Notes under the pieces: model-generated
What the model saw: the letters and a program-made list of their open reading frames with translations, nothing else
Database searches by the model: none
Told to the model about the DNA's origin: nothing
Made by a program: the position numbers and the translations under genes
Assembly: GCA_973895155.1 (NCBI GenBank)
Contig: OZ316895.1
Location: 10,094,184-10,158,183 of the forward strand
Direction of reading: 5' to 3'
DNA: 64,000 bases
Origin: Marsupella aquatica
Lineage: Eukaryota; Plantae; Marchantiophyta
Shown: piece after piece, positions 1 to 64,000 of the stretch
How positions within the stretch are numbered: position 1 is the first letter of the stretch
How the letters are laid out: each line of letters begins with the position of its first letter

Positions 1-2942
1 TACCCCACAAGCATTTCCAGAATGGATTAGCTGAAGCTGTCATTAAACGCCTTCAGCCAATTGCACGCCCGCTACTAATGCAATCAAAACTCCCCGTCTT
101 AGCATGGGGACATGCCATATTACAGGCTAATGCATTAATTCAATACCGCCCATCAGCTTTTAATACCTATAGCCCATACCAAATTGCTAACGGTATCAAA
201 CCCGATCTATCCCATCTTTGTTCATTTGGATGTCAAGTAATGGTCCCCATTACTCCACCCAAACGAACCAAGATGGGACCCCAACGACAATTGGGGATAT
301 ACATCGGATTTGACTCCCCATCCATCATAAGATATATGGAGCCTATAACGGGTGACGTTTTTAAAGCTAGATTTCTAGATTGCCATTTTGATGATCATAT
401 TTACCCACCATTAATAACCCCTGCACACCCACAACCACCTTTGGAGTGGGAAAGATATTCGTCATTTTGGCAAGACCTTAGAACCAATCAAGGGGAGAAA
501 GAAGTTCAACGAATTTTGCAACTCCACAAGATTGTGGAAGAACTTCCCGATACTTTTGTCGATACATCACAAGTTAGCCGCTCACATATTCCAGCTGCGA
601 GAGCATCTGCTCGCATCAAATTATCAAGTGAGCCAGCAAGTATATCCCAGCCTCGTACAAACGTGGTAGACCCTTGGGATCAAAAGATAAATAACCAAGA
701 AGGCGTGGTTCATCTATACCCCCTTCACCTGATGTCGATCATACCGAATCTATAACTCATGAAGAGATCTATATCCACTACGCACACATTGGTGCGATGT
801 GGGATAGAAATACTACTTCAATTACAGATGATGCTTTTGCATTAATGGTGGCAACACATATCACTAACGATATACCCGAACCAATATCCATCTTAGAATG
901 CCAAAACAGACCAGATTGGCCTGAATGGCAAAAAGCTATCAACGGAGAATTAGATTCCCTACTAAGCAGACACACTTTTGGCCCAGTTGAGCCAACACCG
1001 CAAGACGTACACCTCATTGGCTACTCGGGGGTCTCACTATATGGATGCCTCCCCCATCGCCTGCGACGTTTTTAGGCCTCGGACCCCCTAAAATGTAAGA
1101 AAAAAAATTATTTTTTAACCCCTATAAAGTTGGAATATTCTTGGAATATTCTAAAAATTTGGTTAGAAAGACCCTAATGTACTTATAAGTCTCAAAATTG
1201 AATTTAAAATACCCTATTGTTCTCCTGCAAAAATTCTTAAGTCTTCCCTTCAAACCAATAAAATGACCCTATCTTTCGTCGCACGTGATGTACCATTTTT
1301 GTAGAAGTGAAACCCCCGAGATTGGCTACAAGTGGACCTTCGTCCGCAAAAGAAATGATAAAGGCCAGGTTGTACGCTACAAAGCACGTCTGGTAGGGAA
1401 AGGATTTACCCAACAACCGGGAATTCATTATGATGAAACTTACTCACCGGTTATGGATAGCACAACATTCCGATACCTTATCGGATTTGCCATTTTCCAT
1501 AAACTACAGATGCGACAACTGGATGTTGCGACCGCATATCTATATGGAACTTTAGACACTTGTCTATACATGCGATCACCTCCCGAGTTGGAGCAACGTC
1601 GCCGAGCTTTAGCTCATGGCGCTAAATCGCATATTCCATATTTACATAAGATTATAAAACAATTATCTCAAGTTACACCTCATGTGTCATCTACACATGT
1701 AACTCATAACAATGACACCCATGTGTCAACCATACGGAATACTTGCCGTGGACTAGCTATCCGCGTGTTGAAGGCATTATATGGCCTGAAACAAAGTGGC
1801 AGAGCATGGTATCAAAGATTCACTAATGAAATAATTGCCATGGGTTTTTTCCATGATGCAATTACCCCATGTTTATTTATTAAACATATGGATGACGAAT
1901 ATGTCATCGTTTCTATTTATGTCGATGACTTAAACATATTTGGGACACCCCAAATTACAGAAGATACTATTACTCGTCTTAAATCAACATTTGAGATGAA
2001 AGACCTTGGACATACAAACTTTTGCTTAGGCTTACAACTGGAGATCTTACCTACTGGCATGATGCTCCATCAAACAACACAAACCGAAAAGATCCTAAAA
2101 TAGTTCAATATGAACCTAGCACACCCATTGACGTCACCAATGGTAGTACGTTCATTAGAAAACAATACTGACGTTTTTCACAAGCGCGAAGAACATTAAC
2201 CAATATTGGACCAGAAACTCCATATCTTTCTACGATAGGAGCATTAATGTATTTAACAAATCAGACCCGACCAGACATTGCATTTGCAGTTAACTTACTA
2301 GCTAGACACAGCGCAACTCCCACAGCCAGACACTGGAACGGAGTTAAGCACGTATTTAGGTACCTGCGTGGCACCACCGATACAGGGTTATTTTAACCAT
2401 TCGGTGCAAACCACGAACTCATAGGATATGCGGACGCCGGATATCTTTCTGACACTAACACCGCAAAATCCCAAATCAAATATGTTTTTACTATAGGGGG
2501 TACCGCTTTTTCTTGGAAAAGCGTGAAACAGACCCTAACAGCAACCGCATCAAATCACTCAGAGATCTTAGCTCTACATGAGGCTAGTCGTGAAGCCATT
2601 TGGTTACAATCTTTTATAAATCACATCAACACCAAATGCAGCCTACCACCACTAACGAAGCCTACTAACATTTTTGAGGATAACGCAGCATGTATACAAC
2701 AGATCACGAAAGGATTCATCAAAGGCGATCGCGTGAAGCATATAGCTCCGAAGTTCTTCTACACCCACGAGTTACATGGAACAGAGATCAATATTTTACA
2801 AATTTCAAGTGCAGACAACTGTGCGGATCTCTTCACCAAATCATTATCGCCAGCCGTTCATCACCGACACTGCCAGGCGATTGGACTGCAGAGCGTACGA
2901 CGCATGATGACCGTGGAAGCTGCTACTCCACATGACGATTGA
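1..2942 (+). pseudogene. Copia pol remnant (integrase C-terminal part, RVT_2 reverse transcriptase, RNase H)
   Basis: Integrase: WGHAILQANALIQYRP. RT: KARLVGKGFTQQPG..YDETYSPV, DVATAYLYG, KALYGLKQSGRAW, YVDDL. RNase H: EILALHEASRE, FEDNAAC, ADLFTKSL. Broken by frameshifts, a stop at 2101 and a MITE at 1024-1320. Confidence 0.92.
1024..1320. mobile_element. 297-bp MITE (family A) inserted in the Copia RT
   Basis: TIR CTCGGGGGTCTCACT / AGTGAAACCCCCGAG with a perfect 8-bp TSD ATTGGCTA (1016-1023 and 1321-1328). Removing it restores the RT reading VHLIGYKWTFVRKRN. Confidence 0.93.
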
Positions 2943-4237
2943 TGCTGCTGACGACATGATGCTGACGACCTACTGTTGCGACAAATGTTAAGGCTAGATT
3001 TACTATAGCATCTAACTTTATTTAATATTGACATTTATTACAACGAGGACTGTTAGGCTACACTCTTTTTCCTTTAGCACTCATATTTTTTCTCTGCTAC
3101 ACTGGTAGAGTTTTTATTTAGCTAAAGTTGATAAAGGTTTTTTAACGAGGCAGTCTATCTCGCTTGTACTTATATCATGTATTTCCTATGAACATGATAT
3201 AATAGGTATAGTCTATGTTGTCTATATAGTTGTCACTATATATACAAAGGGGAGTGTTAGACTCTACCTCCTCCCATTGATCGGACGACCGGACCAGTCG
3301 GTCATCCGACACCACTATATGTATAAACATTCCAAACTATACAGAGATCATTGCATTCTTATCATCACAGTCACGACAATATTCATGCAGAAATATGTGA
3401 GCTAGTTCATATGTGACAATAATGTCACGACAATATTCATGCAGAAATATGTGAGTTCATATGTGACAATAGCAATGACAAACTATCCATTATCCTTTGG
3501 CAGGTTTACTGTAGCTGCCTTGTCTTTGGTCGTGCTTCTCGTCTGGTCTCAGCCTCATGGATCTTCTCGACACTCAGACCTCCCGTCCATCCAGGTGTTG
3601 GACCCCTTTCTGGGGGCCACCCTTGTTATATCCTGGCTTTTTGAATAAATGCCATTTGATTTGAAAACAATATCTTGGACTTAATATGTTCAATAAAGAA
3701 AGATGATAATAATCTTGGAGTTGTACTGGTATGCACAATGATTTTTTGCCACTCAAATCTGACTCAGTTTTGGAACCCCCTGACTGGGTACACACAACAA
3801 TCAATTGGGTACACACAACAATCAATTTTAATGATTAAAAAAGCATCTTAAATAACTAATCTTGCAAGATGATGAAAGATTTGTGTAAGATTCTCCCTAA
3901 CGCAAGAACAATATTATTCCCTCAAGGGTCTCATTGTATAGAGGGCTCTCCATCACCTGTTGCATTGTTAAGTATTAGACCCCCAAAAATATAATGTTTT
4001 TTTTTTTTTTTAGTAGCAAAAAATTACTAGATTTCATATCACTGACAAGTCTGTGCTACTTTTGGGAAAAAATATGCTACGGTTCTTGTCATCCACGACG
4101 GTTCTTGTCATCCACGACCTACAATAGATTCCCACCTAGCCACATATCCTATTGCGGAGAATCTGACTACTATCTTCAAATCTCGGGAGATCTCATGTTA
4201 AGAAAATAATCTAAGAAATTAGAAAAGAATATTGCAG

Positions 4238-4517
4238 CATCGTCACACAAGGTGCCACTTGACACACAGGCGGAAGAGGAAAGGCCTTAAAAAAAAAGTA
4301 GCTACTTGCAATGGACTGAATATGGCCCTCACTACCAGCCTTTCATCTGCGGCCATGAAATTACCCCACCAGCTCCCTGCTTCTATGCATGAAACGTCCC
4401 AATTCAATTTGCACGCAACTGCACTGAAAACTGGATGGAATTGTCACTTAGTAAGAAGATGTCAACAATGGGAATGTGAACAGTTTTGGCACATTATTTT
4501 TGTTGCCCAAAAATCAC
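4238..4517 (+). repeat. Left arm of a ~280-bp inverted repeat
   Basis: Near-identical to the reverse complement of 5648-5926; both translate to MALTTSLSSAAMKLPHQLP. Confidence 0.9.
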
Positions 4518-4620
4518 GCAATTGAGAAATCCTGTCACAAAGAAGGAATAAGCCAAAAAGTGAATTAAATTTAGTGTGAAAAGAAAGAGTCACACCATTA
4601 TTATTGAGATAAACAAAATG

Positions 4621-4768
4621 AAGGTACTCTGGTCACACAATGCACCAGGATCAATGAGTATCTTACAAAAACAAGGTACTCTGGTCACACAATGCACCAG
4701 GATCAATGAGTATCTTACAAAAACAAGGTATTCTGGTCACACAATGCACTAGGATCAATGAGTATCTT
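4621..4768. repeat. ~53-bp tandem repeat, about 2.8 copies
   Basis: AAGGTACTCTGGTCACACAATGCACCAGGATCAATGAGTATCTT occurs three times. Confidence 0.9.
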
Positions 4769-5049
4769 CCCTCCATGATCAAGGAAGTACTCTAATACTC
4801 AATAGGGTGTACACACCCAATAGAATAATATTTCATAGTTTGTGTAATACTTGGAGGAGTTAAATTGCAGATACTACTATAGTCAATAAGGGGACTACAT
4901 ATGCTGATCAACTTAAAAACTATTATTTCAATATTTGGGTGGTTTTGTACATTCATTAATTGTGTCATTTTCACTGCCAAAAAAACAACAACCATAAGGC
5001 CAAAAGATGGCAGGGGTGTTGATGACAAGGTGTCGTGCAAGGGACACAC

Positions 5050-5526
5050 TTTTACTTGAACATATCATTTTACTTCATAGTATCTTTCTCCTAACCACCC
5101 TTTTGGCATCATGACATCATTTTATTTGATGACATCTTTCACATAAGGACAGACATCTTTGTACTTGATGATATCATTCTAATGATGAAATCTTTCACAT
5201 TATCACATCTTTGACAAAACTACTTTTTTTTCTTAACTACATTGTATTTGACATCATCTTTTTACTTGACAACTTGTTTCATAATGACATCATTGGCAAA
5301 ACAACTTCTTCTTTTTTACTTGACAAAATTGTTCACATAAGGACATCTTGGGTCATTTTTTCTTAACCACACCTTTTCACTTCACGACATGTTTCACATA
5401 ACAATGTCTTGGGCGTCACAACTTAAACTTCTTTTTTCTGAACAACATCTTTTTACAGTAATGATATTTTTCACGTAGCTACATCTTGGGAGTCGTGATA
5501 TCTTTTGTGCACACGGATTGAGCTAG
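5050..5526 (+). mobile_element. Degenerate Helitron-like 3' end
   Basis: GACATC-rich subterminal repeats end in TGTGCACACGGATTGAGCTAG|T. This resembles the Helitron-type ends at ~29240-29265 and 31164-31189. Confidence 0.5.
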
Positions 5527-5647
5527 TTTACCAGTAAAAGAAACATTGTTCGACATGCAACTATATTCAGGCCCTACACATCAAATTGTCGCCGGGCCCA
5601 GACCTTCTACATTTGTTGCTCGTTGCAACCTGAGCATGCTCTTTAGT

Positions 5648-5926
5648 GTGATTTTTGGGCAACAAAAATAATGTGCAAAAACTGTTCACATCCGGACGTT
5701 GTTGACATCTTCTTACTAAGTGACAATTCCATCCAGTTTTCAGTGCAGTTGAGTGCAAATTGAGTTGGGACATTCATGCATAGAAGCGGGAGCTGGTGGG
5801 GTAATTTCATGGCGGCAGATGAAAGGCTGGTAGTGAGGGCCATATTCAGTCAATTGCAAGTAGCTATTTTTTTATAAGGCTTTTCCTCTTTCGCCTGTGT
5901 GTCAAGTGGCACCTTGTGTGGCGATG
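5648..5926 (-). repeat. Right arm of the ~280-bp inverted repeat
   Basis: Reverse-complement match to 4238-4517. Confidence 0.9.
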
Positions 5927-7269
5927 TGTGACCTAAACTGATAAATTGCAGGGTTTCTCACTTCAAAAAATGAGCATCACTTCAAAAAATGGCGCAACCC
6001 TTTATTATAGGAATTAATTTGGGCAGAAGCTTTGGGCTAGAGTAAGTATACAAAGGAGAAAATAAAGTTGTTTTGGGGACCAAATTAGCCACCTTCCTTA
6101 CCCATTTTAAGCCTTTGGAAGGTAGGTCCAACACTGTCGTAAAGACTCTTGCTCAGAAACTAATGAATCATTGAAAATTGCTGGGCTTTGCAACAAAATT
6201 TAGGTGATATTTGTGAGACTCGTGAAAACATTTACACTGCATACATTCAGAACATTTCAAATATTTTGTAAAACACTGACTTTTCAGAGGATACATTACT
6301 TATGAAGTTGGAAAATATCCTGTACATAAATTATTTATGGCCTTATTTTGCCATATATTGAACATCAATTTTGGCCCTGCTACCAACATAATTCGGAAAA
6401 CCTCAAAAGAATTTGGTCATGTAACTGTCAAGAAGATTCTAACCATTGACTTTTAGGTGTACATAGTGTTTTTAAAATGAAAAATGAAAACAGGAGGATA
6501 ATGTTCTGGTGCTGAGTTGTTTTCTGATATGAAAATAATTAACCTTTTACGCGGGTGTCTCCTGAAAAGAACAATAGTCAATGCTTCACGCAGGTCCTAT
6601 GGCAATCAAGATTAGCACTACGGTATGGCACTGGCTTCTTAGACATGACTGGGATGTGTTTCTTTGTATATTGGACCTTACTTTATTACTTTCAAGACAA
6701 AGAAAAAAACCAACTCTTGGGAGGGGCAGGGTAGGCAGACTCACCAAATCAGAGACTCACTAAATCATTGAAGGGTCAGGGAAATGTTTATGCCCTCAAA
6801 AGAGATTAGCACTTTAGTAAGACAAGGTTAGAAAAGGGTTTGGTAGTAGGACATGGTCAAAACAAAAGGGTTGTCCTACCATAGATGTTGACATGCTTCC
6901 TTCATGAATACACAAGAGAAAAGCTTTCTTCAAGATCTTGCATATGAAGGATCAAAAGGATAGCACAACATCTCTAAAACATCTAGCACATAGCATACCA
7001 TAGATGTTGACATGCTCAACTATAAACACAATGTACATATTCTATAACTCCAAGGTCCACGCTCTCTATCACATATATTATGTTCACAACTACTAAGTGT
7101 TTATCTAGTTATCTAATGCGAGATCTAATGTTAACTCACTCTAGTTAATCTAGCCAAGGTTGAGTTAAAACTCGGACAGTATATGGTCTTGGTCCTTGGG
7201 AGGCAAATTGTGAATATGTACAGAAACTTCATGGGCTACTGCTAGGTAGTTGTACTTAGGTTTTTCCTT

Positions 7270-7480
7270 TTAAAACTTTAAATACATTGTCACTAAAGAT
7301 GTTTGAATTTACAATCTAATTGCCGCTGCTTTTTTTTAATTTCCAAAAAAGCCACGGTTTCCTGGTTACCTTAGTAAACTTGTCATGCATATACAAAGCC
7401 GTGACATTTTTATAAATACATGAAAAAACAGTGACAATATTGTCAATCAGAAAATCTTTAGTGACAAAGTACTTAAAAGC
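7270..7480 (+). repeat. Dispersed AT-rich repeat, related copy at ~41040-41260
   Basis: Shared blocks in the same order: TACATTGTCACTAAA.ATGTTTGAATTTACAAT, GGTTACCTTAGT and CAATCAGAA. Confidence 0.65.
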
Positions 7481-8039
7481 TGTTTCCTTTTATGAGTAAA
7501 ACTAACCCACTTTGGTAGCAAGGTCAGTCACTAACTGTCCAAAACCTGTTTAGAAAACCCAATTTTAGGACTCCTCTTTTCGCTACATTAGCTCACTAGC
7601 CATTTGGAGTCTTAACACTAGAAATGCAAAAAACAGGCAAAAATAAAAAGACATTAAACACCAGTAGTGACTTGCTAACAATACCCTCATTGCTGTCAAT
7701 TTTTTTGTTTGCATGCATCATACAATTTCTCTCAATACCTTGGACTTCCAATTTTGCATTGAGGGAGCTCAGTGGTTCCCACAAAAAAATGTGGGCGAGA
7801 AGTACTCCACAATGCCAAGTTGATCAGCCATGGCTGCGGCCTAATGGACTGACCACCGGTTGTACTGGACAGAGTACCTGTTGGCTGTTGCACCCGGTGT
7901 CCCTCCTGTTACAGGTTATATTAGGGGCAGAAGTGTAAGAAGAGTCACGTGAGTTAAAAAATATGTTTGGGCCATGTCCATACTGGTTATCAGAATCCAT
8001 TGGGGCATTGTTTCATATGTAGAGGTCTATCTGAGGTCT

Positions 8040-8168
8040 ATCTGGGCTTCAATTGATGGAAAAGCCATTGTAGTTTTGTTTTATCTGGGCTTCAATTGAT
8101 GGAAAAGCCATTGTAGTTTTGTTTTATCTGGGCTTCAATTGATGGAAAATCCATTGTAGTTTTGTTTT
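8040..8168. repeat. 43-bp tandem repeat x3
   Basis: TATCTGGGCTTCAATTGATGGAAAAGCCATTGTAGTTTTGTTT repeated three times. Confidence 0.92.
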
Positions 8169-9591
8169 TGGCCCTTTTTCAGTAATTCTGGGCCTTTTCC
8201 AGTAAATTGGTCTCAATCGAGCGATTCGCCGTCATTCTGTTCGCGAAAGCAAAATCATGATGACGGAGAGGAAGGCAGACGGAATGGCAGCCATTTTCAA
8301 TTCTCAATTCTCAACGAGACGACATTGAATTCTGGCCCCTCGATCACCAGAGCGCTTTCCAATGTTGGTGCCAATGATGATGGTGACGATGACGAACAGA
8401 CCGTCTTGACTACGCGAAACGTCAAAATTTCCAGTTGAGCGTTTTGTAGATGTGAAGAGTTCACTGCAGACCACGTCGAGAGGAACGATGGGTTAAGATG
8501 CGTCGACAACGAGATGTTATTCAGAAGCGGAATGGAAGGGAATGGATTCGGAGAACCCTTCGAGACGCTCTTAAGGATGCAATTCTGCGGCGGAGTGGCC
8601 CCGCCGCCAATGCATTTAGATCGAGCTTTTTCGCAGAGAGGTCGTCAATCAGGGTTTTGAGGAAATGAAATGTTTGGCGGGGGAATCCAATCGGTACGAC
8701 CGCGTGAGAACGGAGGGGATGTGACTTGACGGAGCGCGTAGCTGTGGCTACCAGGAGTAGCTGCAGAGGAGAGAAGCGATGGCTAAGTGGAGAAACTTGC
8801 TGAAAGGGATCTTGCGAAACTATGACATTGCCGCTATTAGTTTTGCTAAGTCTGCTCCTCCCGCTGGAGCGACACATAGCACTCAGGTACTTTCTATAAT
8901 GTTCGGTCTGTCCATCAGATTCATGAACGAAGAAATGAATGAGCGGGATTTGAAAGGTCCCAGAAGGACAGAGAATGTGATAACCCTCGCTCGTCATTTT
9001 CGTCGATCTTAGTAGTGGTCCGTTTCGCTCGTGATCATCGGTAATCCATCAATGCTCGTCTGAATCCGTCTCCGCCTTAACAAAACCCTCACCCCCCGCG
9101 TGAGACAGTCAGACAACTAGAGCGAATGAATGAATTTCGAAATTCCGAACGGATACAATAGATCTGTCATGACAAAATGCCAGCCTCCACAAGTGTAAGT
9201 CCTGTCATCTAAGGGTTGCACCTCGACAATAATCTTGCCCCGGAGTAAGTTACAGACGGTCCGAGGACGACTGAATGCATACGAATGTAGTTTTTTTAAA
9301 AGTCAACTAGGCGGGTAGGGTTGTCCGTGCGGAATTTTGTAGAAGTTCTCAAGGAACGTATTCTGTTTAGAGGTCATTGTGGCTGAGGATTGACTAGAAA
9401 TCTGATTTAGGCTTTCTCGACAATTCTCTATCTCTCAGCGTGGACTGGAATTAAATAAGGCAGTATCCTCTGTTGCCTTGTCGCAGTTTGAGATTCATGG
9501 AGATAAACTACTTGCTTCGCCTCGTCGTGGCCCTATTGGTTTCTCGAGCAGGCTGTTGCACAATCCGAGGGCACTGATTGAGATTCCGAGA

Positions 9592-12500
9592 ATGTTGACA
9601 GTTTCTTCTTCGTTTAGAACATGGCCCGGCGCCGCCATTGGTAGTGGATTGCGGAATGCGAGTAAGAGATTCGCAGCCAACCACGGGATTGGCGATTTCC
9701 ACGGGGATGTGTTAACATCTTTTTGTCCCAAACTTCTGGCGGGAAGAGCCACGCCATCTCATGGACTCGGTAGAATTTCTGCTGTAGATTTTTCCTCCAA
9801 GCGAACGGGTGCGACCAATCCTGCTGGCTCAACTAGTAGGTCAGATGGAGAGGAATCAAGTCTCGAGAATTTTGAGAAGAAATGTGATAAGCTGATGTCT
9901 GACTTCGAGGCTGCCCAGAAAGGGTGCCACCACATACCCGAGTCAATACGAAGCATTTCAAAAATGGATCCTAATGGTGGGTTCCCAGTGATCTTTCTCG
10001 ATTCGTTGTCCAATTGTATGCTTTCGAATCAATTGTCTCTTTCATTATGCGGGCCAATTCCCTACAGGATTCCTCAAATATCGGTCCGACCTGGTCAATG
10101 CAGAGCAATAGATGAGTTACATTTTTCAAGTTACGTAGTCACCTTGCAGATGACCACAAGGTTTGCTTGAAATCTGTCCTATGGATCACTTTGAATTTGA
10201 TTGATGGAGATTTGTTGACAGGAGTGTATGCGAATTACAATCTTCGCCTTGATCAGATCAAGGTATTTGGGTTCGATTACGACTTCACATTGGCACATTA
10301 CACGGACGCCCTGCAACCGCTTATTTACGACCTCGCCAAGAAGCATCTCGTCTCAGAGGTAAGCTTCAAACTGTCAATTCTCTCTGAGAGTGTCGGTAAA
10401 CTACTCTGGATCAGATAAAAATGTTCACATTATCTCATCTACTCCCCTGCTTAGCCCTCCTTGATTGTTGAAGCCATCGACAAGGTCCCACTACAACGTT
10501 AAGTAGAGAATCCAGTAGCGGTAATCCTTGTCCAAGCACAACTTCCTAGGAAATTGTGAACAATGTCGAAGTTGCACACCACCTGGAAAGTGGGAGCTGT
10601 ATTGAATGAACTTTTAAATGAAGGAGTTACGGAAAAGAGGACGCAAAGTGCGTTGGGACAAATTGTCTAAGCCTGACCAAAGATCACTGGTTGTCCCTTA
10701 GTACAATCGAATCCTGTGAATTGGGTCCAAGAACTATGACATCTTCTTCATGCTATTAACTACAAGAAATTGGCTCAAAAGAGTAGAAGTGACCTAAGAC
10801 CGAGCGATTCTGAAGTCTTCTATAGTTCCCTAATAGTGAGATCTACATTGTTGTATTTCTAAGCTGCCAGATGGTCCCATATTGTCGAATTGAACCCTAA
10901 AACTAGGTTGCTCAATGTCTAGTTCTCAGTCAAGGTTAGGGTTATGCCGTTCACAGCTCACATTTGCATGAAGTCCTGAAGTGGCTTACCGGTACCACTG
11001 ATTGGTATTCCCAAGCAATGTCTGTGCTCTCTGACCCCAGGATGTTACTGCCTTTTGGATCAAATGCGGCTACTCGTTCTTGCGATTACCATCCTTTTAG
11101 CTTAGTTTTTGGTGACATATGTTGAAAACTAAATATACGCTGATTGTAGGCTTTGTCCAAACCTCGGTAGTGATATTATTCTTGCATCATGCCTGAACCC
11201 TATTCAGCATCAGTTTGTGGCTCAGTCATCCCGATTGTCAATATTTTGAATAATGGAATCACCACTGTAGACCAAAGTCTAGATTTTGTTGGACAGGGGA
11301 ATTCTTGACAAGTGAGGGAAATAGCAGGGAAGAGTTGGTCCCCAGTTGGTCAATGGCTCAAGTGTTCCCGGTTATAATAAAAAGCTTCTGTATAGTCAAC
11401 TCCAGGTAGTAATCCCTTAGCAACTAAGCCAGCTTTCTATTCTGTATGCGGCCATCGTACGTTGGTAATTTTGGTGACCAAGTGTTTTCGAGTGTATGAT
11501 CTGTTGGTCTGATGCGACAAACAGTACAGGTATCCAGAGAGCTGCTTAAATTTCAAGTATGACCCTGATTTTCCTATTAGGGGTCTGTATTACGACAAGA
11601 AACACGGCAACCTCCTGAAACTCGATTTTTTTCACTCTGTGGAGCCACATGGGTGCTTTTATGGACGACGTCGGGTGAGCTTGGCCTTCTTTTTGCTTCA
11701 TCATCTGTCAAGTAGCTCAGGACCAAAGGAGCTGTCATTTGTCGTAGTCATAGTGTTTGGGCAATGACTAGTTTGGTAAACTCAGAAGGGTTCACAACTT
11801 TACTGTATGCGACCATCTAAGACTCTTAAGAGAAATGGATTACCTGCTATCTTTCTATTGTGATCATGTTCTGCCATCGATGGAAACGTAGGGTGCTTCT
11901 TGCACATGATGGGATACCACCAGGCATATGGTTACTTGGGGAGTGCCAATTCCACATGCTGAAGATAGTTAGTGAACATTTGTTGACTTGATCGTTTTTG
12001 TTCAGCTGAGTAGGCTTGAACTTGAAGCACAATATGGAGGCAAGCATATTAGTGTATCGGATATTCCAAATCTTGTGCCTCTAATGGACCTCTTCTGTCT
12101 CTCAGAGGTTTGTTCAGACTTAACTCTCTTCTGGTTACTTTATGCTGGGGCTGTGAATGTTGGGTCAGGGTATTCTTGACTTGTTCTTCGATTTTCGTGT
12201 TTGGAGCAGTTGAGACATTAATTCACGAAAATAGCGCTGAGACAGTTCTTTCCTTTCTAACACCTTAAAATTTCTGTCACAAATCTGATCGTAAATTGTT
12301 TTTGCTCTTATGTGGCAGGCTTGTCTGATTTCTGACGTTATCCAGCATTTCGTGGATCAGAACATGGAGTTTGATTCTTCCTACGTGTATGAAGATGTGA
12401 AGCGATCCATTGACTTTGTTCATCGCAGTGGTCTCATGCATGGCACTGTATTATCAAACCCTGCAAAGTATCTTGTGAAGAATGTGAGTCTTGTGAAAAA

Positions 12501-14971
12501 ATATTACCTTGTGTTTGATGTTCTAACCATAAATCCTATCCGAAGGGGGATGAAATAGGAAAGCTGAAAATCAGTGAATGAGTTGAAGCAGACTGCCTGG
12601 TAGACACGGAATGTTTTTTGTTTGTTTGTTTGCTGATGAAGGTTTTAATCATAGGACTAGTTGAATTGCCTCTGTCATTGGTCTGATAACATTTTGTGGA
12701 TCTGACAGGAGGCAGTTGTGAAAATGTTGAAAATGCTGAAACGCAAGGGAAAGAAGCTTTTCATTCTGACAAACTCTCCATATCCATTTGTAAACGAGGG
12801 CATGCGTTACTTGTTCCAGGTGCCTTCTTTTGAGCTTTTAGTGACTTCTGGTATCCACATTCATGGGTAGCATGAGGCAGTTGATAGTCACAATACATTT
12901 TACTCACCAAATATAAGGATGCAAATGATTGTTCAATTCCCATGTTACAGGAGGATGGCAAGTGCGGGGATTCTTGGCGGGATCTTTTCGATGTAGTGCT
13001 TGCCTCTGCAGATAAGCCAGCCTTCTATACATCAGAACGTCCATTCAGGTTTTTACCACAATTTCCACAGCTATAGAACACGGACTGCTTTCTTGGTGAT
13101 TTCCTTCTAGCTTACTTTGATTTAAGGTATCTCGGCGAACAATGTGGGACAGCAGACACTGATGATGAAACTTGACCACAGGCACTACAGCACAAGGTTG
13201 GATCAGCTCGGTTTTAGCAAGGTTGATTATTTTGGGCCGCATGCTGTCTACTACCATGGGTGTCTGAAGTCTTTTCTTGACATCACCAAATGGAGGGGCT
13301 CAGAGGTTGGCAAAGCCCTTTAGCCTTGTAGAACAAACGTTCTTGAACCTGTTACTGAAACATCATCATGGTTTCATGAGGAATATGGTCTCCGTGTCAT
13401 GGTCTGTGCTTGACCAAATATTGACCTGCGCAGGTCCTCTACTGTGGAGACCACTTGTATACCGACTTGAGAGGGCCTGCAAAGGCTGGTTGGCGGACTG
13501 CAGCTATTATACGTGAACTTGAGGTAAATCGTCGTCTCGTGCATTCGATGTAGACTTGTGCGGATCGCTAAGTATGTTTGGGGAGGCCAGGGAATAGTGG
13601 TATGACCTCCAAATGATCTTTGCATAGCGTTGCAGCATGAATTGTGAGTACTATTGGGACATTGGAATATATTTCAGCAGGTGCATCTTGATATGCAGAT
13701 TTATCGTGTCGTATTTGGTCCAAAGGGGTCAGGGTCGTTAAAAAGGTACCTTACTTTCTGTAGACGCTGCAGTGAGCAGGTTTCTCTTCCACCTTGTGTG
13801 TTCAAGAAGTCTGTTCATGTCTACATCAGGAGATGACATGGATTTATACGAATGGAGTATAGGGATAAAATATTGTTGTCGAAGTGTGAATTACTACTAA
13901 TTTGGTTTTTGATCATTTTGTGCCTGTTGGCATAGATTTTTTCGTCAACATTTTGTGGCTGTTGGAATGGTATCTAAAATTAATCAGCGTAAGTCCCTTA
14001 AGACATCATTCGATATCTCAAATTTGAAGTGAATGCAGGAATTTGATGATTAAGTGTTTCTTGGATGTGCAGAAGGAAATTGAGCTACAAAACGAAACGG
14101 AGTACAGAATTCAGCAAGTAAGTTGTGCGAACTGTAGAGGTCCCCCCTTAATGTCTGACGTTCTTCTCGTATCGTGTGATTACTTACGAAATGTAGTTTG
14201 TCACACGGTCTAGTACAATTCTGAGAGCTGCTTGGGAGACTTTTGGCGTTCTGTTGGAAATGAATGAAACGTCCTAAATTTTATGTATCTATGTCACGCA
14301 TGCAGGCAAAGTACAATGTGATACAAGAGCTATTGGGGGAGTATCACAAGTTGCCTGAAGAAACTCAAATAGGTGAAGCACAGCAGACGCTTTTGATGGC
14401 TTTGAGACGTGAACGGCAAAGTTCCCGTTTAGCAATGCGAGCTCATTTCAACCAATATTTTGGGTCTTGTTTTCTCACCGATACAGGGAAAGAATCTGCT
14501 TTTGCCTACAATGTTCAGAGATATGCAGATATCTACACAAGCCGTTTGGAAAACTTGATCAAGACTTCAAGTGAGCCATGGCTGTATGCACCGTTTGATC
14601 TCAAGAGCCTACCGCACCACGTTAAGGTCAGTTTGTGGTGCATTTTCTATTTTATTACTACTGCAACTTTTCAAACTTGTTATGGAAGGGGGACTTTTGT
14701 CCAGAGAAAGAATGGCTTGATGTTCTTTCATTTGAGTCGACCAGCCCTCGCACATGCAAAGAGCACTTACTAAGCCAAAGAGAAATAGTGATGTGCACTA
14801 AATTGAACATGAAAGAGATCCGGGATTTGTGGTCTGTAATTTATCCTCGACTTAATTTACTGTAGATCTAGATTATTTGAATGTGTTCTCTATTGTAACA
14901 TATTTCTAAATCCTGGAATTGGACTGTTTCTTGATTAGGTACCTCCTTCCAGTTTTATGGACGCGGAGTGA
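9592..14971 (+). CDS. HAD-superfamily subfamily IG 5'-nucleotidase (cN-II/NT5DC-like), 12 predicted exons, probable organellar transit peptide
   Basis: Approximate GT-AG exons: 9592-9976, 10222-10358, 11525-11674, 12006-12107, 12329-12483, 12709-12819, 12951-13048, 13181-13304, 13434-13522, 14073-14116, 14306-14626, 14939-14971. HAD motifs: GFDYDFTL, FILTNS, ADKPAFY, GDHLYTDL..KAGWRT, RYADIYTS. The N-terminus is Ser/Arg-rich. The start codon is uncertain. Confidence 0.9.
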
Positions 14972-17404
14972 GTGGCCGGGTGTCTGTTGACATCCACGGA
15001 TTTGCAGTTAAGGCCAGATTCATGAGTCCTGAGAAATCTAGATATGCCTTGAAAGGCTCAATTTTGTAGATTAGATTGGTGCTATTTCTTGTAGTTCGCT
15101 CCGAAGCTGTAGTTTGTTACTGAAGATTTGTAAGCACCAGAGGGACGGAACGATTCAATGGTTCTCCAACTTGCTGGCTCTGTCCAGACTATGAGACATG
15201 ACCAGGTAAGCTGGCGCGGGGGTTGAAAGTAAAGCGGAGCCCTTGAAATTTAAGATAATAACTTTCTTTTGGACAAGCGAAAGGCCGTTCGACCATGACC
15301 TGGTTGTGCTCTCTGTTGCATGGCTGTGTGCACGAAGGTTTTTACACTTCACAAATGAAGGAAAGAAAGTGGGCCAGAGCTTACAGTAACGCCTGATTTT
15401 ACACAACTTTCCCGACTGTTGACATGTACCAATAGCCCAAGAGCAGGTGCCAGGCGTAGGGATGCGGGTTTGCGTTTGTATCCTTGCATGGCAGTGCATG
15501 CCTTGCGTCAGGGAGTGGTTTGTTTATCCCCTGTTAGTCTTTGGATGATCTTTAATCCGTAGTGTGTATTTTCTCTCGAAATACCGCTACGACCAATCGA
15601 CCAACGCCGGAGGTCTTTAGTCAATTCTTTTCCCCAAGGCACGCTGGAACTGCCTTGCGTTCCGTATTCTCTGACAGTAAGATGAACACCCGTCTGACTC
15701 GACGTCAAGGTGGGCACTTGCAAAGAACCCCCAGATCGTGGAACATGGCCTGAAGTTGCCACATCAGTGCCCACCTTGGATTGGCACGGGCAGTTGTAGC
15801 TTTGACTCGAATACAAAGGGCACCTACTTCTGAGATTCGCTGACTCGAATCTACTGCAGCTGGCTTAGTGGCAACCAGGTGGCTACCTTCTCGTACGCAC
15901 CAGTGGGTTGCAGTCCATGCCTGGCAAAGCTTCTCACCCACTTCGTAGACAAAAAGCTTGTTCGCCTGTCCTCACCTCTCGGGGAGGGCCTTGGTACACC
16001 GTTACCACATTCTCAGGGATACGTCAGGTACTCCCCAAAGGTGATTTTATACTACTGCTACCCCACTTGGGTCTGTTGGTTGTGAGTTTTTGGACTCGAA
16101 CTTCCGAAGCTTTCTGCTCCTTGGAATGACGGGCAATTGTTACTTTCTGCATTGCTCTGGGAGTTGCAGGTTGGCTTGCAGGCTTGGGGTTCTGTTGCTA
16201 GTGAAGCATTTCTGGTTGTCAGTCAAGATCCGTTTGGTTCGTTGCTTACATTCATCTAGTTATAGTCTTTTGCGTATAAGTTGTTCAAGCTGCTGCCTCA
16301 AGAAACGATGTGGCTCATGGGGATATGTCAATCTCAGTGATTGTATGCTTCGAGTCGGCCTTGATTTACAATTCACGTTTTCCTTCTGACCTTGAGTATA
16401 TTATCGAGGATTGCTACTAAGGCAGCAGTCAACCTCCTGAAAGTCTGGACAATTTTCTACGACATGATAATTATACAGCACACGCGAATCACACACCGCA
16501 CTGTGCAGTCCAGACAAATCATTTGTGAGCCAGATCTCTAGAACAGATTGTCTCGAGGACCTTAATAATTCAGGCCGATGAGATCCAAGTCAAGAAAGCT
16601 CAATCCGAGTGCGATGGTGACACACACAAGTGTTTTGTCACTTTTTTCGTTTTAAGATTGTGCCTTCTAAAATTGCAAGATGAATCCAACCTTCCGAATG
16701 GACACCGTCGAACCGTGATTGAAACAATAATAGCTTCTGTTTGTTCCAACAAATTCAGGACGTTATGAGGAATACGTACTCCACGATTTATACAGGATTT
16801 CTTGGGGCTCCCAAATCTGGTCTATATGACCGATTGTGCATGGACACGCATAGGGTGTGGTCCCCTTCTTGCATGGGACAAGAGAGTTGTAAGCAATGTG
16901 GCCAAACGGGGTGAGTTGACACTTATTTAGAACTCCCATCTGCCAAAAAATGCTTGCCTTGAAAGCGCAATTTAGGCCCATCCAACAGAGAATAACCATT
17001 CTGCTCGAGAGCATGTGAACCTGTAGGGTAGCCACAAGGTTTTTGCCTTGAAAGCCCATTCTGTAGGGTAGTTATAAGGTTTTTGCCTTGAAAGCCAAAA
17101 CCTGTCCCATCCAACCCAGGATAGACTTTCTGCTCGGGAGGATGTGAGTCTGTAGGGTAGCCACAAGGAGGAGGATACCCAGGAATCCGACAGGTACCCT
17201 GACCAGGAGGGAGAAATAAGGGTTAAACTAGTGCCCCAAAGTGGACCAGCCAGGGGTTGAAGAGTAACCAGTACTTCCACCACTACCCCCCACCCACATA
17301 CACACATACCCTCCACACCCCTTGCGAGTTGGGGGGAAGGGGATTGAACATGGGACCTCTTGGTTGTACTAGGCCAATCCCCTGGCCAATGACCTAAACC
17401 CCTA

Positions 17405-17660
17405 AACTTCTTTTATTCCGACCCATCCTCGTACCTATCGCGCATGAAGAAGTTTAAAATTTTGTTGAAGAAATGTAGGGGTGACTTATAAGAACTATAG
17501 GGGTTTTTAATACCAAATGTGAGAATATTCCTAGAATATTGTATAAAGTTAGCGGTTAAAAAATACTCAAACTTTACTTTATTTTCTCAAGTTTTAGGGT
17601 GTTTATTACTTGATAACTTTGCGCGTGATATGCGACCTCCCTTGGAGTGAGGCCCCCAAG
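17405..17660. mobile_element. MITE family A copy, inverted, one end missing or disrupted
   Basis: Ends in AGTGAGGCCCCCAAG (17646-17660). The body matches the reverse complement of 39371-39682. Confidence 0.7.
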
Positions 17661-20344
17661 TTGTGCACTGCCATGACCTCCCATGGTTTAAATTCAAGGC
17701 AATACAAGACAACAACAATGGTTGAGAGGCATGATCAACTTCTGTTGCAAGTCATCAATCAACAAAGCACTTAAACCTCATGTAAGTAATGGTCTTCCTA
17801 TCCCAGTGAAGCAACACTCATGATAGTGAGTGATACAATAAGGGCAAATAGCTAAGGAAGTGAAGGCCTCAGACATCACTTAAATTCTCCCTCAGATTCT
17901 ACAAGTAAATGATCAAGTTGTTGAAACTATCAAATATGGTCTTGAATCTTTCAATTTTATTCCTTCATCTTGAAGCTCATCAACTTTAAGGACGTGTAGA
18001 GCCAGTTGATAGCTTCTTTTTAGAATACTTTTGTTATAATGCTACAAACAATGATTCATAATCGGCATGGTCCACCAACTGCTTGATGACATTCAATCAA
18101 GCACAAAGGGAGCATCATGATGGCACTCACAGCCTGCTCTTCCATGTCCTACTAGTCATTATTGTTCACATTGTTTGGCTAATCTTTTAGCAGCTTACCA
18201 AGCCCAGCCTGTTGCACAAAGTAACCTCTTTGATCACTTGTCGCTCCCATAACAAGTAATCCATATGACCATCGTAGTTTGTATAGGCTCAAACTTGGAA
18301 CCACCAAGCTTGATCATCCTCATCATTCTTCTTGCAACTGGCCGGAGTATCGATGAGCACAGTTTTGCTAGCTCTTCCTCGTCCTACTCGCACCGCAGCT
18401 CTCGTGACATACTCAATTGCTTCAAGGTCAAAGTCCTTGCAGACAATGAAACCCTCCTTCAAAGCACTCATGTGAGAAATCAAGAAAGAGGAATGTTTTT
18501 TTCAACTTCTAAAAAAACTCAAAACTAATCATTGCCTTGTAGACCACGACTTTAGCTATCCAACACTAAAAACTAAAACCAAACCAAAATCTGACAACAA
18601 ATTTATTCACTTTTTGGTTGGAGTGTGTAAAACATAGAATTCTCCCCTATTTTGACCACCGCGATGAATAGCCAAAATGCAAACTAGAACCCAATGCCAA
18701 AAATGCATTTTGATTGATGCATGGGGTTGCTAACTCCAGTGGCTACAACCTCGCCAAATACAAACGCCAAAACATACCGTTTGCTAGACAAAATCTTTGA
18801 CTGACAGCCAAAAAACAATTCTCTGTTTTTTTTGGAAAATTCCCTAACTGTGAAGTAGGACTATTCCCTGTGTCGGGCTGGTTAAAATAGAGGGTGACTG
18901 GTCCTGGGATGTGTCACAACCAACAAGAAACTGGGAAGAAAAAGTTGAAAAAGGTCCTTAAAGGGGTTTAAAGCCCCCTCAAAAACAAATATGGGTGTGT
19001 ACAAGGGGTTAGGGTGATTTGCGGTATGAACACGAGCCAGGAGGGGATACATGGGGAGTATCAAAGGCCACAACTACGCCCCGTATGCAACCATGATGTA
19101 TGTCTGTAGCGTCAGGCCAAAAAGGGGTAGCCGATAGAGTCAAAAGTCATAGCGATAAACCCACTTCACGCAAAAACAAACTCCATAGCCTGTCCATAAC
19201 TTGAGTTGAAGCTACGTCCATGGGAACAGAAGAGAACTTTATTGCACTCTAGGCGCTTTGGCCATACTAAATCTATGCAATACAAGTATTAGATCTCCCT
19301 ATCTCTGAACTGGCTTTGTAAAAATGAGCCTTGGTCCCTCATATTCAAGCAAACACCGCTTGGGATCTAATGTGTAGCACAGCTAACCTAACAAGTGTGT
19401 GACTAAGATTAATCCTAACTACAGTTACAGCCATAACCCTAGACCTAAGTGTAAATGCCTGACACTGAGTGTAACCTACCAATACCAGCCAAAGGAGTTC
19501 ACATATATAGTAAACTTCTGTTTACTGGGTATAGTGTGTCATAATGCCTCCAAAAGAGGAGCTTTGGTTTGAGTTTTGAGGGTAAAAGTAGACAAGATAT
19601 TTCATAATGAGCTGATCCAAAACTTGAGTGTGCATTTTTTCTTCATAAATGCCCTGAAAATCATAAAGTGAAAAATCACAAAGGAAGCTAAGTGTTGGCT
19701 GTTAGGTTTAGAGGAAAAGCTCTTCCACGAGGAATCCTACATAAAGGCCCAGGAGTTGCCTACACAGATGCTACCCTTCTTGTCGTCCAATCAGGTGTTT
19801 ACAAGAGGATGCTTAGAGTATTCCTAAATTTTCAATTACAAAATTCTTCCTAGGTTTCACAGCCCTCTAAAATATTTTGTGAATACATCCCAAAATTGTA
19901 ATAGTTATGCTTTTACTGTGCAAATTGGGATGGCACAAAGATAAACCAAAAAAGGGTGGTGCCACACTAGTGTAGGCATTTACTCTATCAGACCCTATCT
20001 ATTGGCAAATTGCAGAGCCTGGTAAAGCTCTAGAGTGAAGTGCATAGGGGAGTCTAACAACTGAACCTGACTAGCTGCTCTAGAACCAACTACCTCACCC
20101 TTACAAAGAATAGTAAATGCCTGAGCACTCTAGAGTGCAACCAGCTCCCGCTGTTGAAAAAAGACCGCAATGATGGACACAATGACGGACACAGGTGGAT
20201 AAGGCCTCCGCTCTATGCAAAGAACCACCCACTATTGAATAAAGATGGCAATGACGGACACAGGGTTTAGGGTTTAGGGCACCACCTAGATTGTAAGAAA
20301 TGTCCCAAAGGCTGGGTGTAGCACCCTGGAAACCTCCATGGCAA

Positions 20345-20388
<44 letters not shown>
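20345..20388. repeat. (AC)n(AG)n microsatellite
   Basis: Directly visible. Confidence 0.95.
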
Positions 20389-20392
<4 letters not shown>

Positions 20393-21559
20393 CACCAGTA
20401 ATAGAGTACCTGAGCAAGCACAGTTGTAGAGCAGTGCATAACAGATTCCCCTGTACAGTGATTACCCACATCTCACTCCACGCCCACAGCTGCAATGCTT
20501 CAAATCCATTTATCCAATCCAGTGGATAAGTTCACGCTTGCGTACAGTCTCAGTTTCCTTTCGTGAAGGGAGGTTGACTTCTCCTCAAGCCCCGAGCGGC
20601 GCGGGGCTGTCGTCCTCTCCTTTCCCCAAAAATCCCGCAGTTATGGGGCTCTAATCTACGTCAGTAGACTGATCACTGATGGGATGGACATAGATTTGGA
20701 CATGATTTTAGGAACGAAATTATCAGCAGAGGTGACTTTGATTGGACGTGGAGTTGGACTTTTGAAGCCTAATTTATTGAGAAGGACCACTTTTGACTCA
20801 TTCCGGCACTGCACATCACAGGACAGCACGACTTTTGCTCTGAGACGCCGAGCTCCAGAGTCCAGGACACTAGGCTCTATCCAGCAGCAGCACTGCAGCA
20901 AGCAATTCCCCCATCCCCGCCCCCCCCCCCCCCCATGGCCAAAAGTCCAAAACCTTTGCTTCTTTCAATGTAGAGTCTGCTGGCTTTTCCTCAAACCGTT
21001 GTCCATGGTGAACGTCACGGTGACGTCTCTTGTTTCGTCCCACTCGGAAGGAGCCGCTCTATGGACTGAATAGCACGGGTCTTTTGGGAGGCTAGGACTG
21101 AACTGTACTCTAGGTTGGTGGTGGGTGGCTGATTTTGGGAGATTGCAATTTTGCGACTTTCATGGTTGTGCAGTGTGCATTACTCTTCTGTGGGATTAGA
21201 TTTCTTTCCTTTGTCTCCTGAAGTTCAATGCAAAGATTGTAGGGATTGCCGTTATAGGGCGCAATGGCACAATGTCCTTGGAGGCGTTCCGATGGCGCCC
21301 AATTCACGTTTCGACGGAGCGGCGAAGGCAGAAGGTTCCTCTCCTGCGGCACAAGTAGATTTCAGAGATTATGGAGGACCGAAATGCGCTTAGTGCGTTG
21401 GCATACACCTCTCCGTGTTGTGGATGAAAGAGTAGCCTAGGGTTGACGAAGGGAGTAGGTTCTTCATCTGTCGAAAGTGGCATAGTAATTTAGGGCTTTC
21501 AGAGCTGCAATCCAATCGTTGGGGAAAGCAGAATCGCTGGTCTTGGGAGGAGCCCAGCC

Positions 21560-23305
21560 ATGAGCCGAATCATTCGGCTGTGGAATTGGGTGGTAGCAGC
21601 GGTTGTGGTCATTTATGCTCTTTGTGTTGCTGTCTCTTCTTGCTATGGCCTGAGTGATCCCAGCTTGAAAGGTAATGTTCATGAACTTCTTGTTGCCACT
21701 TCTTCCGGCTCATCTGACCGCCCCGCCATTCAAATTGAATCTACCGACGTAGAAGGAGCGAGCAACTGTGATGACAGTGTACGCCTCGAAGAAGTCAGAC
21801 ACTCGGTTTCTGGCCCCCCAAGAATATTGAGAAGGCTACGTGAGGAAGAGGAGGAGAAGGATGGAAGGGGGGTTGTCCCTGCCGGACTGCGACTTTCTCT
21901 GTCAAGGAGGAGCTCTGACCCGTCATCATCAGAAGCAAAGATTCATCCATTGGATTCATTCCAAATGTCTGTGGAGAGGGATTCTCATAGAGTGAATGGA
22001 TTCGTGGAACGAATTCTTGTCGCTGCGCAACCCCAGGAGGCTAGCAGCGCAAGGTCCAAGTTTAGAGCAAGCTTTCCAGACATCACAAATCCTGGGGGAA
22101 AGAAAGACCAGCTAACAGACCAGTCCTCCTCGCCAAATTCAACCTCTGGACTTTACAAATTTGAATCCACTGTGAAGTCTGGGGTTCCCTTCGGATCCGG
22201 AGAGTATTTCATGGATTTTTATGTGGGAACCCCGCCCAGGCATTTCTCGGTTATCATTGACACTGGCAGTGACCTCACCTGGGTTCAGTGCGATCCTTGC
22301 GAGTTGTGTTATCACCAAGACGGACCAGTGTTTCAACCCAACATGTCTTCAACGTACGAGGGACTCACCTGTAATGCTGAAAGTTGTAAATCTGCTCAAG
22401 GCTTCGGAGATGATCCTAACAGCTGCCAGGAGACAGCCAAGGAGCCTGGCCTCTGCAGGTACTTTTACTATTATGGAGATTTGTCCAATACGACAGGGGA
22501 TTTTGCTATGGAGACAGTGACCTTTCATGTGAGCAAAGGGGACCCTCTCCAAATTGAGCAAATTCTGTTCGGATGCGGGCATTCGAATATCGGGCTGTTT
22601 CAAGGAGCTGGAGGGTTGTTGGGCCTAGGGCAAGGATCTATCTCATTTGTTTCACAAATTGGGAACTTGTTTGGGGACAAATTTTCATATTGCTTGGTGA
22701 ACAGGGATGATCCTTCGTATGTAGGTTCCCCTCTTATTTTTGGAGAAGACGAAATCTACAATGCACTGCAATCAAAATTCCAGTGGACTCCTTTATTGAA
22801 GAAAACACCAGTTGACACTTTCTATTACGTCAACATTACAGGGGTCAGCGTGGGCGGAGAGCTGTTGGAAATTCCAGAAACTGCATGGCAAATTGACATG
22901 GATGGCTACGGTGGGACAATCATTGATTCTGGTACAACTCTTTCGTATTTCAGGCACGAAGCTTACGACGCAATTAAAAAGGCATTTGTTGCAAGAATCT
23001 CTTACCCAGTGGTAACCTCTGTCCCAGTTCTAAGTCTGTGTTACAATATTACAGGAATCCAGAGCCCAGATTTTCCCTCGCTGAGCGTTATATTTAAGGA
23101 TAGCGCCGTTATGGACCTGCCTTTTAAGAATTATTTCATTCAACCAGACCCAACTGAGAAAGTGTACTGTTTAGCTTTACTGGGAATGCCACAGAAAAGT
23201 CTCAATATAATAGGAAATTTTCAACAGCAAAACTTTCATATTGTATATGATCGGGGAAACGCGCAGCTTGGATTTGCACCTGTGGATTGCACTAGTATCC
23301 TGTAA
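21560..23305 (+). CDS. Secreted aspartic protease, A1B nepenthesin-like family (intronless)
   Basis: 581-aa ORF with a hydrophobic signal peptide, GSGEYF, catalytic DTGS and DSGT motifs, Cys-rich insert, GLLGLG, FSYCL and IIGNFQQQNF. Confidence 0.96.
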   Translation: MSRIIRLWNWVVAAVVVIYALCVAVSSCYGLSDPSLKGNVHELLVATSSGSSDRPAIQIESTDVEGASNCDDSVRLEEVRHSVSGPPRILRRLREEEEEKDGRGVVPAGLRLSLSRRSSDPSSSEAKIHPLDSFQMSVERDSHRVNGFVERILVAAQPQEASSARSKFRASFPDITNPGGKKDQLTDQSSSPNSTSGLYKFESTVKSGVPFGSGEYFMDFYVGTPPRHFSVIIDTGSDLTWVQCDPCELCYHQDGPVFQPNMSSTYEGLTCNAESCKSAQGFGDDPNSCQETAKEPGLCRYFYYYGDLSNTTGDFAMETVTFHVSKGDPLQIEQILFGCGHSNIGLFQGAGGLLGLGQGSISFVSQIGNLFGDKFSYCLVNRDDPSYVGSPLIFGEDEIYNALQSKFQWTPLLKKTPVDTFYYVNITGVSVGGELLEIPETAWQIDMDGYGGTIIDSGTTLSYFRHEAYDAIKKAFVARISYPVVTSVPVLSLCYNITGIQSPDFPSLSVIFKDSAVMDLPFKNYFIQPDPTEKVYCLALLGMPQKSLNIIGNFQQQNFHIVYDRGNAQLGFAPVDCTSIL

Positions 23306-24532
23306 GTTAGGTATGGGGGAAACATGCATCACCTAGCCTCAGGTGTGGTTATAGTCCGGTGCATTTATTGCATGGCAATGACATGGTCTCCAGCGACGAA
23401 AAAAGTTCGAGCTGTCCATTTCGACCTCTTACAGCAGGAAGTTGCTTACAGCTTTCGATTACTTATATTGTGGAGTGACATAGGTCTTTGGATCAACAAC
23501 TGTATATGTACGATAGATACCATTCTTTTTTGCGCTGAAGTGCAAACGTAGGAAAGCAATTAGAATTGAATGCAGGCATTTTAGAGACACGAATGCTGAG
23601 CTCTCAGAAGGGCACTGGAACACATCACTCAGATCATATCGTGAGTGAGATGCTGTAAATATATCAGGATTTAACTAGGAACCAACTGTGAATTCCCCAT
23701 GTTGAAATTTGTGAATTTGAAACAGTTCTGCCAAAAGCATGGCAGCACCGTGGTCAGGGGGACCCATGGACCCAGATATTAAATGACCTTTGCTGATTTG
23801 TCTCATTGTCTTTGGTTGGCTTCTAGATTGATAGGTCGTCCATACAAAGAAATATCTGTCAATCTGTGGAGTCGTTTATTTCTCCTTTTGAAGTCATGAG
23901 CTAACAGATCCCCCTACATACAAAGTACATGAGCCGTGAGCACTCGAGTTGCAGCGATGTGTATTTTTGTTGTGTGATCCATTGGTAACCGAATTTTAAA
24001 TTTCAAACACTGCTCATGCTCATAATATTTAGGACTCCGTTCACTGGGATTGACACTAGATAAAAACACTGTTAACGGAGTGTAGTAACATGTGTCATAC
24101 TCCTGAATGAGATCATGAGAATTTTGACAAAAGGTACCTGAAGGTTAATTCAGCATCATTTGATGATTCTCATCCCTAGTCATGGAGCTGAAACCTCACC
24201 TGCCAAGTTGGCTTTAAGGGCTTTGCAATGCTCATCACCTTAACTCTGTGTTCTTGTACTGGAAAAATGGTGCACATTTTGCTGTTTCTCCAACGTGACC
24301 CACTTTTCAGCATCATGTGTTCTGGGATACTGATCTCCAACATTGCTGTGCAAGTTTTGTCTTTCGAGTCAGTCAAGTAGTGCGAAAAGTTGCGTTCTTC
24401 AAATTTCTATGGATAGCCATAGTCTTGGCACTGTGATGTTGTTCTTGGCGTTGTGGTGGTTGGTAGACGACCAGCATGTGCCGCTGGTTAGGCACACAGT
24501 AATGGTTGCTTTCAACTGTTCTAGTATAGAGT

Positions 24533-24635
24533 AAAGTATTGAACTCTGTATTAGTATATGGTACAGTATTGAACTCTGTATTCGTATATATTACAGTGTT
24601 GAACTCTGTATTAGTATACAGTACAGTATTGAACT
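24533..24635. repeat. 30-bp tandem repeat, about 3.5 copies
   Basis: AGTATTGAACTCTGTATTAGTATA.. units. Confidence 0.85.
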
Positions 24636-26601
24636 AAGGGTTTAGAGACCTTTTACTTTCTTCAGCCGGTCTATGGAATCTACAATTTTGTCTTTAATCT
24701 TAGCTTCAATACGTGAAAGATCGCTGGACCTCAATTCATTCCCTCCACACAAACGGTAGTGGGAAACAATCTATTGGGAGCCAAATCAGTACCTGAAGAT
24801 TTGGTCCTAGTTCTATCAGACAGTCATAAAACATCTCCTGCTGCCACCATGTGTAGGTCAAGGGGTGAAGTTTATGCCTTGTGACGGTATTCACCAGTAC
24901 AAAAAGAAGTATGTAGGGACAATGGTAATTGAATTGATACGAAAGGACAAAAATGTTCAGTAGCTCAATCATTTCCGTAGTTGCAGCAAGAGCGATGCGA
25001 CTCTTTCTTAGAACACACTCTAAAAGGGGTCTCTCTAACTGCACATCAAACGATGACATATAAATCAAAATATGACATATATGGGTGCACTACATCCCTC
25101 CATACTATGTAACATCTCATTATTTTATGTAAATCAATGAGTGCAGAGGGTGCACAACATCACTCCATACCATACAGGTGTACATAATATCTTTCCGGGC
25201 AATGAAAAGCCAATTCAATTCGACCTGGGTCAACATACTGTACAGGCTGGTCCTCCCTCGTTTGTAAGGTATTACCTGTGAACGAAAATCGATCGCCATC
25301 AACATTAATTCTGCAAGCTCACATCACTGGAGAGCTGCACCCAAAAGGACAACTCGGCCATACAGTTCATTTTCATTATACCTCGAGATTGTACCGATGG
25401 CCATCGCGGGTTAAGCGGGCTAGCTTATTAGTAGGCTTTCTCCCACCTGCTACAGTGTCGAGTTGTGTTTCATGCGTGGCCACTGTATACAACTGTATCG
25501 AAGTGGTGGATTTCTGGAATTGTGGGTCTCTTCTCCATGAGAAGTCCCTTAATGGAGGGCGGATTGGGCGGATTGGGCGGATTTTGCTCATCACTTGGTT
25601 GTAATCCGGTAAGCTGTCTGTGCTGGAGGCGACTCCGTCTGTCGGACTCGGAATTGCATGTGGCACTCATGAGAGAGAGCAAGCTCCATCTCCAACCATG
25701 CGCGAGTGGAGCTGAGCACAAACAGTAGTGGGAAACCGGTGAACTCACTGAGGGCCCTCACTCTCACTAGGAATGCGGCTTTCTGCTAAACCACAGCACC
25801 ACAGTCGACAAAAATGAGCTCTGCTTGGACAGCAAATTTAATGGAGATTTAAGGTCACTGGCACGGACACGCTATCGTAATTGCGTACACGAGGAGAGAC
25901 CAGATATGTGAGCTGGACACGAGAGGCCGATAGCATTGTCAGCACATCAAATGGAAGTTCTGAGAATTACTACCATGCCACTTTTTTTTTCCTGTAATTG
26001 GTTTAATTATTACCTTGCCACCTTTCTCCCCCTCTGGTTAGTTTGGAATGACCCATTCTGCCAGTTTTAATCAAGAGTGGCATCATCCTCAACACCCCTC
26101 ATCCCCCCTCCCCCCCCCCCCCCACTGGCGGGCGACAAGGGGGGCCAACCTAACTCAAGGGTTGAGAAGGATGTTGTGGTTAGAGTGGGGGACATGGATG
26201 ACCCTATGATAGTGAAACCTGGTTGGATGCTGATCATCTGGTTGTTTTCAAGCTAACTGGAGTTTGCTTAACCACCTATGGAGAAAATGGCTAAGAAATA
26301 ATTAAAACTAAAAAGAGTCATGGAGTATGTAGTTTTAGTAAAATGAAAAGTGGCAATGTAAAGAATCTCAGAGTGGAAGTTTATTCTCTCCCTCATGAAA
26401 CATTGCCTTTTAGAGCTACTAGCCCAAATAACCAAGCTTATGCACAGGAAGCTTCCCTTTACCCCAGACTCTTATTCCAAGCTTCTATCAATATCAAATA
26501 TTGTTGTTACACAAGAAAAAGGACAGCCTACAGCTTTGTTCTACCAAGTAGGTCATGAGGGGTAGACTTCAATAGCAAATGAAAGCATGGAAGATAAGCT
26601 C

Positions 26602-26750
26602 AAATGTGATCCCACCACAAACTGTTTGCTCAGATAGGATTTCTGAAGTTGTGTGGGATCTATGGAAGCATGTCCTATCTGAGCAAACTGTTTGGGTCAG
26701 ACATGCTCTGACATAAAAGCTCTGACATACCGTTTTGGTGGGATCTCATT
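26602..26750. repeat. Small fold-back / MITE-like inverted structure
   Basis: Outer arms AATGTGATCCCACCA / TGGTGGGATCTCATT; inner 22-bp arms CAAACTGTTTGCTCAGATAGGA / TCCTATCTGAGCAAACTGTTTG. Confidence 0.6.
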
Positions 26751-29429
26751 CTGAATTCAAAGGTTTGGATGAAGATCCATTGGAGCTTATGGCCTATTGC
26801 AATTACCTTTATCTTCACTTTTTAAAGGATGTTCACAATGTCGAGGAAACTATTATACAGACACGTCAAAGCCTGGGGAGGGCCGCAACTGATGCCCTGG
26901 GGCTTTGACTCGCCTCTACAAGACATGGGCAGCCAAAAGCAAAGTAAAATGCTCACGTACAACATGGTTGTGACATGTCTCACCTTGAATTTCGGCTAAT
27001 GGAGGGGGCCATCTTTCCTTACTCTCAAGGTGCCCCCACTCACTTCTCCTTTGCAAGTGGGCATGAAGTGATTTCCAGCTCTGCTTTGCTTTGAGTCAAT
27101 ATTGTGAGGTGACTTGTGAAACGTTGCCATATATTTTCTTTCAGAGGTGAGTGCAATTGCCCCCTGTAGAGGCCATACAAAACAGGCCATACAAAACACT
27201 ACCATCCCAACTTACTAACAAACATCTACATCTATAATATACAATCCCGCCAAAAGAGTTCATCTTTCGTTTACAAACTAGCTTTTGGTGGGAACTCATG
27301 TCCACCTTTAGATTTATTCTGCCACTTTTGAGAACCGTCAGATTATCTAAAGTTGAAGCAACCTATAAAATGTGTATAGATACTAATTATGATGTCTACA
27401 TTACAATTTAATGGACATGAGTAAATGTATAAAGAGATACAAGTTACAACCTTCACTCAATCATTATTGGGAGAATCCCAAGGAGAGGGAACGAAGACCT
27501 AGAAATAGTTTTTCATTTATTGATAGTTTTCTGTCTTTTTTAGAAGGTTTTTATTTCTTTCCATTTTAATTTGTTGGGGGAGATTGGGAGATACCTTTTG
27601 GGAGTTTGTTCTTATATATTTACTATTGAAGAGATCATTATGTGATTTTTGTGGGTTGTTGTGTGATGCGGTTCTTTTTCCTTGGGGGAAGATAGGGGCA
27701 ACGTTTTTTAAAATAGTAAAGTCAATTAAGGTGTGTGAGAAGGTATGAGTACTCTTGGGTTGATGGTGGCATGTATGAGGCCCATGAGGGTGCAAGGCCA
27801 TTATTTACCTGGGCCCTCTTGAGACTTGCCAATCTCTCAACAGGATATTGGATCCACCTCTCAAGTGATTAATTATCCTATTAAATTTTGCTTTTGAATT
27901 TCTTTCATGTCCCCCCCCCCCCCCTCTTGCCTTCCATTTTCTGCCCTCTCCACACTAGCCAGATCTAAGGCAAAACCCAACTGCCCATTACTCACTCCAT
28001 GGCCATTTGACCCCACCCTACATATGTTCCGCCTTTCTTCCACCCTTCCGCTCTCCTTCTGCCCACCCTGACTCCTCAACTCTTGGCACCCAACTACTCC
28101 ACGGGCCTGTCCAGCACCGCAAGCCCTCTCCAAGTCATGTGGGGGTGGGGAAGGAAAGGAAAAATCAAGGAGGCAGAAAAAAGACAAAGAAAAAAAAGGT
28201 TAAGGGAGAAATTAAGGATGTGATAAAATAAAGGTCATCTAATTTATGTGACCTTTTTGGTGACCATTGGACTCCCCAAACTAGGGGGAGAAGATTATCG
28301 GACCAATGGGAAGGAGAAGCCATTAGGGGGCTTGCATGGTTTCTTTGTTGTCAACACTCTACTTGCCATATGTCTATATTAGTCCAGCCCTAGCTCTCAC
28401 CTTAGGGCTTGCCTAACCCTTTCTCTAACTCTGACTCTCTACCCTTTTGTGTCTTCCATCCCCTATTTGTTTGTTGACTTCTGAAATGTTTGATTGCATG
28501 GATTTCTATAGTGGCAACATTTTCTCAATGAGTGACACACTTTTTGCAATGATAACACGAGGGAGGGTGAGCACGAGAGGGAGGAGAGAAAGGAGAGGGA
28601 AGGGACAGTACGTACCCTGCAACCGCACCTGCCCCCCCCCCCCCGTCGCTATAGCCTGTTTTTGTGCTCACCCCCATCACTTTGGCAATAACAACATGCG
28701 GGACAACATGGCTACAATGACTTCATGACCGCTAGCAAAACATGCTCCCAACAACAATCTTGCAACACACTAACATCTTACATATTTTACCTTTATCATC
28801 TTTGCCTCCTATGACATCTTCTTTCACCTTGACGTCTTTGTCCCATCTTGACATCTTTTTCTCATCTCGATGACTTTTCCCTCCTTGACATGTTTTCTCT
28901 AGCTCCTTGACATGTTTTCTTTTCCAAGTTGGCTTTTTTTCCTCGATCTCCTCAACATCTCTTGCTGACCTTCACATCTATTCTCTCCTTCAAATCTTTT
29001 GCTCACCTCGACATCTTTTCTTTTCCTCGACATCTTTTCTTTTCCTTGACATCTTTTGTTCACCTTGACCTCTTTTCTTTTCTCAACGTCTTTTCATCTC
29101 CTGGACATCTTTTTCTCACCTCAATATTTTTCCTCTCCTTGACATCTTATCTCACCTTGACACGTTGTCTTCTCCTCGGGCTTCTCCTTGACAGCTTTTT
29201 CTCTTCTCAACCTCTTTTTTTTCACCTCGAAAGATTCTGTGCAAGGCACGGGCATTGAGCTATCTAACACTGTAATAACCAATGCCGTCATTTTTTGCCT
29301 TTCGTCCATTTACAAAATGAGCTGAGGGTGGGAGTCATCCATGGCCATTGGAGTTTTTTTATGTCTTTTAAGGGTCGTTCATTGGTTTGTCTGCCTTGCC
29401 TTCAAATAATCTTATTACTTGCCTTGAGT

Positions 29430-30810
29430 CTATGGTGGTGGATGGAGTACGTGTGAAATCATTGATTCATGCAATTTACCCATCTCTTGCTACTGTGGAC
29501 GACAGGTTCCCCTGGGCCCCCAACATTATTAATAATGGGTTGGACGTGCGAACGGATGCAAAAAATCTGATTTGAGATTAATTTTTATAATTGGCTTAGA
29601 AATATCAAGGGATGGTTTTATTCAAAGAACCCTTTCTAACTAATATAGGCTTATATAAATGTTGCCCAAATTAATATGCTTCAAGAGATGATGTAATATG
29701 GATGTGACACGCCTCACAATAGGATTGGTCCTTGTGGCCACCCTTTATTGGAACATGTGTATATGACATATAATTATGCTTGCAACATCTATGATTCAGA
29801 GTAGTTTAGGACTTTGGAGCTTTTGAACCCTGACTACCCTGCCCTGTGGTTCAGAAATGCCCCAAAGTTGAAGTTTGGGTTAAAGGGTCACGAACACAAA
29901 AATGTATGTACCCAAAACCCTTCCAAAACACTCCCTTCAGTTTTAGAACCGTTTGCACATGATGAATTTATAACTTTTCAAGGCTTTCATAAATGGTGTA
30001 AAATGTGAAATTATAATATCTCAAAGGGGCAGATTTATTCTCCAAAATTAGGTTTTTAAGAATAACAAGAGAAATTTTTATAGACTTCCAAAAATAATAA
30101 GGGGTACTAGGGAGGGGGGTGTACGCACGTATACCTCTTTAGTTTACAAAGGCTGGGGCCCAAGGACAGGTTCTTAAGTGAAAGAGCTACCCTGGCGCCG
30201 ACAAATGACAAGGCACTAAAAATTAATGGAGTCCTCAGATATCTTAGAAGGACTTCCTGGTGAATCTAGGGAGTTTTTTAGCGTTGATCGTCCGGATCAG
30301 CTCGAAGGGGAGAATTTTTACCCTACGGAGTTCTTGAATACACTCACGCCGAGTGGTGTGCCGCCTCATAAGTTGGGAGTGAAGGTTGGATGCCCTGTCA
30401 TTTTACTTTGGATTATAGATCACTCTTTGGGATTGTGTAATGGTACTCACCTAATTGTGAGAGCAATGAATCATCGTGTCATTGAGGCACGAGTTCTTGC
30501 AGGAAAGCATGCAAGGACCCTTACATTTATCCCACAGATTCCGTTGACATCTGACAAATCACTTCCTTTTTTATTACGTAGGGTCCAAATTCCCATTCAA
30601 GTGACATATGCAATGACCATAGACAAGGTTCAAGGTCAGACTTTAGATCATGTAGGGTCACAACTTTCAAAATCTGTATTTAGTCACGGACAGTTGTGTG
30701 TAGCATTTTCAAGGGCAACATCTTCTACAACTATCATGGTTTTCCTTTCGGATTCCAAGGAGGGTCACTGAAGCAAGGTTGACAAAAAATGTTGTATATG
30801 ATGAGGTTCT
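29430..30810 (+). pseudogene. Helitron Pif1-like helicase C-terminal fragment
   Basis: LIHAIYP..(insertion)..ERATLAPTN, EFLNTLTPSGVPPHKL.VKVGCPVILL, GLCNGT, YAMTIDKVQGQTL, VFSHGQLCVAFSRA. Confidence 0.9.
29510..30165. mobile_element. 656-bp non-autonomous TIR element (family B) inserted in the Helitron helicase
   Basis: Ends CCCTGGGCCCC / GGGGCCCAAGG with an 8-bp TSD ACAGGTTC (29502-29509, 30166-30173). Excision rejoins the helicase frame VDDRF|LSERATLAP. Confidence 0.85.
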
Positions 30811-30914
30811 TTATTGAACACGTGAATAAAGATTGTATCACTTTGGTATTAATCTGTTTGACTTTTTGCTTGAATTATATGTTTGCAATGCATAACCATG
30901 TTTGCCTCAAAATC

Positions 30915-31155
30915 TTACCCTCATCTCGACATCTTGACCTCACCTCGACATCTTGCCCTTTCCTCAACATTTTACCATCATCTTCACATCTTGCCCTCAC
31001 CTCGACATCTTGCGCTCACCTCAACATCTTGCCCTCACCTCAACATCTTGCCCTCACCTCGACATCTTACCATCACCTCGACATCTTGCCCTCACCTCGA
31101 CATCTTGCCGTCTCCTCAAAATCTTGCCCTCTCCTTGACATCTTGCCCTCACTCG
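30915..31155. repeat. 19-bp minisatellite (CACCTCGACATCTTGCCCT)n, Helitron subterminal
   Basis: About 12 units; degenerate relatives at ~28780-29230 and ~5050-5500. Confidence 0.9.
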
Positions 31156-34100
31156 AAGTCTTTCGTGCAACGCACGGGCATGGGGCTAGTCAAAGTATAA
31201 TGAGTTACGTAACGGTTTATTAATGGGTAGCCAGGCCTTAGCCTTGTTACAACAGCTCTTCATGCCTTCCCTTGACCATAGACAAATTTGTGACAGGCAC
31301 TTATAAGGCTACATTAGGACAGTGGACTTGTCAGTTGAGGGTGTATAGCAGTGGTTCCTGTAGTGGCAAAATCTTGCTAAATTCCACCACTCCAAAAGTT
31401 TTGGGCAGTTTTTGGCAAAGCTTTGCTAGGTTTTCTGTCTCCAATGCCAGTCACCCACCTAGCCACATACCCCATTAGCCAGAATCTAATGGTCATCCTT
31501 CAATCTGGGGAGATCCTTCAATGTAGGGAGATCTAACGGTCAGAAATAATTCAGGAAACCTGATAAGAAGTTTTTGGCATCTTCTCCTTGAGAAAGGCTG
31601 ACATTAGCCGCACTGGCCAAAAAGGCAAACCTTAAAGATTACCTTGGTATAGAGTGGCCAGAGTACTTTTGTAGTCATAATTTTGGGTAACCCAAGTTCA
31701 CCCGTTAGCTAAGCAACTTCCAATTTTTGGGGTTAAAACATAATTAATAAACCCTTTTGAGGGTGGGGTTTGTGGTGCAAACCTGGGTAATTGCCACTCT
31801 GTTCACTTCATTATCTTTTGGTTTTGTTGGGAAGGCGGGCGTGCCGCTAAGGGGTGTTGGAAATTAGATGCAGGCCGTTTGGGACCATCAAGTTTTAGGG
31901 CCACTCTGCATGCGTGATGACCAATGTTAATCAAGCACGAATGCAGGATCCATACCGCTAACTTATGGATTTTAGTGGCAATTAATAGCATTACAGCAGG
32001 GGAGACCTGGACCATCCTCTAGCCCAGTAGCCATGGAGGGATACGGTGGGTGAGAATAATTATGGCACACGGCAGGAGCCAGTTGATGAGATTTTTGGGG
32101 GGTAAAGAGTAATAAAAATTGACTAGATTTCACCTCTCTGAAAGCTTTTTTAGTACATTTCTGTGTTCCAATAGCCTCACTACAGACCCCACTAGTCAGA
32201 ATGTAATGGTTATCCTCAAATGCAAGGAGATATGACAGTCAAATATTGATTGAGAAAATTAGATAAGGAATTTCCGCCCTGGCAAAAAAGAAAAAAATCT
32301 TAGACATTGAGATGCAATTGAACCACCACTGACCATATAAAATGAGTGTCCAAAACTTTTCATTTTGTCACATTCTTCTCCTCTACCGTGAGACTTTGCT
32401 TCACAATTTTGGGAAAATGTACTAAATATGGTGCAATCTGTGTAACCACATTTTTGTCTTGGCTAGTGGCTGTTTAAGCTCCAACGTTGTTACCCTACTG
32501 GTGACAGAAATGCAAGCGCGAGCACAATTTTACATTGAGATCTGTCTCAAACTGGTTGAGCACAACATAATCTCCAATTTATTTCCCAAAGCCACTAACT
32601 TTGCTTGCTTCAGGTAAACAGTGGTAGAGGCACAGGTCAATGGTGAGTACCCCTCCTAGAAGTGTACAGAAGTCCCAATGTTTGGGTCGGACAATGACCA
32701 ATATCCCTACGATGTCTGAAAGAGCAATGCTGTGAACCGCTTCCCCACTCACGGCATATTTGGGGTTTTATGCTGCTCTTAGTAGTGTGACTGCCACCTC
32801 CTCCTTTGGGAAGTGCTTTGCTTCTGGCCTCTTGTCCTGGATGGTTTATGGTGGCCGACCCTTTGTCTCTCCTGTCATCCAGATGTGTGGTGTTTTTTTG
32901 TGTACTTTTTTAGTGGTTTCTGCCTCTTTGGCATTTGGTTCTTGTGTGCTATGGCCCCTTGGGTCGTTGTTCTTAGTGCGTGCTGGTCTTCGCCGTGGTG
33001 ACCGCTAGAATAAACTAGCACCCTGGTGCCCTCTAAAAAAGTTAAAATACAATAAAATTGGTGAGTACCTGTAGAGTTATGCCAAGAGGCTTGATTATCC
33101 ACCAGTTTGCACCATTTTATCAACCTCAGAATGGACATGACATTAAGACTATCAGAGTCAAGCAAATCCACCAAATCAACTTGCGTCCACGAGTGGGGGT
33201 TCTCGATTTGGACCCGCCAGCAGCCCACGGCTGTTTAATTAATTAATTCACAAAGGCCCTCTTTCACAAGGCACATCACAGCCAGCTAATAATAATACTG
33301 AGGCCAGCCAACCTCGACAGTCAATCCATCAATCAATCCTTGGAGTCCAATCCTTGGAGTCCAGTTGAGCTGAGCTGAGCTGAGCTGAGCCAATTCTGAT
33401 ACTCGCACGCGAGGCCGATCGAATGCCTTCTACTCGTCGATGGAACTACGGCGTGCTGGGCTCTACAGTATTTTCCGGGCGTGCCTGAATGAATGCCACA
33501 TTGCGCTCATTCTTCGGTTTCAGCCTGGCTGAATGAATGATTGAAATGATGCGCAACTGGTAATGAATTTTGATCTTCTTCCAGGTTTCTCTCTGGCTTG
33601 CTTGCTTGCTTGCTGGCTGGCTGGCTGGATTAGATTATCCGTTCTCTCAGCTTACGGTACTCACCACTCAATCTCAACCTGATGAGAGTAATGTGAGGTG
33701 AGGGAAAAGCTTCACAATGGCCTGCTGGCTCTCTGTCTGTGTCAGATGGTAGTCGACTGCGTGTTACGCGTTATACGGTCTCGCAGTCTCGCTAGCGTGA
33801 GGCTGATCAGTCATTAAAGCGTCATCAGGATTGAATCAATGACTCAATCACTAATTACTACTAGTCTTCGCAGTTTGTGGCCATGTGTGGAGTTTGTCTG
33901 CGGGTTGTCTGTCTGTCTGTCCGTCTGTCCATGCGGGCTAGACCCAGTCAGATAGCCAGCTAGCGAGCGAGTGAGTCGAGCGAGTGAGCTAGCTCTGAGC
34001 TCTCGGGGGACGATGGACTGATGGGGGGAGTGATGAGTGGAAATCGCGGACACTTCCATGCTTTTCGTTTTGTTTGCATCTGAGAATAGGCTACTGTTGT

Positions 34101-34616
34101 AAGAGCAGCAGTGTGCTTAAAACTTCCCTCCCTGCTTCTCTCTTGGCCTTTCGTCATCATCCCAACATTTGTTTTGTGTCGTGATCGTCGAGGTTCAATC
34201 AGCGGAAAACTCTACCCGATGACCAATCGCAGATCGTCTAGTGCTGCTCACTCCCTTCTTCGCGCCTCGTGCAAAGGCGTCGTCGTTCCATGTGTGCTGA
34301 TGAGTTTCTGCTTTATGCCCGTCGAAGCCGTGCCTGCAAGTTCGGCACCCCTTTCGAGCTAGGGACTGACTCACGGACTGGCGGACTGGACTGGACTGGA
34401 CCGGACTGGAACTCTAGGAGATATGGGAAGAGTGGTACTGAAGATGAGAAATCAGCAGCTGCACTGGAGTAGATGGGCCGTGCACATGTGAAGAGCTGCT
34501 GTGTCTACATGGCGTCCTTCCTCTCCAGCACATTGTAGGGTACGGTAATGCCTCTCGTGCTTCACGGAGAGATTTCGCTGGAATCGCTCTCCGCCACCTA
34601 CGAAACTTGATTGACA

Positions 34617-36200
34617 ATGGAGTCGGCCAGGTGGAGAAGAAACTCTTCCAATTCCTGTAGAATTTGCGTTTGGTTACTGTTTTTGCTTCTATCACCTTTG
34701 CTCTCGATCCGTCCCTCCTCGAATCATGTAGCGGAGGCCCGCTTGAATCCAGACATTGCGCAATTTGTAGCCAAGGTAGTTGAGGACTTTGAACAGGAAT
34801 CCTCTCTTCATGGTGGTCATGAACGGCAGCTTCTCGGGAAACCGAAGCAAGGACTGGAAGTGGAGCTGGTGCACAGGCACCATCCAAGCGTGTTGGGAGG
34901 GGAGAGAAAGTGGAAGGATGGCGAGCTCTTGGCAGATAGGATTCGCTCGGATATGCACAGGCAGTTGATGCAGAAGCAGCAGCTGCGTTCCAAGCTCTCC
35001 ACCTACTTTCCTCACTTAACGGGCAATGGTGCAAATGCAGGTAACTATCAGTTCGTGAGCCCTGTGGTCTCGGGCTCTGGGTTAGGATCTGGACAGTACT
35101 TCGTAGATTTCTACCTTGGGACGCCTCCCCAAAAGTTCTCTCTCATCGCCGACACTGGCAGTGATGTCATCTGGCTGCAATGCCTTCCTTGCATCTCGTG
35201 CTACTCGCAAATTGGCCCACTCTTCAGTCCAAAGGATTCGTCGACGTACAATGCGCTCTCTTGCAGTTCCGCCGAGTGCCAGTTTGTCCCTCCTCCCCTC
35301 AACGCAACTTGTGACCCGAAAAACCCTGTTGTGTGCGACTACCTCTATGCCTACAGCGATGGATCCGAAAGCATTGGAGTTTTCTCCACGGAGACCGCTA
35401 CCATGAATGTGTCGAAGGCGGGGAAGACTGTGAAAATCGACAATGTGGCTTTCGGCTGTGGGCAGCAAAACTCAGGCCCAAGCTTGACTGCGGCTGGAGG
35501 AATTATCGGTCTCGGGCAGGGTGTGCTCTCCTTCCCGTCGCAAATTGGCTCGTACTTTGGAAACCAGTTTTCTTACTGTCTGGTGAACTATCTCGACGCA
35601 CCGACTATCAGCAGCACTCTCGTCTTTGGCAATGTCGGGACCAAATCGAAACAACAGGCTCAGTCCACCCCATTCATCACTAACCAGTTCGTGCCATCTC
35701 TCTATTACGTAGGGATTCAGTGCCTCAGTGTGGGTGGGAACCGGCTGCCCATTCCATCTGAACTGTGGCAGATTAATTCGCTCGGTGTGGGCGGATCAAT
35801 CATCGATTCGGGCACGACCCTCACGATCTTTCTGCAGCCGGCTTACCTCATCATCCTGAATGCCTTCGCGTCTCAAATAAGTTGCTACCCTCGAGTCGCT
35901 CCTTCGCAAGGTCTGGACCTATGCTTCGACACTTCGTCTGCAGCCTCTGGCAATAAGATTTCGCATCTCCCTTCGCTGAGCATTACATTCGACAGCGGTG
36001 CGGTGTTCAGCCCGCCCAACGAAAACATTTATGTGCCAGTGGGCTCTGGTGTGAACACGTATTGTCTGGCGATGGCGGGATCAGTGGGACCATTCGGGTA
36101 CAATGTTTTGGGCAACTTGATTCAACAGAACTACGAGGTCACTTACGATCGGCAAAGTCAACTGTTTTCCTTCGCACCGGCTCAGTGTTCGTCCCATTAG
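34617..36200 (+). CDS. Secreted aspartic protease, A1B nepenthesin-like family (intronless), paralogue of 21560-23305
   Basis: First ATG at 34617. Signal-like hydrophobic stretch, VELVHRHHP, GSGQYF, DTGS, DSGT, FSYCL and VLGNLIQQNY. Confidence 0.96.
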   Translation: MESARWRRNSSNSCRICVWLLFLLLSPLLSIRPSSNHVAEARLNPDIAQFVAKVVEDFEQESSLHGGHERQLLGKPKQGLEVELVHRHHPSVLGGERKWKDGELLADRIRSDMHRQLMQKQQLRSKLSTYFPHLTGNGANAGNYQFVSPVVSGSGLGSGQYFVDFYLGTPPQKFSLIADTGSDVIWLQCLPCISCYSQIGPLFSPKDSSTYNALSCSSAECQFVPPPLNATCDPKNPVVCDYLYAYSDGSESIGVFSTETATMNVSKAGKTVKIDNVAFGCGQQNSGPSLTAAGGIIGLGQGVLSFPSQIGSYFGNQFSYCLVNYLDAPTISSTLVFGNVGTKSKQQAQSTPFITNQFVPSLYYVGIQCLSVGGNRLPIPSELWQINSLGVGGSIIDSGTTLTIFLQPAYLIILNAFASQISCYPRVAPSQGLDLCFDTSSAASGNKISHLPSLSITFDSGAVFSPPNENIYVPVGSGVNTYCLAMAGSVGPFGYNVLGNLIQQNYEVTYDRQSQLFSFAPAQCSSH

Positions 36201-38234
36201 AATGATCACAGTGGGCAGAATGTGAGAGATAGTAGAACATTGTCATCGATCACCTTTGACGCGTACTGTTTCTCCCGCTTAGATGGATAGACTGTGAATA
36301 GGACAGGATTTTTGCATGTGTTCACCATCGTCATAGCGCCCGAACATGTTTGAAACTCGGCTTGAAAATTGGATAGAATGACGTAAGGCGCATGTTGGAT
36401 AATCAGGTGACAAGCCTGCCCTGCGTTCTTCATTTAAACAAGGTAGAAGATGATGGTCAATTAGACAGGAAGACTTTATACTCCTGGAGGCGGGTAGTAC
36501 TCGCAATTGTTTTCAAGTGCTTGGGAATTTGCTTCCAGCCCAAGCTCTGTCTTGCTGCCATGTTGCAAGTAAGTAATGAATTTGGATGGAAGATTTCGTT
36601 TCGCGATGGAATTTTATGGTCAATTGCAAAGAGTGTTCATGAATCGAATCCCCTTGCTCCTAGCTGCAAAGTGCCCGACAAGTACGCTCAGGAAGTCTCT
36701 CTGATGCATTTGAAGCAATACCGAAGAATTTAAGCGAAGTGGTGAATATATTGATGGATTCCATGTGACGGAAGGATTGCAAATTGTCTTTCATTGGATT
36801 GAGAGGGATGTGGTGAAGGGGTTCAGTACAGTACCTGTCATGAGAACGCCAGTCCCGCATTGTCTTGTGTAGCAACTAGTTAGCAACTAGTTGTGCGCGG
36901 GACTGACGGCGACTGTTTCGGAATTCCGACTACGCTGTAAGATGAAATGCAGTACAGGATTATAGCCCAGAGCACCCCGTGCAACCGCAATCCACAGTAC
37001 TACAGCGATGTTGACCCCGGTTCTCGCGGAGAAGAGTTGCGTATTTCAACCACTGTAGAGTTGGAGCAGCTCCGGAATTTTGACACTTTCAGTGTTTTCG
37101 TGAATGAAGGATGCAAGCGTCGAGTTCTCTATGCATTACGTCTTAGGCAGGGTGAGGGACCCTCGAAACTTTAGCTCAACACTGCGCTGGATACACGACC
37201 ATGCTGTTCTGCAATGTCATTGCGTCGGAGCTGCAAAAGCTTTCTTGTTTGGTCTGGTGTGGTTAATCTGATTTCATTTTTCATTCCACACCTTCATTCT
37301 TGATGACTATTCCGGACTCGAAGGAGCAGGCTATGAGAAATGCGGAAAAAGGCCCCTAAATTTTCACAAATTTCATTCACAGGCTCCAAAGTTGGGAAGT
37401 CCTGAAATTGAGCTGACAATTACGATTGGAAAATGTTGTAGGCAAATCTTGTATGGAACAATATTGTCTGCTGGTGCAGTGGCATCTTTGAAAATCAATA
37501 AAATATCAGGTACCTGTCGTGTGGATGGGCTTCTCACGCCGTGCAATAGGTGATCAGATGCTCAATGCACAGGAGCCATTTGGCGCTTCAAAGATGCTGT
37601 GTTGACAGGAATTTCTTCGTACAGTACCACCGACTGCTGCAGGACACGATTTTCCAGTACAATCAGAGGCATCCGGATTCCAGAAGGGTTGGTGTCCTGC
37701 ATATCACCCCCTACTAGCACCACGGCCAAGCTAGGCAAACCGTTTGGGAGCCCGTACTCTTTCGACTCCCTGGATCGATCAATGTCAATCGCTCTCCATC
37801 CATTGATCGCTGCAGCTCTGCGCAGCAAATCGCTGGAATGTTGAATTCCAGACTCTGACATTCTGCATCCGGTATCACAACTTACAACCGATGACGAATA
37901 GTCGATCATTGCATGCGGGGGCAGGGCAATGACAGGATTGACAGGAGCTCAAGAAGGTGCCTCGAATCACCCCGTTGGAGTGCGATCTCAGCAGAGCTTT
38001 GTTCGACCAGCTATGGTGATTTGCAAGGGCTGACGTCGGACACGATGTTGCAGCGCAAGGGAGTGTAACAGCATAGAAAGCTGATCCGAGTTGTGACACT
38101 CCCCCAACTAATTATATGATATGCTAGACTAGATTGTGGGTTATTCTATAAATTCTCATAACACAACCTCCCGAGCCAAGTGAGGCTCTAGCCAGACAAA
38201 ACTAAAGGTTGGCACGATTAAAAAATGCTAAATT

Positions 38235-38790
38235 TTAGGCCCCATTTACAAAATAGTTTGGAGTATGAAACCTTGAATAAATCAGGCCGTGACCAAAGAG
38301 GTTTTGGCCACAAAAGCTTGCTTTAACTGTTGCAAATGCCTCTCTTTAGTATTGTACACTGTAATTTTCAGAATCATATGTGGAGAAATGATATGCAGAG
38401 AAAAAAGATTTGGAGGCATTTTTGGGCCCCCACCACAAAGCCGAACTTAAAGTTCAGCCAATAAATAAGTACTTATTCAAATTTTGGGCCCCACTACCAA
38501 AATGGTTTGAGGTACTTGAGAACCTAAAACAAACAAAAGAACCTTTTCCAGTTTGCGGCCCCACGAACAAAATGGTTTGAATGATTTGGGGTACTTGGGA
38601 AACCTAAAACAAAAAAAACAACGTTTTAGAGTTTTGGGCCCCACTGAACAAAGTTTGCGAAAACCTAGAATAATAAAAAAAACTCGTTAAAATTGTGGGG
38701 GCCTATTACAAAATAGTTCGGTACTTGTAAAACCTAGAATAAGTACTAAAATTGTGGGCCCCACTAACAAAATCGTTTGGGGTCCATGTG
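38235..38790. repeat. Degenerate ~60-80-bp repeat array (TTTGGGCCCCAC...AAAAT.GTTT...AAACCTA)
   Basis: About 7 recurrences of the motif. Confidence 0.7.
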
Positions 38791-39370
38791 AAACGGAGAA
38801 TTAGCCACTAACTTTTGGATTTAAAAATAATGGATACCCTGCAAAGTCAATGTTCACAAAATGTTCAGAAGATTCTTGAATTGGCCAACTACTCCCATCA
38901 TACCAAGCCAGACCTGACATAGAGCCATCCAGGGCAGAAGATACCATACCCTCAGTTGTAGAAATGGCCCCAAATGAGGATGTTCATATTTGTCAAATTA
39001 ATTACAACTTTGTGGATGAGTTGCCACTCTCAGGCTTCAATTATAAGGGCAAACAAGTCAATAGTGATGGCAGGGGAAGTGAGAGTCTTTGAGTTTTCTC
39101 TCAACTCAGACACAAAATTGCTCGCTTCAAAGTAATGAATTTAAGAAGTGGCAATGTTGAGCAAAGATGATATTCACAATGACAAGCCCATAACCAACTA
39201 ATAAACAAGTAGTCGACATAGATGGATACGTGATTCATCTCAGTTCACACAATACTTTTATTCCACTCTATGCACATTGGTCATACCAAGTCTCCGCAGT
39301 ACAAGTTTTCTCTAATTTTCAACTAGCTCTATAACAATGAGCATGAGTTCCTCTTATCCAGACATACACT

Positions 39371-39682
39371 CTTGGGGGCCTCACTCCAAGGGACCGAGGT
39401 CCCATATCACGTGCAAAGTTTTCATGTAATAAACACACTAAAAATTTAAGAAAAAAGTATTTTTTTACTATTTTTAACCCCTAACTTTATGGAATATTCT
39501 AGTAATATTTGCACATTTGGTATTAAAAAACCCCTATAGTTTTTATTATTCTCAAAATTTAATTAAAACACCCTTATATTTCTTCACCAAATTTTTGTAA
39601 GTTGTTTGCGTAATTGAATTAAAAAAAAAAACCTAACTTCTTCACGCACTATGGGCCGAAAAAAAGAAGTGAGAACCCTGGG
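39371..39682. mobile_element. 312-bp MITE family A copy
   Basis: TIR CTTGGGGGCCTCACT / AGTGAGAACCCTGGG; 8-bp TSD CATACACT / CAGACACT (one mismatch). The interior resembles 1024-1320. Confidence 0.85.
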
Positions 39683-42600
39683 CAGACACTGCTTGGGGAT
39701 ATAGTGTGTAACTAACCAAGTCCGCAACTAACCAATGCGGGCTTGGTTAGTTGTGGAAGGTAACTAACCAAGTCCGCAACTAAGGTTAGCCCGAACTATG
39801 GTTATGCTTGTAACTATAAACCTAATAGTAAAAGACTAGTAGGCAAAGCACAGAAAATCAAAACAACTAGGAATGGAGGAAAGAAAATTGAAACTGAAAG
39901 AAGGATATGGTGATATATACAAGATACGCACCCACAACAGTTTGTTATGGTTATTTTATAATGTAAATACTGATATATTCAATGTATGAAGATTGTTATT
40001 CCTGTAATAAAATGTAACATATTTCTAATCAAATTTTTTTTTTGTTGAAAAATCTCAAAATGTAACTAATACTGTTACATTGTGTTTTTACCACTCACCT
40101 CGCCACTCCCAAACTTTGTTGTTTTTGGTGTATTGTTCAGTATGTTTTGTTGTATGCACTGTGCTTGGCTAGAGTGGCCCACATTTGGGTTGGTAATTTC
40201 CAGCCCCTTTGTTGTGGGAAGGCCATTCCCCCTGCCAGCCATTGCACTGTCATTCCATTGCCTTAGGTTGCTCGTTAACTGTAAGGTCATTATAGAAATC
40301 ACTAAAGTCTGCAATTCCTACCTGATCTGGTCTTCCTGAAATCAAACCAAGTTTGAAACAAGAGTTCAAGAGAGGATTGTACTGGACGATGGGTTCTTGG
40401 AGGAAGAAGAAAGAGTACATTCAACAATGATTAGGGTAGTGTTTGGAAGCCAGACATACTTGCAAGCACATCCGCATTGGTGCCGTGCATGATGGCCGTG
40501 TCAGGGATAATAACAGATTTGAGTCATAGAGAACAAAAAAGGGATCACACCAGTGCCTTGCGCTCCTAAAATGATTTGACGGTCTTGGACCTGAACAGCC
40601 AGCACTGGCAAGTCCTGCCTCTCCACTCCCCAAGGCATTACCTCCAGTTGAGCCCCCAAATGATGTGGGTAGCAAAAGAGCACAAAAATTGATCAAAACT
40701 GATGTGAATGCTTTGAGTGTTAATCTATCTGGTATGAGCCTACAAAACTTGAAGTGCAAGCTCGTACTATTTCAGTTGCAACTCACATTCTTTACATTTT
40801 TCTTGACCAGTTCGAGATATTTTGTCTAAGAGTGTTGCAAACCCATCAGTTTTCAGTCATCGGTATCAGCTGCTCCCATCGGTATCGTTTTCGTGTGGGT
40901 GATTCATACTCAGCGAGGTCACCGGGATGAGTCAGCAAGGTCAGTCGAGTGCGATGGCCACCCGCAGAATTGATGTTCAAATTCTACAAGATTCTTGAGG
41001 TTCACCGAATTAACAATCTCTAGGTTTTTAAATATTAGTCTTTAAGTACATTGTCACTAAATATGTTTGAATTTACAATTTTCTCATTATTTTTATTCTA
41101 TTTAGGAATATGATGATGCGATTGTAGTATATTGTTCTCTTGGTTACCTTAGTGAATTAGTCATCCATATATCAAAATCATGACATAGTGTAAATTAAAA
41201 AAATATATCCAATGTTTTCAATCAGAACATCGTTAGTGTAAGAGCACTTAAAACTTGTTTAATATATTGGTCCTGTGCTGCTAGTGTTTGTATGGACAAA
41301 AGATTGATTGATCGGTATCTCATGTTTTTATTGTCTTTTCATCGTGAGAGTGCTCTATCGTGGGGAGCATGGGTAGACCACGGTACAATGAATCCTCGAC
41401 TGTAGTATGGGTATAGCGATAAGGTAGCCCACTGTTGAATTAGCAACCAGACTACCAGAACATGACCTGCACACGAAATTGAACACCGGTGATGTGGGGT
41501 TCTCACGGTACAACAGGGAAATTTCCACTCTGCCAGGTACAGTACTTCAGAAATGCCACCACATTGTGAGAGAATCGACGGATAAACTCGTACTCTTACT
41601 TTGGGGGAGAGGAAGCTTTGACCGTCGATTCCTTAGTTCATAAATGATGCGAGCAGACTTTAATGTGAAGTTTATGAACACAATAATGGCTTCGAGCTTG
41701 ATCCAGAGCAGGAGAGCGATTAACGAAGGCACCCAGAAGAGGTGGTGGCAAGTGTGGCATGCTGTGGGTGGAAAATGGTCGCTGAGAGCTTAAAAGCAAT
41801 GCAATCAATAAAGCTGCACGCGCTGGAGATGGGCAGTTGATTTGTCTGCTGCACCTTAAACTCTCAGCCACTGTGCCGTAACATAAGCCAGCTAGCAGAT
41901 GGAGGTGAGTACGGTTCTACTTCTCGCGAGTCTCACCGAAACTACACATGTACTGCTGTATCCATGCACATACTATGGAGAAGATACTTTAGATACTACC
42001 CAGCCCCTCCTTTGATAGTGTTCCGACAAGTCTGTTGTCGACTGTCCTCGGTTGCCTTGCCACTATAGTCATACAGAGAGGTCCCAATTAACACATCCTC
42101 GTTTTTTTTCCCTTTCATGAAAGGCTGTAACCAATACTGAATTCCATTCAATGAATTGAAGGAGCTAAGCATACAGTGGTTATTGTCCAGAACCCCTTGA
42201 GACTCTCCTACAGTAGTTAGAGTATTGCAGCTACACTATCACGGCCACAAGGTTCAACTGTTCAAGAGTTGTGCACGTCATCCCGCCACGGGAAACGAAT
42301 TATTAAGGGTAACAGTAGTAGTAAGTTTGCATTAGTTGTAGCTTTGACAGGGGAAGTTTGGTGTCCGTGTTCCCTCCTTGTTTAATGTTCGTAATGAGTT
42401 CAACGACCCACCTGTTGAATTTAAGAATTTGAAGGTCGTGTTTAATGATCGTTGGCTACGTAGCTCGACGCAATGCCAGGTCATGGAAGATGTTGAGCTT
42501 TTACATCTATGGTTTCTGTGTTGAATGTTGTGTCAAACATTTTCCGCCCAATGAGAGAGACACAATGCAAAAGATGCATGTGAGCAAGACGCGAGCACAA

Positions 42601-43906
42601 GCTGGAATGGTTTGGTGAAGTATTTCTGACCTGCTGCTCTTCTGATGCGGTGATGCCGGTCAATTTTGGGGCACAGTGAGAGGTTCTACACAGTTCCCCA
42701 GCACCGGTATGGAATTGTTCATGAGATGATGAGATTGGCGTATGAGCGGAAGTCGTACTTTTGTTCCTAGTTCTTAATGATAGGGATCTCCTCAGTGGGC
42801 AGTTCATTACCCAAATCAGCAGAGAGCTGAAAGCCCCGAAATTGAAGAGTACGGCACATGTTGCGCAGACTCGATCGGGTGGACGGATTGGATTGGAAGA
42901 GGAGGACACATTCCCCTCGATCCAATATATTATTCCTGCAAACAAGCCCTCCAAGTGTTCGATTTCCTCCGCCATACGGTTTGAGAATCCCTTCCGAAAG
43001 AGTACAATTGGTTGTGTATTGCTCTCGAAAGCCGTCAACGTAGAAGAGAATCATTGTCAGTCAGAACGTAACCTGAGAATACCAATGATTCGAGTACGGT
43101 GACGAAGCAATTTATAGTACCTCGAGCACGAGATGCACATTCTCTCGTTCTGTAAATTAACCGCACCCGGGGCAGTGGTCTGACGAGGTGCACAAGACTG
43201 CCAAAAAACCATTTTATAAGTGCAGCTATTGAATGACCAACTTACTCTTGCAGCACTAAGGAAACAGATGGGAGAGTTGCCACATTCCAGCCCGCCATTT
43301 CGAGCATTGGATGGCTCGATCGTCCCTACTGTATACAGTTATTCATCATTTGTCATTTTTTTTCTCAGAGAAGATTACTCCCATCCATCCTGAGAACACT
43401 CCTTGATCCTGGGCAGTCAGTCCCTGTGGCCCTTCATTCATTCGAGCTCCAGTATCACATAAATTCGACCGTATTTCAGTTAGTTCTGATGAGCAGGCTC
43501 CGCAGCTTTCCATGGTGCAACTTACTGCTCTCGAGCATCTCCCACGAGGTTGAGCGCCCTCTTGGGGTACACCTCTTCCGGTGCCGTATCCCTGGCTTGC
43601 TCTGACAGCGATCAATTTGAAGGACTTCCACCCGGAGCTCCGTTACTGTTTCGACGATGTGCTAATTGGTAACATTAGAATGCATGAAACAGCGCTAGCT
43701 CATAAATTTCAATGGGCATCATAAACTGTTGACTTGCGCGGAAGTCTATCCAGTCAGGCAAAGAGAGGGCACGGCTGTGGCTACCATGATAAAAATACGT
43801 ATTTCATCGCAGCTTGATCGTGTATGATTGCCTGGAATTCTCGTGTTCCTGCCAGGATTATGCTTACTATATTACTCACATTCTTCTCGCTGATGTGTTT
43901 GTCCAG

Positions 43907-43968
43907 TGTCATCCAAACAGCTTTTCCGTCATCCAAACAGCTTTTCCGTCATCCAAACAGCTTTTCCG
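43907..43968. repeat. 20-bp tandem repeat x3
   Basis: GTCATCCAAACAGCTTTTCC repeated three times. Confidence 0.9.
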
Positions 43969-44418
43969 TGGTGCGCAGGAGATTCGTTTCAGATGAACAT
44001 ATTGGTATCTGATTTTGGTTTGGTTTGCTTTGAAGTTTGTGGTCGTTAGGATCTCATCTCCCTTCGACACTTGGGGCACCCACCTCCGTGCCTCCGGGAA
44101 AATATTAAACAAGGAAGTGATGACTGAAGAATGCAAAATGACATACAGTCTTGGGGCGCTTTTTGATATCTACTTATACTACAGTGCATTATCATTCTAC
44201 ACGGTAAACTCTATCAATGTTTCCGCTCAAGCGACTTTTGATTGCCCATGTGGTCGCAAGCCGAGAAAACTGTTGCCAGATCATTAGGCTACTGTGCTTT
44301 GCAACGAAATTTGACGCCTGCACTAATTCTGCACTAGTTCCAGACTGCCGGGCCACAAGGAAATAAAGGGTGCAGGGTGCAAGGTGCAGGGTTGAAGAGT
44401 TGAGCTAAGGTAACAAAC

Positions 44419-44752
44419 CCACAGATTTGAGTGGTCAACATGACGATGAGAATGATTTGAAAGGGGATCTCCAATTCTCATCACCGTGTGTAGCAATTTC
44501 ATTCAAATTGTTTACAGCTACACCTCACAGATTTGAGTAGTGAACATGAAGATAAGAAATCAATGATTCGAAGGAGGATCTCCAAACCTGATCACTTGCA
44601 TAGCAATCTTATTGAAAAATTTCAACAGCTATACCTCACAGATTTGTGAGGTGAACATGAAGGTGAGAATGACTCAAAAGAGGATGTCCAAATCTCATTA
44701 CTCTGCATAGCAATTTGATTAAAAAAAAACTAACAGCTACACCTCACAGATG
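44419..44752. repeat. ~108-bp tandem repeat x3
   Basis: CACAGATTTG..GTGAACATGA..GAGAAT..ACAGCTACACCT units begin at about 44419, 44527 and 44637. Confidence 0.8.
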
Positions 44753-45626
44753 TGCGTAGATCTAGCTTGTGCCTGTCTCTGCCGAGAACATATCAAATGC
44801 GAAATTAAAGGTAAATTACCTCTCCTGTTAGATCCAGGTACATTTAATTTCGCATTTGATTTAACAGGAGAGGTAATTTACTTAATGCGAAATCAAAAGT
44901 AAGTTACCTCTCCTGTTAGATCATCTTCTGCTTATATCACACACGCTACCCATAATGTAGAGCTAGCTCTCAAACATCAAAACTCTTTTTTGCTTGCACT
45001 TTGCAACTCTCATAGCGTGTCCAGTTTCTAATCTTCAATGAATTATTCTGGGATACAACTCACTTAGCGTGCAGTACGTGAGTTAGGGAGGCTGAAGCCC
45101 TCTCCCATTCCTCTTGATAAAAATTGAAGCCTGCCCAAACTTCAGCTGCCTCTACCGTGCAAAACTTTGCCCTCCCAGGTCCTCTCATTTCTACTTTTTG
45201 TACCATAATCTCATTGGATGCCGGGTTTGAATCTCTTGTGCCTCCTTCCTAGTTGGATAGAACAAGTTCCCTTTCTTTCCCTTGCTGTCTTTCTTCATCC
45301 TGAGATTTGGACTGTCATGGAGGACCAAAATGTTGGAGACCTAATATCATTATGGGGCCATGGTTACACCAGATGATGTATAATGATTCCCCAAGGGAGC
45401 TTGTCCAACGACACTCATACTAGTAAGATGAATGCCTTGTTGAGTAGTATAGACATTTTTTATTTTCATCTCTCATGGAGGGCAAGGAAGGTTGTCTCGC
45501 ATTTCAGATTCAGTAATGGAAGCCATGCTTGTCACAATTGGATCACCTTTGAGCTGTGTTACCTTCATTTCATGAGTTTTTGTGTCTAGACCCTGTTTGT
45601 GTTCAAGTTGACCTGGGTAAGCATAT

Positions 45627-45661
45627 AACACAGTGACGGACCAAACGAGAAGTATGACCAC
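45627..45661 (+). repeat. Left terminal inverted repeat
   Basis: AACACAGTGACGGACCAAACGAGAAGTATGACCAC; the CCAAACGAGAAGT submotif is repeated directly afterwards. Confidence 0.92.
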
Positions 45662-46528
45662 CAAACGAGAAGTGTGTTTTCGATTTCGCAAAAACGGCGA
45701 AAAATCACTAAAATTAAGATCAAAAATGTTATTTTGAGGATGAATCCAAAATCGCATCCAACATCAGATTTCAAATCGAGATACTGTCGACACAAAAACA
45801 AAGAATTGTCACAATCCAGAATTCCGATACACTTCATCTAAAAAAAGTGCAAATTCCAAAACCTAGAAAAACAATGCTTTTCATGTGATCCTTCTAAAAG
45901 CTAAATCCGAGCGTCAAACAAAACGAATAAAACACAAGATTTCATTTTCGCCATCAAAATGGCAAACTGAAAATGAGATACGGCGTATCCCATTTCGGAT
46001 TCAACCGTTGAACGTGGACGAAAATCACACCAAATCATTCTCTTGACGCTTCCATTTAACCTCGGGTTAAAAATATTTGAATTTTTAACTGCGGTAAAAC
46101 CAAAAACTGCGAAAAACTGACCGCGGACTACAGTCGACCCACACAGTTAGTTAAGTTAACCCGACGACATGTCCGGAAAATTTTTAGCCCATAACGCATG
46201 ATGAATACGAGATGGGATCCAAGTATCCACTATCGTATTCAACCTCAATGTTTTCCACCTGCAACTTTGCATCAGGAGATCTTTTGACATGAATACCAAC
46301 TGAGATCCATGGATCCCATTTTTTTCGCAAGTCCAAAAACTCATCGGGAAAACAGGAGGATGAATACCATATGGGATCCATGGATCCCATCTAGTATTCA
46401 ACCTCTACATTTTGAAGTTTTTGCATTGCATACATTGATATTCCAGTTTGAAGACCAACTGGGATCCACAGCGACTTCCTCAAAAATCTACAATTTAAAT
46501 TTCAGCATTCTTTGAAAAGACAAACTCT

Positions 46529-46600
46529 CACGTGAAAAAACCCTCGTACGGACCAATCAGGGAATGCCACGTGTCCAATGCCCCCAAAAACTATAAAAGG
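46529..46600 (+). promoter_or_regulatory. Putative transposase promoter (two G-boxes, CCAAT boxes, TATA box)
   Basis: CACGTG at 46529 and 46568 (the latter in GCCACGTGTC), CCAAT at 46553 and 46575, TATAAAA at 46592, ATG at 46751. Confidence 0.5.
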
Positions 46601-46750
46601 AAGAGCTCGCATCTGTTTTTCATCTTCATTTCTCGCAATTACTTTGAGGTTCGTTCAGTATTGAGTAGTTGTTTTCATAGAATACTGTAATCTGAATTTT
46701 CTCTGTTGGATAGGAATACGTACTCCTATACAACCCTTGTTTGATTCTCT

Positions 46751-49700
46751 ATGGCGTCTTCAAGTGATGAGTCAATTTACAGTTCAGATGCATCTTCGCC
46801 AGATGTTGTTTGAAAATTTATTCCATCTCGTTTGATGAATGAATTACCAGCCTCACAGAGAGTAGTGCCAGAGATTTCATTTTCCTCAGAATCTGAGAAA
46901 TCAGAGTCTGATTCAGAGTCTTGTAGGAGTGTTGTGGGTGCTCCAATTTTATACTATGTCTCTCCAAGTAAACCTCTTAAACGACGTCTACTTGTAAAGA
47001 AGCCTAATGTAGTTCCTATGACAGAGACACTTGGTTCACCGCGAACCCCGACAGATCTTCAAAGACGAAGGCCTCGTTTTTTAATGCCAAGACAACTTTA
47101 CCATGTAGGCCCGCCTGAAGATCTCCGTTGGTTTTTCCAATGTCTCTTTCTCCGGGAGTGAAGATAGCTGTGTCCAGTGTTCAATCATAGTTTGAGCAAA
47201 TGAGGAGTCCAAATGTGCCGGAATTGCAGGGAGGGGCAGCCTCGGAGCCAAATTTGGTGGGTCGAATACCAAGTGGGATCCGTGGATCCCACTTGACCGT
47301 ATTCCCTACTTGAATGTTGAGAAATGGTGAACGCAAATTGCCTATTTTGTCTCCTTCAGTACCAAATTCCTTGAGTCAAATACAAAGTGGGGTCCATGGA
47401 TCCCACTTAGTATTCCCTTGTGGTATTTTGCAGAATCCTGTGCCCGAGTCACCGGTCTTGCGGACTTCCAACCCGAGTTCCAATGGTGGAATGCGAAATG
47501 GGATACGCGGATCCCAGTTCGTATTGCGCAACGGAAAATTACCAAGTCATGACGCAGAACAGCAAGTGGGAAAGTTTTCACTTCGAAGTCCCGAAGGACG
47601 AATACGAGTTGGGATCCATGGATCCCAATCGGTATTCCCATCAGTTATTTCACCGAGTGGTGAAACTAACAACAAGGGGCTTCGAAGCCCTTTGGCGAGG
47701 ATGCAGTGTGAGGTTTTTGGATCTTCCATTGGACGGCAAGTGCAGAACGAAAGAGGGAAGAGATCTAGTGTCCAGAAAATTCCTCGGAGATTATTGCGAA
47801 GTGAGCTGCCGAAGAGAGGGCCCAAAAATTCAAAGGTACATGCTAAATTGAGACTTGTCCAAAGATTATTCAATGGTCAAGATGAGCCCTCAAGTCGAGA
47901 AGAATCACCTAGGCTGGGATTACAGTCTCAAAGACAAGTGGGCGGTACTCCGACTGAAGATGTGAATATCATTAGAAGATTTCAAACTAGAAATCTCCGA
48001 ACACCTATTACATTTTCAGAAGACTCTGAAGAGAGATCAGAGGAGGCTGCAAATGACAGAGAGACTGTTGTAATCTCAAATGTTGTTGAAGAGATCCTGG
48101 GATGTGAGATTGTTCATGAAACAGTTACAGAAAATGTGGAGAGTGGAAACAACTCTATAGAAGATCTTTTTGTTTTAAATTCTAATTCACTAGAAAATAG
48201 TGGGGGGTAAGTTCTCCCGACACTATTCAGGATAGAGTAGAGGTGACAAGACCCAGCAAGAAAATCAGAGATCAGATGATTAGAAAAGATAGACTTACCA
48301 TTGCAAATCTAAAAAAATGCAAAATTAAAGATATTTTTAAGTATCCCTGTTGTGACAAGTTTTGTTTGAGATCTCTGGGTCTAGAGGAATGCTCAAAACA
48401 ACGCAAGTATTATTTTGGTCTTAAATACTTGCAAAAAAATATTTTGCTACAAGGTTGTATCATGAACAACTATAGTACTTCTCGTGGATATAGTGTAAAT
48501 GGACAACCTATATGTAGAGGAGGATTCAAGAAACTATATTCTTTAGGTAATAATAGATTGGCAACAATCCATGCAAACATGTTTACAAGGATTGAACGAG
48601 ATACCTTTTGTAAGGAAGACTCACTTTCATTTCTAAACTTGGTGGAATGGTTGAAAGATTTTTTCCAAAAAAATATGGATAGTCTTCCCTATAAAGAGAT
48701 TCATCATTTGCCAGACAATTGGACAAAGCAAGAGATACACGGAATCTTTGAAGCTGAAACAATGTTGCAAGAAGAACAAGTTACATATTCTTATTTTTTG
48801 CGTGTTTGGAAAAAAAGTTTCCAAATGTACGAATTTCTAAAAGGAGTCGATTTTCTACTTGTGGTCCTTGTACTGAATTCAAGGCTCTTCGGGACAAAAC
48901 AATAACTGAAGAGGATAAAAGTAAGTTCCACTAACTATAACCTTCAACTTTAATTTGATGACATGTAATTCAATATTTGTCAAATTTATCCTTAGTTATT
49001 GATTTTTAATTCATTGCTATTGTATCATTTCAAGAAAGTACATCAATGCCCTTATGGAGCATCGAAAAGTACAATCATTGGAAAGGATGAAGTTAGCCAA
49101 GCATCCTAAAAAATGCTATGATGAGCCCAACAAGTATTTGGGTATTTGTATAGATGGTATGGATCAAAAGAAAACAGAGCTACCACATTTTCTTCGTTGT
49201 CCAAAGAACATGGATGAAAAATATTTCATTCCAATACATGTTGTAGGTTGTCTCATCTTCAACAGAAACATTGCAGCAAAAGTATTTTTGACATATCCCA
49301 ATATCCATAATGATGCAAACTTGACCATATATGTTATTCAAAATGTATTGAATACATGGGATGAGACATTACCAAGAGTGTTATATCTTCAATTAGATAA
49401 TACCACTAGGGAAAACAAGAATAAATTCTTGATGGCTTACCTTCACATGTTAGTAGATTTGAAGATTTTTGACAAGATTAAATTAAAGTGGGTTTCTTGT
49501 TGGTCGGTCATACACATGACCAGATAGATCAGATGTTTAGTAAATTTTCGCCTAGGTTAAACAAGCACAAAGCATTTCGCTTGGAGACTCTCGAGGATAT
49601 TATTCGACAAGCATATTCACTTGAAGCTTTGATCATATTTGTGGATGAAGTAGCCAATTTTCAAAAATTTGTCAATGAAAATGACCAGCCAAATGAGAAG

Positions 49701-50639
49701 GGAGTCTTAGGTAGAGTCTTGAGAGATCTCAATCTCATAACTTTTCAAAGGCAATTCAGATTCAAACGAGTCATGGAGGATGGAAACGAAGAGACAACAT
49801 TTCACGGGAAACATCTTTCCATGACCCAGGATTGGGGAGATGCAGTGACGTTCGTCAATTACATTCCAACTTCAAGAATGTGGGTTGCTGCACAAATGTC
49901 ACTAAAGTCAGCAAAAGGTGTTGAGAGAGATGATGTCCATGATTCTTCCAATACAGATGGTGCATTAACTACTCTGGTGAGATATGAAAAAGCTATCCAG
50001 GAAGGTTTCAATTACTTTGACAATGAAGATAAACTTTGGTGGATGAGTTTTTTTGAGAAACAAAAAGATATTATCAAAAACCACCTAGAGGAAGGTGAGT
50101 GGCTATTGGAGTGGGTTTGGCCGCAACAAAATCAAGGTGCACAACTACTTCCAAGGGTGAGAAATGAACTTGTTGAAGAAGGTGTTGATCCAACTTTGGT
50201 TGACAAAGTTGCTAGACCACAGAGAATTATGTACTTCAGACCTCGACAAAAGCAAGCTGAATTTGGATATTTCAGAGATATGGAAGTTAACAATAAGTGG
50301 TCCATGATATGTGTAGCGGCACACAAGGATCCAGAAGGCAAGTTGTTTTGGATGGCAAAGGTGTCAAAGATTTTGACAAGAACTGCAGACATTCTTGAGA
50401 GAATCAAAATCACATGGTACACAACTGAGGCAAGTGCTGAGTCTGCTATTGATGGGAAATATTTTCCAAAGAAAGATAATATATCTAATCGACTTCTCCA
50501 AGATGAACTAGTTCTATCATCAACAACGGTGTATGCATACAACTTTGCGCTTTTAAGTACTAATCAAATAGTAGCAAAAACTAAAAAAATTATAGAGTCT
50601 GCTATATTAGAGCGAGGTTCTGCACACTCAGAGGATTGA
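46751..50639 (+). pseudogene. Sola-like DDD transposase (frameshifted, with in-frame stops)
   Basis: Cys motifs CCDKFC, ICRGGFKKLY and FSTCGPC (after a frameshift near 48815). Predicted intron 48921-49034. Catalytic-core motifs CIDGMDQ, LYLQLDNTTRENKN and GFLLVGHTHDQIDQMFS. C-terminal FWMAKV..ITWY beta-rich domain. The structure upstream of 48243 is uncertain. Confidence 0.82.
47264..47638. repeat. Array of four ~38-bp palindromes at ~112-bp spacing with dissimilar spacers
   Basis: Cores at about 47275, 47389, 47500 and 47611 (GGGATCCATGGATCCC type). Confidence 0.85.
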
Positions 50640-50779
50640 GATTGATGTCCTTAAACAGGTACATGCATCAATTTTAAAATTTGATCTCGAATGAATTTTC
50701 TAAGGTTACATGCTCTTTTACAATTGTACCATTTTTCGGTAAATAAAGACTGTGCATCAAGGCATTGTGTAATATGCCA

Positions 50780-51564
50780 TTAAATTCTGATTTTGTCCAT
50801 ATTTTGAAGAACAAATAGACCACAATCTGAATTGTTTGGTTGTTGAGGTACTTGAGAAAGAATCTTAAAGTTAGTCCAAAGTGCTTAATAAAATTTTGAA
50901 CTAAATAAAAGTTGAAATAATTTTTCAAATCCTTACCATTGGATTGTAAATCTCCACAACTCCCATTGGAACTTTTCCAAAAAATAATTCTCATTCCATT
51001 GTAAAATATCTGCAAATTATCATTCAAAGTTCTTAGTCCAAAGTGTTTATATTTATGTACCACATAAATAAATTCAAATTGAAAAAATGTAATAGAATAT
51101 ATATGTACCTGCTCAGTATTGATCCAATTACATGGGTTGAGTATAGACCGGCGAGAGAGTCTAGATGATACATTTTGATCGAAGATTCAATCCGATCCAA
51201 ACATATTACAACCAGACTCCAATGCATGCTCATGTGAATTGGCATGAGAATGACCTCAATTTGGGAAAATGGTGGCTTGTAATAATTTTGCATCTTTTGA
51301 ATTGATTCCAACAAGGTCTCAGCTGGTTCTGTTTCAATCCTTGAAACAAGCCAAGGGTAAAAAAAAAGGATAATGTGTTTACTGAGGGAGCCAGATCTCC
51401 ATGTTCCTCGGTTATTAATTGTGAGTAAAATTCCATTATTTCATCACCCAAATATTGACCGGGTTCAAGTTGGCTCAATGTTTTATTGTCCAAAAGAAAC
51501 CCACTAGAAGGATTGTGTGAGAATCTATGCAAAACATGTTTCAATACAAATCCTCCTTTGGTTC
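50780..51564 (-). pseudogene. Ulp1/SENP-type (peptidase C48) cysteine protease domain, spliced and frameshifted
   Basis: YLGDEIMEFY, ILMPIHMSMHWSLVVI (His) and YHLDSL (Asp). After two small predicted introns comes VPQQPNNSDCGLFV (Gln/Cys; ~50810-50850, not in the ORF track). Confidence 0.85.
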
Positions 51565-51676
51565 CTGCAAAGACATTACTTTATGAAATAAGAACATAGT
51601 GCAATCATAATCTTCCTCAATATTGAACAAGTTTGGATCAATAGATACAACATGAGAGAACTAATCAAACTAAAGT

Positions 51677-52793
51677 CTACACCTCAAGGAATGAGCCAAG
51701 ATCAAGTGCCGGAGCTTCATGTTCCACTTCATCCCCCGCTTCATCCTCATCATTGACGTTCTCCTCTGCGATTGTAATGATGCAAGTTCCAGTGGTGAGG
51801 GTGCTCGTAGTACCACCAATAGGTGGTTGAACCTTGAAGCTCATGGGTCCTGTACCCTCCTTTGTTGCTTCATCATTCAAGTCCCACGATTCATCCAGCG
51901 TGACAAGTCGGGTCTGGATACAATCCACCTGGCTTGAACTGAGCTCCACGGCTATCACCAGACGTTTCCTAACAAGGCAGCGCATGAGGTTGAACCACTC
52001 CCCGCACATAAATCAGCAACCCAATCCCCTGCTTCACTAAAATGTTGAATGAACCAATCTGCTAGAGCTATCGGCTTCTGGTAAGGGTTCACTATTTCCC
52101 CCAATGGTGTGACACATTTCTTTGTAACACAAGGGACTTTTATGATGTTTACCCTTTTCTCATCATGTTCAAAATTGTACATGTCTCTGGTCCTAATACC
52201 ACTCTCGTGATAATATCTGATTGACCAGTTTTCAAAAGCCCAAGCCAATCGATTCCCAAAAGGATGAGCATGTACATTTGGCTTCTCCCAAATTCCAGTC
52301 TCTACACCTGCATTACAAGTTTACTTTTTCCCAGAGCATTCATCACAGACCAAGTTTGCTGCAAAGAGTGAATCACAACAAACCTCCACATCTTTGAACG
52401 TGTCACCTTGGCCAAACACTTCACCATATTCATAATATCACTGTCTGAAAATGGGACCTCATCATTTTCAGAGCCAGGTGCATTGAATCCATAAGGAATG
52501 TCTGCAATTGCAAGTGTGTAATTCCTTTTCTCTACAAACTTATCTAGCGCCCTGACATCTCCACAATGCAATGTATATCTGATGAAATTTCCATCAGCGT
52601 TTTTCCATCGATGGTCACTCGACTCTGCTTCAACCATTTCAATCCCACGACGACGGTTGTAGTTCTCAATCGCTTCTTGAACATAATTCTTAAACCTCGG
52701 GGGAATAACACTTGAAGTCAGCTCCTCCGAAGGCTTCTCAACCGCATCGGCACCAATTGCATCCTTGTTCTTCTTCTTCGAAAAAGCTTTCAA
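51677..52793 (-). pseudogene. Beta-class N6-adenine/N4-cytosine DNA methyltransferase domain (exon of the ParB-MTase gene)
   Basis: LHCGDV, LAIADIPYG (motif IV variant), GIWEKPN, PYQKPIALADWFIQHFSEAGDWVADLCAGSGSTSCAA (motifs X and I), then RLVIAVELS. Frameshifts near 52325 and 51970. Motif order IV then X-I indicates the beta permutation. Confidence 0.85.
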
Positions 52794-52875
52794 CTGCAAA
52801 CGCAAACTTGTTAAAAGAATCCGGAGAAAAGACAATTGGAAGAACCATTTAGGCATTCAAACAATCAAATCTGGA

Positions 52876-53192
52876 CAACAAATGCGACATGGGATACCCC
52901 GTATCCCACTTTGCATTCAGCCAAGCAAAAACCCCATTGGAACATCACCTACGTCAAATAAACATAGTTGAATCCGAGATGAGATACCCCGTATCCCATT
53001 TTGCATTCAACCAAGCAAAAACCACATTGAAACATCACCAACATCAAATAACCACAAGTCAATCCGAGATGGGATACCGCGTATCCTACTTCGCATTCGA
53101 CCAAGCAAAAACCACATTGAAACATCACCAAAGTCAAATAACCACAAGTGAATCCGAGATGGGATACGCTGTATCCAACTACGCATTCAAAC
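52876..53192. repeat. 90-bp-period palindrome array inside predicted intron 52794-53298
   Basis: GGGATAC-N3-GTATCCC-type cores at 52891, 52981, 53071 and 53161. Confidence 0.9.
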
Positions 53193-53298
53193 AAGAATTC
53201 CAGGAAGGAAACCACCCAAATTGTTAAAACCATATAAGATTAGTTGACCATTTGAGAAACAAATAGAAAAGTCCAATCAATGCAAGGGGAGAACATAC

Positions 53299-55253
53299 CA
53301 CATCGGACAACTTCCCACTCCATCTTTCGAGCTCGGCAGATTCTGTTTCTTTCGGAAACATTTGTTTGCAAGTCGCCCAGTCTGGCTGCCCTGACAACTG
53401 AACAAAAAGCTTGTTGATTTTCACAAGTTTCTTGTAACTCTCGGCTTCTTTTGCCATCTGCTCCAAAGAGATCATCCGGTCCTTCACTCATAGAAGAAGG
53501 GACTCAAAAAATTGGTCGTGTTCAATTCCCTGGATTGCTCTCCAAGGTGTCAGGGTAAGGCCCCCTGCAAGCTTATTCAAAGCTTTTGGAATCGACTGCG
53601 CTTTTCCTTTTTTCTTGAGTTTCTTGATCGGTGACTTCTGCTTATTCTGCCCTTTGATCTCCAACTTGTTCCACATATCAAAGATCTGGTCTTGGAGTTC
53701 CCAAACCTTACCCGACCTGAACGCAATTTGGAAGAGAGGTTCATGCTTCTTCAGGCTTGTGGTGTCCCCCGGAAAAAACCCGTCGAGGCAAACCTCCATT
53801 GCACACTCTTCTCTAGTCTCCTTGGTTTTTGCCATACCTCTGGCAAGGAAAATCTTATGCATTGTTCGGATTTGATCAATGTTGTTCATTTTTTTCCTAT
53901 ACTCCTGATCAATATTATGTTGGATGCTAAGTTTTTGAATGTCCTCCCTTGTGAGACTAGCATACACCCAAGCTTGAAGTTCATTGAAGATCTCTCTCCC
54001 ATAAGCCTGATACAATTCTCTCTTAGCCCGAGCACCATGATTACCTCCAATCACTCGATATCTCCAGCTTGTTGCCTTTTCTGGGTCCCAGTCTGTCACT
54101 GTCGGGCAGTCTTCGGGGATCACAAACAAGACAAATGGGGTGGTGAAATTTGTTGGATTCATTTTCATCAAAGTCTTGATGTTCTCCACATGCAACCGAT
54201 CTACTGTTCGAACCAACGTTGAGTTCTCGTCATCAATATCTCCAACAAGAAGCAGGTTAGTTGTTTTCAGAATAACAGTTGTCTTCTGAACTCTCTTGGT
54301 CTCCATCAACCGAGACACTTCTTCGCGAACCACAAGTGTCTCTTCCCACTGCAAAGCTGTGGTGATATCTGTTGAATGGTTTTTCTTCTATTTCACAGCT
54401 CCCCTAGATGATAGAGAAGGCCCACTTGACGAAGTTGAAGGAATCTGAGACGGTGTCTGTGAAATTGGTGGGACCAAAGATGAGACAACACTTTCGGGTG
54501 CAGATGGTGCGCGCTTCTGGATGTCACGTCGATCTAGTTTCTTCTTGCCAGCAGCTTCTCCTGACACCACTGCTTTAGAACCTTCCCCGGAGAGATGATC
54601 TGCAAGCTTCCTCTTTGCCGGTTCCTTAAAAGAAATTGTGGCAGATTTCTCCTTTGTCAAGGGTGTTCCAGACATCTCCCCTGACTTTGAAGTCGGATTG
54701 GTAGGCTTCGTCACTTTCAACTTCAGAGGACGCTCTTTGACGCCAAAGTCGGCTCCAACGATGGACCTATATGTTACCTTGGTAAAATCCTCAACAACCC
54801 TCCAAGACTTCAAGACAAATTTGAAACACCAATAAGAAAAGTCCTCAATCTCCGGCACTTCCAAAATTAGCTTGCAGATCGGGTCATCAGGAAATGTGTT
54901 CATCGAGACCCGATCGAGTTTCTCGTAGTTGAGGACAACTACAGTGAAGGCATTGTTTGGAAGAATGCAAAGGTACATTGGAATCTTCTTCAGCTGTTTG
55001 GTTTTTGTGTCGGTGATATCTACCTCCCCAATGTCCACGACTAATCCATAATGGCAATGGTCTTTACCCTTAACTATAACCAACCACACCGCTGGACCGT
55101 CATAGGCTTTGTGAATATCCATCGCCCGGGCATCCCTGAAGTACCACCTATTCCTCACGAGTTTCTCCTTGGTGTAACCTTCTTCCAAATCTCATCAATG
55201 ATGGATGTCCGTGAAGACTCAGTCAAACCAAACTACTTTGATTTGTTCGACAT
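53299..55253 (-). pseudogene. ParB/Srx-like domain protein, copy A; large exon predicted to splice in frame to the MTase exon
   Basis: LVRTVDRLHVENIK...PFVLFV...YRVIGGNHGARA...LSIQHNIDQEYR. ORFs 54388-55188, 53488-54354 and 53224-53487 share one frame, split by TAG and TGA. Donor GTATG at 53298 and acceptor TTTGCAG at 52794, phase 0. Confidence 0.72.
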
Positions 55254-55302
55254 GTTCCTGCAAAAGATTGATACATAGAACCAGGGCGTAAACATACAAA
55301 AG

Positions 55303-56035
55303 TAGTTGAATGCGAGATCGGATACGCGGTATCCCACTTTGTATCCAACATCACCAATTCCCGAGTCTGATGCAAAGAACGAAAAAGAGGGAGTTGAATG
55401 CGAAATGGGATATGCGGTATCCCACTTCGCATCCAACATCAACAATTGCCAAGAGTCTGATGCAAAGAACGAAAAATAGGGAGTTGAATGCGAAATGGGA
55501 TACGCGGTATCCCACTTCGCATCCAACATCAACAATTGCCGAGAGTCTGATGCAAAGAACGAAAAATAGGGAGTTGAATGCGAAATGGGATACGCGGAAT
55601 CCCACTTCGCATCCAACATTGACAATTGCCGAGAATCTGATGCAAAGAACAAAAAATAGGGAGTTGAATGCGAAATGGGATACGGGGTATCCCGGTTCAT
55701 ATCCAACATCATCCAATGTGGCTCTTCTTGCAATGATCCTCCGCAACGACCCTAAACCCTAAACATCAGGAATTTCTAGTACTCTGCAATAAAAGACCAA
55801 AGAGATGTAGTTGAATCCGAAATGGGATACGCGGTATCCCATTTTGTATTCAAAGTCAACGAACAGCCACGAGGTTCTGATGGAATACTAAAATGAGGGT
55901 GTTGGATGCAAGATGGGATACGCGGTATCCCATCTCGTATTCAACATTGAAAAGTTCTGTTATTCGAACATAAGGGCAAAGAATAGAGAGTTGAATGCAA
56001 AGGAGGATATGGCGTATCCCACTCAGGATTCAATA
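55303..56035. repeat. Palindrome array (90-bp units) in the predicted 5'-UTR intron of copy A
   Basis: 45-bp hairpin GTTGAATGCGAAATGGGATAC-GCG-GTATCCCACTTCGCATCCAAC. Cores at about 55319, 55407, 55497, 55587, 55677, 55824, 55915 and 56004. Confidence 0.92.
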
Positions 56036-56201
56036 ATGAAGTGCGCCAAGGAAGGGAGAGTTTCTTGAGGTTTTACCTGTTTTTTTGTTTCGATTCGAGC
56101 AAATACAAAAAACTATAGAGATGTTGCAGCCCAAGAAAAACGCGAAGGCAAGCCAAGTTGAGAAGGAAAAGAAATGAGCGTAAACTTTCTGACCAAGCAC
56201 T

Positions 56202-56211
56202 CCTATTTATA
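56202..56211 (-). promoter_or_regulatory. Putative TATA box of the ParB-MTase gene (equivalents near 60625 and 62791)
   Basis: TATAAATAGG on -, about 125 bp upstream of a CAG|GTAAAA donor at 56077. Confidence 0.45.
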
Positions 56212-56532
56212 CTTTATCACCTTTGTATCCATAGGCAATAAGGTGTATCCAAAAGCGGAGGGTTGGAGTCCGAAGGTCTATTTATACTTTTTTTGCTTGA
56301 TAGGACTTTGTTTCTGACTAGATTTAGATTAGGCATATCCCCACGTCCTTGGATTTAACCAAATAGATTTTACGCGTAGCAAATGGGGTTGATGCAAGGG
56401 TAGAATCACAAAACTCTTTATTCATCCGGAATTGTGCTCAAAATAAACTCAGTTGATATTCTTAAAAAGAGTCTTTACAAAGAGCCCATTCAAGATGAGT
56501 AGTCCAAAACATGAAGGACTCTAAACCGGACT

Positions 56533-57072
56533 CTAAGCTTCCCCATACATTTCCAAGAGCCTTGCTTGCTCATCTTTCTCAAGATTGTGCCAGTCTTCTT
56601 GAAATCGATTTAGGTCAGACCTTGAAAATAAACCTAAGAAATTGATTGGAAGAAGATTTGGTGTTTCCATCCTAAGAAAAGCTTCAATATGAACATTCTG
56701 AAGGGGTTTTCCATCGGGAATGCTTGTCAGCATTTCATTTACTTCCTCAAACTGGCTTCTTGCTAGTCTAAGAATACCCCAGAGTCGTGTACAAATTACG
56801 AGTTGGTTCCATTTCTTGGAGGTGCATCCAAGCCACACCATTGTTTTTAATCGCATCAATCTTTCATCAGCTAGGGTCTTGGATGAACCAAATTCATCCT
56901 CTATACAACAAACTTTCAAAATGGGCCAAATGAACGTTTCAACAATCTCATCAGGAAATCCATCCAAAAGCAATCCAGATTCCTTTTGGCCACTTTTTTG
57001 TTGAATTTGTTTCATCTCTTTGTCGAATGACATCGCTAACCTTGTAAAGACAGGGTTCTTAGTGACGGCCAT
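56533..57072 (-). CDS. F-box-like protein (transposon cargo, copy A, open frame)
   Basis: LLDGFPDEIVETFIWP ... WLGCTSKKWNQLV resembles the F-box pattern LPDEI...L.CVSK.W with an insertion. Confidence 0.5.
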   Translation of the reverse strand: MAVTKNPVFTRLAMSFDKEMKQIQQKSGQKESGLLLDGFPDEIVETFIWPILKVCCIEDEFGSSKTLADERLMRLKTMVWLGCTSKKWNQLVICTRLWGILRLARSQFEEVNEMLTSIPDGKPLQNVHIEAFLRMETPNLLPINFLGLFSRSDLNRFQEDWHNLEKDEQARLLEMYGEA

Positions 57073-57248
57073 TCCAAAATAAGAGTGGATACCTGGAGTA
57101 ATAAATGATATGGTGAGCTCTTTATCAGAAACCTACAAAACAGTGATGGAAAAACTGATTTTATTTCTTTGATCAAAAGAAAAATATATTCACAAAATTT
57201 TTGATCCAAGAACGTTCACCTAAACACTTACACACTAATCAAGAAGAT

Positions 57249-57636
57249 TCAACGCGATAAGTTAACCCAAGGATCTTCGTTCCAAATCCGACAACACAAA
57301 TATGCCAATCGATGATATTTGTTTTGGGCATCACGACAATAATTACAAGAAGAATTAACAGAGTGTAGACAACCACTCAAACATATCCTCGACCGAATCG
57401 GAACTCCGTCTTCATTTTTCACAAAACTCTATTCGGAGTGGATTCAAACTATCATGTGGATCCACGCCTCCCGTCCATAGCGCTCCTAATCCAGGACGGA
57501 GAACTTTGAGTGCAACTAATCGCTTATACAATCGATGAGCACGTTTCTCACGATTTTGATTCTGGATTGCCATTAGACTCACAAGAGAAAACGTCATTTT
57601 TCCACGAAAGCAAAAGCTTGAGTCGGTGTCAATCAC
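57249..57636 (-). pseudogene. Small Cys-rich ORF of unknown function, copy A (frameshifted)
   Basis: Homologous to 61675-62007 but broken near 57412. Confidence 0.35.
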
Positions 57637-58035
57637 TGAAAGGCAGCAAGAGCTTCAGTGCGTGTTTAGTTGAACTTTGCCTGCAAAACAATCAGCAATC
57701 CATAAGGTTTTTCCCATGCCAAAAAATCTCTAGGGAGATACCACTTTGGATACCCCATATCCCACTTCGCATTCGACCAAGCAAAAACCATATTGAAACA
57801 TCACAAACGTAAAATAACCACAAGTGAATAAGAGATGGGATACCGCGTATCCCAATTCGCATTCAACCAAGCAAAAAACCACATTGAAACATCACCAACA
57901 TCAAATAAGCACAAGTGAATCCGAGATGGGATACCCCGTATCCCACTTTGCATTCCAACAAGAAATCCATGAAGAAAACCTCCGAACATGGCAAAACAAA
58001 TAGAAAAGTCCAATCAATGGAAGGGGAGAACATAC

Positions 58036-59996
58036 CACATCGGACAATTTCCCACTCCATCTTTCAAGCTTGGCAGATTCTGTTTCTTTCGGAAACATTT
58101 GTTTGCAAGTCACCCAGTCTAGCTGCCCTGACAACTGAACAAAAAGCTTGCTGATTTTCACAAGTTTCTTGTAACTCTCGGTTTCTTTTGCCATCTGCTC
58201 CAAAGAGATCATCCGGTCCTTCACTCGCAGAAGAAGGGACTCCAAAAATCGGTCGTGTTCAATTCCCTGGATTGCTCTTCAAGGTGTCAGGGTAAGGCCC
58301 CCTGCAAGCTTATTCAAAGCTTTTGGAATCGACTGCGCTTTTCCCTTTCCTTTCTTGAGTTTCTTGATCGGTGACTTCTGCTTATTCTGCCCTTTGATCT
58401 CCAACTTGTTCCACATCTCAAAGATCTGGTCTTGGAGTTCCCAAACCTTACCCAACCTAAGCGTAGTTTGGAAGAGAGGCTCATGCTTCTTCAGGCTTGT
58501 GGCGTCCCCCGGAAAAATCCCGTCGAGGCAAACCTCCATTGCACACGCTTCTCTAGTCTCCTTGGGTTTTGCCATACCTCTGGCAAGGAAAATCTTATGC
58601 ATTGTTCGGATTTGATCGATGTTGTTCATTTTTTTCCTGTACTCCTGATCAATATTATGTTGGATGCTAAGTTTCTGAATGTCCTCCCTTGTGAGACCAG
58701 TATACACCCAAGCTTGGAGTTCATTGAAGATCTCTCTCCCATAAGCCTGATACAATTCTCTCTTAGCCCGAGCACCGTGATTACCTCCAATCACTCGATA
58801 TCTCCAGCTTGTTGCCTTTTCTGGGTCCCAGTCTGTCACTGTCGGGCAGTCTTCGGGGATCACAAACAAGACAAATGGCGTCGTGAAATTTTTCGGATTC
58901 ATTTTCATCAAAGTCTTGATGTTCTCCACATGCAACCGATCGACTGTTCGAACCAACGTTGAGTTCTTGTCGTCAATATCGTCAACAAGAAGCAGGTTAG
59001 TTGTTTTCAGAATAACTGTTATCTTCTGAACTCGCTTGGTCTCCATCAATCGAGACACTTCTTCACGAACCACAAGTGTCTCTTCCCGCTGCAAAGCTGT
59101 GGTGATATCTGTTGAATCGTTTTTCTTTTCTTTAACAGCTCCCCTAGATGATAAAGAAGGCCCACCTGACGAAGTTGAAGGAATCTGAGACGGTGTCTAT
59201 GAAATTGGTGGGACCAAAGATGAGACAACACTTCCGAGTGCAGAAGGCGCGCGCTTCTAGATGTCCCGTCGATCCAATTTCTTCTTGCCAATAGCTTCTC
59301 CTGACACCGCTACTTTCAAACCTTCCCCGAAGAGTTGATCTGCAAGCTTCCTCTTTGCCGGTTCCTTAAAAGAAATTGTGGTAGATTTCTCCTTTGTCGA
59401 GGGTGTTCCAGACATCTCCCCTGACTTTGAAGTCGGATTGGTAGGCTTCGTCACTTTCAACTTCAAAGGCCGCTCTTTGACGCCAAAGTCGGCTCCAACA
59501 ATGGACCTATATGCTACCTTGGTAAAATCCTCAACAACCCTCCAAGACTTCAAGACAAATTTCAAACACCAATAAGAAAATTCCTCAATCTCCGGCACTT
59601 CCAAAATTAGCTTGCAGATCGGGTCATCAGGAAATATGTTCATCGAGACACGATCAAGTTTCTCGTAGTTGAGGACAACTACAGTGAAGGCATTGTTTGG
59701 AAGAATGCAAAGGTACATTGGAATCTTCTTCAGCTGTTTGTTTTTGAGTCGGTGATATCCGCCTCCCCAGTGTCCACGACTAATCCATAATGGCAATGGT
59801 CTTTACCCTTAACTATAACCAACCACACCGCTGGACCTTCATAGGCTCTGTGAATATCCATCGCCCGGGCATCCCTGAAGTACCACCTATTCCTCACGAG
59901 TTTCTCCTTCGTGTAAAGGTCCTTCTTCCAAATCTCATCGACAATGGATGTCCGTGAAGATTGGGTCAAACCAGACAACTTTGATTTGTTCGACAT
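58036..59996 (-). pseudogene. ParB/Srx-like exon, copy B (no downstream MTase exon of its own)
   Basis: Paralogue of 53299-55253, starting MSNKSKL at 59996. Stops at 59257 and 58279 and a frameshift near 59740. Confidence 0.72.
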
Positions 59997-60061
59997 GATC
60001 CTGAAAAAGATTGACACACTTAGAACCAGACCAAATTTTGAGCGTAAACATTCAAAAGAAG

Positions 60062-60456
60062 TAGTTGAATGTGGGATCGGATACGCGGTATCCCACTTCG
60101 CATCCAACATCAACAATTGCCTAGAGTCTGATGCAAAGAACGAAAAAGAGGGAGTTGAATGTGAAATGGGATACGCGGTATCCCACTTCGCATCCAACAT
60201 CAACAATTGCCTGGAGTCTGATCAATGCAATGAACGAAAAAGAGGGAGTTGAATGCGAAATGGGATACGTGGTATCCCATTTCATATTCAAATTCAACAA
60301 ACAACGAGGAGGTTCGGATGAAAGACTAAAAAGAGGGTGTTGGATGCGAGATGGGATACGCGGTATCCCATCTCGTATTCAACATTGAAAAGAAGGCCAA
60401 AGAATGGAGAGTTGAATACAAAGGGGGATACGTCGTATCCCACTCAGGATTCAACA
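60062..60456. repeat. Palindrome array, copy B
   Basis: Cores at about 60078, 60168, 60262, 60353 and 60425. Confidence 0.9.
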
Positions 60457-60947
60457 ATGAAGTGCGCCAAGGAGGGGAGAGTTTCTTGAGTTTTTACCTA
60501 TGTTTTTGTTTCGATTCGAGCAAATACGAAAAGCTATAGAGATGTTGCGGCCCGAGAAAAATGCAAAGGCAAGTGAAGTTGAGAAAAAAAAAAGAAATGA
60601 GCGTAAACTTTCTGACCAGGCACTCCTATTTATACTTTATCACCTTTGTATCCATAGGCAATAAGGTTTCCACAGGCGATAATGTGGATCCAAAAGCGTA
60701 GGGTTGGAGTCCGGTGGTCTATTTATAATGTTTTCTCTTGATAGGACTTTGCTTATGACTAGAGATAAGGCATATCCTCAAGTCCTTGTATTAAACCAAA
60801 TAGATTTTACGCGTTGATCCAAGGGTAATCACAAAACTCTTTATTCATCCAGAATTGTGCCACAAAATAAACTAAGTTGATATTCTTAAAAAGAGTTTAC
60901 AAAGAGCCCATTCAAGATGAGCAGTCCAAAACATAAATGGAAGGGCT

Positions 60948-61498
60948 CTAAACCAGACTAGAAGTTTCTCCATACATTTCCAAGAGCCTCGCTTGCTCAT
61001 CTTTCTCAAGATTGTGCCAGTCTTCTTGAAATCGATTTAGGTCAGACCTTGAAAATAAACCTAAGAAATCGATTGGAGGAAGATTCGGTGTTTCCATCCT
61101 AACAAAAGCTTCAATATGAATATTCTGAAGGGGTTTTCCATCGGGAATGCTTGTCAGCATTTCATTTACTTCCTCAAACTGGCTTTTTGCTAGTCTAAGA
61201 ATACCCCAGAGTCGTGTACAAATTACGAGTTGGTTCCATTTCTTGGAGGTGCATCCAAGCCACACCATTGTTTTAATCGCATCAATCTTTCATCAGCTTG
61301 GTTCTTGGAGGAATCAAATTCATCCTCTATACAACAAACTTTCAAAATGGGCCAAATGAACGTTTCAACAATCTCATCAGGAAGTCCATCCAAAAGCAAT
61401 TCGGATTCCCTTTGGCCACTTTTTTGTTGAATTTGTTTCTTCTCTTTGTTGAATGACATCGCTAACCTTGTAAAGATAGGGTTCTCAGTGACGGCCAT
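60948..61498 (-). pseudogene. F-box-like ORF, copy B (frameshift near 61272)
   Basis: LLDGLPDEIVETFIWP and WLGCTSKKW fall in two different frames. Confidence 0.5.
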
Positions 61499-61674
61499 TC
61501 CAAAATAAGAGTGGATACCTGGAGTAATAAATGATATGGTGAGCTCTTTCTTAGCAACCTACAAAACAGTGATGGAAAAACTGATTTTATTTCTTTGATC
61601 AAAAGAAAAATATATTCACAAAATGTTTGACCCAAGAACGTTCACCTAAACACTTACACACTAATCAAGAAGAT

Positions 61675-62007
61675 TCAACGCGATAAGTTAACCCAAGGAT
61701 CTTCATTCCAAATCCAACAACACAAATATGCCAATCGATGATATTTGTTTTGGGCATCACGACAATAATTACAAGAAGAATTAACAGAGTGCAGACAACC
61801 ACTCAAATATATCCTCGACCGAATCGGAACTCCTTCATTTTTTTCACAAAACTCTATTCGAAGTGGACTCAAACTATCATGTGGATCCATGCCCCCCGTC
61901 CATAGCGCGCCTAATCCAGGACAAAGAACTTCGAGTGCAACTAATCGCTTATACAATCGACGAGCACATTTCTCATGGTTTTGATTCTGGACCGCCATTA
62001 GACTCAC
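61675..62007 (-). CDS. Small Cys-rich hypothetical protein (cargo, copy B)
   Basis: 110-aa ORF with C-x2-C (CNYC) plus other Cys/His residues, conserved with copy A. Confidence 0.35.
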   Translation of the reverse strand: MSLMAVQNQNHEKCARRLYKRLVALEVLCPGLGALWTGGMDPHDSLSPLRIEFCEKNEGVPIRSRIYLSGCLHSVNSSCNYCRDAQNKYHRLAYLCCWIWNEDPWVNLSR

Positions 62008-62170
62008 AAGAGAAAACTTTGTTTTTCAAGGAAAGCTTAAGCTTGAGTCGGTGTCGGTCACTGAAAGGCAGCAAGAGCTTCAGTGTGTGTTTAGTTGAAC
62101 TTCGCCTGCGAAACAATCAGCAATCCATAAGGTTTTTCCCATCATCAAAAAAACTCTAGGTAAATACCAC

Positions 62171-62640
62171 ATGGGATACCCCGTATCCCACTTTGCATCC
62201 AACCTCCGTTTTTAGCTAAAGAGAAATCAAAATTGGACATTTGAAGAGTGAATCCCAAACGGGATACGCCGTATCCCATTTCGCATTCAACGTTGAGGTT
62301 TTGACATTTGGAGTCTAAGATGCTTCATATTCGGAGGTTGGATGCGACATGGGATACCCCGTATCCCATTTCGCATCCAACCTCCTTTTTTAGGTAAAGA
62401 GAAATCAAAACTGGACATTTGAAGGGTGAATCCCAAACGGGATACGCCGTATCCCATTTCGCATTCAAAGTTGAGGTTTTGACATTTGGAGTCTAAGATA
62501 CTTCATATTTGGAGGTTGGATGCGATATGGGATACCCCGTATCCCACTTCGCATCCAACCTCCTTTTTTAGCCAAAGTGAAATGAAAACTGGACATTTGA
62601 AGGTTGAATCCCAAACGGGATACGGCGTATCCCATTTGGG
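62171..62640. repeat. Palindrome array with alternating spacers (178-bp higher-order repeat)
   Basis: Cores at about 62173, 62261, 62351, 62438, 62529 and 62617; spacers alternate A/B. Confidence 0.9.
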
Positions 62641-63112
62641 ATTTGTCCTCGCCATTTTCAGGAAGATTCTCACCTGTTAGTCAAAACTGATTTTTGGCGA
62701 ATACGAGTTTGTATAGACGGTGTGCATTCGTCGAGAGTAAGAGTATACAGAGCGAGAAAAAATGAGCGGAAAATTCTCAAGCGGTGATCTCCTATTTATA
62801 GTTTTCTCTCTGACCGTGGTTAGTATTTGACTGCAGTTGCATCGTAGTCGGTTAAATGTTACCGTTGAGAAGAATCGTTTTGGAATATTCTTGTCGGGTA
62901 AACCAATATCTGCAATTTTACTGCGTTTGTTTTTGGTTTTTTGAATTCCGCGGTTGGATCCAAAATGGGATACGCCGTATCCCATCTTCGTATTCATGTC
63001 GATTTTTCCCATTTTTTCAATTCAAAAAACTAGTTTTTAGGGGGAATACTAATTCCGTATCCAAGACTTTTTTGCCTTAGAAACATTTTTCGCCGCGGGC
63101 AAAATGAGAAGT

Positions 63113-63147
63113 GTGGCCACACTTCTCGTTTGGTCCGTCACTGTGTT
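63113..63147 (-). repeat. Right terminal inverted repeat
   Basis: GTGGCCACACTTCTCGTTTGGTCCGTCACTGTGTT, overlapping the local palindrome GAGAAGTGTGG|CCACACTTCTC. Confidence 0.92.
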
Positions 63148-63174
63148 ATATGCGCATTTCAACCTATCTAACGT

Positions 63175-63461
63175 CTTAGGGGTCTCACTTCCATAAGAAC
63201 TACACATTCCATGCAACAAAACATAGAGTAGTTTTTACTGTTTCTAAGGAAAAACTTTAAAATAATTTGTGGAAACAGATTAGGGACTCTTAATTCCAAT
63301 TTTGAGCATTATAAGAAAATAATTTTCTTAAGCCAAAATGGTGAATATTTTAAAAATGTATGACTAAACAGTTAGATCAGAAAATGTTTGTTATGTTTTA
63401 GGGTGGTTTAGAATACAAAACATCTTTCAATGATGGGGGCTCCATATAGTCAGAACCCAAG
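63175..63461. mobile_element. Diverged MITE family A copy (inverted)
   Basis: Starts CTTAGGGGTCTCACT. The right end reverse-complements to CTTGGGTTCTGACTATATGGAGCCCCCATC, similar to the left end of 1024-1320. No clear TSD. Confidence 0.6.
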
Positions 63462-64000
63462 CTAGTATCTTTGCAGAGCCGCTTGCAGTGGACACAACCT
63501 GAATCCTTTGCTCAAGATGGAAGGGCGGAAGGGTTGGCTTCAGGCCAATATAATCATACCATATATGAGCTTGTCTTTCCACAAGGTCTCGACCCTGGCG
63601 TCTTTTGATAGGGTTATATTACCATCCTAGACCCTTCTTACGGGATCACCTTATTTGTGGGAAACCTTTTGATGACACATGGATACATCTTCTTAACTAA
63701 AGTATAAATCTAGAGACCACAATTGTTCATGACATTTTGTGAGGGATGCTACCTCTTAGGTTATTTCTTGGACTTTTATATACTTAGATAGGTGGGAGGT
63801 GGAGCTTGATTCACTTGGTCTGCCTGGGGGTCAACCATAATTAACAAATACGTGTTGATCTTACCATGGTACATAATGAAAACATCTGGGTAATGGGAGC
63901 GCAAGCAGGCGCATTAGCAACACAAGTAAAAATTGGTAGAAGAGAAGTCTGAGATGATATGCAGCACAAGCAATTTCAGATGGCTTCCTCCCCGTTTCCT

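Follow-up and report, generated by a model that had tools for sequence, protein, structure and literature searches.

A degenerate Sola1-like transposon of the liverwort Marsupella aquatica with a predicted ParB-methylase gene and candidate palindromic binding sites

Overview of the element

The element at 45627-63147 of the window (the whole 64-kb stretch of M. aquatica DNA that was analysed) is genuine. It is a dead copy, with an internal duplication, of a cut-and-paste land-plant transposon that is Sola1-like and present in many copies. It carries an antisense gene predicted to join a ParB fold to an amino-methyltransferase, a Ulp1 protease gene and 35 copies of a palindrome. We give an even chance to the explanation that the ParB-methylase of this family binds its own palindromic arrays and keeps the genes of the element transcribed, probably via an N6-adenine mark. 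The length of 17.5 kb falls to 13,065 bp once the internal duplication is subtracted, which agrees with the approximately 13 kb given in the preliminary description.

Ends and target site

The terminal inverted repeats (TIRs) noted earlier were borne out by repeat comparison and by read contigs. The left TIR (45627-45661, plus strand) starts with AACAC, and the right TIR (63113-63147, minus strand) ends with GTGTT. The outermost 27 nt are identical at both ends and are followed by 6 matches in 8 positions (33/35 overall). A 25-nt TIR pattern occurred twice in the 64-kb window, compared to 0 occurrences expected from shuffling.

Since the flank is itself palindromic, the terminus was fixed by the read contigs and not from the window alone. 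In four public runs, contigs with differing flanks departed from the sequence at 45627 and 63147. Loose ends before 45627 were found in 12 left-end contigs of run X1 and 22 of run X6, with an agreement of 0.41-0.44, and loose ends behind 63147 in 8 (X1), 19 (X3), 9 (X5) and 4 (X6) right-end contigs. Among the contigs listed, 63147 was the largest right-terminus group in each run, with smaller groups at 63148-63153. Neither junction of this copy itself was formally bridged, as the left piece reached only 24 letters inside and the depth was 0 at 63160-63169; this is not evidence in either direction. No empty site was present among the loose-end contigs listed.

When lengths of 2-10 bp were tried, ATAT (4 bp) and AT (2 bp) were the sole duplications fitting the ends. 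The probable ATAT target site duplication (TSD) proposed before therefore fits this copy (45623-45626 on the left, 63148-63151 on the right), and AT fits equally. Termini at 45628 or 45629, with a TA or TATA duplication or with CAC termini as in CACTA and Transib, were rejected because the contigs agree through 63147 and diverge afterwards; for CAC termini, moreover, no TSD results.

An AWWT target is a hallmark of Sola1 (PMC3845634). This copy fits the rule and the family does not, as the largest contig group of each run (8, 19, 9 and 4 contigs) had a first flank base other than A. The flank consensus of other copies in three runs (TATA, CATA, TATA) was self-complementary over 4 bp, with left and right flanks unpaired. 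Sola1-1_Ec32 of Ectocarpus likewise departs from AWWT, its TSD being biased to end in A, so the misfit does not exclude Sola1.

Copy number and state of the copy

In two runs, the flank had a depth of 58-252, against 580-31,600 over the transposase, Ulp1 and methylase parts, which are the parts covered by the depth evidence. It stepped up at the left end and then stayed high without a break through all three, as expected under the preferred explanation. The numbers of contigs aligned to the element were 1,410 (X1) and 2,760 (X3), and the Ulp1 bins had depths of 1,615-4,937 (X1) and 3,727-8,143 (X3). In run X6, the depth over Ulp1 was low, which was not counted as absence. The contig pieces were at most 768 nt long, so depth is the basis on which TIR and cargo are taken to be linked in other copies. 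The high depth indicates that the Ulp1 and methylase cargo is a trait of the family and not a one-off of this copy.

All genes of this copy are broken by frameshifts or stops. The internal duplication (approximately 52983-57778 versus 57749-62204) is 87-91% identical. Its second, diverged half at 57749-62204 holds the ParB exon, arrays of 3 and 5 palindromes and the Cys/F-box-like gene, without the methylase exon. The duplication would likely be a product of recombination between two diverged family members.

Transposase gene

A Pfam scan of 16 ORFs gave matches above the cut-off in four of them, to DUF7869, Peptidase_C48 and N6_N4_Mtase. The DUF7869 matches (E = 3.5e-25 and 6.1e-15) mark a broken Sola1-like transposase gene with several frameshifts at 46751-50639 on the plus strand. 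Its predicted ATG is at 46751, and a Cys-rich N-terminal part at 48201-48905 is followed by a predicted intron. The catalytic core at 49003-49800 contains DGMDQ, LDN and HDQID, and the C-terminal domain extends to 50639. The three Asp motifs are kept across plant and animal relatives, which confirms the DDD transposase of the preliminary description and makes it of the RNase H-like type. Other copies carry indels at the break points of this gene. At the first Asp, positions 5-30 of the published Sola1 HMM read DLQ..L.P..YYKRK, compared by eye to DGMDQ..ELPH here; relative to that HMM, the transposase appears to form at least a distinct subclade.

ParB-methylase gene

By motifs and predicted fold, the main antisense gene encodes a fusion of a ParB-fold domain and a beta-class amino-methyltransferase that has a D-x-P-Y motif. 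Downstream of TATA-like boxes at 56204 and 56279, it comprises, from its 5' end, a predicted 5'-UTR intron at 55258-56076 with eight type-A palindromes, a first coding exon at 53299-55253, a predicted intron at 52794-53298 with four type-A palindromes at 90-bp spacing, and the methylase exon at 51677-52793, all on the minus strand. The first coding exon encodes an N-terminal region of unknown fold, a low-complexity linker, a ParB/Srx-fold domain (approximately 53900-54330) and a helical domain, and is interrupted by premature stops. The methylase exon has two frameshifts and contains motif IV (DIPY), QKP and motif I (DLCAGSG).

The ParB-like region had no Pfam match. In its model (pLDDT 80), an N-terminal ParB/Srx fold precedes a helical domain, as in ParB, Noc and KorB. 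Foldseek matched it to Noc, ParB and KorB with E values of 1e-4 to 1e-3, and all of the best ten matches belonged to the ParB family; the VIA Z values were 9.8 for PadC and 8.6 for KorB. The signature GGNHG (GGNH, GGGH or GGTH in relatives) is not the Arg-rich CTPase motif, whose canonical ParB consensus is GxxRxxA, and this counts against the preferred explanation. In Atlas, the region matched best to a DUF3723 cluster (0.96); DUF3723 also occurs in fungal Starships.

The methylase part matched N6_N4_Mtase at E = 2.7e-7. Motif IV precedes motif I and a SAM-binding Gly loop is present, which are beta-class PF01555 features. In 95 aligned stretches, motif IV kept D in 89, P in 89 and Y in 82; QKP was kept in 92 of 106, and the Gly-rich SAM loop was also kept. 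The canonical [DNS]PP[YF] is absent here, DPPY occurs in 8 of the 95 stretches and most have D-x-P-Y. This, and a predicted methylase fold with a pLDDT of 33 from 8 sequences, weigh against the preferred explanation. Weak PDB sequence matches (E = 0.003-0.004) included N4CMT structures.

The fusion recurs in relatives, in line with the gene anticipated from the first inspection. Among 155 methylase relatives, 17 match the ParB region of the window in the same protein (E < 0.01), including Chara braunii and Ginkgo, and five close relatives have 65-73% identity. A search for homologues of the ParB region among longer proteins passed none of 2,210 candidates. A metagenome search gave 72 loci, most of which covered only a 40-residue SAM-binding stretch at 40-53% identity, and these were not used.

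The two ParB halves of the duplication diverged under purifying selection. Synonymous changes made up 21 of 47, compared to 13.4 expected from a context-matched shuffle (P = 0.0095), and dN/dS was 0.31.

Ulp1 and F-box-like genes

The Ulp1 protease named in the preliminary description was recovered as a Peptidase_C48 (PF02902) match at E = 2.6e-8. The broken, frameshifted gene at 50790-51580 on the minus strand retains the His, Asp and Cys motifs of the triad (HW, LDS and SDCG in translation) and has a predicted intron; it would use its own ATG or be spliced onto the methylase.

The F-box-like ORF had weak matches, with a Pfam E value of 0.19, below the cut-off, and an Atlas value of 0.82. The Cys-rich ORF, listed before as a separate ORF, had no match; as judged from an in-frame GT-AG, it probably forms the first exon of the F-box-like gene. 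Copy A of this predicted two-exon gene, with its weak F-box assignment, lies at 56533-57573 on the minus strand. A predicted 5'-UTR intron of the gene at 62106-62673 (minus strand) holds six type-A palindromes, with a TATA-like box at 62793. The F-box-like part gave no selection signal between the halves (5/21 synonymous changes versus 5.5 expected).

Palindromic arrays and their possible role

All 35 copies of the 41-bp palindrome lie within the element, and none in the other 46.5 kb of the window. They comprise 28 type-A and 7 type-B copies. Of the type-A copies, 26 are in predicted introns or their duplicate; single type-A cores lie near the left end (45975-45991) and the right end (62967-62983). 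The seven type-B palindromes, with GGATCC-type cores, lie at 46214-47626, partly ahead of the transposase gene and partly inside its 5' portion; a TATA-like box is present at 46592.

Under the preferred explanation, a ParB dimer would recognise the 41-bp candidate site through the helical domain that follows the ParB fold. ParB, Noc and KorB bind inverted-repeat sites. In the antisense genes, the candidate sites fall inside predicted introns shortly after the TATA-like boxes, and further sites surround the transposase promoter; this arrangement suggests that binding would regulate transcription rather than strand transfer. Intronic binding has a precedent in VANC, a transposon protein that binds intronic tandem motifs. 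The Asp in motif IV would favour N6-adenine over N4-cytosine as the target, and Ulp1 and the F-box-like protein may strip or redirect SUMO or ubiquitin signals of silencing. In support, the same design has been published in algae with the same proposed role. Against it, the available text of 10.64898/2026.05.21.726589 describes abundant genomic 6mA as missing from Streptophytes.

CpG decay also argues against the preferred explanation. CpG transitions between the duplicate halves were more frequent in the arrays and promoter (22/59) than in coding parts (27/139; P = 0.011). 5mC decay thus reached the arrays as well, and a protection of the arrays from 5mC was not supported. As a separate observation, the terminal 430-960 bp had a CpG observed/expected ratio of 1.15-1.46, compared to a host median of 0.57 (3 of 90 windows at 1.0 or above). 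An exact look-up of two flanking host proteins gave no match; plant-type aspartic proteases and a CG and CHG mutation signature mark the host as a land plant.

The absence of array protection fits an alternative that we consider rather unlikely, in which the ParB fusion binds the arrays with a weak or dead methylase and, similar to KorB or Noc, serves as a scaffold or a repressor of its own element, limiting or timing the expression of the element genes. KorB and Noc are among the best fold matches, position 2 of motif IV is I, V, A, F or L in 87 of 95 stretches, and Iyer et al. considered the methylase domains encoded by DIRS elements likely to be inactive. However, distant relatives strongly keep QKP, the SAM loop and, in motif IV, the Asp, Pro and Tyr. 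The second residue of motif IV contributes a main-chain carbonyl, and active N-[IL]-P-Y amino-methylases are known (Erm/KsgA).

It is improbable that the palindromes are instead subterminal-type transposase-binding sites aiding end synapsis, with the ParB-methylase, Ulp1 and F-box-like proteins acting elsewhere (target choice, RNA or host chromatin). One palindrome does sit roughly 350 bp inside the left end and another roughly 165 bp inside the right end, there are arrays on either side of the transposase promoter, and subterminal binding repeats are common among TIR elements. But most palindromes are kilobases from the ends, within predicted ParB-methylase introns; ParB-type proteins are textbook binders of spaced inverted repeats, and Plavaka, with a transposase of an unrelated family, is reported to pair ParB with inverted repeats as well.

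A plain Sola element that on a single occasion received unrelated repeats or host pseudogenes, as nested or Pack-type cargo of no use to it, would accord with the broken genes, the F-box-like gene without selection signal and the lack of a long contig joining TIRs and cargo in another copy, but is very improbable given the unbroken high depth from TIR to methylase in two runs, the restriction of the palindromes to the element, where the transposase half and the cargo half each have them, the purifying selection on the ParB halves and the same Sola1 and antisense ParB-methylase layout in Ectocarpus.

Comparison with known systems

The system is not undescribed, as had been suggested; its core is already present, from the available text of both sources, in Sola1-1_Ec32 (PMC12477816) and in Plavaka elements (10.1101/2025.02.11.637652). 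A literature search found no such element in a land plant, none with Ulp1 or F-box-like genes and no report of this palindrome. Within the scope of that search, the new features are the land-plant host, the added Ulp1 and F-box-like genes and the defined candidate binding site.

According to the accessible text of PMC12477816, Sola1-1_Ec32 is a 21,549-bp Sola1 element with an antisense ParB-like and N4C/N6A methylase gene, whose product is proposed to bind the element itself and modify it, and its best blastp match is Sola1-1_PPa of Physcomitrella. Both elements have AAC...GTT termini (AACCG-CGGTT there, AACAC-GTGTT here), and the 4-bp TSD of Sola1-1_Ec32 has a probable counterpart in the ATAT here. 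In contrast, Sola1-1_Ec32 is from a brown alga and has a 282-bp imperfect TIR, compared to about 35 bp here; its accessible description, the sole basis of comparison, mentions no Ulp1, F-box or palindrome arrays.

The Plavaka (EnSpm) elements of the red alga Bostrychia, as far as the available text describes them, are 17-19 kb long with accessory genes, including a PF01555 methylase (PAG2) and a ParB-like protein (PAG3), and tandem inverted-repeat arrays adjoin PAG3 and are proposed to be bound by it (10.1101/2025.02.11.637652). Their transposase belongs to another superfamily, one gene joins ParB to a 2OG oxygenase and a different one joins the methylase to SET, and that text mentions no Ulp1.

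In the VANDAL/VANC and KAONASHI MULEs of Arabidopsis, an accessory protein binds tandem short motifs in introns or non-coding parts of its own family, and Ulp1 cargo is present (PMC5735166, PMC13317346, available text). These elements have a Mutator transposase and are non-TIR; VANC, as described there, has neither ParB nor methylase, acts by 5mC loss and uses motifs of 8-9 bp, unlike the 41-bp palindromes. No MULE or VANC-related family was among the Pfam matches of the element ORFs, and VANC is an analogy of function only. VANC is the only self-modifying transposon protein shown so far, according to the accessible part of 10.1101/2025.02.11.637652.

Self-marking by algal ParB-methylase accessory genes is so far a proposal; the land-plant family adds many copies, 35 candidate sites and relatives in Chara and Ginkgo, which makes the question testable with one protein and one oligonucleotide. 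We regard as doubtful the fuller picture of a private read-write system, in which the ParB-methylase would clamp on its own 41-bp palindromes and write N6-methyladenine (or N4-methylcytosine) in introns and promoters of a lineage said to be without abundant 6mA, while the SUMO protease and F-box-like protein would disarm silencing. It would be a second plant anti-silencing system, mechanistically unrelated to VANC, with relatives from Chara to Ginkgo. If true, land-plant genomes would hold a non-5mC DNA mark of transposon origin and possibly a programmable site-specific methylase; if not, ParB-methylase domains would be recast as pseudo-enzyme regulators.

Precedents for amino-methylases in eukaryotes differ in type. 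DAM-carrying retrotransposons show prokaryote-derived adenine methylases in eukaryotic transposons, with raised 6mA and transcription (10.64898/2026.05.21.726589, available text). They are retroelements with an NPP-core DAM, unlike the beta-class PF01555 domain with ParB here, and according to that text Streptophyta have no DAM-LTRs. Marchantia DN4MT1 and bdelloid N4CMT are beta-class, bacterial-type amino-methylases that work in eukaryotes, as stated in the accessible text of 10.1101/2021.02.12.428880 and PMC8885841; these are host genes with SPPY that make 4mC, whereas the domain here has D-x-P-Y, is fused to ParB and lies on a transposon.

Element ends and target site

The element ends in inverted repeats at 45627 and 63147, with 27 nt identical and 33 of 35 positions matching; the window has two occurrences of a 25-nt TIR pattern, where chance predicts 0. 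The inverted match extends 6 nt outward into the flank, which is palindromic, so the terminus is not fixable from the window alone. It was set with contigs from public sequencing runs (X1, X3, X5, and X6). Loose contig ends with differing flanks lie just before 45627 (12 contigs in X1 and 22 in X6). At the right end, the biggest terminal row of each run departs after 63147 (8, 19, 9, and 4 contigs in X1, X3, X5, and X6, respectively), with lesser rows at 63148–63153. These divergence points define the terminus as AACAC...GTGTT and bear out both TIRs of the preliminary description.

Among duplication lengths of 2–10, only AT or ATAT fits the element ends; given the contig-fixed terminus, the previously proposed ATAT is most simply the TSD of the window copy. 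The AWWT target rule, a Sola1 hallmark (PMC3845634), did not carry over: the first base of the flank is usually other than A, which means that the family is not confined to AWWT. No empty site was found among the contig rows listed for the two ends.

Five X3 contigs keep a common flank to 63153 and then diverge, which hints that the preferred target is a palindrome like GCATATGC. In one X6 contig, a relative's transposase sequence (window 49814) is joined straight to the TIR (45627); this junction is an element inserted in the transposase of another copy. Immediately left of the element, 44399–44760 holds 3–4 tandem units of ~106–111 bp each.

Transposase

The plus strand encodes a DUF7869 transposase (profile match) with three conserved Asp motifs. 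Among 104 relatives that passed, the named plant ones were from Adiantum (60%), Riccia (53–56%), and Ginkgo (47%), followed by marine invertebrates. The start of a published Sola1 HMM is unlike the DGMDQ motif of this protein. A putative Sola1 placement is favoured by likeness to the Ectocarpus element in termini and layout.

The C-terminal domain (50283–50636) carries an FW.AKV...I.W motif conserved in plant and animal relatives and gave no match in a Pfam search; by eye, it looks like a Tudor/PWWP/BAH-type barrel. One annotated protein of Branchiostoma lanceolatum (P0069) combines a DUF7869 transposase with a Ulp1/C48 fragment, which suggests that the Ulp1–Sola link is also present in animals.

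ParB-methylase gene

A beta-class amino-methyltransferase exon lies on the minus strand. It matched M.RsrI and N4CMT weakly in a PDB sequence search (E 0.002–0.004) and also matched phage methylase families. Upstream, beyond a predicted phase-0 intron, sits a ParB region that gave no match in a Pfam search and whose model (pLDDT 80, 16 sequences) matched Noc, ParB, and KorB structurally. Furthermore, 17 of 155 methylase relatives (homologue-search matches plus P0001-5) also matched this ParB region, and the named fusions among 10 relatives looked up were four from Chara braunii and one from Ginkgo. The predicted fusion is thus independently supported by relatives carrying both parts, in agreement with the gene originally described.

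Motif IV is D-x-P-Y, with D in 89, P in 89, and Y in 82 of 95 aligned stretches. Since 4mC enzymes of Marchantia and bdelloids carry SPPY, according to the available portions of 10.1101/2021.02.12.428880 and PMC8885841, the Asp suggests a predicted N6-adenine type. The canonical DPPY is present in only 8 of the 95 stretches, and a pseudo-enzyme repressor that binds the palindrome arrays is conceivable, if unlikely.

The N-terminal region (54800–55250) looks beta-rich; neither Pfam nor the methylase relatives gave a match to it, and synonymous changes between the two halves of the internal duplication exceed expectation there (15/38 vs 9.8, P 0.04). The top Atlas rank of the ParB-fold region (53491–54330) was a DUF3723 cluster. 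DUF3723 genes are conserved in fungal Starships, which may therefore carry a ParB-fold relative.

Ulp1, F-box-like, and Cys-rich parts

Also on the minus strand, the Ulp1 protease first noticed by eye was corroborated by a C48 profile match and by His, Asp, and Cys motifs. The F-box-like and Cys-rich ORFs do lie on this strand, with weak Pfam and Atlas matches for the F-box identity. The Cys-rich ORF is predicted to splice in frame onto the F-box-like ORF, so the two are probably one gene.

Internal duplication

The duplicated stretch is ~4.5 kb, with halves 87–91% identical, and its removal leaves 13,065 bp, close to the earlier estimate of about 13 kb. Between halves, the ParB exon has a dN/dS of 0.31, and 21 of 47 changes are synonymous, where a context-matched shuffle gives 13.4 (P 0.0095); the same test gave no selection signal for the F-box-like and Cys-rich stretches. 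Two members of the family, separated at a time when their ParB gene still worked, are the likely sources of the halves. Of the CG sites, 24% carried transitions, compared with 12.5% for CHG and 3.6% for CHH, a gradient that, as read from sequence, is that of plant 5mC silencing.

Palindromic repeats and proposed mechanism

The element contains 28 type-A palindromes (GGATAC-N3-GTATCC core, ~41-bp palindrome) and 7 type-B copies with GGATCC cores, and none lies in the other 46.5 kb of the window. Of the 28 type-A copies, 26 sit in predicted introns, or in the duplicate of these, on the downstream side of TATA-like boxes; the other two lie one close to each element end. That the palindromes are transposase sites is improbable.

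In the mechanism that we propose, to which we give an even chance, the transposase would mobilise the element. A ParB-methylase dimer would bind the palindromes, regulate the element's own promoters if expressed, and likely write an N6-adenine mark if catalytic. Silencing linked to SUMO or ubiquitin would be opposed by Ulp1 and the F-box-like protein. That land plants host a private anti-silencing system which reads and writes amino-methyl marks is a doubtful extension. CpG transitions between halves were more frequent in arrays and promoter (22/59) than in coding sequence (27/139, P 0.011); this decay counts against the arrays being shielded from 5mC, and selection on coding sequence may play a part. 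CpG o/e in the terminal regions stays at 1.15–1.46 vs a host median of 0.57.

Copy number and decay

The element is real, multi-copy, and dead at the window locus. Public data comprised six runs (best share 0.49), none recorded as RNA. Over the left 8 kb, with 1,410 (X1) and 2,760 (X3) contigs aligned, depth rose from 58–66 in the flank to 582–9,967 inside the element in X1 and from 84–252 to 3,727–31,600 in X3; depth summed in this way does not measure copy number, and this step is read only as many diverged copies. High depth is unbroken over the transposase, Ulp1, and methylase in both runs, and the multi-copy evidence covers these genes, with the ParB and F-box-like parts outside the read comparison. 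Listed contig pieces are ≤768 nt, so the cargo–TIR linkage in other copies is deduced and not directly observed. A one-off nested insertion of the cargo is very improbable. Every gene of the window copy has frameshifts or stops, and other copies have indels at several of its break points (left 8 kb contigs).

Relation to known systems

Iyer 2011 is reportedly the green-algal reference. In the literature searched, whose scope excludes most subscription journals and Repbase, no land-plant example of a ParB-methylase transposon was found. Algal elements with the core design are already on record; to that extent the system is not the undescribed one that had been suggested. According to the accessible part of PMC12477816, Sola1-1_Ec32 of Ectocarpus is a 21.5-kb Sola1 whose antisense gene encodes a ParB + N4C/N6A methylase of 1104 aa, for which binding and modification of the element itself have been proposed; its termini are AACCG-CGGTT, its 4-bp TSD tends to end in A, and its best blastp match is Sola1-1_PPa. 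Set beside this published description, the window element is alike in termini and layout. Excerpts of further sources describe Bostrychia Plavaka elements that encode a PF01555 methylase and a ParB protein, with inverted-repeat arrays adjoining (10.1101/2025.02.11.637652), algal methylases linked to ParB and ParB-terminase loci of phages (Iyer 2016), intronic tandem motifs bound by VANC and MULEs with Ulp1 cargo (PMC5735166, PMC13317346), and DAM-carrying retrotransposons, with DAM-LTRs stated absent from Streptophyta (10.64898/2026.05.21.726589). What appears new is the occurrence in a land plant, the addition of Ulp1 and F-box-like genes, and the defined palindrome.

Other features of the window

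A broken Copia-type retrotransposon pol fragment (RVT_2) lies at 695–2942, and a 280-bp inverted repeat pair with 94% identity (4238–4517 and 5648–5926) may form a small foldback element. At 21494–23305 and 34611–36200 lie two plant aspartic protease genes (TAXi_N/TAXi_C) that have no introns and look intact. At 28786–31200, a Helitron-like Pif1 helicase fragment (30220–30771) adjoins short tandem repeats.

Follow-up and report, generated by a model that had tools for sequence, protein, structure and literature searches.

The plant transposon analysed here is Sola-like and carries 35 long palindromes, cis-elements that are conserved and specific to its family (Table 1). We propose, with slightly better than even confidence, that they are arrays of putative operators for the ParB-methyltransferase fusion encoded by the element itself, logically like the VANDAL/VANC system.

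Table 1. Features of the transposon and its palindrome clusters (positions in the window).
Feature	Position	Strand	Basis or remark
Left target-site duplication ATAT	45623..45626	.	sequence; right copy 63148-63151
Whole DNA transposon, Sola-like, 17,521 bp	45627..63147	.	TIR pair
Left TIR	45627..45672	+	carries short repeat CCAAACGAGAAG twice, distinct from palindromes
Odd-class palindrome, n=1, near left end	45964..46002	.	weight-matrix scan
Even-class palindromes, n=3, upstream of transposase start	46203..46399	.	weight-matrix scan
Broken DUF7869 (DDD-type) transposase gene	46751..50642	+	Pfam PF25273 E 3.5e-25, 6.1e-15
Even-class palindromes, n=4, in 5' part of transposase gene	47264..47637	.	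weight-matrix scan; 3/4 inside 298-codon open frame; intron or low-complexity exon
Broken Ulp1/Peptidase_C48 (SUMO protease-like) gene	51036..51580	-	PF02902 E 2.6e-8
Beta-class N6/N4 DNA methyltransferase exon, frameshifted in window copy	51680..52793	-	PF01555 E 2.7e-7
Odd-class palindromes, n=4, in GT-AG intron 52794-53298 between ParB/methylase exons	52880..53188	.	
N-terminal domain + ParB exon (CTPase fold, HTH), broken in window copy	53299..55257	-	
Odd-class palindromes, n=8, in predicted 5'-UTR intron of ParB-methylase gene	55308..56031	.	intron 55258-56076 (GT-AG read from sequence)
Small gene segments	56533-57132 and 60948-61558		F-box-like by eye only
Odd-class palindromes, n=3	57736..57955	.	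weight-matrix scan; first palindrome is hybrid junction of internal tandem duplication
Second (duplicated) N-domain + ParB exon, without own methylase exon	58035..59995	-	
Odd-class palindromes, n=5, duplicate of 55.3-56.0 kb array	60067..60452	.	weight-matrix scan
Odd-class palindromes, n=6, in predicted 5' intron of small gene	62162..62644	.	
Odd-class palindrome, n=1, near right end	62956..62994	.	weight-matrix scan
Right TIR	63101..63147	-	

The window, that is the whole stretch of 64,000 nucleotides, was searched by a half-site weight-matrix scan, which located exactly 35 paired palindromes, all within the element bounded by the terminal inverted repeats (TIRs; 45627-63147), and no paired site at positions 1-45600. 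An earlier note on this DNA had listed about 35 palindromes in clusters confined to the TIR-bounded element, and both claims hold: the same cluster positions and counts were recovered, with 0 sites in the other 46.5 kb. With up to two mismatches, GGGATAC-N3-GTATCCC had 28 matches against 0.12 expected, a number equalled in 0 of 100 shuffles, and a degenerate cross-family pattern, drawn up post hoc with the data already seen, gave 47 matches inside the element and 0 in the remaining 46,479 window bases. The centre measures 3 nt in 28/35 palindromes (18+3+18 bp, odd class) and 2 nt in seven (18+2+18 bp, even class), the latter all confined to 46.2-47.6 kb; a symmetric core of 16-17 bp is found in the palindromes of all families. 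The central bases had been taken to vary freely, which is refuted by the odd-class centres, where G and C make up 81 of 84 bases and CGC, CCC or GCC is present on one strand in 25/28, and the consensus given previously recurs exactly, as GGGATCCATGGATCCC, in only 2 copies. Long hairpin arms with strong folding were confirmed, with a reach of 38-43 bp instead of 38-45 bp. The claimed spacing of about 90 bp applies to most odd-class gaps (88-94) but not to the even class (71-114) or the relatives (33-229); it is thus family-specific, and a fixed 90-bp phasing was discarded. In the window element, 31/35 palindromes are non-coding and the other four fall in an intron or low-complexity exon. The palindromes sit in and near introns and promoters of the element, some of them upstream of a TATA-like box or 3' of a gene.

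The transposon is multicopy in its host: many different flanks terminate at 45627 in public contigs, and the summed contig depth in run X1, which is not a copy number, was 1,900-18,000 inside the element and 59-144 outside. TIRs and a 4-bp target-site duplication (ATAT, or TATA with the ends taken one base further inward) are both present, as in Sola transposons. The transposase is of the DUF7869 type, motifs of which we take to be linked to Sola transposons, and its C-terminus shares 45% identity with a convergent gene in the related locus L003. No Mutator transposase or VANC protein was found among the element frames scanned, no ParA among 20 element frames, and the small gene gave 0 Pfam matches. 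Exon limits are GT-AG readings, with spliced-protein support for one intron only (P0014, 52794-53298). Sola elements are described, in the accessible parts of two reports (PMC10741241, PMC3845634), as having a DDD-type transposase and a 4-bp duplication, as occurring in mosses and as exceeding 15 kb in some cases; the same parts leave the cargo of the window element unmentioned. The ATAT duplication is compatible with the AWWT of Sola1.

Palindromes within such an element could serve its transposase, or another element protein, in end synapsis or transcriptional activation, as the CACTA TnpA subterminal repeats or AtMu1. Each end has a single site nearby (~340 bp inward at the left, ~150 bp at the right), the transposase gene has one cluster ahead of it and another of four sites inside, a transposase is co-located in L003, and transposases activating sequence-specifically are reported in the accessible part of a preprint (10.64898/2026.08.24.746577). 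However, 20/35 sites are 2.7-10 kb away from whichever end is closer and surround the ParB-methylase gene, an arrangement also seen in the relatives, and the TIRs carry their own repeat which, being separate from the palindromes, could serve the transposase. Furthermore, run X5 gave a TIR depth of 19,356 and interior bins of 1-71, a contrast indicating that the TIR is able to travel without this interior. We consider a role for the transposase, or for another element protein, at the palindromes unlikely but still a serious alternative.

The ParB part of four related loci, L001, L002, L003 and L005, is 48-53% identical to that of the window, and these loci contain 18, 20, 8 and 3 palindromes, respectively (49 in total), in family-specific versions, none of them in exons, though exons make up 53-77% of each locus. 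A fifth, L004, has 0 motifs within its 1,086 bases, one short intron included; the motif is thus retained alongside the ParB gene, to which the earlier note had tied it, at 4/5 related loci. Counted from the centre, AAT at positions 17-15 and GA at positions 5-4 are common to all families. The AAT box, which was outside the search patterns used on the relatives, is present in 32/36 half-sites of L001, 14/16 of L003 and 4/6 of L005, on one side in 19/20 cases in L002, and in 50/70 half-sites of the window (AT in 66/70). Identity between families reaches 87-93% at AAT versus 34-39% at positions 14-10, while core positions 9-1 belonged to the search patterns, so that their identity in the relatives is inflated. 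Given that AAT and GA were kept despite saturated synonymous sites (L001/L003, pS 0.71-0.95) and unalignable other non-coding DNA (masked DNA of the relatives, 0 BLAST matches in 6/6 pairs), selection on the motif is indicated. The motif class is shared at 80-85% protein identity and different at 60-65% and 48-53%, but with three classes only such tracking of protein relatedness is expected from descent alone.

Sites of a host transcription factor, or a palindromic repeat that multiplied neutrally in tandem and was homogenised by conversion, would agree with arrays that are tandem repeats of variable unit length and with the one recombination junction inside a palindrome copy. This appears improbable to us, as the box geometry outlasts the saturation of neutral sites, the middle letters differ from family to family with both arms changing together, unlike a fixed host site, and 46.5 kb of host DNA contain 0 matches. 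By name, relatives of the ParB part were found in Chara, Riccia, Adiantum, Ginkgo, Holothuria and Haliotis, several of them fused to a methylase, and a search for longer homologues with the ParB exon returned none. Viral contigs held 10 related stretches and 0 loci, none carrying a methylase alignment, as well as 7 single sites and 0 arrays of the general pattern; prokaryote genomes yielded no relative, and the window motif had 0 matches there.

The palindromes might also function in hairpin form, as RNA or single-stranded DNA, i.e. as intron splicing signals, a source of small RNA or cruciforms, given that folding energies of -19 to -30 kcal/mol (z -3.5 to -8) were obtained for copies from the window and L001 and that most palindromes are intronic. 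Against this, arm matching within copies was not in excess (P 0.33, 0.38, 0.10, 0.34 and 0.26; P 0.045 for the seven even copies), the transcribed strand had no consistent G-U bias, Rfam gave 0 matches and some copies are placed 5' of the TATA-like box or downstream of a gene. In L002 the box geometry is kept despite a one-sided outer box, although two copies fold with z of 0.3 and -2.3, one of them no better than shuffles. The hairpin was discarded as the selected feature, and we regard this explanation as very improbable. With no covariation between the arms of a copy and hardly any hairpin formation in one family, the palindrome behaves like a pair of half-sites for a protein, which supports the dimer-type protein site proposed earlier.

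Modelling predicts for the ParB part a CTPase fold and a helix-turn-helix DNA-binding domain of the kind with which ParB/Noc recognise parS and NBS. The model of the L002 ParB exon (pLDDT 75) matched Noc and Spo0J over 280-300 columns (E 6e-5 to 1e-3) and KorB with Z 9.2, DNA-binding-domain/operator entries being weaker (Z 4.1-5.2), and its GHxR helix was aligned with Spo0J at E 0.25. The residue equivalent to G201, a specificity position in the available text of PMC7383237, is G in L001-L003 and T in the window. A true parS analogue, at which a clamp would load with CTP and spread along the element as KorB, VirB and BisD do, goes further than the parS-like sites of the earlier note; it would suit the predicted fold, the 16-17-bp core and the nearly invariant GNHG-ARAK and HNIDQEYRK boxes, but is highly doubtful because the CTP arginine of GxxR is replaced by G (GNHG) in 21/22 non-redundant relatives, and ParA is absent from the 20 frames. 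Loss of this arginine abolishes NTP binding according to the accessible part of 10.1101/2025.10.10.680097; the near invariance of the two boxes nevertheless indicates some ligand site under selection. For the N-terminal domain (model pLDDT 56, 5 rows), there was no Foldseek match at E 0.001 and no usable Atlas match, and the resemblance to SANTA (best Z 6.2) and DNMT1 RFTS (4.8) is a lead only.

In the methylase exon, ADIPYG precedes DLCAGSG, and this order of motif IV before motif I (AD(I/V/L)PYG then DLCxGxG) is that of the beta class; the PF01555 match is above cut-off. AD(I/V/L)PYG is found in 23/27 close homologues, the remaining four being short pieces of 209-244 aa. The exon matched the phage families phrog_67 and phrog_498 (E 5e-14 to 4e-11), profile matches of the methylase were weak (E 0.015-0.11), and a PDB sequence search with one methylase gave 0 at E 0.01. 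Judged from its D-(I/V)-P-Y motif, the product is probably N6-methylated adenine, D-type versus S-type motifs (DPPY vs SPPY) being a cue to 6mA in the accessible text of PMC8885841. The formerly proposed methylation target G(G/T)ATCC was discarded as not conserved across families: the inner box GGATAC/GGATCC occurs in only 4/98 half-sites of the relatives, the cross-family invariants being AAT and GA instead. The dead window copy gave no sign of local 5mC protection near the arrays, where CG transitions between duplicated segments were not rarer (21/94 within 300 bp vs 12/82 and 14/91 further off); CpG o/e was 0.77 near the arrays and 0.34 far from them, a difference confounded with coding content.

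VANC motifs are, in the accessible part of PMC5735166, element-specific, clustered by tandem repetition in non-coding DNA (introns, intergenic stretches and terminal regions), different between related VANDAL families and read by an element-encoded protein. As with VANDAL/VANC of Arabidopsis, family-specific motifs are amplified in non-coding regions of the window element and its relatives. VANC motifs, however, are 9 bp long, in one orientation and found in Mutator-like elements, whereas here 38-39-bp palindromes occur in a DUF7869 element; VANC causes 5mC loss and its binding has been shown, whereas the candidate reader here combines a ParB-HTH with an amino-methyltransferase in one fusion protein. 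With ParB, Noc, KorB and VirB, the last an anti-silencer on a mobile element, the element shares, as far as the available text goes (PMC7383237, PMC10676424), the predicted CTPase and DNA-binding fold and a two-fold site with a 16-17-bp core. Unlike them, its fusion is without the GxxR arginine and ParA, an outer AAT box is added, and a fused methylase, an N-terminal domain and a eukaryotic spliced gene are present. Phage and prophage ParB-N6N4-methyltransferase fusions have the domain pair in common with the element, which differs in being a plant transposon with introns; neither a eukaryotic transposon form nor target arrays are described in the accessible parts of the two sources (10.1101/2025.10.10.680097, PMC4738411). 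DIRS/LTR retrotransposons carrying DAM likewise bear a prokaryotic-type methylase, an adenine methylase proposed to favour activity, but it is of the Dam class, with no ParB and no dedicated target palindromes, and DAM-LTRs are reported absent from streptophytes (accessible text of 10.64898/2026.05.21.726589). Our literature search, with Repbase and most subscription papers outside its scope, found no description of a transposon system of palindromes and ParB-methylase.

If the palindromes are operators of the ParB-methylase, recognition of the 16-17-bp core would fall to its paired helix-turn-helix domains. The methylase, held there by ParB, would act on an invariant adenine, for which the AAT box, one helical turn away, and the inner GA are the most likely places. 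With less confidence, the bound protein or mark may keep element promoters active or, alternatively, label element copies as self, like VANC for VANDAL, and the arrays may turn over via tandem amplification while the reading head drifts. Only tentatively do we extend this to streptophyte-wide transposons with a private 6mA system, in which a phage-type ParB-methylase would dock on family-specific palindrome arrays and place 6mA on its own element, in a lineage reportedly without a host 6mA writer, so as to license expression or distinguish self copies from others, with reader and address co-evolving; this is possible, but we would sooner expect it not to hold. As the predicted target site comes along with the protein, binding and modification are directly testable. 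If true, the element would set its copies apart by a DNA modification of its own, which would be a second, independent plant invention of transposon self-addressing, after VANC, built from bacterial partition and methylation parts. It would also provide a definite origin for 6mA (or 4mC) at specific sites in plants, a kingdom in which these marks are contested, and its naturally occurring pairs of reader and site could be turned into orthogonal tools for targeting.

The palindromes of the Sola-like element are real, selected and element-specific, and we infer their reader and function. Exactly 35 paired sites were counted, in all nine places named by the earlier note; 28 have the form 18+3+18 bp and seven the form 18+2+18, and a scan of the window yielded none in its host part, in agreement with the earlier observation that they are absent outside the TIRs. 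The half-site consensus approximates TTGRATRC-SARR-TGGGAT(A/C)C with G5, A4 and T3 nearly invariant. The central bases, previously described as freely varying, are G/C at 81 of 84 positions, and the proposed spacing of about 90 bp holds for the window's element but not for its relatives, with array units of ~62 bp upstream in L001 and ~45 bp in L003. Thirty-one of the 35 sites occupy upstream, terminal or GT-AG intron positions, and the spliced protein P0014 spans the ParB-methylase intron. The four sites at 47264-47637 may be intronic or exonic: three of them fall within a 298-codon open frame, spaced 111-114 bp apart, but with three stops upstream in the same reading frame.

The window is plant nuclear DNA, given its aspartic protease genes and its copia and Pif1 helicase fragments. 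A 41-nt inverted pair delimits the 17.5-kb element. Public contigs mapped to it had many unlike flanks that ended at 45627 (28, 12 and 23 contigs in three runs), and summed contig depth was far greater within the element than beyond its ends, which together indicate a multicopy element ending at 45627 and 63147. The 4-bp duplication is ATAT, or TATA if the ends are taken one base further in; judged by TIRs, 4-bp TSD and DDD-type motifs, the element would fit Sola. In X5, one public run, very high depth was confined to the TIR, which suggests that short or divergent elements with the same ends exist as a family.

Features of the window and of the element
Feature	Position	Strand	Remark
Copia-type retrotransposon fragment	1-2942	+	
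Distinct 1.7-kb element	4238-5926		~290-bp inverted arms, 91-97% complementary; short repeats inside
Pif1 helicase fragment (Helitron-like), then 19-bp tandem array	30220-31190		
Small foldback	39709-39779		alternating 18-bp units; no relation to the palindrome motif
TIR with high X5 depth	45626-45701		
DUF7869 transposase	within element	+	broken
Transposase C-terminus (FWMAKVSKIL...ITWY)	50240-50600	+	by-eye resemblance to Tudor/BAH-type reader
Ulp1-like, N6/N4 methylase and ParB-like frames	within element	-	
Fusion N-terminal domain	54391-55191; L002:393-950	-	low-confidence model; strand given for the window copy

Inside the element, a stretch of 4.4-4.8 kb is duplicated in tandem. The junction falls within the palindrome at 57736-57774, a hybrid whose left arm derives from the 62-kb intron and whose right arm derives from the 52.9-kb intron; thus the arrays also act as recombination substrates. 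Contig joints in other copies likewise coincide with array positions.

Five recovered loci, L001-L005, were compared. The motif GAAT..GGAGCGAGAC-N2-GTMTCGCTCC..ATTC occurs in L001, L003 and L005 (18, 8 and 3 copies), L002 has 20 copies of GAATAC-N5-CCGATCC-AA-ACATCGG with a one-sided outer box, and L004 has none within its 1,086 bases, which include one short intron. No copy in the relatives is exonic (0/49). All motif families share AAT at positions 17-15 and GA at 5-4, counted from the centre; the search patterns for the relatives included positions 9-1 and excluded AAT. AAT remains 87-93% identical, positions 14-10 only 34-39%. Synonymous sites are saturated between L001 and L003, and non-coding DNA with motifs masked gave no hits in six of six locus pairs, so that the retention of AAT is the main evidence for selection.

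Selected pairing predicts that arms match better within one copy than between copies. Five of the six sets lacked such an excess (P 0.10-0.38), and P was 0.045 for the seven even copies. On the transcribed strand, the counts of G-U against A-C were 38 and 30 for the minus-strand clusters of the window, and 18 and 39 for the relatives. Since the arms are not co-matched in five sets and L002 copies fold weakly, the palindrome behaves as two half-sites on duplex DNA, which supports the dimer-type protein site proposed earlier.

Most likely, a dimer of the element-encoded ParB-methyltransferase fusion would bind the palindrome core, with the methylase part acting on an invariant adenine close by. 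The main rival is the transposase as reader; against it, the TIRs possess a separate repeat of their own. The C-terminal part of the transposase, kept in L003, had no Pfam match. As to the fusion, its ParB exon has 20 close homologues, and in its predicted model both the CTPase and the DNA-binding domain match ParB structures, Noc and Spo0J among them; Pfam HTH_ParB scored weakly, under cut-off (E 9e-4). The GHxR helix, in which the ParB/Noc specificity residue G201 is described to sit (PMC7383237), aligns to Spo0J. The equivalent residue is T in the window, G in L001-L003 and H/R/S/V in others, and L001 and L003 are 75-76% identical in the DNA-binding part versus 90% in the CTPase part; with only three motif classes, such divergence would look alike under co-evolution and descent. 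The GxxR arginine, reported as required for NTP binding (10.1101/2025.10.10.680097), is replaced by G in 21 of 22 rows of ParB-part relatives, which makes clamp loading doubtful.

The methylase has beta-class motif order, AD(I/V/L)PYG is kept in 23 of 27 close homologues, and its best profile matches are phage methylase families. A D-type rather than S-type motif is said to indicate 6mA (PMC8885841), and the D found here points to that product. The N-terminal domain weakly resembles M18BP1 SANTA (Z 6.2) and DNMT1/MET1 RFTS (Z 4.8, 3.6, 3.3) in fold; both are chromatin-linked.

The arrays on the element's promoters and introns are where the fusion would act, the same layout as that described for targets of VANC, the VANDAL anti-silencing protein (PMC5735166), and ParB-type anti-silencers are reported from bacterial mobile DNA (PMC10676424). 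The data on a protective outcome are mixed. Within 400 bp of a site, CpG o/e is 0.77-0.81, against 0.34 beyond 1.5 kb, but it tracks coding content, and CG transitions were not fewer near arrays when duplicated segments were compared. Of C-to-T type are 28 of the 40 listed differences of this copy from the copy majority, as expected for a methylated dead copy.

The literature searched yielded no description of transposons that carry a ParB-methylase, or of their sites, and the element may stand in Repbase unremarked; the nearest systems described are phage ParB-methylase fusions (PMC4738411, 10.1101/2025.10.10.680097) and Dam-carrying retrotransposons (10.64898/2026.05.21.726589). A profile search yielded 410 proteins related to the ParB part at E 0.001, and PF01555 is also present in eight of 35 long members scanned. 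Named members, known here as proteins, come from Chara, Riccia, Adiantum, Ginkgo, Holothuria and Haliotis; P0142, P0172, P0221 and P0146 are the animal ones, some PF01555-fused, and Atlas neighbours include fungal DUF3723 proteins. In view of these animal members and fungal neighbours, the ParB family may span eukaryotes.
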